A DNA stretch of 63,614 nucleotides, filler included, from Collodictyon triciliatum (lineage: Eukaryota), in NCBI GenBank assembly GCA_043381765.1. It is 6 parts of 6 records of this genome, joined end to end, with 100 filler letters (N's around TTAATTAATTAA, not from the genome) between each part and the next. Parts side by side here need not be neighbours in the genome. Positions count along the whole stretch, not along the records: positions 1 to 12,004 come from JBHJMP010002259.1; 5 more parts are not named here. One strand, given 5' to 3'. Made by a program: the position numbers and the translations under genes. The notes below the pieces were generated by a model, which saw nothing but the letters and a program-made list of their open reading frames with translations, was not told the origin of the DNA and did not search any database. This document shows, piece after piece, positions 1 to 63,614 of the stretch (position 1 is the stretch's first letter; every line of letters begins with the position of its first letter).

Positions 1-12
1 AAAAATAAAAAA

Positions 13-79
<67 letters not shown>

Positions 80-452
80 GGATAAACGACGTGAAGAAAA
101 CCTTCGGTAATTTCTAGATGCCTCCCAACTTAGTTTTGTAGATGTCTACAGAATTCAAGATTATAAACTGCGATGCAAATAGTGTGATATAGTATAGTTC
201 AAATTTTGCATTTGACTATATAAATGAGGGAGAGGGGGTATAATTATAGGCATAATGATGACATTTAGGAGCTTACAATAGAGACCCGAGAACCATATGT
301 GCGACCAGTGCTCATATCTTATTTTTGTATATTGTGGTGATGTTTGTCGGTCAAGAATTTTTGAATCGAAAAAAAATAATTTGTTAGAAAGGGATTGCCA
401 ACAAATTCACGCCACTTACAATTTATTATTATTTTTTTTTTTTTTTAAAAAA

Positions 453-1951
453 TCACCTAAACTTACACTCTAAATTGTGGCAGTCAACTTTTGCACTTGA
501 CGGACATCGAGGTAGCTCATAATGAGGGTCTTCTTTCACTTTTGGAGGAGATGGGGGTTTCGATAGATCCGGAGATAGTTCATTATGTTCCAAACCATCA
601 TCAGCATCCCAGCTCGAGATATCCAAGTCTTCTGTGACCACTCCAACTAATGGCCTAACCCGCACACAAGTGACATACTGTTGTATAATGTCGGTAAAAT
701 CTGAGACTTTTTCGCACTTAAATCCCTTCCCAATCCACCGACGTGCACCCATGACGTCCAAATCAAGTGCCTATAATTGTTCGTCAATAGACGGAAAATA
801 ATCAATTCACCAAAGAGACAAATCATCACGTGGTGGTATGATAAAAAAAACAAGCAACGAGGGTGATTTATACTCACTTGAGAATAATCTTGTAATGCAT
901 CTTGCTGAAAGCCCATATACTTGTAAGTGTCCCCTCTGATTATCCATGCAAACGCATCCTTTTCATTCAAGGCCAAAACTCTCGATGAATCATCCAAAGC
1001 TTCTTTGTAATTTTTCAGCTTGTGATGAAACATAGCCCGTAAGTTGAGAGCATCTGAGTGGGGCTCTACTTGGATAGCCATATCGTAGAAAGTCTGGGCT
1101 CGAATAATGTCACCTGGGCAAAGTACACTCTGTTCAATACTTTGGTGAGAGGTTGAGGTGAATGAGCTAAAAATATACCCAACTTTTCGGACGATATTGC
1201 TGCGTAAAGATATGACTTCATCTATTGAATTTAACATGCAATTTTAGAAAAATATATAAAAAAGAAAAAAAGAGGATATAAGGTTGCTTTCAACAATTAA
1301 ATATGCAAAATAACTAACCGATTTGCTGTTCAATTGTGCAGATAACTCAAAATCTGCGATAGCCTATCAGTATTAGTTACAGATGTTTCTCCATTTTAAA
1401 ACCATCATTTTTTTTTGCATTTACACGTTCATTAAGTCTGATGCAAAAATGCTACTTCTTTCCATCTTCGATTTATTAAGCTATGGTGTGAATATATAAT
1501 AAAATCTACACAAATACCATACTTTCTCATACTCCCCAACCCAGTCATACAGAACGCCTCTCTCGTAATAAACATCAGCCACCTAATGTAAATGTTTTGA
1601 AATAAATAGAGGCGCGGAGAGTATTCTGACAAACATCATCCAACGAATCGTTATAAAGCATTTGATCTATTGCTTTCGTGCATATTACGGCAAAGAGCCG
1701 TGCTCTGCAGACAAGAATAATGTTCATCAAAGAAAAAGGAGTCAAAAGATAAAAAAAAACAACAAAGGAATTATTGAATGTAAGCAAAGTATAGGATATT
1801 GCCACAAACAGACCTGCGCATCTTCAAGACTGGCCTGACCGGAAGAGACGCAGTTCTGCGCCCTCCAAAAGTACCTCAGAGCATCCTTTACGTTTCCGCT
1901 GTCTCTTAAAGAGACGGCCTTTTCCAAGCACTGGGAAACATCAATACTCAT
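453..1951 (-). CDS. TPR-repeat protein (multi-exon; 3' end uncertain, may extend to ~110)
   Basis: GT-AG spliced exons give TPR-like helices: VADVYYERGVLYDWVGEYEK|AIADFELSAQLN, ALNLRAMFHHKLKNYKEALDDSSRVLALN, AFAWIIRGDTYKYMGFQQDALQDYSQ|ALDLD. Confidence 0.75.
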
Positions 1952-2136
1952 GCGCCGTCCTGCATTGTGCGTGTTTGTTGAGCCTTTGAACAGTCGTGTT
2001 GGGAAAAAAAAAAAAGGCAAGTAAAACTGCACCCAGAGAACACGCTCGTGCGAGGGATTCTTGGTGACTTTCTCTCGCTGGCGAGTCCTGATTATTTGAG
2101 ATTCGCTGCGGTGGAGAGCGCGCTAAGGCAAAAAGT

Positions 2137-2167
2137 TTCCGATACCGGGAATCGAACCCGGGTTGCG
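2137..2167 (-). tRNA. 3' half of a tRNA gene, probably tRNA-Glu; the 5' half and anticodon are lost in the N gap
   Basis: Minus strand reads CGCAACCCGGGTTCGATTCCCGGTATCGGAA: T-arm with GTTCGA B-box, acceptor 3' strand TATCGGA, then a TTTTT Pol III terminator. Isotype is inferred only from the acceptor stem. Confidence 0.75.
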
Positions 2168-2757
2168 NNNNNNNNNNNNNNNNNNNNNNNNNNNNNNNNN
2201 NNNNNNNNNNNNNNNNNNNNNNNNNNNNNNNNNNNNNNNNNNNNNNNNNNNNNNNNNNNNNNNNNNNNNNNNNNNNNNNNNNNNNNNNNNNNNNNNNNNN
2301 NNNNNNNNNNNNNNNNNNNNNNNNNNNNNNNNNNNNNNNNNNNNNNNNNNNNNNNNNNNNNNNNNNNNNNNNNNNNNNNNNNNNNNNNNNNNNNNNNNNN
2401 NNNNNNNNNNNNNNNNNNNNNNNNNNNNNNNNNNNNNNNNNNNNNNNNNNNNNNNNNNNNNNNNNNNNNNNNNNNNNNNNNNNNNNNNNNNNNNNNNNNN
2501 NNNNNNNNNNNNNNNNNNNNNNNNNNNNNNNNNNNNNNNNNNNNNNNNNNNNNNNNNNNNNNNNNNNNNNTTGTCGGAGAATAATTCAGCCTTTCAAAAA
2601 TCAGTCTGGTATGACTTGCTCGCTAGCAATGATCGCATGCAAAACTGAATTGTTAGTATTAGGAGATTTCCAAAAGACAATCGAACAACACTTTTATTTT
2701 ATGTTTAAACACTTTCCCTCAATACTCTCTTTCTGATTTCCTCAGATAAAAGAGTAA

Positions 2758-4877
2758 ATGATAAGTCAACAAACCTTACGGATGAAGGAGCTGATAGATA
2801 TTGGTCCAGGATTTCAACCCAGCCATGGTCCAATCAAAGATTGCACAGAGCTAAGTATCAGCTTCGCAAAGCTGACTGCATTCCCTGGTGGGATATGCGA
2901 ACTATCGTTACTGATGCACCTCTCCCTCATTGGCAATAAGATTTCTTTTTTACCAACCGAAATATCAAAGCTAACAGCTCTCACTTTCCTTGATCTTTCG
3001 AGCAACGCCATATCTTCTTTACCGAATGAAATATCGGAGCTGCTCGGGCTGCAAGAAATGTACATATGCGAGAATGAGACTGTAATTTTTCATTTAAGCG
3101 AGACCATATCATATGTAAAGAAAAGGGCCTGCATTCCTATACAAAGCATGAATCTCAAGATAAATTAATTTTTTCTTTATAAAACTTTGACTGGCTAGAT
3201 CGAGTTGCTCCCACTAGGAATCACAGCACTTACAAACCTTAGGAGGCTTATTGTTGAAAATCAAGGCAAAATAAATGTTTACTGGGCTCCTAATCATGTA
3301 AAATGCCTTCCATGTTGGGACAATGACGAGAAACCATGGGGCGGGATGACAATATCGATATCTGAGGCTCTCAGAAGACTGAGGCTATATGATGTCCCTG
3401 TAATGTTTTAATACACAGCATTCTGCCACATATCATTGGGGTGATAATCAAGAAATACCACTCATTTTTTTAAATAGCCCCTAGAGATGAATAGTAGTGA
3501 TTGGGAGCCCACAGAGGAGCAGGTATCGAGCTGGAAGGGACTTAACTTTATGAACTGGAGCACACCATTCCTACCAAACAACTTCACTCAGTTGACTAAT
3601 CTTTGCTACGTGCATATGAGTCATAATAGGGTATAATCCTTGTTCAATATAGAAATCTATACATATTGAGAATCTACTGAATATATCACGTTTAGCTCCA
3701 GGAATTCCCTGTTTTAGTTTATTCGCTAACTTCGATTGAGTTCCTTAACCTTTCCGAGAATCATGTAAGTGAGAATGATATGTAAATTGTAATAAATACT
3801 TAGTTATAAAGAATAAAAATACAGATTTCTGCTCTTCCTGAGGCAATAACCAATTTATGTAACCTTAAGTTATTAACTGCGAATGCAAATAAGGTTGGTC
3901 TTACTTACCATACAAATTAAAAATAGTCAAAAGCTTTATATGTTTTCTATTCAAAATAAAGAGGGTGTGTGTGTGTGTGTGGGGGGGGGGGTTATGATTT
4001 ATGATTTAACAAATGCATTCATATAATTAAGGCCAAAAAACATTTTGCTCGCCAGATATCTGAAATACCAAATATGCGCACTATGACAAATCTGTGTGAG
4101 CTGAATCTTCGAGAAAATCAATTTCTTAAGCATGTTCAAGAGCTCCTTGATTCAATTAATCTGAAGAACAGAGAAATAGTATTTAAGAACATGAAAGTCG
4201 TAGACATACCACACGAACTCACGTCATTGCCGCCGATATTTAAAACATTAAACTTTACCGACAATATGGTATGTCATCAACAAAAATCTGAATGAACCAA
4301 TATTCCAATTTTAAGTCGATTTTCTTAACAATATATAGCTTTCTTTCATTCCAGCGTGGATAGCAGAAATCGATAATCTGTATGATTTCGATCTTGGCAG
4401 TAACAAGGTTTTTCATTTTTATAACCATTTTGATTTCATTTTTTACTACTATTTCATAACACTTTTTTTTACCATCAGTCATATTGTTATCTCTTTTATC
4501 CTTAAATTTTCCTTTTTCATGAATATTTTGAAAAATCTTTTTTCCCTCAAACACTCTATCAGTTCATTAAGTTTCCTGAAAATATCATTCGGATTATATC
4601 CCTTGAGCATCTGAGTTTATCACAGAATTTTGTAAGTACGGATATTATAATTTGGCAAGGAAATGATTCAATGAAGACATTGGAGATATTGAATACTTTA
4701 GTACTTACTCTGAGATATTCTAATATAAAAATGATCGCTAATATACTATTACCTCCAGATATCTCACATACCACATCAAATCTCAACACTCTCAAATTTA
4801 ATCAAATTTTCGATGGCATCCAATATGGTTCGAAAACAACATATACCTAATTCTGAGTTCATGCATGTATATACACT

Positions 4878-4936
<59 letters not shown>

Positions 4937-7900
4937 TTGGTTCATTTCTTACCATATAATAGTTAGAGGACTTCCCAGAATCCATTTGTCAAATTAAGTC
5001 GATGGAATTTCTTGATCTTTCATCCAATAGGGTAATTATATATCAGCATCACCTTAACATATTTTTATCAGTGAACATACATAGTGAACTAATACTGGAT
5101 TATGATATGACCAGATTTCAGAATTGCCACAGTCAATAACAAACTTATTAAATATCAAGACTTTGTTAATGGGCTCAAACAAGGTTTCACAGTGCTATCA
5201 ATTTAACCATAATCATAGAAATATTGTTTTCATAAGAAAGAGGCTTGCTTTATTGAACTCTATTATGCTTTCCAGATTTCCCGATTACCCAATATGCATC
5301 CTATGAAGAGATTGAAATCGATAGATTTCCGTCAGAATGAGTTCAGTGTTCCTCTTCAAGATTTCATCGACTCAGTAGACTTGATGAAAGATGATATTGA
5401 ATTTACTGGAAAAAAGTGCAGGGAGATACCGAGGGATTTAATGCTTCTGCCAATTAAACCTAGACAGATTTACTTACAAAATAATTTGGTGAGTTTTTTT
5501 TTTTACTTCAACTTTGTTTTAAATGGGGTTCTCTGACATTTGTTAATTTTTTTTTTTTTAAAAAAAAGCTTGAGGATTTTCCTTATTGGATGAGTGCCAT
5601 AACAACCATCAACATCCTGAATATCAGCAATAACAAGGTAAAATTTCACTTTTATGTATTTCAGTCTGAAAACTTATCACGGAATAAAAATAGATGAAAG
5701 AATTTCCTGAGGCAGTTTGTGAATTGGCGTTATTGGAGACATTAGATATATCAAGCAATCATATTTCCTACTTATCTCCTGGAATACAAAAGTTACAAAA
5801 TCTGTGCAAATTTATTTTATCAAAAAATCAGGTTTTTTTTTAATTCTTGCAATTCTCAATCCAATGTACACACTAAACCTATGGTAATATACGCATACTA
5901 GGTTTCTGATATACCATGCGAAATAGCCTCTCTATCACACATGAAGCTGCTTGACATTGGTTCAAATCAGGTATCTCTATTTTCTTCTTGATTGATTTTC
6001 CGAGAAAAGCATATTAACAAGAAGAAAAACGAGAGTTGCCAACTAAGATGTTTTTGATGTACATGTTATTCCAGTTTACTCAAATACCAGACCCTATTTA
6101 TGAGATGAACTGGCTAAGATTCCTGAATATATCGAATAACAAGGTAACAATTTCTTACTGGAAACTTATTTTTAAACGTTATAGACTAAACCACTTTTTT
6201 TTTTTTTAGTTTTGCTGCAGCTAATCGTCCTTTTCTTATCATTAGATAGAGGCAATATCAGGGAAAATTACCAGAATGACAGATCTGAAGGAATTACAAA
6301 TAGAATTCGGTGGATATACTTTTGTTAAAAGAGCTCCAAAAGACATCAAAAACTTACCCCTTTGGCACACTTCTAGAGTTAAATATATGACAACCAAGGA
6401 ACGGTCACAAAGCTTTTATAAAACAAATGTTGAAAAATATGAGCCGGAATTTTTAAGCCTTGAAACACCGGAAGAGCTGAAGAAGTTAGACTTTTATGAT
6501 AATAGCCTCGCTTGTGAGAAACTTGAACACGTATTACATTTGGTAGACTCATGGGATTCTTGTACCTCAATAGATTTTTCATGCAATATGGTACGTTATA
6601 TTCGTGTTCTTGCATTGTAGTTTGTAACATGCAGGTCAAAAAAAAATCATAATTGCGGGATTTATTTAGATAAAAGAGCTCCCAAATTCCATGACAAAAA
6701 TGAGCTTGCTCAAAAAAATATCTTTGAATAAAAACCAGGTTTTCAAAATACTCTATCCATATTTGTTTTACCCTTTAGTGTGTCCATACTTGATTTTTAA
6801 CACGTTCAATTTCAGTTATCAGAAATTCCGTCGTGCATATGCTGTCTGTTAATAATTGAATATGTCGATCTATCGTATAATAGGGTTTGATTTATTTTTA
6901 TTTTTATTTTTATTTTTATTTTTATTTTTAAAAACTGATTATACCCTTTGTAATTTTTCCATTAGATATCTGAGATACCAGATATGCGGCACCTGACAAA
7001 CCTTGAAGTTCTGCATCTACAGAATAATAAGTTTAACCACGCCAGCCAGAGTTTTCTTGACCTCATCGACCTCAAAAGAGAGCGAATTCTATTTTCGTCC
7101 AAAAATGTGACTGGTATACCAAGGGAGCTCTCATTTCTGCCACTAAAGGCTACCATGCATGACTTCTCGAGAAACAAAGTACATCACACATGTCATATAC
7201 CCAAAATCTTTTCAAGCTGGCCCAAAATGAGTTGGTTCTCATATCTATTTGTTCCCATAGATATCGGTGATACCCGAGTGGTTTTGCGAAATGAAATGGC
7301 TAGATTCTTGTGACATATCAAATAACCAGGTATCCAAAAAAATGATCAAGGTTTGATTCGGAATCATCTTGATTTACACCGGCATACTCACGATTTCTTT
7401 TACTTTCTACAGATATCACAGTTACCAGCTAATTTCGGTAATTTGTCCAATTTGAGAAGTCTGAAAATAAGCCATAACAAGGTATTTCAAAGGTTCATAT
7501 CATCCGTTGGAATAGCCGATGAATACTCATATATTTTTTTCCCTCCATGCAGTTAACTGAAATACCACTTTTCATAAGAGAAATGACGAAAATTGAATCA
7601 CTTGATTTCTCATACAACGAGGTTTTAAAAGCAATTCTTTCTTTTAATAAATCATTTTAATGAATTGCACCATTAGAAGAAATAAAGATGTTTCCAAATC
7701 GCTATGTTGATGTATTCGAGTCCACATTAATGCAAGTAAATAAAATGATAGATTTCATCCTTGCCTGACATGAGGAGTTTGATTTTTTTGAAATCATTTC
7801 ACATTCACCACAACCAATTCAACAACAATATCCAAGATTTTCTCGATATTACTGACATTAGTGGTGATAAGTTGGTGTATTCAGGGAGGCATATTATAGA

Positions 7901-10900
7901 AATCCCAAACGAACTATTTTTGATGCCATTTAATATTGAAACAGTTGATCTATCAAACAATAAAGTAAGTGTGCAGATGCGATGATCAATACCTCACGGT
8001 ACTTTTTTCAGACTATCCTTTTAACAAGTTTTATCTCTATTAGATAAGTGTAATACCTGAACGTCTGTGTGAAATGACAAGCATCGAGTGTCTTATCTTA
8101 TCAGACAACCAGGTAAATATTACATACACTATAAAGCATAAAATTCATTGTATAATTTTACGAACCTCTATAAAGGAAACTTTTTTTTTAAAAAAAACCA
8201 ATTTATTGGATTTACCCAAATTTAAAAGATAATAATACCATTTTCTTAGATTATTGGAATCCCTGAGAGTATAATCAGGTTAAAAAATCTTCAAACCCTG
8301 AGGTTATCAAACAACCAGGTATATTATTAGTCAATCTATTTAAAAAAATCGCTCTACAACTCACCTTTACCCCTTGCCTTGTCCATAATCTTTGGGCATT
8401 CATTTAGATTAGTCACATCCCATCATCTGTTGCTGGTATGGAGAAATTGGTACACGGTCTAGAAATTCAAGGAAACCCTATCAAAAATGTTCCGAGCACT
8501 GTTATTGACGAGGGTTCAGAGGCAATTATGCATTTCTTACTTGGAAATTTGCTAGGCTCCCAAAAGTGGACTCAAGGGAGGATACTTTTACTTGGAGAAG
8601 GAGAAGCAGGAAAAACTACACTTACTTTGTCTTTACTACAAAAATCTATTGTCTTCAAAAGCACCGTAAATGAAAGCAGAAGCAGAACTGATGGTATCGC
8701 TCCCGTTGAGATTGATGAGTTTGTTTTTGGAGGTTTCTTTGAAGAAAAGTTATCTCTTAAAGTTTGGGATTTTGGAGGACAAGAAGAGTTTCAGGTCACC
8801 CATCCATTCTTTTTATCATCTGGCGCACTTGTTTTGATATTGTACAGACTTGATCAAGGGAGAGAGAAAAATAATCTGGGTCGTTGGATTAAGATGTTGG
8901 ATGACTTTTCTCCTGGCTCAAAGGTGATAATAGTGGGAACTCACAAAGACAAGTCCATTTCGAAGTATGCGGATGAAATGAAGATAGAGATTGATGAAAT
9001 CAAGGAAAATAAAAAACATACATTCGTTAGCTGTGATTTGAAAATAAGCAATAAAAGCGGCCGCGGTGTTGCTGAGCTAAAGAAACAGATATACAGTGGA
9101 ATGTTGCAGCTAAATAATATGAACAAGGATGTCCCTAATTCTTACATCGCTCTTAAAAATTATGTTGAAGAAAGATCAAAAGAACAAAAATATGTTGCTA
9201 TTGACGAAATACACAATTTCGCTACTTCAACGTTAAAATTAAATCAAGGAATGTGCACATCAGCTCTGAAATTCCTCCACGATTTAGGCTCAATTGTTTG
9301 GTACTCTGAAGTTGAGAATTTAAGAGATTACGTATTTCTAGACCCTATTTTTCTTATTAACATATTTCGTTGCATATTCAGTTTCAAAGGAATAGGAGCA
9401 GAGTCAAATGGAATTCTACTATTATCAAGATTGAAAAAGAAAATCGACCAAGAATTCAAAATTACTGTTGATGATAGTGTATATGCTGTAATTATAAATA
9501 TATTTGACCATTTTGGGCTTGGTGTTCGATTTAACAAGGAATGCATAGCGTTTCCATCTTTGATGGAAGAGAATCACAGTACAAAAACAATATGGAATGA
9601 GACTCCTGAAACCTCATGTACATCAGAAATGTCGGTGACCTTAGTAAGTCTGAGTGAATTGCAGATCTCGGATAAAAGTAATATTATTGTCCAAGCATTG
9701 CGGTTCACACAGGGAACCCAACCTGGTGCAAAATACGAAAACCATTTTTTCCGTAATATATCTATAATTAATTTGACTATTGGTAGTTTTGATGATTTAC
9801 CTGGTTGTGACGGAGCAAGTATTGATGGGTTTAAACTTGTTCCAGGGGAGGACATGAGAGTCTTATTTGAAATATCAAAAAACATGATTAAGATTACTGT
9901 CAGAAAGTATGAAATTCCTGATGATAATAGCAAAATTAATTTATTCAATGTATTGCAACTATTAAAGAAAAAGATAGGCAATATAAGACCAAATTTCATT
10001 GAAAGGTGCCGCTTTGAATGTTATATATGCCGAAAACAAGGTCTTAATGGGTATGTACAAACACCTGTTGTATTTGACGAATCCAAAATAAAGAAATGCA
10101 CTATCGGGCATAAAATAAGCTTTCAAGAAATTAAAAGAGGTCGAAGCTACCACGAAGGTTTTTTCATCTTTGCAATACAAACAATCTGAAAATCAAAACA
10201 AATTCGTATATATTAAACCGATGAAAATTAGTTTCTATTATTATATATCATATCATTTTCTTTCAAAAGGAACACAGAGACGATTCGCTACTCAAACAAG
10301 AAAGAAGAGCGTATACCCACGACCAAGAATAGACAAGGTAATAGATATATCATTGATAGATAGGGAGTTGAAAGAAATTTGGGCCCGTGACCCCATCGAG
10401 CCTATGGAGTTTATTGGGAAGGGAGCCTTTGGTCGTGTCTACAAGACTATGCACCAAGGGATTAGCTTGGTGGTAAAAATCCAAACGATTCAACGCACTG
10501 ATGAAAATTCCATGGGACATGTTATCGAATCATTGATTATGGAGAGTAAATATCTCTACGAATGCAGGGAATGTCCAAACATTGTTAAACTGTTCCATGT
10601 GTATAGAAATGATGCTGAATTTTACATGGTAATGGAATATGCAGGAATAACTCTGAAAAAAATGATGGAAAATAACAGGGAAAGAAAGCTCTCTGTCCTA
10701 CAAGTCACATTGTTCTCCAAACAAATTTGTCAAGGCCTAATTTTCATGCACACAAAGAATCTCTACCACGAGGATTTGAAAGCCGACAACATCATGATTG
10801 CGAATGATACTGCAAAGTTAATAGACTTTGGAATAGTAAGTCGCAGGGGTCTAGAAAAGGTTGGATCAAATTTGCCTACAAGATTTGGGGAGTGGATGCA

Positions 10901-11828
10901 AGATGGAACGTCGAATTGGCAAGGACCTGAAATACATGATGTAGTCTGCAAACCTTTTTATGGTGAAGAATTTTATGGGATCGATGGATTTAACATAGGC
11001 CACCGTGGGGAGCCCAGTAATGTGTATGCCTTTGGCATGCTCATATGGTATATGTTTTCTGGAATAGAGCCATTCCTTCAGCACATTAGAGAAATCCCAT
11101 CAATCAGTGGTTCGAGGCCAAGTATCACAACTGATACGCCTCGAGATTTTCGGCACCTTATAAGGTCTTGTTGGAGGCAAAATTATAAGTTAAGACCTGA
11201 TTTACAAGCTATCTCGCTTTACCTTAATGAGATAGGACATCCCGATGCTCAAATTCCTCAAGAAGTCATGGACAGGATACTATGCATTCGTTACTCAAAT
11301 CTCTTGGATATGTATCGTGGAGAATTTGTAGAGTTTTTAAATGACCATGGTCTCCATAGGTTGAGCGAAAATATATCGTTTGAAAATTGGAACAGAGTTG
11401 TTGAAATTAAGGACCGATTGAATGAAATAGACATGGTGGACACTTATCACATAAACACAGAGGAAGCAGAGCAATTTGCAGCTTTATCAGAGGAGAAATT
11501 GGAACACTCCAATGAAAGTAGTATCAAGTGTTTCGTCAAAGATTTAAGTCACCAGCAACTAATGGACCATTTAAAAAAGAAGGAAAACTCAAAGAAACTG
11601 TCTGACAAAGTAAAAAACTTGAGACTCGATGGCAGTGCTCTGGCCAAAATTCAGACTCAAATGTTTTATTCAAATTACTCTATATCAAAGGAAGAAATAT
11701 CGAAGGCGTTGGTAATTATTCAAGAAAAGCTTAGCCAAGATAAAAATCCAACTGCAAACGACCCTATCCATCCATTTCTAGAAAGCAGCTCGGATGAACT
11801 CGTGCAACAAGTCCATACTGAGAATGAT
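2758..11828 (+). CDS. Roco protein: LRR array - Roc GTPase - COR - protein kinase - SAM-like domain (5' start uncertain; 3' likely continues off the scaffold)
   Basis: About 24 phase-0 GT-AG introns in the LRR region. Roc motifs GEGEAGKTT, SRTDG, WDFGGQEEF, GTHKD. COR-like ALKFLHDLGSIVWY...VFLDPIFL. Intron 10158-10269 joins the two large ORFs (HE-G-TQRR). Kinase motifs GKGAFG, VVK, HEDLKADN, DFG, GPE. Confidence 0.9.
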
Positions 11829-11896
11829 GTAATACAATCAACATTCTTTTTTTCCGGCAGATATAGGCAACATATTTGTATTTTTATCTGTGTCTG

Positions 11897-12004
11897 CGTC
11901 TATGTCTATGTCTATGTCTATGTCTATGTCTATGTCTATGTCTATGTCTATGTCTATGTCTATGTCTATGTCTATGTCTATGTCTATGTCTATGTCTATG
12001 TCTA
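11897..12004 (+). repeat. (GTCTAT)n microsatellite at scaffold end
   Basis: Perfect hexamer repeat running into the linker. Confidence 0.95.
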
Positions 12005-12104
12005 NNNNNNNNNNNNNNNNNNNNNNNNNNNNNNNNNNNNNNNNNNNNTTAATTAATTAANNNNNNNNNNNNNNNNNNNNNNNNNNNNNNNNNNNNNNNN
12101 NNNN
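12005..12104. other. Artificial scaffold linker 44N-TTAATTAATTAA-44N (same at 24099-24198, 36189-36288, 48273-48372, 60233-60332)
   Basis: Identical 100-nt spacer five times, carrying stops in all frames; flanking pieces are ~12 kb and of decreasing length. Confidence 0.97.
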
Positions 12105-13435
12105 TTTATATCGGAAGAATTTGGAGTACGCCATGGCCATCGAGAATTGCGGAGAATCAGGCGTAATGGACCGCCTTTGGTTCTTCAGGCGAAAAAAAAA
12201 ATGGCGACGGTGCTCCGTATGAGATGGGACGTCGTGAGCGCCATTCTCCTTTGTTGTTCAGGACGGCTGTGGTCGGGGTTGCATTCGAGGAGTGAAATAT
12301 CTTTGCATTTTTTGGCGGTGCGAAGCTCCCATCCTTTTGGAATGTGACTTGTTGCAGGATGAAGAACTGTTTCCTTCTCTCGACTTGATGATGCAGAAGC
12401 CTTTTGCTCTATCTCAGCAAAGTTGGCCTGCACCAGCATGTAGTTGGGTAGACTTGCACATTTCACAGTTTTCATACAGAACCTTCCACCGAGCTGGTAG
12501 CGGCTCGGGCAGTGTTTGGCGGGGGTGACGGGATTCTGCTCTCACAGAGCTGTGCTTTGAAATTCGGACATAAGCGATGGATAAGGTGCCCCATTCCACG
12601 CTGCCAGAATCCTTTCGGATGGGTAAGCATATCTGTCCATCATCTCACCGTGAGCGATGTCCATGCAATGCCAGGCGTTATGAGTCCCAGCCCTCCCTCT
12701 GTAGGTGGCTTAGAGAGCGCCTTGATTTTGTACTTTTGATTCTTCGTAGTGATGAAGTTGCAACAGATGTCTTCCAGCTCCTTCAGCCTCTGAATATTCA
12801 GCAAAGTGCCTTTCATGTTGTAGATAAGGGTCGACAACATGAGTTGGTTCCATAGCCTCGCTTTTCCGATGTCTGAAAGATGGAATATTTTCCAAGAGGC
12901 GATTATGGACTTGGTATTGTTGACCAGCTTGTCCCACTTTTCTGTGCAGCCGCTCCCAAACATTATACCCAGGTATCTGAGTATGTGGTTTGGGTATTTC
13001 CAGTCGATGTTTTCTGGTAGGATTTCACCGTCCTGTAGGCCGAATAGGATACCTTCTGTATTGTTGAAGTTGATTTTACCTCCAACTGCAAGTGTGTATT
13101 CTTGCATGCACTTATTTGCCAGGATAGCGCCTTCAGGAGAGCGAGGAATGAAGGCTGTATCGTCGGCATATTGCAGGAGGAATTGGTTGTGGATTTTGTT
13201 GTTGTTTCTGAAGTGGATTGCAAGGCAGTCGGCTACAAAGTTAAAGAGAAGCGGCTCCAGAGAGCACCCTTGGTAGAAGCTGCTTTGTCTCTGGATTATG
13301 TCGGTAGGGCCGTGTGCAGTCAGAACCCTAGTTGCGGCGTTGTCGTGTAGCTTCTTGATAAGTGTGGTGAACTTCGAGCAGAATCCTCGCTTTTTTAGGA
13401 TGATTTCTAGGGCTTCATGATTCACATAGTCATAA
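12105..13435 (-). mobile_element. Degenerate, 5'-truncated non-LTR (LINE, L1/Tx1-like) retrotransposon RT fragment
   Basis: RT motifs YDYVNH, QGCSLEPLLF, LQYADDT, LRYLG, EGGLGL. Premature TGA at 12640-12642 with further stops downstream. No endonuclease or early RT domains upstream. Confidence 0.85.
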
Positions 13436-13696
13436 TCAAGCCTCTCTGACAACCACCCTAAACCCGAGACCGAAAACGACAAGAAGCCTTTTTCCGCCAA
13501 GCGCAAGCAGACGAAATGAGCAATATAATACCGCATTATAGTTACGGTACATGTATGCACACAGAGACCTTGCGACTCTATTTGAACCATTGGCGTTTTC
13601 TTTTTTTCTTTTCCACCACGGCATCAACACCAAGAAGAAGCCACGCCACACAACACCAAACAACCCAGAGTCGTGATTGAATCCCAATAGGCTGAG

Positions 13697-16600
13697 ATGA
13701 ATCGCCGCCCCATGCAAAAGTCGTTCCCGCCGAGGCCCAAGCCAAGCGCAGGATACCCGTCCAGCCACGGGCCGCAGGCGCCCGTCCAAACGCAGCAGCA
13801 GATCCAACAGTCCTACGTGCAGATTCCCACTGTGAAGCACTCCGAGGAGTATGGCAAGATCCTTGCTTATCGCTGGGACACATGCTTGGACCAGAAGCCG
13901 CCGTGGGGCGTGATGATCTTTTTCGAGTCTGGTATTGCGTGGTATTCCTACAGCAACTTCTACCACCTGTCTGACCTGAAGCCTCCTAACTACATTCCCC
14001 GGAACAAGAGTCTCGAGCTGCTCCGAAAAATCCCCACTGTCTACATCCGCCGCGAGCTGCTCACAAAGGTGTCTCGCTCAGCCGTGAAGAGGAAAATCAT
14101 CCTGCTGCAGTTCCAGTCCGACCCTGAATTCCGCAACAAGTGTCGTCAGTTCCGGGAGTACATCAACCGGCTGAATCCAAAGAGAATGGGCCAAGGCAAC
14201 GCGCCTGCCCCAAAGCCGGCTGGCGGAGCAGAAGGAACGCAGGAAGCAGACGAGGCCGGCCCGAAGGACCCAGCCTTGGAGGAAAACGTGGACGACACAC
14301 AGGACGATCCCGTCGATGCAGAGGATGACATCACAAAGATCCAGAGAAAGGAGTTTATGTTTCTGCAGGATCCGGACTGCGACTACGCTGTCAAGATCAT
14401 AGCTCAGTACCGAGGCACCGGGACCATCATTCCTCCGCCGTTGGCCGTCTCCATGCTGCAAACGCCTGCAGATGGAACACAGGCATCCTCAGAAACACAA
14501 GAGCCTGCTGTCAGCCAGAAGGCTCTTGCCAGTGCGGCTGCAGCTGAGCGCAAGTCAACGGCAGTAGCATTCCCGCACTCCAAAAACATCGACCAGGTGA
14601 AAGAGTTTGTCTTTCGCATCTATCCAGAAATCAAGGCTGCATACGCCGAGCTTGTTGATTTCAGCAACATGAATCCAGACGAATTTTGGAAAGATTACAA
14701 GACGGAGCTTGATGTTGTCAGAATGCAGTCGATGCGTGTTGAGCAACCTATTCCTAGCAAAATTGATGAGAGAGCCATCCGAAGTGAAAGGTGAGTCCTT
14801 TCCTATACGCAATTATGTTTTTTTTTTTTTTTATGAAAAGTCGGCTATTAAAAACAGACTATGCATATGCGTATTGCAATATCTATTTTTCATTTAAAAA
14901 TTATTTAATGGCACAAAAAGAATTCATCAAGCTATTTTTTTATTCCACCTTTCAATTTGAGCGAGATGGTGTAGGTTTTGGCAAACGAATTCATCATCCA
15001 TATTACTGTGGTCTTCAATATATATCTATATGTAGTTCCAAGCACAAATGCGAGTTGGTCTTGTCAGAAGAAGATAAAAAGAGACTTTTCTCTGCTCATC
15101 CGGATATTCAAAAAGAATTTCAAGAGGCAGTATCTGTTAAGAAGGTGGGGTCTATTATAATTTTCCTCTCTATCCGAACCCATGTTTTTTTTTTATTTGA
15201 CTCAAAGAACGCTCCAAAATAATGTCCAATAAGTGCAAAGGTTGGAGCAAATAATATAAATTTATGAATTATTATATCCCGGATACAAGAGGCTTCCTGT
15301 GATTCTCAATTCACTCTGCTGTTAATAGATTCCTGAAAAGATATTTTGGAGTGAAAAACTCTCCAGAAAAGATGCAACATGCGAACAGATCCGAAGCTAT
15401 TTTAAAGAGCAAGTCGACCGCTACGGTACAAACAATATAATATTCACTTTCGTGAGAAAGTTTGTAAATCCCTTTATATAATTTTTCTTACTACTTTCAG
15501 TATCCAAATTAAACAAACGAAGTAAATTAATCACTCTTGTGAATTTTATTTTCTACTTGAAGAATCGCTTTTGAAAAGGAATAGTGCTGGAATGATTTTA
15601 CGAACCGATATATCAGAAAACACTCATGAAACAGATGTTTGTTACTTTTACCAACGGACCATATTTGACATAATAAAATAATCAGTAATATGCAGTATTT
15701 TATGCTAATTCACTGATATTATGATTCACCGCGACAGTAAACAAAAAGGTAAATACGCTTAGGGATACGGTATTTATTCAAAAAATGACGAAGCTCGGCC
15801 TGAATTGAAGAAAACCAGAATTACGCCTTACTCCCTTCTGAACCACGCTCTTCAAATACTTGATCGGTAAAAAGGCCTAGATAATTCTTTTGTTAAATGA
15901 TACATAGTCATAATTTACCTCTGTGATGCACAGTATATACAAAATACAGACTTGAAGTGAGCGAATGCTATATGATGTGGAATGCTTTTCCCCCCTTTAT
16001 TCGATTCAAGGATAAGTTGTAGAATGTTGGTAGATTACCAAATAATTCAAAAAATGACTAATATATTGCTTTCTCGTTCATAAATGATCAAAAAAAAAAA
16101 AAAGGTCAAAAAGGCAAGAGAACGCTCCATCCCAGAAAGACTTCATAGTTGAATCGCTGAGAATTCCAGAGTTTGAAATTGAAAGCAAATTGAACTCAGA
16201 TCCATTCCTCCCCGAAGTATTTTCTATATCATTGAGATACCCTCTTTTATATATAAATAAGGTATTTAATTCACATATATGCATATATAACCTTCTTTTT
16301 ATTTATTTGTTTTTAAATGAAAGTATACTGTACATGTAGAAATGGAGCTCTGCTTTATCGGCATACCAAGGCTCGAGTGAGGTGAGGCTTACTTATCACT
16401 CCCTGTTCATTTGCGACCATGCAATCATTCATGAATCAGTCCCTCATAAAAAAAGAATCTGAAAAGTAATCGTCTAGGATATGACAGCCACAGACGTTTC
16501 CTCTGTGGTATCTTTCTTCATAAACTATGAACCTGGGGTATGTGATTCCGTTTCTTTTCCTTCTCCTTCTCCTTCTCTTCCTTTTATCCTAATTGCGAAC

Positions 16601-17534
16601 TGTATGGAGAAGGAAACTCAACTTTCGTCTTACGACATAATCATATTTCTGATATGTTCAAATACATATAACTTACTATCGTGAATCAGATTTCATTATT
16701 TATATGCACTTTCCAGAAACCTATGCAGCCTCCCGATTATCACATTCATTTGCAAGCTACTGGAAAAATGTACAGTAATATGCACGAGGAGGCTGCAAAA
16801 TTTGGAAAAGAAGGTCTATGGTGCTTCTTTTTAACCATATTTCAACAAAATATTGTATGACGTCTTTCTTTTCTTTATTTCCTCTTTATGTATCTTTCTC
16901 ATCCAGATTAAAATGATTATTGCGCAAAATTTTTTTTAAAAAAAAAATATGCAAATATCTGTTATGATAATGGTAAAGTAAGTGCCTTTTTCACAAAGCG
17001 TTATATCATCTTAGAGGAGATGAACGGGGAAAACATTATACAGATGAAGATTCTTTTCCGCAAGGCAAACAGCATCTTGAAGAAGCTTTACGAAGCAAAG
17101 TGCGCTGCATTTCCTTCGCTTGTCTTATGCCAAATCTTTCATCTCACAAAATTATTTTATTCATCAAACATACATACATACATACATACATACATACATA
17201 CATACATACATACATACATACATACATACATACATACATACATACATACATACATACATACATACATACATACATACATACAACTTCTGTATTGCGTCGG
17301 TTGGCATAACTTGCAATATACTACGAATTCTCCCTTTTCAGCTACCAGCTTGGAGACAACAAGGGTGATATGATTAGATATACGAGGCAAGTGCAGGAAA
17401 TAAAGAATGACCTCGACAGTTTCCGCGATGGGTTGGAAAGTGAGGCACGGGCCAAGCTGGGTTCTGTAATTGGATCGATGTACCCGCAGATCGAGTGTGC
17501 TCTTGAGCGATTCCACGCCTACCTGGTTGATTGA
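13697..17534 (+). CDS. GTF2H1: TFIIH subunit p62/Tfb1 (PH-like N-terminus plus two BSD domains)
   Basis: BSD1 VKEFVFRIYPEIKAAYAELV...MNPDEFWKDY; BSD2 LSEEDKKRLFSAHPDIQKEFQEAV..KK|IPEKIFWSE; downstream D|GYGI...LLNHALQIL motif typical of p62; last exon ends ...AYLVD-TGA at 17534. Confidence 0.75.
17169..17281 (+). repeat. (CATA)n intronic microsatellite (related (ATGT)n at 24199-24294 and 55342-55458)
   Basis: Tetramer tandem repeat, near-perfect. Confidence 0.95.
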
Positions 17535-17843
17535 CGAAGGCCCTAAGCGTGGTATCGTTTGCTGCGATGCCCCAAGCCAAAGGATAAATGACTCATAAAT
17601 CACCCGCTTAATACATTATTGTTATTTTATTTTTTTTTTAAAAAAAAAAAAGGAAAGGAAGAGGCATTTTGTGTTAAACTATACGGTTCATTAGTTTGCT
17701 TAAGTTTTGTGTTAACAGCCCATTAAAAGTTACTTTTAAAAAAAACCGATAAAGAAAAGAAGTGGGCGTGTTTCATTCTTTTTGTTTTTTCTTTTTATTT
17801 TCCTTCCTTGCTTTTCAGATGTGTTGCGTCCGAGATATTCCGA

Positions 17844-18990
17844 TTAAACACCTAAAATTGATTGGATTTTTAGAAAAGTTTTCCGATGAGATTGTACAGA
17901 TAAGATTATTTATTTCATACCATATTTTTGAAGAAAAAAATAAGCCACCAACATAAAAACAAGTTTTATGGGATGAAGCAAACCATATTTTGCCTTTGCC
18001 TTTTCGATATCAGCCTTCTTGTTGGTTATGTCGACCTTCTTTGTTTGCCTGTTCTGCTGGTAGTAAAGAACAATCAAGTATGTGGATATATCTGTTAAGA
18101 AACTTGCTATTTATTGATGGAATCAATCAGTGTCTTTTTTTCGTTCGTAGTGTTCTGGATATAAATTCAGTTCAAGAGAAAAAGAAAGAATGAAAAAATA
18201 TGTTAATGCGAAAGTAAAAAAAAGGATATCGCCCCCCAACGTTGAAGCCTGAGAGATGATCAAGCGCATTTTTTGCATCGTAAATATCCTCGTATATAAC
18301 AAATGCTGTTCCTCGTGTGTCTTTTGCGTTGCCTCTGTTGATCAATTTGAGATTGAATGATTTAAAACAATCTTTTCCTTTATTCGATTCAAAGTGTATA
18401 AATGAATAAAAAAAAAAATACAACGTAGTGTTTATAAAAACACACAAGCTATATCAGATATAAAGGTGCAGTACTACGATGGATAGGGACATCTGTACTG
18501 GTTTTAAAGAAAAGTGGATTTTTTTATAATAAAAAAAAACAAATAATTAAAGCTTGAGGTGAAAGTGGAAATATTACACTCGAACTTGGCGGATGGCTCC
18601 ATATTTCCCAAAGATGTCGTACATTTCCTCACTACTGATCTCAAAAGGCAGATTTCTATAGTTAAAAAGAAAAAAAAAGTCGACCCGTCATAAGGTAGCA
18701 AAAGAATAAGGCTAAAATGAAACGTCAAGTCATTTATGAATTTTTAGGGTCGAGAAAGTGCAGACGACTAGGTTGCGCTTTATTTTATTTCAACTATGTT
18801 TTGGCTTCCATTTTTCCGGGACTTTGATCTTTCAAACCTGACATAAAGGACACGATTGACATCTGGGGGGAGACGGACCTGTATAAAGCATGGTTTTCAG
18901 GCGACAGAATGGCGGTATTTGACGAATTAAATGAGGCAGTCTTGGTTCTAACTGGACGGTACTTACGTTTGCCTTGCGAGCTAGAGCCAT
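17844..18990 (-). CDS. SF3B6: Splicing factor 3b subunit 6 (p14/SF3B14), RRM branch-site protein
   Basis: Spliced translation: [92 protein letters not shown]...KAKY|GV*. Confidence 0.95.
18082..18229 (-). other. U12-type (minor spliceosome) AT-AC intron in SF3B6, 148 nt, phase 2
   Basis: Donor ATATCCTTTT at 18229; branch site TTTCTTAAC at 18102-18094; acceptor CCAC ending at 18082. Removal restores the conserved [11 protein letters not shown]. Confidence 0.93.
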
Positions 18991-20598
18991 GATCTGGGCT
19001 TGGAGACTAGGGTTTAACAGAATTGAGAAAATGTCGGTGTCTCCTGATAAATTGGGACGATGAAAACAGGCAGAGGCAAGTGCATAAGTATACGAGCATT
19101 TTCTCTGGCGCGTCTGCTCTCTGATCAAATCCCCGCTGTGTTCTGCTTCTTGGGAGCGGAGAGAAACGTCCTGCGTCGTCTTGGTTTCAGATTAATCTCC
19201 ACGGTTTTTTGAGTCTCCATTTCTGGAACATATTTCGAGCGAGAAAATGACCAAGAGTTCGCCAGGCCGCAAGCAACCAACCAAGCGAAAGCCGGGTTAG
19301 GGCTGCGAAATTATCTTTACTATTTTCTCTTCCGTTCATCTTTAGGTTTCACATGCGATTTATTCTCAGAGTCGGAGGGATTGCTTAGGTTAGTTAGATT
19401 GGAATCAAATCCACATACAAACATAAACACATACATATACAAAAATGACAATGATGAGAATCCAAATTGTGCGCGCCTCAGTCTGATCCTTTGGTGCTTG
19501 TGTCTAGGCTTTGTCCGGAATGGCGCATCCCTAAAACGATGTTGCGAATATAGTCTCTTTTACGAGACGCATCTAATGGTTCAAACCAATTAGAGTATCC
19601 TCCGTGAGTTTTAGCCTGTGGATAAAGAGTTATGTAAGTGCATCGCCTTGAGTCTCTGTTATATATTTTGGCATGGATTTGATAATTATGATGATAATCA
19701 TCGTAATCAGGTAAACAATGCTCTGATATCCAAAATAAATTCTTGCTTGTGCTACAAAACTATCAGGGTCCTCTAGAAATTTATCAATATAGTGCAGAAC
19801 AAAAAGGCCACAGTCAAATCCATTTGTTTGAAGAGGGACCTATATGAAATACAAAACATTAAACTAATCAAAAATCTCGACATGGAAATAATTCAAAGGG
19901 GGAAGAAGCACACTATTCGATTCCCTGAATTTGAATAATATATGCATAAATTAATAACGATACAGGTACTGTGCTGAAAGGACGTTTCGTCAAAAGAGAA
20001 TATTCTAAATCTGAAGATGAACTCGATAGCTCACATATATATCTATTTAGTTTAAGGCTTTCAGTTTTTCAATATAGTTTGTTGTCTGATAAACTTTCGT
20101 AATATGAATATTAAGTCTATGTCAACTTCACTCGTATATAGACAGATGATTAAGCAAAGCAATTTTTCCGTTACCTTTTTATCACTGTTTCTACTAGGGC
20201 AGGCTCAGTTCCTAAAGAGTCGAGATAAAACGCTATGGGCTCGTCTTGGTCGATGCTTCTCAGTTTATTTATTATCACAAGACTCCAATGATAACTGAGA
20301 GGTATAGTACTAATTAGACAAGATATTGGATCGAAGAGAAATCTTATTCGGATTACTGTATTAATTGAAATACTTTTGATAAGAGTAGTGTGGATTATTT
20401 ACAAGATATTTCCTATTATATTTGAAGAAGTACTTTGAATCGAATAAATGAAAAAATATTTCAAGTACTTTTTGTTAATTGGAATGAAGGTAAAGTCCTT
20501 CATGAGAGGGTCTTTTGCGATACTCCATCTATGAGAAAAACGTGTAACCTAACGCATCAACGGTCTATCTTGTAAGATTACAACATATGTGTCATATC

Positions 20599-23389
<2,791 letters not shown>

Positions 23390-23686
23390 GCACTATCCCA
23401 ATGAGTCGGTAAGATCCTGTCGACCGTTCTTTCATCATCAACAGCAACAACGACATCAAATCATCGCCGGGCGCGGGACAATAAAACAGCAATTTTAGTC
23501 GCGCGCTCGACTGGGAGCTCTACATTATTGTCATAATTATCGGTGCCACATCACTGCAGCACGACTTCTACAACGATTATATATGAAATGGTGCGATTGC
23601 AAAGAGTTTGTTTATTCTTTAAGGTATCCCAGCGCTGCACTCGCCTCTGCGTGCCCATATGCTGGGGATATGCTTTTTGTTCTTCT

Positions 23687-24053
23687 TCAAGCCTGTATCT
23701 TCTTCAGCAGCTCATAAGCGATGTTGTTGGTTTTAGATGCAGCCTCGAGAGGGCGGATGTACGACCTGCGTTGAGTGTCCATGCAAATGATGTATATTAG
23801 CGGTATAAAAGTTTTTTTTTTTGAAGAGGGATTCAAACGGGGAGATGGGAAGCGGGAAATACGAAAGAAAGAAAGAAAATGGGGTGATTATCGTTAATTT
23901 TGGATGGAAGGCCTAATCCTTCAACATTGTGCAAGCTTTTTTTTTTCCTTCATCTTTTTCTTTCATACTTGAGAACTTTGGCATCGATTACGCCAGATTT
24001 GCTCGCAACAACATAAAGCTTCAGCGAAAGGGTTGCGCTGCGTGTTGTAAGTT
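23687..24053 (-). CDS. 3' end of a hypothetical helical protein (two exons; the rest is off the scaffold)
   Basis: cag|..LTTRSATLSLKLYVVASKSGVIDAKVLK|SYIRPLEAASKTNNIAYELLKKIQA* joined by an in-phase GT-AG intron. Confidence 0.45.
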
Positions 24054-24908
24054 CTGCGTGAGATATAAGGCGGCTGAACAAGTCCAAGGAACGCAGTGNN
24101 NNNNNNNNNNNNNNNNNNNNNNNNNNNNNNNNNNNNNNNNNNTTAATTAATTAANNNNNNNNNNNNNNNNNNNNNNNNNNNNNNNNNNNNNNNNNNNNAT
24201 GTATGTATGTATGTATGTATGTATGTATGTATGTATGTATGTATGTATGTATGTATGTATGTATGTATGTATGTATGTATGTATGTATGTATGTTTTATA
24301 CGCCATGGATGTAAATTGATTCCAGCATTATGAGAAATACTTTTATTAAAAAAAACTTCAAGAAACAGAAATAATTGAAAATAATAATAAACTCCAAAAT
24401 TACATGGATAAAAGAGTGAATGTCAGATTGTTGAGAAGTATATGAGGGTGATGGCCTTTACTACAAATAATAAAATGAATACTCATCATCGTTGTAAATT
24501 TTTGTTTATGTTAAATTGTATGCTTCAACCACCTTGCTGTTGAAAAAAGCTAAACCAATTATAGTAGACTCAGTAACGAAAATTGTAGAATCATGCTTGA
24601 AAATAAAGATATGTAAGACAAATAAAATACAGCCATTAGCTGGGGGATTTCTGATGAAAAATATGACGAAATCATAATATATGTTCTTTATTAGTATTAC
24701 TATTATATTTGTTCGAATTTTCTGGTGGAGATAAACTTTAAAATGAAGTAAACTTGGTCCAGGTGGCATGGATATGCATAATATTTAATTAAGGTTTATT
24801 CGGAAAAGTCAAGAAAAGGTGAAATGAGATAAAATTAAATGAAATTAATATAGGAAAGAGATAGTGCTTTGAGAGAGGGTTTTATCTCGTTGGAAAAAAG
24901 GAGGAAAT

Positions 24909-27101
24909 CTAGAAGATTCCCAATATCTCGTAACCATCATTATCGTCGTCAGAATCTTGCTCTATATCCCCTGTAAAGTACGATCCGATTGCGTCGATTT
25001 TTTTGTATATACCCCCGTCGTTACGAATTAGGGTTTCCAGGTGAGCCCTTCTTTGTAATATTACAAATACTTTTTTTGTTGTTAGCTGAGTTCGAGGTAT
25101 TTTAAATTTTCTAAAGCATCCTTGTGATTCGACACTGAATATAAGCAAAACACCAGGTTGCTTGTGCGAAAAACGAATTGTAAAACACGGAGTTGCAAGG
25201 GTGCGTAACCTAACTTCTTCTGTATTTGGGTCAGTAGGTCCCTGCAGCCACCCTTCTCTCCATATTGCCCCCAGTCCGGGATCATGTTTCAAGGTCTTTT
25301 CTGCCTCGTAAAGGATTGGCCAGACCTTGGTTTTAAATAACTGATAAGACAAATGGATGGTGCTTTGTATTTGTGATTGTGTGGATGGCGCTGCAGTTAT
25401 CGATACTTCTGTGTTTAATGCCCCATGATATGCTATATGACAGAGATAGTAAAAGGATTCCATTTCAAAGGAGCGACCGAATCGTGAGGCCCAAGTTTTT
25501 GATATAAAGTCGAACACCACATCGATTTGAACCTGGCTTTCTTGTGCTCTGGCTCCCAATGATTCCCAAATAATTTTTGCTATCTGGTCTCTTTGGTGGT
25601 TGGCTTGCGCGCTAATCACAACAGGTACTGCTATTGGTTGGATGAAGCTACTTCCTTCGGATGCTGTCGGATTTTCATCCACAAATTCTTGGCCAAAGTA
25701 GTTGGTGTGATTACCGTCAGCTGTTTCATAACTGCTCTGCATATTTCGCGAGTAACTTTCACGCTGCAGAGAGTGCGTGAAATGCGTAGTGTCTGGTATT
25801 GATGATTCATCCCAAGAGCCCATAAATTGGACCCAATAGTAGCCTCCTTCGCTACTGTGGTTGAGGCGCATGTTGTGGAAAGAAAATATCGCATAATTTT
25901 CTGCAGTTTCTAAAACAATTCCATTTGGATGAGTGATTGGCACGAGAGAGGGGTCACGACGGGCAACGATGGAACCAGATACGACTGGAGTAGAACAAGA
26001 ATTCTCTAAAATCTTTGTCGAGGCCTTTGTACTGAATCTCTCAAGCTCTGGGCTGCATATGGATATGAGTGTTGATTCAAAGCGCGTAGAGGGAGAGCAG
26101 GTCGACCGGGTGTCGTGCAGAGAGGCTGTCACATGGAACATTCTCCATTCTTGCGCACTGACGAGGCACCCGCATCGAACATTAACGCGAATGTGGTAAT
26201 GAGGATTTGTCAGTTGCTTGTAGATGACCACTCCGTAGTCTGGCTGTTGAATTACACTCATTTCTAGTGTGTGAGTGCAAGAACGCAGGAATATGCAAGG
26301 AGGTATTGTTGACGATTCCGTTCTTGCAATATGGCTGATTTTTTGCGGTCTCTGTTTTTTTTCCTTCTGTGGGTTTTGTTCCACCGATGTCTGTTGCTTG
26401 GAAATTGGTCGTCCTCGTTTCTTCTGCTGGGTCGTTTTTACAGTGATATCATCGCCTAGCCCGACCAAATTATTGCGCTTGTGGACAACCACATCTGCTG
26501 TGACATTCTCCTTGGTTATTTCTGCCGTGAGATCGGAACTTTCAAAAGATTCGTTTGGGTTAGGATGATCTATGTGGACATGGACTCCAAAGGAAGTATT
26601 ATTATTTGATTTCAAAATGCTCTTTTGTCTGCGATTGCAGTTGCTATGATTCTCTGGGGAAAGAGTTTGTGAGGTGAGCAGGCGATGGGATTGTAGGGAT
26701 CGAAAACTACTTGGACATGAATTCACTGGAATCGGTTTAAAGGCGTCATACAGCTCAACCCCGTGGGGCATGTGGCTGCTTTGCATATCTACTTCTGAGT
26801 GCTGTATTGGTTGCAAGAACAGTACTGGTAAAGTTGTCGTGAAAGGATACGAGCAAGTCGTATTTGAAGGTTGCGTGAATTTTTGGGATGATTCCAAGGA
26901 CTCCGTATATTCATGGGGCGGGATGTGTGGGGAAAATGTTAAGGAGTCAGGGAATAGGCAGGGAGGGGAAACAAGGCCATGATTATCGTTGACTAGAGAC
27001 AGGCTCTCAGACAACAAGTTATGGGGTTGATGTGCCGCATTATTCTCGGGAAGGCCCGAGTTGACCTTGACTTCCATCGCTGTTTTTCTTGTGGTGGTCA
27101 T
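24909..27101 (-). CDS. STAT-like transcription factor (Ig-fold DNA-binding region, linker, SH2, C-terminal Tyr), single exon, 730 aa
   Basis: SH2 core IWREGWLQG...CFTIRFSHKQPGVLLI with the invariant Arg; terminal DDDNDGYEILGIF; DBD-like VIQQP..VIYKQL, FSFHNMRLNHSS, PIAVPVVISAQANHQ; low-complexity N-terminus with KKRGRP. Confidence 0.75.
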   Translation of the reverse strand: MTTTRKTAMEVKVNSGLPENNAAHQPHNLLSESLSLVNDNHGLVSPPCLFPDSLTFSPHIPPHEYTESLESSQKFTQPSNTTCSYPFTTTLPVLFLQPIQHSEVDMQSSHMPHGVELYDAFKPIPVNSCPSSFRSLQSHRLLTSQTLSPENHSNCNRRQKSILKSNNNTSFGVHVHIDHPNPNESFESSDLTAEITKENVTADVVVHKRNNLVGLGDDITVKTTQQKKRGRPISKQQTSVEQNPQKEKKQRPQKISHIARTESSTIPPCIFLRSCTHTLEMSVIQQPDYGVVIYKQLTNPHYHIRVNVRCGCLVSAQEWRMFHVTASLHDTRSTCSPSTRFESTLISICSPELERFSTKASTKILENSCSTPVVSGSIVARRDPSLVPITHPNGIVLETAENYAIFSFHNMRLNHSSEGGYYWVQFMGSWDESSIPDTTHFTHSLQRESYSRNMQSSYETADGNHTNYFGQEFVDENPTASEGSSFIQPIAVPVVISAQANHQRDQIAKIIWESLGARAQESQVQIDVVFDFISKTWASRFGRSFEMESFYYLCHIAYHGALNTEVSITAAPSTQSQIQSTIHLSYQLFKTKVWPILYEAEKTLKHDPGLGAIWREGWLQGPTDPNTEEVRLRTLATPCFTIRFSHKQPGVLLIFSVESQGCFRKFKIPRTQLTTKKVFVILQRRAHLETLIRNDGGIYKKIDAIGSYFTGDIEQDSDDDNDGYEILGIF

Positions 27102-27523
27102 GTCTTGGTGTGGTATTTTTTTGGGTTATCGATGAATTTTTGTTTTGTTANNNNNNNNNNNNNNNNNNNNNNNNNNNNNNNNNNNNNNNNNNNNNNNNNN
27201 NNNNNNNNNNNNNNNNNNNNNNNNNNNNNNNNNNNNNNNNNNNNNNNNNNNNNNNNNNNNNNNNNNNNNNNNNNNNNNNNNNNNNNNNNNNNNNNNNNNN
27301 NNNNNNNNNNNNNNNNNNNNNNNNNNNNNNNNNNNNNNNNNNNNNNNNNNNNNNNNNNNNNNNNNNNNNNNNNNNNNNNNNNNNNNNNNNNNNNNNNNNN
27401 NNNNNNNNNNNNNNNNNNNNNNNNNNNNNNNNNNNNNNNNNNNNNNNNNNNNNNNNNNNNNNNNNNNNNNNNNNNNNNNNNNNNNNNNNNNNNNNNNNNN
27501 NNNNNNNNNNNNNNNNNACGGAC

Positions 27524-35894
<8,371 letters not shown>

Positions 35895-36016
35895 CTAGAT
35901 TTTGAGTGCATTAAGGTGGCTGCAATTTTTAGACTCAATAAATTGTGCGACCTTCAAGCATAAATTGGAGTCCAGAAAACTCTTTCGATGTTTGCTTTTT
36001 TTTTGTTTTTCTCTTT

Positions 36017-36188
36017 ATTTTCTGTTATTTTCTGTTATTTTCTGTTATTTTCTGTTATTTTCTGTTATTTTCTGTTATTTTCTGTTATTTTTTTCTTTGT
36101 TTCTTTGTTTCTTTGTTTCTTTGTTTCTTTGTTTCTTTGTTTCTTTGTTTCTTTGTTTCTTTGTTTCTTTGTTTCTTTGTTTCTTTGT
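36017..36188 (+). repeat. Compound minisatellite (TTTTCTGTTA)n then (TTCTTTGT)n at scaffold end
   Basis: Visible 10-mer and 8-mer tandem arrays. Confidence 0.9.
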
Positions 36189-36288
36189 NNNNNNNNNNNN
36201 NNNNNNNNNNNNNNNNNNNNNNNNNNNNNNNNTTAATTAATTAANNNNNNNNNNNNNNNNNNNNNNNNNNNNNNNNNNNNNNNNNNNN

Positions 36289-36771
36289 CATTGAAAACCT
36301 ATTCTATTAAAAAAAGTATCTTATTCAAGGACACAAGAAACAGAACGGACCTTCATTTTTATTAGAAAAATGACAAAAAATGGACAATTCCATTGAAAAC
36401 CTATTGAATTAAAAAAGTATCTTATTCAAGGACAGAAGAAACAGAATGGTCCATTTTTTTAATTAGACAAATGACAAAAAATGGAAAATTCCATTGAAAA
36501 CCTATTCTATTAAAAAAAGTATCTTATTCAAGGACACAAGAAACAGAACGGACCTTCATTTTTATTAGAAAAATGACAAAAAAACGGAAAATTCCATTGA
36601 AAACCTATTCTATTAAAAAAAGTATCTTATTCAAGGACACAAGAAACAGAACGGACCTTCATTTTTATTAGAAAAATGACAAAAAATGGACAATTCCATT
36701 GAAAACCTATTGAATTAAAAAAAGTATCTTATTCAAGGACAGAAGAAACAGAATGGTCCATTTTTTTATTA
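36289..36771 (+). repeat. ~102-bp tandem repeat, about 4.7 copies, variant order A-B-A-A-B
   Basis: Units beginning CATTGAAAACCTATT start at 36289, 36391, 36492, 36595 and 36697. Confidence 0.92.
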
Positions 36772-36846
36772 AACTTTTATTTTATATTCTTGTATCAAAA
36801 ACAACAAATAATTTTTTCATTATAATATAAAAAAGCAAAAAAAAAC

Positions 36847-37117
36847 TAACGGCGAACTTTTATTCGATGAGATGTCACCTGTCAATAAGATTAAAAAAAA
36901 ACAGGCTTGCAAAAAAGTAACGGCGACATTTTGTTAGATAGAATGTATCCTCCATCTAAAAAATTGCAAGAAAATCGTTCTCCAAAAAAAAAGTAACGGC
37001 GACCTTTTATTCGATGAGATGTCACCTGTCAATAAGATTAAAAAAAAACAGGCTTACAAAAAGTAACGGCGACATTTTGTTATATAGAATGTATCCTCCA
37101 TCTAAAAATTGAAAAGA
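36847..37117 (+). repeat. ~147-bp direct duplication made of two diverged ~72-bp subunits, each starting TAACGGCGA
   Basis: TAACGGCGA at 36847, 36918, 36994 and 37064; copies 1/3 and 2/4 are nearly identical. Confidence 0.85.
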
Positions 37118-37521
37118 AATTGGATTGTAAAAAAGGAATGATATTTTATTTTTAAGATCCAATTTTCAATATAGAGTAAAAACACACAAAATACAACCAT
37201 AATCATCTACATTGCAAATAAATATTTCATTGGTTAATATATAGACGTATAATAGAGAATTAGAAAAGATTTTTTCAAAGACAGTTGATCTAAAATTAAA
37301 AAAACTTATTTTAAACTTGATACTGACCTGGTATCGATACCACATGATTTTTATTTTATTTGATCCATATATACCAGATGAAATACTAAACACGATTATC
37401 CCTCTTATATCAATACAGTCATATGAATAATGGTTGATAGTAACAAAATAATTCTAATACATAGTATTTTCTATTTTCAGTCTTTTTTGAATACATTATA
37501 ATAATTGCTAATATAGGAAAA

Positions 37522-40500
37522 ATGAATAGAATGAAAGCGAAGGTTATTCTTGCTTTTATTTATGCAATCACACTGAAAGCCAATGCAGCAAGAGGGGCGA
37601 TAGGAAGTATATTTTATACCAATTCCACCTCTGAATGTTATTTTTTGATAAATATTTCAAAAAACACATATATATATCCAAAAAAAACACATTGCAGAAA
37701 TCGAAATGAATCATCAAAACCCTCCTCTTAAGATTGGACGTATCAATCTATGGAACCAATGACCCACCAGAGTACTGCTGCTGTTGCTAGAGGAGAACTA
37801 ATTTACTTTGTTGGAGACGAGTAATAATTTATTCATCTTTAATGGAATACATCATATCAAAAAATTCGAAATCCCTTCGGTTCCTATGAATGAATCTAAC
37901 AACACTGAAAATAATGAAGAGGGAATGCAGAATATGAATCCTCAATTCCAATATTCGAGAGGCTTTGGATATTCAATACAAGTTGTATTTAGATTTATTT
38001 CTTTTATTGATACTCATAATTAAATTTATATTGATATATTAAATTCGGCTTCGTTGGGGTTCTATAAAAATAATTCTTTAAAAAATACTATAGCAAGCCT
38101 TACTTGGAGATGGGAAATGACAAAAGGAGTATACCCCGAACGCAGATTATTTTATTGCTCGTCTATTATTAGAAACAAGGTTTATTCTCATTTACTAGGA
38201 TAGAGTATTTTTATTTCAAATTCCACACTAACATGTAAGCCTAAATTTTATAAACATCTTCACCATCCTGCACAAAATTGAAAGGAAGAATAAAAAAGTC
38301 TAAATTTTATATTGAATAACTTTAATTTTAACCCCTCTTATATTATCTGATATGCTAGTTTTACATATTCGGCGGATCGTTGTGGAAAGGGTTTATCAAT
38401 GCCAATGACCTTCTATCCCTAAATCTTGATACGTACGAATGGGAGAATGTGAAATTTTTATCCCCGAACGCAATAAAGCCCGCGAGCAAAATCAGTTGTG
38501 CCACCTATAAAAATGAAATATATGTTTATGGAGGAACAAATGGGTACATAGAATACAACTTTTGGGTTTTCAATACGGGTATGTTTCTCTTACATAAAGA
38601 GAATGGGCATATGAATGCTTTTACATAAATGAAAAAAAAAATGTTCAATTTTTTTTAGAAACCTCTATGTGGAGGGCCTATCATTCAGGATTGCAAAAAA
38701 ACGATGAAAATCAGGCTTTACTTCGATTTACTCAAATGGAGACTTACAAGGACACTCTAATATTTTTTGGTGGGATGGACGCATATGATATTTTCCATTC
38801 CAAAGTTTGGACCTTCAACATGAGTAAAATTTTCAAAAATTTTTTTTATAGAATGGATATAATATTAATTATGAAAATATTTTTAAGCTTCAAATTCTTT
38901 CATAGCAAGTTTGAAATGGTATCCGCCAGTTGATATTCCATTACAAGCGGTTATATTTGCTGCCCCGGTAATACATAAAGACAAAATGTTTATTTTTGGG
39001 GGTGCATATGACAGCGGAGGTTCCAAGCACACGAATGATGTTATTGTTTATGATTTAAGTAATCTTAATATATCTTTTAAAGTTTTGTCTCAATAACGAA
39101 ATGAAAAGAGATTTTGGTATACTTTCTAACAGATTATTCTTCTATTATGTTTACTTTCTATTAATTCTAAACACTTTTTTTGTTCTTTGGATTTGTTGTT
39201 TGAATGTCAATTTAGAAAAAAATACCGTTGATGTCCGAAAATTTCCCATTCCAAACTATTTGGAGACTTATCCAATCAAAGCGGCATCGCCTAGAATCAT
39301 GCCAGCATTTTCTAGAGTTGAGGATAAGATTTACTACTTTGGAGGTCAATCGCCAACAACAAGAATAAATGATGTTTGGGTGCTTGATACAAGTATAAAT
39401 TAATTATAATTCGCCATCCATTCCAATTATTTTCTTAAAATAAAACACGTCGTTAGAAAAAAACCTCCATTTCAATCTTTCATCTACTCTATGCTCTTTG
39501 AAAAATCCACTTCTCTGTTAAGAATTTTACACTCTAGATACTGTAACATGGATAAATAGTAGCAATTCGCTTTATCCGGTTGGAAGGATAAACCCTCATA
39601 TTGCATCCATGAACGAAAACATAATATATATGTTTGGAGGGGAAATAAGACTTTTCCTTACATCTCAGCCCATAAACGATCTATGGGCTTTTGACATAAG
39701 TACACCGAAAAAAAAACTTTTTTATGAATGTACATTTATATGCATATTTTTTTCTTTTGAGATATTGATTAATATATAAAATTTAGATTCAATGAAATGG
39801 AAAAGATTAAAAGAAGAAGTTGTGTGTCTCCCTTCCCAAGATGACTGTGCTCCAGCTGTTTTATATGCTGTATATTATCTAGATAAACGAACCCATGAAT
39901 GCATTTTCTTTATCTCCCATAAACTAAATATATGAAAATAAAGATAATTATAATAATACACATCTAACCATTTGTAACATTCTATTTCTGAAGGCTTTTG
40001 GAGGCTATGAAAATAGTCTTTATCTCATCGGTGGATCCTTCCCTTGGCCATATAAGCCGGTTTTTAAAAGATTTTCTTTGTGTAATATTCACAAATCATA
40101 CATATCAGAATATAATCTATTTCAAATTTAATATTATTCATAGTAAAAACATTTATAACAAAGCTCTTGGAAAATGGCTCAACATGGAGGGTATTGGAAA
40201 CGATGGAATGGAATTTGGTATACGCTTCAACTCTGCCTATTCGTCGATTGGCTCAAAATTTTACATATGGGGCGGGACGAATTCTGATAATACTCCGATA
40301 TCAAATGGAACATATATATACGACTTTGAAACAAAGAAGGGTCGCATACTCTACACCCAATCCCAAAGTCCAATCATCCGAAAGAATCCGCAAGGATTTT
40401 CTGTGAATGAGAATTTTTGTTTCATAGATACATGGATAAGTGATACTTTGATTGACAGAGAATTGTGGTGCCTAACAAAAGGTTCTTTTTTCAACTCATT

Positions 40501-43500
40501 AATTTATAATATATCTAAAGAAAATGAAAATTCTTTTAAAAAATATTTTGAATTGTTCTGATAGAACTGAAAAATCTAATACGTTTTTTTGTTATAGAGA
40601 TATCATGGGTAATGAAAGGAAAGATTCCTAAAGAAATACCAGACAAAGCTGTTGTTCTAGGATATTATACAAGTTTGATGACTTTTGGTGGAATGGATAA
40701 GAATGGAATCATATATAATGACTTTTGGATGAATGACAGTAACATTTCTATCTATCTCCCCTTTTGAGAAATAATTATAAAACAAGTATTGGAGTACATG
40801 ACTTTTAGAAAATTAATTTTGGTTTCCAATCGGCGATTACAGTTGATACATGGAAATGGGAGAAGTTGACAGGACAACAAAGAACAGCTCCTATGATTGC
40901 CTTTTCAAGGGCTCTTATAAAATCAGGAACAATATTCATGCTTTCAGGAAGTATCCGAAGATTTACGAAAAGAACAGCAACTGTCTATTCCATGTCTCTG
41001 AGTGAGTATTTCTTTAGAAAACACCCTTCAATATTTCTGAAAATTTGAATGGAATGTGATATATATATATATATATGATTAGACGATTTCTGGTGCCGAG
41101 GTGTCGAAACGATTGATAGCTCCTCTTTTATCGTTTCCGATGGAAGTCGGGATTTTAAATACTTCCCTGGGACGGATTGTTCATGGAACATCCAAAAAAC
41201 AAACTTTATGATAGTACGTAAACATTTTTATATTTTTTTCAATTTTTTTTTCTGGATGGCGCTGATGTTGGCATGATATTAAATAAATATATATTATATT
41301 TTTTTCTTTATTTTGTATTCTAAAAAAGTTCTTGTAGATTAAAAATATGAAAGTCAGCGGAGGAGCTACATTATATCTAGAAACGACATCAGAATGTGAT
41401 AAGGATATATTAGTAGATAATATGAATTACAGATCGGTTAGTTTACTTCCGTGTATATTAATAAAAATATTTTGATTTAAATGGATTATGTTGACTTCCG
41501 ATTTTAATTTCATTAAATTACAAGAAAACAGTCAACAAAAAATCGGATATTCAAAATCCATTAAATTTAATAGATCGATATAAGTAAATTGAAAATCAGT
41601 AGCCCAATACAAATACCATCCGAAAATTCTCGCCTTACATTTAAAGTCCCTATCGATGCCATCAGTGACCAAGGATTTGATATCAAACTATTTTGTATAC
41701 AACTTAATTACCCATCTCCATGTATTACGATACTTGTATATTGCGCAGATTTCTAAACACTTTATAATTATTTCTTTTTTTTTAGATTGCAACAAAGGAT
41801 TCAGTGCAAGAGAGAATGGTTGTTATTGCGAGAAAGAAAGATACATTAATTTCCGAAGAGATTGCGTTCCTTGTCCTTCAGGAAGTTCTCAACCCTTGAC
41901 TGATCAGGTTTTCATCATCATTATCCTTTCATAATATTTTAGCGATATAAAAAGGATATATAAATAAAACTTAGATTTTAATATAATTTTTTTTATTAAA
42001 AACGAATACAGACCTTCTGTGCATATTTGAATGAAACGGAGCCTTTAACTAAAAGTGAGTTTTATTTTATTATTGATTTTGACTTTTCTAACTTGTATCC
42101 TACATAAAAAATATTTCAACTGATACCATTTTCTAACCAACATCTCCACCATCATCCAAAAAATTGAAAGGAGGAATAAAAAAAAACTAAGAACTCTCTC
42201 TCACTCTCCCTCTCTAATCCAATAGATATCGACATTATTTCTCCAGGAGAAATGATGGAGATTAGCTCTTTTATCCCTCCCATTGCATACGGAAGGATGA
42301 TATCTCTTGAAGAAACGATATTTCTCCTTGGTGGAAGTTCATCCATTGATTCAAATCTGTTAAATCTTTACTACCCTATGGACATAGTTTACCAAACAAA
42401 AACCATAGGTATTTTTTTTTGTACTTATCCTTAAATTAAAAAATAAAAAATTATAAACTACATGTTTTCATATTTAAAATATTTTATAGTAAAATCGACA
42501 TGGACAACAAAAAAAATCAAGGGAGATATTCCATCAAGCAGAGTTCATTTTTGCTTGACTGAGAAAGGAGAATACGGGGTTTTAATGGGGGGCCAAACGA
42601 AATGGAAAGATGATTATATCTACCACTTCTTTCCAAAAACTGAGATGTGGAAAAAAATGTACAACAATCCATACCATCGGATTGGATCCTCTTGTGTAAA
42701 CAACAAAGATGAAATTTTTGTTTACGGAGGAAAAGACGTAATTTTCGTACATATGAATTAAATTACGAGAAAATTGTATTCCGTATCCAAAACTTGTACT
42801 ATATTCCACAACCCTCAATCAAAAATAAAGTCTATGAAAAAATCACGGAAACACTTAATACATATGAAATTAATCATAGAGAAATGGAAGATATGACGGA
42901 TCTGTCTACATTTACAGTCCAGGTATTTTATATGAAAACATTCTACCTATGATATTCTATTTATCTAAATGTATAGATAAATATAATATCCTCTCTATTT
43001 GAAAAACTATTTTATAAATATTAAAAAAAAGTAGAGTACTTATGAAAATTGATTATAATCGAATTCAACATTTTATTTTCATAAAAAAGACTGTAAAAAA
43101 AATCATGCTTAGATAAAGGAAATTGGAGAGCTTTGAATGTAGCTGACGGATTGCCTAGACTATCATTCTCTTCTATGATAGTAAATAAAAACAGAATCGT
43201 CATATTCGGAGGCTTCGATGGTTCAAAGGAAAACGGATACGTTTATTATTTTCAATATGGTAAGAATTGATTGAAAATCCAAAGATTTAAATCAGAAATA
43301 TTTCGGAGCATTTTATGCAATAGAATTAATATTTTGTCAAATTTTTAATTCGAAGATGACCAAGAGATCCAAGTAAAGAATTCTCTGGTGACATTGAATG
43401 AATGTAACATTTGCAATGAAGAAGGAGGTATTTGTGACTTTTCAAGACAATCATTTTCATATGGAGTCTATGAGAACGAACTTCACATTTTTGGAGGAAT

Positions 43501-46500
43501 AAGAGAAGGAGAAGTCCTACAAGACCTGATAGTGATTAACACAGGTATAAATAATAATAAACTGAATCATAATCTAAAACAACCCGAAAAAAAATATTTC
43601 CGTGTTTTGCACAGCTGGGGAAGCATTCAAAATATTTCAATGTCAGAACATTTTTAATAATAAAGAATATATCAATATAGAAACTTTCCAAGTAGATTAC
43701 AGGATAAACTATGGACTTAAAAACCCGATTCTACCAATATCCTTTCCACCTCCGAAGCACGGAGCCTCTTACATTTCCAATCAATCATCCTTACTAATAA
43801 TCGGGGGATCTAGTGCAAGCAATTTAGTAGGAAATGACGTCTGGACATGGGATACAAGTAATACGAATTAAAATAAAATCTACTTTTATTATAATTCTGA
43901 ATTATTTAAATAAGAATCAAATCAGAAAATAATATGAATGTACCCTTTCCATTATACTTGCTAAATCTTCTGCACCTTTTTTTTTCTTACTTCGGAAATA
44001 AAGGTATCAAGACTTGGTCTGACACATCAATAAGACTGACACCTATTCACAGGACCGAACCTTCTTTTGCGCTATTAGACAATACAACATTCATAATATT
44101 TGGAGGGGTAACTGAATACCTTGAAGAGTTACTTCTTAATGATTTATGGACTTTTAATATCGGTAACAGCTTTTTTTGACTCAATTATTCTTTTTTTCTC
44201 CTTTATTCGATTCAAAGTTTCGACTCAATTATTCTTATTTTCTGAAGAAAAAAAAAAGAATTTAATGAAACATACGAAACCATGTGCAATCGAAAAATAC
44301 CTCTCATAGACTTAACATTTATTGAGTATTGTATATTTGAAATTAGATAATCAAGAATGGAAATGCCTTTTCATTGAATCTGAGCTAGGCCCTCCACCAA
44401 GATCAGGAGCTTTAATTTCAGTTTATTCAAATAGAGTTTATCTTATCTCAGGGAGAACAAAAATTAGAGATTTTGCAGAGAAATTATGGATATTTGATAT
44501 AGGTACCTTTTACAAATTAGTTTTATTTTTGTAATTAACCGTCTTTTTTTAATAATATTTTTAATCTTGTATCAATGGAACCCTTAGGAAAAATGTCTTG
44601 GATCCAAGAAACTTACCATCAAGACTTGTCAATATATCAGAGGCCTTTCTATAGAGACGGTTTAAGTTTTATTACTATAGATCAAGATATTTTTATATGG
44701 GGCGGTAAAGTAAGTGATATCATTTATTTTCATTTTATGACCTTTGCGGTCTTTTTTTTTCATTCGACTTGTAGCTTGGAATACACCTTAATAAAATAAA
44801 ATCTACCCTATGTCGACATTTCACAAGTTTCTCTATTTAGATTATATCAGGAACAGACACAAAAGAGTTCTATTCCGCTGTAATGATATTTGACATCAAG
44901 AACAGGGAACTGAAATCTTCAATGATTGGTGGAATCATCCCTGTAAATTCTTCTTTGATATCATTTTTAAATCTTAAAGTTGAAATACTTTCCCTTGAAT
45001 ATAACACAGGAAATAAAATCAATTGAATTAATAAATGATTATCTGATCTTCCAGAAAAAAAGACTATACCACTCCATGTGTGAACTGGATGTTGATAATA
45101 TATTAATGATTGGAGGCGTCGATTTTTCTGGAAATGTTTTAGATGATTATTGGATCTATAACAAAAGTAAAAATAATTCCTTTTTTTTTCATTCAATCAT
45201 CGGATTTTCTCTCATTTTCTCTGTGCATCAAACTGTACCGAAATGATTTTTTCCTTTATTCGATAAATTGCATTCAAAAGATAAAACATAGGCTAATAGT
45301 TTTTTTTAAAAAAAAGGACAACAAAAATGGAGCCAGTTATTTTTAAATGGAAGTGATTCAACAGCGCCAATATCCCAACATCTCTGTTCATACTTTGGAG
45401 AATATAATACGATATTCGGGGTTGATCCTGTCACAGGAAAGTCTGTATCGAAGATGATTCAAATCGGTAATTATATTGATCAAATCGATAGTATTAAATC
45501 TTCTCTTCTCTCTTTATTTATACATATATAGTGGAACAATTTTAAGTTGTAACCCTATACAATAGAAATTTTAAAAAAAAAAGATTAATCTTAATCAAAC
45601 TTGATGTAGATTTTATGGTTGAATCTATGCTTCTCCAATCGAATAGAATAATTGGCTATGATTCCATTTCAAAGAATAACGGAGGTGTACTTAATGACTG
45701 CATGGTTTTCTTTGGCGGGAAAAATGATTATTCCAGGACCAATCAAGTTGTCATCTATAAACCAGGTCATAAATAAAAACTATCCCAAAAAACGACGAAA
45801 AAAAAATAAACACTTTTTTGATAAAATGGCATTCCAAGTACCATTTTTATTGACCAAATCAAAATACATTAGGTTTTTGCTCTTCTGTCTTAGTATCTGA
45901 AATTAATAGCAACTTCATTGCTCAAGAGTTTGAAGATGGAAGCGGGATAGCTATGTATCTTACAAATACCAATTGTACCTGGATACTGGCAAATGCGACA
46001 CATATAAGAGTGGAAAAAAGGATACGAAAGCAAGACATGTGAATAATCCACTTTTCCTTTCAATTGTGAATACTAAACTATGAAAAATTAATAATTATTA
46101 AGATAAAATTATAGTTTAGAGATAAAGTCATTGGATACCGGCAATCAAGTATTTGATCTTGATAAAAACAATGAGAATGTATATCATTCTACAAAGGGAT
46201 TCCAGATAAAATTCATTACAGCTTCTGATAAACATAATCTTAAAAATGTTCCTTGTCAAGGATGCGAAGGATTTTCCATAATACATGCTAGTAAATATTA
46301 CCTTTAATCTAAATAGACAACGTAACATGATACATTATTGATAAAAAAACTGATTTTTATTGATGAAAAATAGAATGCCCAAAAAATGGATATTTAGATG
46401 CAACAACTAGATCATGTCTATGTAACCACCGATATAAATTAAATCAGGTTATTCAATAAAACAGATACGTGTTATAATAGTATATATATATATATAGTTT

Positions 46501-48272
46501 AATAAGACATTTATAGTCACTTATGATTTTTTCAATCTATATAGGATGTATGCGAGGAAGGTGGTTAAACAATTTTTTTATGGAAAACGGAAACAAAAAA
46601 AAAAGAATTCATATAATCAATTGAAACAATTCAATAAGCGCCAACATTAAACTGACGATTTAATGTCCTTACCGTAGATCAAGACATTGAAAGATTTCCC
46701 TACTTTTTGGTCATTGGATGTGTCGTTGGATTTACTACGGTTGGATTGATCTGTGTTTTTCTGGTCTATCGAAAAGGTATTATCAAGAAGATGAGAGATG
46801 CTGAAAAAAAACTATACGGGGTTATCGACCACAATGAGCTCGTATATGGAAAAATACTTGGTGCTGGTGGATTCGGGGAGGTATTGTTAAACTTGTATTT
46901 AAATGCTTTTTGTTTTACCAAACCAAATTCATTGTAACGATCTCTTCCTTAAGGTTTACAGAGGTACATGGAGGGGGACTGATGTAGCCATTAAAAAGCT
47001 TCTTAATAAGAATATAACCAAGGCAGCTATAGAGGAATTTGAAGCTGAAGTCAGTGTAATGGTGTAAGAATTTGAATCATCGACCCTAACCCAAAAAAAA
47101 CTGATTCGTATAATTATTGAATTTAAATCGATTGCATTATTTATTCTATTTTTATTTAGAGAATTGCGACATCCAAACATTGTTTTGTTTATGGCTGCTT
47201 GCGTAGATCCCAAATTCTTATGTATTGTTTCCGAATTCATGGTTCTTGGAAGCTTGTATGATGTATGGTTCACATTCTTAGATTTTACTTGATAATGATG
47301 AATTTATCAGGTTTATAAAACGTTTTATTAATTGGTGAAAAATGGAATAGATACTCCACAATAATTGCGTAGACATTGATGAAAATATGAAGTATTCCTT
47401 TATAAATGACGCGGCAAAGGGTAATTTCTTTACGGCAATCTTTTTTATACTAGCCCTAACGCTAAAATACATTTTCTTAACACCATGAAATGAAAAATAG
47501 GTCTACAGTACCTTCACTTATCAAATCCTTCTATTCTCCACAGAGATCTGAAAAGCCCTAATCTATTGGTAGTTAATATATTAAAATCCTGTTAAAATTC
47601 ATAATAAAATTAAACTTTCTAAGGAATGATTTAACAATCCTAGCTTGATGAAAGGTTCAATTGCAAAATCAGGTATTTGATTTTTTACTAGATTACACAT
47701 TTTTTTATATAAAACCCTTTCAGGATACAACAATTACATAAAACTAACCCTTTATTTCATTACATTAAAGTGATTTCGGACTCAGTGGAGTGCAAACAAC
47801 TTTAAAGAAAAACTCGGCTCTACCAGGGACTCTTCTTTGGATGGCACCTGAAGTTATCAGAGGAGAAGAATATACAATGAAATCAGATATTTATAGCTTC
47901 GGTATCATCATATGGGAAATCATCAGTAGACAAGAGCTCTACCCGGTTTCTTATAATTATTTTTTCAATAATTAATTTTTTTTAATGCCTATGAAACGAA
48001 TGATTATTTCAAATATTTGTAAAATTTTGTTATATCAGGGCGAATTGGCGGAATCGGTGATCTACAGAGTTCAGGAAGGGACTCTGAGGCCAAGCTTTTT
48101 ACCTGAATATGAATGCACGGAAGATTTAAAACTTCTTTCAGAAAAATGCTGGTCTCATGATCCGAAAGAGAGACCTACATTCAGTGAAATAACACGGCAG
48201 ATAAGTCTTAAAAGAAATGAATCGGCGTCCAATTCTTTCACCTCTGGTTCTATGACTAGTACCAAAAAAAAT
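37522..48272 (+). CDS. Single-pass receptor kinase: signal peptide - 12 Kelch - CUB - Cys-rich (GCC2/GCC3-like) - 12 Kelch - CUB - EGF-like - TM - TKL kinase (3' truncated)
   Basis: Hydrophobic N-terminus; repeated xxGG...W Kelch exons; CUB-like SDGSRDFKYFPGTDCSWNI and EDGSGIAMYLTNTNCTWIL; CVPCPSGSSQPLTDQTFC; TM LVIGCVVGFTTVGLICVFLVY-RK; kinase GAGGFG, VAIKKL, HRDLKSPN, DFG, GTLLWMAPE. Confidence 0.88.
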
Positions 48273-50377
48273 NNNNNNNNNNNNNNNNNNNNNNNNNNNN
48301 NNNNNNNNNNNNNNNNTTAATTAATTAANNNNNNNNNNNNNNNNNNNNNNNNNNNNNNNNNNNNNNNNNNNNTTTTTGTTCTATTTTTTGTTCTATTTTT
48401 TGTTCTATTTTTTGTTCTATTTTTTGTTCTATTTTTTGTTCTATTTTTTGTTCTATTTTTTGTTCTATTTTTCATTCTATTTTTTATTTCCTTTGATTCG
48501 TACGGTAGTTCTTGGATTTCTTCAACCGATGGGGGAAAAAAAGCCTTCCGCCCAGACCAGCAACCAGGGGAGGAGAGAGTAAGAGGGAGAAGCGCGTTGT
48601 GCCCCTGCGCCAAAAGTCATTTGCCAAAAGGCCGGCCTGTTGGCTGCGCGGAGGATTTGGCAGCGCCTTTTTCTGGAATGCGACGCCCAGGCTTCGTTTT
48701 CGTGTATTTCGCCGAGCAGCCATTGCGCCCGCAACAAACCCCACACCAGCGAAAGAAAAACGAATTCATATATGGAATTTATAATTAAATCTATAAAAAA
48801 ATATACTAAAATTTTTCTTGTGGTACTCCAATCAATATAATACTAATGATTGGGTTTATATAGTATGTATAATAATGTGATTGTTTTGGGACTTCACCAC
48901 AAACCCATGTTTCAACAAAAATCTAATTAGCATCAATTCTTCATCCGCTCATGGAAAGCATCCCAATAAGTTCTCAATAATGAGCTGTGTACAGAACTTT
49001 ATACACAATAAGACTAATATACTGAAAAGGATTTATTCAAGGAATCCTCCCTCGGCCGTCCAGCCCCACAACACACAAAACATTAATTATAAAGAAACAT
49101 TTTGGTCATTGATCAAGAATAATCCAGCCGGGCGTTGAGTCGCCAACTACCACGTCCTCTTCCCGACAAGGCCCCGATCCTTCTGCGACATCAGAGGGCT
49201 TGGGAGGAAGTTGTATGGGGCAAAGTAAGCAGCCAGCGACGTTCTCCAAAGCCAGGCGATCAACAGACTGGCAATCACTTAACCAGGCGCAAAAAAAAAA
49301 AAGTTGACCAAGAATATACAGCCAAAACCGATCAAATCACAACCAGGAAAAAAAAAACAGAGGGAAAGAGAAAAAAAAAACCACCCCAAATATACACTTG
49401 TGTGTTTCTGTTAAACCGTGGAGCAAGGAAGAGAGGCAGCCCGCTTGTACCTGGACTGTAAAATGACCTGCCTTTCTCTCAATATTCTGGAAAGTTTTTC
49501 TTGGGGCTGAGATCCTTTTTGAGAGCTGTTCCGCCGTCCTCCTATCATCTCTCTCCTTTTCTTGCGTCTTTTCTCCACCACTATCTGGCAATGCTTTTGT
49601 ACGGTGAGCAATTGGCAATGTTCAACCCCTTCAGTACTCCACACCATACCTTTTTGCCCTCTTCCTCTTTTACTCCTAAGAATAATTACCGTGCCTCTTT
49701 GAACTGCCCCTACACAACTGATTCAACCTAATAGGAGCCCATAACCAAAAACTAAGTGACAAAATCAATTCGTTACACCCTAGAAAGCCTGAAACAGGCG
49801 GCTTCGCGCTCCACTTTGAAGCTATCTCTTATATTGTCGTCTATTATGTGAAAGTAACCTAAAGTGATCACTCAAAGCCAAACCCAAAATGATCGAAACG
49901 CTCGGGAAATGTCTGCTCCTTTCCAACAAAACAAGACAGGACTAACTCGCTCCTTTTAGATCGCAGCCACACTATCCTTTGCACCTCAGCTTCTAAATAA
50001 GAAAAATATGTTGTCAGCCCTATTAACTACCAACCTTATTTACTTCTCTGTCTTTTAACCCTTTCGCTTTCGATCTCTTCGCCACTCTATACCACTCCAC
50101 CGCTCGAGTACTATGACCCTAGTTCCAAATACATGGCCAAACCACATCCTCGTTCCACTTAGGACTTACTACTCATGAATCTATTCATCACCGCTCTAAC
50201 ATACCCTGATATCGACCAAATATCCCTTTCCACCAGCTGATCATACTTGTAAAGTACGTTGGTGACTGACAAGATACTCGCTGCCCTAAAAGACGCAGCC
50301 CTCGGAGTCCTTGTCACTGAACCAGTCTAACCTTACGTCACCCATGATTCATAGGCCCTATTCTACTACCTTAGAAG

Positions 50378-51792
<1,415 letters not shown>

Positions 51793-53178
51793 GTCAATCA
51801 CAGTGACAACCACCCGAAAAAAAAACGGGACGATAAAACGGCCCTTTTACCATTCAGGACGCCTCATCCCCTTTTCCCTTCTATGCATAACGCAAATACC
51901 TGTCTTGTCCTCACTATTCAATCACTATGCATTCACATATTATTTCATTACCCGTGCCCCTTTTCTTTACTACCTCTTTTTCCTTTTCTCATTACTTCCC
52001 CTCTGCTCTCCGTCCTCTCATTCCCGTGCTCATCCATCCCCTAAAAGAATCCTCATGGCCATTATCTGTGTGGCCCACGGCTTGTCTCGCTAAGGCCCTG
52101 CCAACACCCAGGAGGGTCGGCACTACAAAGGCCACATACCGTCCCTCAAACGGCTTTCCGCTTCATCTTTGATTCTTGACAAAGAGCTTCGAGGGGAGCA
52201 GACCAACGCGATGAAATAAAATATGAGGAAAACTAACAAATACCCTATTCGCCCTACACGGCGCAAGACAGACATTTAACCTTGAGTAGTTTGAACGTAT
52301 GCTGTATACCTGCTCCATTTCAAGATTATCCGTTTGGCATGCAACAAAAAAGAAAAAAAAACGAGGAAGACGGTAAAAGAAATGGTCCTCCTTTGCCCGT
52401 CGAATCATATTCTTCATGTGGGGATATACCACCCCATATTCAGTAGGACACTGTCATAAGACGAGGAGGAGCGTAGGATACGGTGAGTTAGTAGGGATAA
52501 TATGATGAAGAAGACCATGGCGCACAACAATTCAAAGCTATCTGCCAAGAAGTATTCAAATAAGAAGGGCGAGCATTCTAAAGAAATAAAATCCGCCCAA
52601 CCCATTTCACAGCCATTGGTCATGACAAACCTCACCGCTTATAACATGGTGTTTTCATTCATGTGGTTGGTTTCTAAAATGCTAGCTTAATCCTCTTTCG
52701 AGTTGTCGTGATGCAAGTCGGATGATTTTGTTTAAGGCTATCTCTGCTTGCGTAACTCACCTCATATTATTAATCCCTAAATCTCCCCGCCTCCTGTTGG
52801 GTAGACGTAAACTGATAAACCTTAAGCAGGCACACTGTATATGGACGACTCTTTTCTGGAATATAACATGCACTTGTGGGCACATGTTTGCCACCCGAAA
52901 ACAAAATGAATTATATATTCCACAAATAAATGACATGTTAGTGCTATTTCACTGAAAGATTGGATGAAAATCATATACCCCACAAATTCGTTGCGACTAG
53001 TCGATCAGAACCAAAGGCAAAAGCAACAAAGAAAACAACTTTACACACGATAAACCGCAAAATGGCTGCAGAAACCAGCATTTCTTTTTGGCGTGTTTCG
53101 GCCTTTGCCTCTGGGTTATCATTTCTTCACGTTAAAAAATAAGCCTGCTTGGCTTGGGTGGAAACCACGTCCGCTGAA

Positions 53179-53209
<31 letters not shown>

Positions 53210-53536
53210 GAAAAAACCAGGCAAAATAACAAGATTTTAAGTAATACAAATAAGCATCCTGTCGAGCTGTCTTTCGCTACTAGGAAACAACCCTTCTGTT
53301 TCGATCTGGCTCTAGAACCACAACTCGCAGTTTCAAACGAATCATTTTACGTGAAGTTGATTCCTTCCTTCCTTCCTTCCTTTAGGAACGATTCCTCGAC
53401 TTCCTTCTGTCTTCAGCCCACAAAAAACAAAAAACAAAACAAAACAAAACATATAAAAAAAAAAACAACCTACTAAAGGTGAAAATTGAAAGACTCTTGA
53501 AACCAAATCGTAAAGCTGTAGCAGAGACTGTATCCG

Positions 53537-56500
53537 ATGGACGGTAGCAGAGTCAATGGTGCAAACAAGGATGAGACGGAATCCCAGCCGCACACCCCAG
53601 TCAAAGCTGCCACTTTCCAAGCGCAATCCCAATCCCAAATCCGATCAGATCCCCCAATACAGATAGAAACCCAGTCACTAGAACAGACACAGACACAGTC
53701 TCAAATGCAAGCGCAGTCTGTGACGGAACCGCACGAGCAAACCTCTCATATGGCCGAATCCTCAGGCCTTCTCGTTGGTGATTTTCCAACGCCACAGCGC
53801 CACGTCGATCCGTACTGCTCCATCTTTGCCTCACCTTTTGGGACACACACGCCCGTTCTGCGTGCTCCCTTCTCGACCAGCCGTGCAGGTGCGTCTCTGA
53901 TCACGTCTCGAGGGACTCCCTTCAATCACCTCGCAACACCAGAAAGCGTTCTTGGCACCGCGGTCGCACAGCCTGGCTCTTCTTTCGACCCCGTGAGCCT
54001 CAGCCCCTTCCACTTCCCGCACAGCTCGCTTCATGAACATGATACTGCTCAAGGTACAGCGTTCTTCACAACAGAAGGGGAAGAATTTATAGAGGAAGAG
54101 AGGAGCATATTCTTTGATTGAGCAAATGAATATTTTCATGAGCATTATTGTTTTTGCGATGCACATGTTATTTTTTGAGTGCCCACGAATGATAGTCTCA
54201 ATATCCCATTTATCTAACGTATTACATTGTATATAGGCGATCCACATCTTTACAACCTTGCACATATGTCATCTAGGCAGATTTTGTACGTTTATGATAA
54301 ATCTGATCTCATTTTGTTTTCACCTAGATAATATCCATGGGACCCAAAATAGAGACATTCACTTTCTCTCTTCTGTTTTCCACTTTTCTTTTCTCTTGAT
54401 TTTTGTTCCTTATTCAATTACGGAGGCAAGAATCATGGATTTCTTTGCACCTAATTCTATATGAATATAGTTCCCCTGCCGCAGAATCACCTAGCAGAGC
54501 TCTTCAAAATCACATGGATCTGAATAGTCCTAGCCATCTGCATTTAGGATCGCGATACAATAGTACTACTATGTTAAAAATATCTTATCGAACAATTATT
54601 TCTAATTTACTGAATTTTATCATTGAAATGGCCTGTGAATACTAAAAGTAAATAAATAAATGATATCACGATGAATTATTCCTCTAAAACATTAAATATA
54701 GTGCCTCGGAGCTCTTTTAATTCTACCCTTCCGATTCAACGGAAATTGAAATATATGGAGCCGATCACAAATGAGGAACCTCAAATGACCATAAATCCCA
54801 ATGAGGTTTGCAAATCCCATTCACATATTATATTCAGATGTGTCTATATAAAAAATATAGCATTAGCGTTTTCTCAATTCTCATATATATTGGATTAAAA
54901 TACCAATATCCTCAGGTTACGAAAATCACCCCACCATCCAATCACACAAGTATGAGAAATAGCACCCCTGTAGTTTCTAGTGCGTTATTCAGTAATTGCG
55001 ATACTTACTCCGAACAAGATGGAATTCGAGTACCTCAGTAATTTTCACCAATCCTTCTATCGTGCTATCAAATGTTAACGCTACAAAATACATATAAAAG
55101 TTCTAATCCTGTCATTTGCATATAAACATAGCGACACCCCAACGTCCCGAGTAAATGCTGTATGACAAGAACTTATACATGCTATAGATTCCTTGAATAC
55201 CTTTCCTGTTTAATTTATCTGTATTTGACCATATATTTGAACCTATTTTAAGGGGCCTCAAAAACCTGGTGCACGGTGCTGCAATTGTAAACACTCGCGC
55301 TGTCTGAAACTGTATATGCTCATTCATCTACTTTATTAATTTGTATGTATGTATGTATGTATGTATGTATGTATGTATGTATGTATGTATGTATGTATGT
55401 ATGTATGTATGTATGTATGTATGTATGTATGTATGTATGTATGTATGATGTATGTATGAATTTTATAACCGCTTTCAGTCTCTGTGTCCTGTTCTACTGA
55501 TAAAATTTAATAAATACTAAAAAAAACTTCCAATTTTAATAATTGTTGATTCGTTTTTATTACAGATATTGTGAATGCTTCGCCAGCGCTGTTTATTGCC
55601 AAGGCTGTCTATGTGTCAACTGTTACAATAACCCTGAGAATGCGACAGAACGTGCAAAAGCCATCTCACAATTACTGGACAAGAAACCAGATGCTTTCAC
55701 CCCAAAAATACAAAACTCGTTGGTTGGTCATAATTCATCTATGAATATAATTACTTTTCGTCTTGACCACTCGCAAATAAATCACTAAAGGCGAGGATTA
55801 ATTAGGGAAATACTCGCCATCACCGCGGTTGCAATTGTAAAAGATCTGGGTGCCAGAAAAAATATTGCGAATGCTACCAAGCTGGGTAACTGCACGCCCC
55901 TTTTCTGTTATGCGACACATTATTCATCAGTTGAAAGCCATGAATAAAACAAGTATTTTGAAATATGTATATGTACATATACCTAACCAATATACTGCAG
56001 TATTCCGTGTTCATATCATTGCAAATGTCATGATTGTAAGAATACAGAAGGACATCTCCATGATTCTGCGTAATCTATTTATTTTGCTTCATTCTACTTC
56101 ATCTTTTACCTTGGAAGTTTAAAATTCTCGCATTTTCGTTCTGGTAAATCCATTTTAATTTAATACTCCGAATATAAAAGTCATAATGGGTCCGAGTCTA
56201 GCACTCGAGCAAAGCGTTCCCGCTCATACAGGGGGTCTGGGAAGAAGCAAACACCAGAGGTATAATTTTATGCTTAGTCTCAAAATTCATCTCAGAACGA
56301 GATATCATGTATTTCTTGCGGAATTATTTATGTTTTCAAAAACTGTAACTACCATTCAGTATCGCACTCATATTCCTGTCACTCAAATACCAATTGCCAT
56401 CCACTATTTAGTCTACAAGTAGCTTTACATCTCTGATGACTCAAGAGCGATACCCACCTACCCCAACAGAAAAGGCTTTGTATGCATAATCCTCATACAT

Positions 56501-56952
56501 GATATGTTTGACATAATTTCTTAACCACCGGCCCTTGTCTCAAAATTCCTTGAAGTATAGCATATATATTTTCTATTTACTCGCTTGTTTTCAATCAGTG
56601 CTATCCATGGATTCCTTTCTCCTCGTATGGGCCAAATATGCCAAGATTACTTGCACAAAGCACTATCTCAATATGGTATCTCCCTTTCAGAGCATTTGAT
56701 CTTTCTTTGATGTCCGAAACATAAGTATCTCATATGATTCAATCAAACCTTAGCTTCATTGAAACAAGGATACTCTCACCACACTCATTCAACGAATGGC
56801 GGAGCAAACACTCAAGAAGACGATTACAAAATCGCAGGTTTGTTTAGAATGTGCTGATAAGCAAGAAGAGTGCTCCAGAACATATTTACACAAAATCTTC
56901 ACTTTTTCCCTGTTCAGATGATTCGAGGGCTCTGTGCTCCGCGCATTCAATA

Positions 56953-56986
<34 letters not shown>

Positions 56987-57357
56987 ATTCTTGTTGAGTC
57001 TAATAAATGAATTTTTTAAAAATTGGTTTTGTTTTTATTTTCATGACACCAATTTGCATGCCATACAGGCATCATTCACCATGAAATTCAAGAAAATCTG
57101 TTGACGTCATTCAGTGATACTCTTGAAGGGATTCTCGTTTCATTGGCCAGCATGAAAAGTGTGTGTATGTACCGACACAACCGCTTCTATACTTTAATAC
57201 AATTTTAGTGGTTCTGGCATTTCTCATATTTCATTAAAAAAAAAAAAAGAAACCGTGTAACTATTTTTTAACTTAAAACGCACAAGCAGACGAATATGGA
57301 GACACAGACCACGTTACCACCAGAGACACATATGACGACCCTGCAGGACATTCGTGA
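53537..57357 (+). CDS. LIN54: LIN54/tesmin/TSO1-like CRC (double CXC) DNA-binding protein, MuvB/DREAM component (3' end approximate)
   Basis: CNCKHSRCLKL|YCECFASAVYCQGCLCVNCYN, linker KPDAFTPKI, HHRGCNCKRSGCQKKYCECYQAG|IPCSYHCKCHDCKN. Confidence 0.85.
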
Positions 57358-58117
57358 TATGCCCTAGTCTGCCTCCGAAATCAATGCGAAATCCACTCGG
57401 CATTACACCAAACGAACGTTCTAGCAACAAGAAAGAAAAAACTACAAAAACAAGGAAAAGAAAAAGTAGCAACCTCTCGGCCTTTTGTGCGTACTGAAGC
57501 CCCTTAGCGAACAGCTCAAAGGAAAATACTGCTGTTGTGTTAGATTTCATACACACGAACAATCAAAAACTCGGGTTTCCAAGGGTGCATCAAACCAGCC
57601 CATCTTTCTCTTGGTTTTTTTTTAACTGCGGACACCTTCTTCCCTTTCCTCTGATTATCATCACATTTTCATTAGTTTATTATCCAAATGTGCAACTATA
57701 TTACTAGCAGAAAAGAAAAAACGATGTAACATTACTCCAAGAAAAGAAAAACTCACAAATCAAATATCGACTCCAGCCGCATCAAATCCCTTTTTTATTT
57801 TATTTTATTTTCAATCTCCCTTATGCATCAAACGATTAAATAAATCTTATTTTGCTCTCATTCCCTCGACACAACGTCCATTAGAGAACACACACATCAG
57901 AGTCACAACCCTTCCAAGTCAAATCACCGCACTTTCTGATCCCCGCGCAGAATGACACTCGCGTTAAAAGGGAGAGACCGCGTATGGACGGAGCAGACTT
58001 TGTTTGTGTAATTGCGGCAGTCTAACTGAGTCGGCCTCTGGTGAAAGAAAAGGAGAGGAAAGGAAAGGGGAGGAAACAAATGAAAAGAAAGAAGCCTGCT
58101 GATCCAAAAGCGCTTTT

Positions 58118-59840
<1,723 letters not shown>

Positions 59841-60332
59841 CTCCAACCGGTGTAAAGACTTCTGCGGACATAATGACTTAGCGTTTATCAGCGCTTTCTT
59901 GACCGCTTCATATCACTTGCAGGCCTGCCGAGTCTGGTGATTTATTCGCCTCGCCTTCCACACCGCCAGCTCGCCGAAACCTTGGTGCCATCAACTCTTA
60001 CACGATCAATTTTTTGTGTGATTATGTTTCATTAAATCTGGAATTTATCATAAATGCATAACTTTAAGTTTATTGTACTTGATTTTCCATGCATGAATAT
60101 ATGCAATATGTACATTATCTTATTATTAATTAAATTAGCTGCAGGCAGCATGTTTTTTTTTGCGATAACGGTTGACTCGCAACAGCCATCAAATCAATCA
60201 CGAAATCAAACACACACACACACACACACACANNNNNNNNNNNNNNNNNNNNNNNNNNNNNNNNNNNNNNNNNNNNTTAATTAATTAANNNNNNNNNNNN
60301 NNNNNNNNNNNNNNNNNNNNNNNNNNNNNNNN

Positions 60333-60417
<85 letters not shown>

Positions 60418-60460
60418 AAGCAAACCTGATTCGCACTAAAGTCTTTATTCTCGCATCAGA

Positions 60461-62005
60461 ATGGATCGGTCTGCGCTTCCTCCACTCCCGAGTCATCAGC
60501 CTCCGCCTCCGCCTCCTCCGCCAACTTTAACAGCCTTAACAACTTCAACAACACTATCCACTTCAACAGCTTTACCCACCTCCACAACCTCCACCACTTC
60601 AAAGCCAAACGCCGCACACATTCCCGGCACCACAATTCGCCTGACCAACCCAAAACGACCGCCTCCGCCGATCCCGTATGAGTCGCTCCCAAACGCAGGG
60701 TCTTCATCATCGCCGCTGTCCGGACAAATCTGGGATCCGTCTCTTTTGCCGCCTCCGCCTCCTTTGCCTGCGCCTTCATCTCCACCGCCAGTGCGGCGCG
60801 TACCGACTTTACCAAACACACCAACACAAACAGCAACGTCATCACAATCACAATATCAATCATCACAATCACAATATCAATCATCACAATCATCACAATC
60901 ATCATCACAATCATCATCACAATCACAACCACAATCACAATCACAATCATCCGCACCCTTGGTTTCTCCACGACGCGGACAAACGACAAACTTCTCTCTC
61001 AGTGGTGTCTCCGATCTTCTCCACTCGCTGATTCGTGGCAAAGAGACGAATCCGTCGCCACGTAGTACTCGCAATCTTAGTGCCGGATCGCTGCCGGACT
61101 CGCTTTCCACCCACTCTGATGTGTCCGCCCAATCGAGTTCATCGCCCGTCCAATCGTTGCTTTCGACTGTCCATGAAGACCACATGCAGCTGGAATGCCG
61201 CACTACTGTTCAGCTTGTCGGGTCTACTCAGACTCATCCTGCACTCCCATCTGCCGGAGATGTGCGTTTATCGTCGTCGAATACAACTTCCATCAGCGCT
61301 GCTGTTCAGGCGGGCTTATTTGACGAGAGTTCTGGGTTTGCAGACGATGGAGCAGATAAGAGGCGATCAGCCAACTTCCTCCTGTTGGAGGAGCGTGCAG
61401 AAGAGACTAAAGTCCAGATGTGTACGCAAGGGCTCGTCTACTTTTATCTTGAAAATGAGGAGCTGCAAGCGGACTATCTCCAGGCGTGGATGATGCTCCC
61501 TGTGGCAAATGCCCAGGTGCAGTTGGTCGTTCATTAATTAATTTTTAATCTTTCCCCTGAATATAACTTTTTATTTCTTATTTTTATTTCTTATTTTTAT
61601 TTCTTATTTTTATTTCTTATTTTTATTTCTTATTTTTATTTCTTATTTTTTAAATGTCTCTTATTTCATATGTTTGTGGACCTTTGTGAAAATACCACTG
61701 ACTTCAAATTGCTACAAACATGTTTTTTTTTTGTTTTTGCTTTTGTTTTATTCTTTTTTATTCTTTTTTATTCTTTTTTATTCTTTTTTATTCTTTTTTA
61801 TTCTTTTTTATTCTTTTTTATTCTTTTTTATTCTTTTTTATTCTCTAATTTTTCCTCGTTATAAGGTCTTCCTAGTTGCTACATCGAACGGCAATCTCTT
61901 TCGACTTCTTGGGGCTGCTATCACTGTGTCTCAGAGCATAAAATGTATTATCAGATATGCAAAAATTGCATGTGGAAATTGTCCATTGGAGGTAAATGAT
62001 TTATC

Positions 62006-62065
<60 letters not shown>

Positions 62066-63315
62066 TTGTTGTTTTATCTGCATGTCGGTTTTATCAATAT
62101 ATCTTTTCTTTTCTCCTTTCTCGGATTCCATATTGTTTCCAAGATTGAAAACTATGAAAGAGAAGAAAATACTGTTTATTTCAACACAGAACTCTCGACG
62201 GCATATTCTTGAGTATGTCGCATCAGCCGAGGAAAGATATGAGTATTTGATAAAATGTACAACAAACTGCCAGCAAAAAATCGACGATAAAATGGCACGA
62301 CATCAGGTTTAGTTTATACTTGTCTGCTCTAATTTTTTCCACTGCTTTTATGTTTATAGAGCTGTCGTAATATTACGCAAAGCCGCCATACACTTGGATT
62401 TTCCACCATAAAATAATTTCACTGACATCAAACTGCTATCATTCTTATAATATGCCTCTGTCTACTCGGGGCGGCTTATTTCCAACTGCAGTTGATGAGT
62501 GCTGTAAAGTCCTTTCAACATGCGGCTCAACAACTTATTTCTATCGGTGCTGGGCAAATTGAAGAGAAATCTATTGAAGCATTGACGGCAGACTCTATTA
62601 CTGACCCATTGGTTGGTGTGGGTGTCCAATTTATTCAGGTTTTTCTTTGAATACTACCCAAAAATACCACTCGTAATGGAGAAACGATGTTACCAATTAC
62701 TTTCAACCTAAAATGAATCAATTATTATAGCAAATTGAGACGGCGTCCGACATTCGAACATTTGATCAATTTTATCCTGACCTTACCCGAATTAATGCTG
62801 CTTATATATCTTCCATACACCAAAGAGCTGCAAGTTGCAAAACCGCATCCCTGCGTAGGTGTCTTCATGATATAACCAAAGAACTCAGGTCCCGATTTTA
62901 TTCATATATATATCATTAGATTTGTCATTTTTTGGCGATTGATTTTTATTGTATTTTGATTTTAATTTTGATAAATATCACCTATCTATCGATTATATCG
63001 CCTTTTCCTAGACATGAATTTTACTTCATATTTTAAAAATAAATCATTAGCTCACATCACACTGAGCTCCTTGAATTTGCCAAAGGATATTCATCAGACC
63101 CTTCACTTTCCAAAAAATACCATAATGCGAGGTTTTTTGTTTGTTTCGTTTGTTTTATTTTATTGTCTGTATTTGTGCTCTTTTAAGTACTTTGAATTCA
63201 TCGATTTTTTTTCCCTTTAATTCGATTCAAGGGAAGGAGGAGTAAGTCATGTGTCATTTTATTTCCTACTTATGCGAACTTAAAAATAAAGAAAATTATG
63301 CTTATCCAGTGATGG

Positions 63316-63406
<91 letters not shown>

Positions 63407-63581
63407 TTAATTATTTTAATTATTTTGTAGGCACAATTTGAAGGAATTGAAGTCTAAGGCATCAGCAATATCCACCATAATTGTTTTGTGTCAGTTGGCT
63501 GAAAAATGTGGCACTGCCTCAATCAATAAGCTGAAATCTCACATTGAAAGCTTGGTGAAGCAAATACCGAAATTTGAACAA
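60461..63581 (+). CDS. Hypothetical protein with Pro/Ser/Gln-rich N-terminus and amphipathic helical-bundle C-terminal region (continues beyond the window)
   Basis: ~1.06-kb first exon with PPPP motifs, then in-frame GT-AG exons VFLVATSNG..., NSRRHILEY..., LMSAVKSFQHAAQQL..., QIETASDI..., AQFEGIEV... Confidence 0.65.
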
Positions 63582-63614
63582 GTAAATATGTTTCTTTTTC
63601 TTTGCATTTCTGTA

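Follow-up and report, generated by a model that had tools for sequence, protein, structure and literature searches.

The window analysed here, a 63,614-nucleotide stretch of Collodictyon triciliatum DNA, carries on the plus strand of its first scaffold a long gene that was reconstructed as 28 exons between positions 2758 and 11828. The joined frame runs through 2165 codons with no stop, and all 27 introns of the whole gene have GT-AG ends. In the predicted protein, about 40 leucine-rich repeats (LRRs) precede Roc and COR, and a Cys/His motif and then a protein kinase come after these; the LRR-Roc-COR-kinase gene announced by the original prediction is indeed what Pfam recognizes, with Roc, COR-A and Pkinase all matched. 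The LRR part has 26 introns in 3186 coding nucleotides, or 8.2 per kb, as against 0.30 per kb in the rest, where the 3309 coding nucleotides of the Roc-COR-kinase part (8408-11828) are interrupted, as had been predicted, by a single intron.

Exon 1 (2758-3081, 324 nt) contains the start codon, with an in-frame stop right before the ATG, and four intronless LRRs (Pfam LRR_8, 9e-10); its N-terminus is similar to those of the complete transcript ORFs P0061, P0062 and P0093, with which it has a motif in common. Then come 26 phase-0 GT-AG introns of 56 to 162 nt (median 82.5) that alternate with exons 2 to 26 between 3082 and 8407. Exon 2 (3199-3399, 201 nt) encodes one LRR and the first half of an irregular module with the motif APxx[IV]xxLPCW, and exon 3 (3478-3630, 153 nt) the second half of that module and one LRR; the long form of exon 2 was preferred to an alternative donor at 3298 because the encoded motif recurs in exon 17 and in relatives. 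One LRR is carried by each of the 69-nt exons 4 (3696-3764), 5 (3825-3893), 7 (4339-4407), 8 (4563-4631), 9 (4759-4827), 10 (4963-5031), 11 (5115-5183), 13 (5569-5637), 15 (5902-5970), 16 (6075-6143), 18 (6670-6738), 19 (6816-6884), 21 (7261-7329), 22 (7413-7481), 23 (7553-7621), 25 (8044-8112) and 26 (8250-8318), all of which come from a pattern scan and the exon table, as do exon 14 (5694-5831), whose 138 nt (2 x 69) encode two LRRs (Pfam LRR_8, 7e-4; LRR_14, 2.5e-5), and exon 17 (6246-6590), whose 345 nt (5 x 69) encode a 115-aa irregular module with 'RAPKDIKNLPLW'. The latter, which was also identified by module alignment, gives no match in a Pfam search. Exons 6 (4056-4268), 12 (5276-5488), 20 (6966-7178) and 24 (7752-7964) are of 213 nt and align with one another without gaps; they encode a 71-aa module made, in exon 6, of an LRR, a degenerate repeat and an LRR. 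Exon 27 (8408-10157, 1750 nt) contains the last LRRs, Roc, COR and a CxxC...CxxGH motif. A 112-nt phase-1 GT-AG intron (10158-10269), where the join is inferred, leads to exon 28 (10270-11828, at least 1559 nt), which encodes the kinase and a tail of about 200 aa; its frame enters a (CTATGT)n tract, and then the linker Ns at 12005, so that the 3' end is cut by the end of the scaffold.

The span given in the original prediction, 3082 to 8407, coincides exactly with the start of intron 1 and the end of intron 26 in the rebuilt gene. Its statement that all introns there are in phase 0 was also right, while its count of about 24 has to be raised to 26. Most of them (24/26) lie, as anticipated, at one position of the repeat, right after an N-x codon pair and ahead of [ILVFM]xx[ILF]P; the two exceptions are intron 1, placed one codon later, after N-E-T, and intron 2, within an irregular module. 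The expected one-LRR exon of 69 nt (23 aa) accounts for 17 of the 25 internal exons, E2 to E26, and the 213-nt (71 aa) form for four; the remainder are the 138- and 345-nt exons and exons 2 and 3. The LRR arm is divided into six super-repeats by as many irregular modules, which begin at residues 109, 273, 459, 645, 806 and 946 of the model; each super-repeat is made of one irregular module (71 or about 115 aa) followed by two to five regular 23-aa LRRs.

The splice model of the LRR part is predicted from sequence signals and from collinear alignment with transcript-derived relatives. As a chance control, a scan was made for open frames of at least 20 aa running from an AG followed by [ILVFM]xx[ILVFA][PS] to an N-x pair followed by GT. 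It returned 28 rows in the region, several of them alternative donors for one acceptor, none in the reverse complement of the region, none in the rest of the plus strand and one in the rest of the minus strand. Homology backs the model, since single BLASTP HSPs run over many predicted junctions with no gap within three residues. The junctions crossed in this way number 23/26 in P0093, 20/20 in P0097, 13/14 in P0060, 11/13 in P0061, 14/19 in P0062, 7/7 in P0063, 9/10 in P0094 and 3/3 in P0096.

Downstream of the LRR arm, Roc scores above the Pfam cut-off (7.3e-19), with its P-loop GEGEAGKT and the DFGG of switch II intact, and so does the COR-A domain directly after it (3.8e-14). COR-B (PF25497) was not detected, and the alignment with relatives is still conserved up to residue 578 of exon 27. 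The solved structures nearest to Roc-COR are 4wnr (7e-26), 6hlu (6e-19) and LRRK2 (1e-18). The Cys/His motif after COR, in which Cys538, Cys541 and His568 are invariant in an alignment of six sequences (A1), is probably a zinc motif. The kinase (Pfam Pkinase, 4.7e-36) has GKGAFG, the Lys of LVVK, a HEDLKADN motif of the non-RD type and DFG. Non-RD kinases have, going by the title of a reference cited in PMC6564038, been linked to pattern-recognition signalling. Among solved structures the best match to the kinase is RIPK1 (3e-20), followed by CDK1/2/3 and STK10, and no LRRK chain figures among the best 60 of 379 matches. Pfam detected no ankyrin, armadillo or WD40 domain in the predicted protein, whose C-terminus is missing, and hydrophobic stretches of 19 residues do not occur in it except in the COR core.

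Among 1.84 billion representative proteins, 16 match at E <= 1e-30. The best Roc-COR matches, at 30-40% identity, include P0060, P0061, P0062, P0093, P0063, P0094 and P0096, P0060 to P0063 being Trinity transcript ORFs by source label. P0060, P0061, P0062 and P0093 are eukaryotic LRR-Roc-COR proteins with DUF4062, accompanied in three of the four by AAA_16, whereas P0063, P0094 and P0096 are eukaryotic LRR-Roc-COR-PH proteins; unlike the window gene, none of P0060-63, P0093, P0094 and P0096 has a kinase. P0060, P0061 and P0093 share with it one or both irregular modules: the 71-aa module occurs three times in P0060 (E 4e-10, 6e-12 and 2e-6), and the 115-aa module is found in all three, with five matches in P0093. 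The number and type of these modules differ from one relative to another. P0093, which is 38% identical in Roc-COR, is covered by one HSP over model residues 60-1459. Six modules of the LPCW type were counted by eye in P0093, and the six-fold super-repeat appears to extend to this distant relative. The differences in modules and effectors among family members indicate that modular rearrangement has happened on long time scales.

That the kinase lies after COR on the same polypeptide, in an LRRK-like layout, depends on the predicted 112-nt intron 27. The gene model could be partly an artefact: either the LRR-Roc-COR gene stops at 10187-10189 and the start codon of a separate kinase gene lies within 'intron 27', or this is a decaying pseudogene. 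The putative intron does contain an in-frame ATG, its join is spanned by no transcript, the kinase is present in 0/9 of the closest relatives scanned, and the sole contig that matches the gene spans 10546-11450, within the kinase exon. However, a separate gene would have to begin only about 35 nt past the stop of the preceding one, intron 27 has GT-AG ends and a donor, GTTTTT, found again in introns 7 and 14, and every close relative runs on past COR into some effector domain. Decay is at odds with 2165 stop-free codons and intact catalytic motifs. An artefact of either kind appears very improbable.

The original prediction also held that a variable LRR-GTPase-kinase sensor system may exist in this lineage. 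The gene would then be one member of a diversifying repertoire of recognition receptors, in which one-LRR exons are skipped, duplicated or exchanged through alternative splicing and recombination among paralogues, varying ligand specificity as has been proposed for the ROCOs of brown algae. Its premise that the LRR exons can be skipped or duplicated in frame is sound, every one of the 25 internal exons being symmetric (phase 0-0). The brown-alga precedent includes reported splice variants (PMC11378527, PMC3341825). The relatives vary in the number and type of LRR modules and in effectors, among them a DUF4062/AAA_16 STAND-like ATPase, and the kinase is non-RD and RIPK1-like. There is also a hint of at least one paralogue, which probably exists: two short contigs of run X1 have flanks whose translation, made by eye, runs on into another Roc and another kinase of the HEDLKADN type. 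Against active shuffling stands the age of the exons: the seventeen 69-nt exons are on average 45% identical in nucleotide sequence (maximum 64%), and the four 213-nt exons show an identity of only 0.48-0.52, yet they align without gaps. Comparison of intron with intron revealed no similarity, the sole self-matches, of 41 and 34 nt, lying over exon ends. When the whole window was scanned in six frames with the LRR HMM, annotated exons accounted for 23 of the 24 matches, and the 24th lay opposite a Ras-family exon of another scaffold; neither this nor the reverse-complement pattern scan found LRR-like pseudo-exons in the introns or antisense to the gene, and introns of 56-162 nt could hardly accommodate any. 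Recent exon duplication or recombination, which would be betrayed by high identity and common intron sequence, was thus not found in this one gene. Moreover, the LRR domain is collinear with that of P0093 over about 1400 residues, the 12-kb scaffold holds no second Roco, and no genomic relative more than 28% identical turned up in metagenome contigs. Variability is found on both faces of the repeat, entropy being 2.6-3.1 bits at the x residues of LxxLxL and 2.9-3.4 bits on the helix side; this is a within-protein measure that says little about selection. On balance, active shuffling is unlikely, although it retains some chance, and the original interpretation as a whole is only partly supported. 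The periodicity could also be accounted for in another way, by introns gained independently many times over at a preferred spot of the repeat, for instance a proto-splice site ending the N-x pair. In the LRR part, AAG or CAG precedes GT at the end of 12 of the 26 exons, which is proto-splice-like, and the introns lack detectable similarity to one another; short AT-rich introns are, however, expected to lose similarity after long divergence. The usual proto-splice consensus has G as the downstream exon base, whereas this base is A, T or C in 25/26 cases here. Twenty-four gains at one exact codon boundary would be far less parsimonious than inheritance by duplication, and copying fits the equal 69-nt length and the gap-free 213-nt exons, which leaves intron gain very unlikely.

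The explanation that we favour, and judge probable as a whole, is that the gene encodes an old cytosolic protein of the Roco family, a kinase, that it is intact but for a 3' end cut by the assembly, and that its exon periodicity is the fossil of a cassette duplication and not the mark of current diversification. Most likely, a cassette of one 69-nt LRR exon and one intron was duplicated serially in tandem long ago, and multi-exon blocks would have been duplicated later. Such an origin would explain why the introns agree in phase and in their place within the repeat. The 138- and 345-nt exons, two and five times 69 nt long, look like the outcome of later intron losses. The copies appear to have diverged since then to the level of unrelated LRRs, and periodic exons of this kind would be a relic of assembly that offers no evidence of present diversification. 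By analogy with other Roco proteins, the LRR solenoid would bind a ligand or partner, and the C-terminal kinase would be gated by the GTPase switch of Roc-COR. Several observations count against this explanation. Symmetric exons allow in-frame skipping; the family differs in irregular modules and C-terminal effectors, the non-RD kinase is nearest to RIPK1, and there is a probable paralogue; finally, the likeness of exons at equal positions within the super-repeats is not significant (P = 0.16).

The precedent invoked in the original prediction, Roco genes of the brown alga Ectocarpus with one exon per LRR and exon shuffling, is real (PMC3341825, PMC11378527). The LRR-ROCO genes of Ectocarpus, Saccharina and others resemble the window gene in having an N-terminal LRR array followed by Roc, and one LRR per exon of uniform length and phase that can be removed or added in frame. 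Their exons, however, are of 72 bp and phase 2, with a boundary after NxLx and the consensus GxxPxxL...NxLx, as against 69 nt, phase 0 and a boundary after N-x here, so that the two arrays are not homologous and arose independently, by convergence. The brown-alga proteins lack a kinase, and COR is detected in only 18/111 of them; the case for shuffling is built there on pseudo-exons within introns or on the antisense strand, on recent paralogues that have recombined, on splice variants and on positive selection. Pseudo-exons and recent copies have no counterpart in the window gene. Tetrahymena also has long series of LRR exons that are all exactly equal in length and whose introns share a single phase, read there as clonal exon expansion (PMC6564038). 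Those arrays differ in being of 90 bp and phase 2, in belonging to thousands of non-Roco genes, many of them young, and in the documented recent copies and associated retrotransposons, none of which was seen in the window gene (PMC6564038). With LRRK2, LRRK1 and other Roco kinases the gene shares, as modelled, the LRR-Roc-COR-kinase order and a cytosolic, multidomain product; about 40 LRRs with irregular modules and the CxxC...CxxGH motif after COR, common to the six sequences of alignment A1, set it apart from them. Its kinase is also unlike the LRRK/Roco4 type, RIPK1 and then CDKs being best in the solved-structure search; since LRRK2 is absent from the best 60 of 379 matches, the kinase may have joined Roc-COR independently.

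A wider reading can be envisaged, in which these proteins would form a protist family of intracellular LRR-Roc-COR receptors, not described before, functionally analogous to NLRs and constituting an independent, second solution of the brown-alga-ROCO kind. A very long LRR sensor of exon cassettes and irregular LPCW modules would be coupled by the Roc-COR switch and the zinc motif to effectors that can replace one another: a RIPK1-like kinase of the non-RD type in this gene, DUF4062 with a STAND-type ATPase in P0060, P0062 and P0093, and PH in others. The cassette structure would let the module number change over evolutionary time. We consider this reading improbable.

If the idea behind the original prediction were true, this would be a second lineage with Roco proteins as a diversifiable receptor repertoire, with implications for the number of times that variable recognition by LRRs has been invented among eukaryotes. 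The layout itself, one-repeat LRR exons in Roco genes, is already known from brown algae. What the gene adds is a clean, independently evolved array of fixed-length LRR exons, of 69 nt and phase 0, unlike those of brown algae (72 bp, phase 2) and Tetrahymena (90 bp, phase 2). Symmetric one-repeat exons can persist long after the duplications that founded them, and exon symmetry alone is therefore no evidence of ongoing shuffling. The gene also draws attention to a small, poorly sampled Roco subfamily that stands out by its irregular LRR modules and its Cys/His motif, and in which effector domains have been swapped.

The Roco gene, on the plus strand of the first scaffold, opens with an ATG at 2758 that is immediately preceded by an in-frame stop, and it was traced over 28 exons to 11828. 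The joined exons amount to 6495 nt, or 2165 stop-free codons, and the predicted introns follow the GT-AG rule in 27 cases out of 27. The interval 3082-8407, which the original prediction had credited with about 24 introns, all of phase 0, is bounded exactly by the first base of intron 1 and the last of intron 26; the count is thus 26, and the phase is indeed 0 in all of them. Nearly all occupy the same position in the repeat, as had been claimed: 24 of the 26 are preceded by the codons of Asn-x and followed by those of [ILVFM]xx[ILF]P, the exceptions being intron 1, one codon later, and intron 2, within an irregular module. Likewise, most LRR exons are 69 nt long: 17 of the 25 internal exons have this length and encode one 23-aa LRR each. 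The others comprise four exons of 213 nt (a 71-aa module), one of 138 nt (2x69; two LRRs), exon 17 of 345 nt (5x69; a 115-aa irregular module), and exons 2 and 3, of 201 and 153 nt, which encode an irregular module and flanking LRRs. A shorter exon 2 (3199-3297, donor GTAAAA) was dropped because the long form encodes a conserved LPCW motif. Introns of the LRR part measure 56-162 nt (median 82.5), with a GC content of 0.28 versus 0.36 in exons. Roc, COR and kinase are carried by exons 27 (8408-10157, +) and 28 (10270-11828, +), which are split by a single predicted intron, as had been claimed, of 112 nt and phase 1, so that intron density per kb of coding sequence is 8.2 in the LRR part and 0.30 in the remainder. 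At the 3' end, the frame enters a (CTATGT)n microsatellite (11890-12004), then the Ns that begin at 12005; the gene is incomplete there, since its scaffold stops before the coding sequence does. Further microsatellites lie in intron 5 ((GT)n and a G run, 3952-3997), intron 9 ((TTTA)n, 4868-4950) and intron 19 ((TTTTTA)n, 6890-6930). Upstream on the same scaffold, a TPR_1 open frame (2e-8) occupies 647-1243 (-), with an ordinary assembly gap, 2168-2570, between it and the gene.

The LRR arm consists of six super-repeats, in each of which two to five regular LRRs come after an irregular module. From the exon table, the modules begin at residues 109, 273, 459, 645, 806 and 946 of the predicted protein, and super-repeats 2 and 3 are equal in length (186 aa). 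The four 213-nt exons align without gaps, with 28-44% identity in protein and 48-52% in DNA, and each reads LRR, degenerate repeat, LRR. The second kind of irregular module, of about 115 aa and with the motif APxx[IV]xxLP[CL]W, corresponds to exon 17 and also to exons 2 and 3 combined. Exons downstream of the respective 71-aa modules do not resemble one another significantly (P = 0.16). Both modules recur in relatives of the Roco protein encoded outside the window: a profile of the 71-aa module matches P0060 three times (4e-10, 6e-12, 2e-6), and that of the 115-aa module matches P0060, P0061 and P0093, five times in the last, in whose sequence six LPCW-type modules were counted by eye.

Pfam finds Roc (7e-19), COR-A (4e-14) and Pkinase (5e-36) in the Roco protein, and LRR_8 in exon 1. 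Roc has its GTPase P-loop, GEGEAGKT, and its DFGG in intact form. With GKGAFG, the Lys of LVVK, HEDLKADN and DFG, the kinase is of the non-RD class. Outside the COR core there is nothing that resembles a transmembrane segment, and the protein is presumably cytosolic. The solved structures nearest to Roc-COR are the prokaryotic Roco proteins 4wnr and 6hlu, and LRRK2; that nearest to the kinase is RIPK1 (3e-20), LRRK2 being absent among the best 60 of 379 kinase matches. After COR, at the end of exon 27 (9995-10100), comes a CxxC...CxxGH motif that matches no Pfam family, and in which, across an alignment of the Roco protein and five relatives, two Cys and one His never vary. It resembles a small zinc-binding element. 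PADLOC gave no match for Roc-COR or for three relatives, and for the kinase only generic kinase models, which are uninformative.

The exon pattern was set against chance in two ways. A scan for open frames of the form AG|[ILVFM]xx[ILVFA][PS]...N-x|GT returned 28 rows in the Roco region, some being alternative donors sharing one acceptor, and none on the reverse complement of that region or on the remaining plus strand; the remaining minus strand gave one 20-aa frame. An LRR HMM built from 19 regular units and searched against six frames of the whole window produced 24 matches, of which 23 are modelled exons. The last one (51151-51210, -) is antisense to a Ras-family small GTPase exon on a separate scaffold (51104-51490, +; Pfam Ras 2e-22) and is spurious. 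The predicted splice model is supported by homology to relatives, the best of which (P0060 to P0063) are labelled by their source as Trinity transcript ORFs. Taking a junction as clean when a single long HSP against the joined Roco protein has no gap within three residues of it, we counted 23 of 26 clean junctions in P0093 (HSP over model residues 60-1459), 20 of 20 in P0097, 13 of 14 in P0060, 11 of 13 in P0061, 14 of 19 in P0062, 7 of 7 in P0063, 9 of 10 in P0094 and 3 of 3 in P0096. The N-terminus resembles those of P0061, P0062 and P0093, so the start codon at 2758 is probably correctly placed. A sequencing run stored as contigs (X1), whose kind was guessed and which had a tenth of sampled words in common, contains one 905-nt contig covering 10546-11450, inside the kinase exon, with one mismatch; besides this it gave a pair of 33-34-nt fragments and not a single joint, and so it is uninformative on splicing, isoforms and expression.

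The subfamily is small. An exhaustive Roc-COR search of 1.84 billion representatives yielded just 16 proteins at E <= 1e-30, with 35-40% identity for the top five. Four of the nine relatives scanned (P0060, P0061, P0062, P0093) combine LRR-Roc-COR with DUF4062, AAA_16 or both, DUF4062 and a STAND-like ATPase (AAA_16/AAA_22) standing in the kinase's place in these closest relatives; three (P0063, P0094, P0096) are LRR-Roc-COR-PH, with PH at the end; none of the nine has a kinase. These differing C-termini mean that, in the course of evolution, one effector end has replaced another in the subfamily; the kinase of the Roco protein may be a separate acquisition. A literature search on DUF4062, LRR and COR found no description of an LRR-Roc-COR-DUF4062 architecture; in a Mnemiopsis genome paper, DUF4062 is among the domains in a figure of NACHT-type immune receptors (PMC11797021), which is a lead only. 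In metagenome contigs, a single-protein scan detected no genomic relative, and an alignment-based scan detected 79 loci, all at 22-28% identity and hence too distant for a comparison of exon structure. The ESM Atlas returned generic Roco clusters only, and a single-sequence AlphaFold2 model of the first 604 residues of P0060 was unusable (mean pLDDT 35.4).

The Ns at 12005-12104, 24099-24198, 36189-36288, 48273-48372 and 60233-60332 each consist of two 44-N runs with 12 bases between, which at the one site read (the first, 12049-12060) constitute a linker with stops in all frames. They delimit pieces of 12004, 11994, 11990, 11984 and 11860 bp, which are apparently sorted by length. With such N pairs about every 12 kb, the window is a succession of separate scaffolds in which genes from different pieces do not neighbour one another. 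No Rfam family was found in it. One separate scaffold carries a reverse-transcriptase-like open frame (12640-13623, -; RVT_1 1e-6, slightly short of the Pfam cut-off) in a region of GC 0.41-0.47 versus about 0.35 elsewhere; it is probably a retroelement fragment. On another, a 738-aa open frame from 24909 to about 27125 (-) matches no Pfam family and, among proteins of 405-1290 aa in a 5.8-billion-protein search, has no homologue at E <= 0.001. An ordinary assembly gap lies at 27151-27517, and 27900-36188 (-) holds cytoplasmic dynein 1 heavy-chain exons (solved-entry matches 1e-35 to 1e-41), which matched about equally the 4646-aa "dynein 1" chains, from human, and those of 3vkg/3vkh, from Dictyostelium. 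An ATT/ATA-type microsatellite (about 31800-32080) that adjoins one dynein exon reads as a long poly-Ile run. Finally, 38359-48272 (+), on its own scaffold, is a run of 76-114-aa open frames with Kelch-type matches in 7 of the 13 scanned, after which come a hydrophobic segment and fragments of a kinase (the last PK_Tyr_Ser-Thr, 3e-5); it probably encodes a Kelch-repeat receptor-like kinase, likewise divided into many small exons.

The original prediction read the one-LRR exons as those of a candidate diversifying receptor, citing brown-alga Roco genes in which such exons are shuffled. The precedent is correct: each LRR of these genes is on a separate exon, and the exons are intensely shuffled, with splice variants and with positive selection acting on the concave face (PMC3341825; PMC11378527). 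The exon structure of the Roco gene would allow the same, and the family has undergone modular change over long time scales; nevertheless, none of the hallmarks of current shuffling that can be tested is present, and we consider this reading unlikely. The hallmarks checked were those used for Ectocarpus (PMC3341825). Within this one gene there are no recent exon copies, the 69-nt exons averaging 0.45 nucleotide identity (best pair, exons 21 and 25, 0.64), a level at which synonymous sites would be saturated, and no shared intron sequence by self-BLAST at word size 7, which returned just two matches, of 41 and 34 nt, both over exon ends. Neither the pattern scan nor the six-frame HMM scan found intronic or antisense pseudo-LRR exons, and the introns lack the length to conceal one. 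No clustered Roco paralogue lies on the gene's own 12-kb scaffold. The two short X1 contigs, which match 33-34 nt of the Roc and kinase regions, at 8881-8913 and 10767-10800, with 3 mismatches each, have flanks that, translated by eye, read as another Roc sequence and another kinase of the HEDLKADN type; at least one paralogous Roco kinase probably exists in the same or a related organism, although this is a weak lead. We favour, with fair confidence, an old cytosolic Roco kinase. Its LRR arm would have been assembled through tandem duplication, of an exon-plus-intron cassette and then of multi-exon blocks too, and the duplicated units would have diverged afterwards, the symmetry of the exons recording this assembly history.

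In the brown-alga genes, the exons are of 72 bp and phase 2, as against 69 nt and phase 0 here, their boundary falls two residues later in the repeat, and the proteins have no kinase, unlike the predicted Roco protein. Judging from exon length and phase, the array of the Roco gene must have arisen independently of the brown-alga one. A literature search on intron phase and a single-exon "one LRR" arrangement returned no papers, and one on Roco in Physarum found nothing relevant. Tetrahymena provides a third case of fixed-length LRR exons: about 50,000 are exactly 90 bp long, with phase-2 introns separating over 96% of them (PMC6564038), compared with 69 nt and phase 0 here. Brown algae, Tetrahymena and the Roco gene together indicate that fixed-length, single-phase LRR exon arrays recur via cassette duplication, and the difference between lineages is whether the copying of LRR exons still continues.

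Follow-up and report, generated by a model that had tools for sequence, protein, structure and literature searches.

Excision of a U12-type AT-AC intron from a gene assigned to SF3B6/p14 in a freshwater protist

The minor spliceosome has been lost many times in eukaryotes. The introns of U12 type are distinguishable by their sequence signals: the 5' splice site of the AT-AC subtype follows the consensus /ATATCCTT, the branch site follows the consensus TCCTTAAC, and the branch motif is placed about 10-15 nt from the 3' splice site, with no long polypyrimidine tract. Conversion from U12 to U2 type is the usual direction of change. A known route from minor-spliceosome activity back to the genes of spliceosomal proteins is that of the U11-48K and U11/U12-65K genes, in which feedback acts through a U11-binding splicing enhancer. 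As for individual introns, an AT-AC intron of human is entered in the supplement of the Minor Intron Database (MIDB) as CTG|ATATCCTTT with the branch ATTTCCTTAACA (PMC6717393). In the same source SNRPE (Sm E) of human and mouse has a minor intron, of the GT-AG subtype and with the donor ATC|GTATCCTAC (PMC6717393). SNRPE is like the gene described here in that a protein common to both spliceosomes is encoded by a gene whose own expression depends on the minor one, and differs in being another gene with an intron of another subtype, GT-AG; the comparison implies no kinship of the two introns. SF3B6 (SF3B14) itself has no entry in those tables of the MIDB supplement for human and mouse that were searched, in which SNRPE is present (PMC6717393), and from the supplementary file of PMC11347168 that was searched. 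A survey of over 3000 genomes lists lineages in which minor introns were lost (PMC10639083).

The intron described here interrupts a gene on the minus strand of the window, by which we mean the whole 63.6-kb stretch of DNA that was analysed. A model of this gene with six exons and 117 codons was obtained from the stop-to-stop frames and the RNA contigs between 17800 and 19100. The coding part of exon 1 occupies 18967..18990, with the ATG at 18990 and a 5' extension to 19006 or 19043, where the tag acceptors discussed below are met; it is followed by exon 2 at 18838..18878 and exon 3 at 18578..18655, both delimited by RNA contigs, exon 4 at 18230..18334, exon 5 at 17984..18081, and the end of the CDS in exon 6 at 17844..17851, with the stop codon TAA at 17846-17844 and a 3' UTR reaching at least 17800. 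The six exons joined by their coordinates make a CDS of 354 nt, which has no internal stops and encodes 117 residues. Exon 4 contains the RRM core, includes GFNVGG and ends with the letters CG; exon 5 begins A TAC TTG, by which Arg83 is completed and YLIVLYYQ follows. Four of the introns, all delimited by RNA contigs, are GT-AG introns with ordinary U2-type donors: intron 1 at 18879..18966 (GTAAGT, 88 nt), intron 2 at 18656..18837 (GTTTGA, 182 nt), intron 3 at 18335..18577 (GTAATA, 243 nt) and intron 5 at 17852..17983 (GTTTGC, 132 nt). The contigs come from four runs, named X1 to X4, of which X1 and X4 are RNA-Seq libraries (freshwater and lake metatranscriptomes), and X2 and X3 are small coded-organism runs for which the RNA label is a guess. 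The pieces of all contigs match the DNA without mismatch, apart from an extra T behind 18268, in exon 4, which was seen in one X4 contig of low depth (2.1) and probably reflects either an error in that contig or a variant of another population.

Judged by sequence similarity, the gene is SF3B6/p14, the identity that the first-pass annotation of this DNA had given it. Exon 4 alone gave a Pfam RRM_1 match, and its comparison with the PDB chains of human p14/SF3B6 gave E values of 7e-16 to 4e-15. In a word-seeded protein search 1300 of the 1358 scored candidates passed E<=1e-5, and 'pre-mRNA branch site protein p14' is the name given to those that carry one. Against the 25 top-scoring of 120 listed p14 proteins the spliced protein shows 66-76% identity along almost the whole length, and the top near-full-length identity among the matches listed (76%) is to a metagenome protein; SF3B6 is too conserved to point to a lineage. 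The product has a single RRM and a length of 117 aa, where about 115-125 are expected for the p14 family, and it is orthologous to human p14. The contact of p14 with the branch adenosine rests on cross-linking, and in the cryo-EM structures that came later this adenosine lies in a pocket of SF3B1 and PHF5A; the name 'branch-site protein' therefore carries little weight.

The remaining intron, at 18082..18229 on the minus strand, is a bona fide U12-type AT-AC intron, 148 nt in length and with 28% GC. Its 5' splice site, ATATCCTTT at 18221..18229, agrees with the U12 AT-AC donor consensus at nine of nine positions. The branch-site motif, TTTCTTAAC at 18094..18102, agrees with the consensus at 7 of 8 positions, the single departure being a change from C to T, and is separated from the 3' end by 12 nt. 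These 12 nt read AGATATATCCAC; they contain no polypyrimidine tract, and their last two letters are the AC terminus (18082..18083), which is supported by the sequence and by the RNA contigs. Removal of the intron joins CG|A, that is, it restores Arg83 in phase 2 together with a conserved stretch of 11 residues. The coordinates and letters given in the first-pass annotation were exact, the strand being minus, and its perfect U12 donor (18229-18221), its U12-like branch site about 12 nt from the end and its AC acceptor (18083-18082) were all found as it had described them. When the human AT-AC intron mentioned above (PMC6717393) is set beside this one, the nine donor letters are identical, the branch near the 3' end is similar and the terminus is likewise AC. 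The intron is also like canonical AT-AC U12 introns of animals and plants in being short, AT-rich and placed among GT-AG neighbours, and differs from them in its host gene, SF3B6, in its freshwater protist host and in the one C-to-T change of the branch.

RNA across the 18081/18230 junction is spliced as the first-pass annotation had predicted. Contigs of all four runs examined, which belong to three studies, skip the 148 bases with no mismatch at the joint. The aligner placed this joint at 18078/18227, with three letters fitting either side, which leaves four equivalent placements, 18081/18230 among them; the termini of the intron would be AT..AC at that placement and TA..CA, AT..AT or TC..TA at the others, and so only AT..AC has recognised termini. 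Five joints were found in the contigs, all on one strand: the 148-base skip and four that read CT..AC on the plus strand, equal to GT..AG on the minus strand. Four GT-AG introns of one orientation are spliced out in these very contigs, which makes the strand and the mRNA origin of the contigs clear. The skip might be an artefact of template switching in reverse transcription, of an assembly error at a short ATA repeat or of a polymorphic deletion in the genome, and a 3-nt repeat, ATA, does flank the junction, so that some slippage is conceivable; nor is it certain that X2 and X3 are RNA. Against this, the same joint was seen in four of four runs from three studies, always together with the removal of the four GT-AG introns; with the excision a highly conserved reading frame is recovered precisely, and without it the frame meets a stop. 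We regard an artefact as extremely improbable. No contig covers the bins inside the AT-AC intron (depth 0), as read not from raw reads but from assembled contigs, in which rare retained, unspliced or otherwise alternative forms would drop out.

To weigh other ways of joining exon 4 to exon 5, all GT-AG, GC-AG and AT-AC pairs between them were enumerated, and 65 open-frame solutions were obtained. Six of these are GT-AG solutions; all use the donor at 18240, and all delete VGGRYLIVLYY(Q). The AT-AC pair 18229/18082 is the only enumerated pair that yields the conserved stretch of 11 residues. The statement of the first-pass annotation that no GT-AG solution restores this stretch thus held for six of six, and its warning that predictors limited to GT-AG would misannotate the gene is borne out, as the conserved protein is unrecoverable with GT-AG pairs: models restricted to GT-AG introns would truncate an essential splicing factor or leave it short of 11-12 conserved residues.

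The U12 motif words by themselves are not enriched in the window. The donor word RTATCCTT was observed 10 times where 6.4 are expected, a count reached in 12 of 100 shuffles; TTCTTAAC was observed 6 times (4.3 expected) and TCCTTAAC 3 times (2.4 expected). Because the words are not over-represented, scanning by motif only would often be misled. Donor and branch words pair by chance at 43737-44151(+), 44878-46025(-) and 337-1279(-), where the flanks have no open frames, and ATATCCTT at 59070-59077(-) is likewise a chance occurrence, in what reads as a GT-AG intron of the gene for SRP receptor beta. When donor words were paired with branch motifs, the 63.6 kb yielded no further credible U12 intron. 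The probability that both motifs fall by chance at one given junction is about 5e-9 from base composition. The strength of the evidence accordingly comes not from motif counts; it comes from the coincidence of both motifs, read directly in the DNA, with a non-GT-AG junction that is directly observed in RNA and that restores the conserved protein.

Correct excision of a consensus AT-AC intron strongly implies that a minor spliceosome is at work in the organism, and in this respect too the first-pass annotation, which held that the organism keeps one, is supported by strong inference. Its strength comes from the fact that consensus U12 AT-AC introns are not known to be removed by any other machinery. 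AT-AC termini alone do not define the spliceosome used, as rare U2-type AT-AC introns exist, and removal by the major, U2-type spliceosome would make a minor spliceosome unnecessary. Such U2-type introns have ATAAGT-like donors, however, whereas the donor here is the U12 consensus at all nine positions, and a U12-type branch motif stands at the short distance from the 3' end that is typical of U12 introns, the letters in between forming no polypyrimidine tract. Removal by the major spliceosome is very improbable on these grounds. Removal by the minor spliceosome would proceed through pairing of U11, and then U6atac, with the donor ATATCCTTT, and through pairing of U12 with TTTCTTAAC, where the departure from C to T would leave a U-G wobble in place of a C-G pair; the attacking branch adenosine would lie about 13 nt before the terminal AC. 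These are presumably the acting snRNPs. In the 63.6-kb window no Rfam family, those of U11, U12, U4atac and U6atac included, was matched at the gathering thresholds. At E<=1 the window gave four Rfam matches, none of them to a minor snRNA: one weak match to SCARNA7 and three repeat-driven matches to mir-297 (17215-17283, 24199-24263 and 55341-55409; E about 1e-3, 40 bits against a gathering score of 90), which we rejected as artefacts of (TACA)n-type microsatellites. Taken together, it is highly probable that this is a genuine U12-dependent AT-AC intron in the Arg83 codon of a functional, expressed SF3B6 gene, that the organism keeps a working minor spliceosome, and that the intron is, in the simplest view, a relic which is constitutively removed.

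The position of the intron was compared with that in SF3B6 orthologues of metagenomes. Metagenome contigs were scanned with a 93-residue ORF containing exon 4, the best 80 of 201 confirmed loci were compared with the spliced SF3B6 protein by tblastn, and the junctions were inspected. In 72 of these 80 loci codon 83 has no intron. In the other eight (L025, L037, L040, L045, L055, L062, L063 and L065) an intron interrupts precisely this codon and in the same phase, splitting an Arg codon as AG|A or AG|G before Y-L in the context G-(G/A/N)-R|Y-L. These eight introns are identical to the SF3B6 AT-AC intron in codon and phase and differ from it in being GT-AG without a U12 donor: seven have U2-like donors (GTAAAT three times, and GTAATT, GTAAGA, GTGAGC and GTGAGT once each), and one has the weaker GTCTGC. 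Other introns near codon 83 lie three codons later in L001 and L006 and five codons later in L051. U12 donor words occur three times in the 80 gene spans with 400 nt on either side, once in coding sequence and twice outside the CDS, and a U12-type intron was found in none of the 80 genes (the best 80 of 201). We also observed that the position of intron 3, a GT-AG intron after the second base of codon 48 (RV|GN), is common to many of the 80 genes, with breaks at codons 47-49, and appears to be widely conserved.

An intron at the same codon and phase in eight of 80 genes fits an old intron position. As judged from these gene sequences, the codon-83 position would be old or recurrent, its U12 character having been met so far only in the present gene copy. 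Because conversion usually runs from U12 to U2, the U12 form would be ancestral at codon 83; as all eight introns at the same position are U2-type, independent gain or conversion in the opposite direction may also account for them. The simplest account of the intron would be that of a constitutively removed relic at an old position, which is U2-type in other lineages, and not of a dedicated regulatory device.

A different role for the intron is proposed by the notion that it doubles as a regulatory valve, in which slow or conditional minor splicing of SF3B6 would couple the supply of the major spliceosome to minor activity. What speaks for such a loop is circumstantial, namely that SF3B6 is a subunit of SF3b common to both spliceosomes; another shared snRNP gene, SNRPE, provides a precedent with its minor intron in human and mouse (PMC6717393). 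The absence of a U12 intron from all 80 SF3B6 genes compared (the best 80 of 201), and that of SF3B6 from the human and mouse minor-intron tables searched, speak against the loop as a conserved arrangement; a loop, if there is one, is thus not conserved among SF3B6 genes. The contigs moreover show no retained form of the intron (depth 0), rare forms being invisible in contigs. The U11-48K and U11/U12-65K genes differ in the elements involved, as there tandem U12-type 5' splice-site-like elements drive alternative U2-type splicing, whereas SF3B6 has a U12 intron in its coding region. We consider the valve very unlikely, and the cross-regulatory loop raised in the first-pass annotation is pure speculation; the constitutively removed intron probably has no special regulatory role.

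The 5' ends of the SF3B6 contigs carry a further feature. In X2 and X3 a non-genomic tag of 21 nt is attached at an AG acceptor at 19007..19008 on the minus strand, 16 nt before the ATG, and in X1 the same tag, with a length of 22 nt, is attached at a second AG acceptor at 19044..19045. Printed on the plus strand, the tag reads CTTTGATTAGGTAGTGTTAGC at 19008 in X2 and X3; at 19045, in X1, it is longer than this by one T. Both sites are an AG after pyrimidine-rich sequence, and the tag was not found in the 63.6-kb window at up to three mismatches. [quoted passage not shown] A literature search for the letters of the tag gave no match, and a search for spliced leaders in Diphyllatea or CRuMs gave no report. 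Two known types of leader were considered and rejected. With the genomic AG added, the tag has the same ending, AAGAG, as the bdelloid leader GGCTTATTACAACTTACCAAGAG (PMC3795323), but the overall identity in a hand alignment is only about 15/24; and the leader of the cryptomonad Guillardia is 17 nt long (PMC5619915), as against the 21-22 nt of the tag.

A lead on the affinity of the organism is given by the neighbouring genes in the window. A large ROCO-type gene lies on the plus strand at about 2758-12056, with LRR repeats at 2758-3165, Roc and COR-A at 8408-10186 and a protein kinase domain at 10119-12056; the four best relatives of its ORF at 8408-10186 all come from the Diphylleia rotans transcriptome in EukProt (E 2e-66 to 5e-58, 31-36% identity), the next being at 1e-22, while a feature search with this ORF gave the family and no informative taxon. 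A single-exon ORF of 738 residues at 24912-27125 on the minus strand has no Pfam match and gave no relative in a word-seeded search. In phmmer against 1.84 billion representatives it matched only three proteins, all of Diphylleia rotans (E 1e-43, 5e-20 and 2e-14; 31-35% identity), two of which have a sub-threshold SH2 match near the C-terminus (E 6e-4 and 1e-3), and on these similarities the family may be SH2-containing, STAT-like and lineage-specific. With the best or only relatives of these two unrelated genes in Diphylleia rotans, an affinity to diphyllateans (CRuMs) is indicated, the organism being other than D. rotans itself, as a lead and not a placement. The window further contains, on the minus strand, a dynein heavy chain gene of many short exons, rich in introns, at about 29983-35894 (AAA_6, AAA_5, AAA_7, AAA lid and AAA_8) and the gene for SRP receptor beta at 58416-59155, and, on the plus strand, a Ras/Rab-type small GTPase at 50587-51490 and a Tesmin/TSO1 CXC-domain piece at 55543-55785, the last three recognised by Pfam on exon-sized ORFs. 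For the dynein piece Rotifera are among the animal phyla listed, and a rotifer affinity was rejected because two neighbouring genes point to Diphylleia. A reverse-transcriptase ORF at 12643-13623 on the minus strand (RVT_1, just below threshold) lies in a GC-richer block at 12-16 kb, with 44% GC as against about 35% around it, and this region is probably a retroelement insertion.

Literature searches gave no report of U12 splicing in CRuMs or of a minor spliceosome in Collodictyon. Tentatively, we take the window to come from a diphyllatean, Collodictyon- or Diphylleia-like and belonging to the deep-branching CRuMs, in which case the locus would be the first molecular evidence there of both a working minor spliceosome and spliced-leader trans-splicing, and the SF3B6 intron would be the surviving U12 version of an ancient intron that has turned U2-type or been lost elsewhere. 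The U2-type introns at the same position in eight of the 80 metagenomic genes make SF3B6 a test case for the turnover of intron subtypes between U12 and U2. From a single correctly spliced consensus AT-AC intron it follows that the organism almost certainly keeps a minor spliceosome, and if it is a diphyllatean, the documented range of minor splicing would come to include the supergroup CRuMs, which lies near the base of Amorphea.
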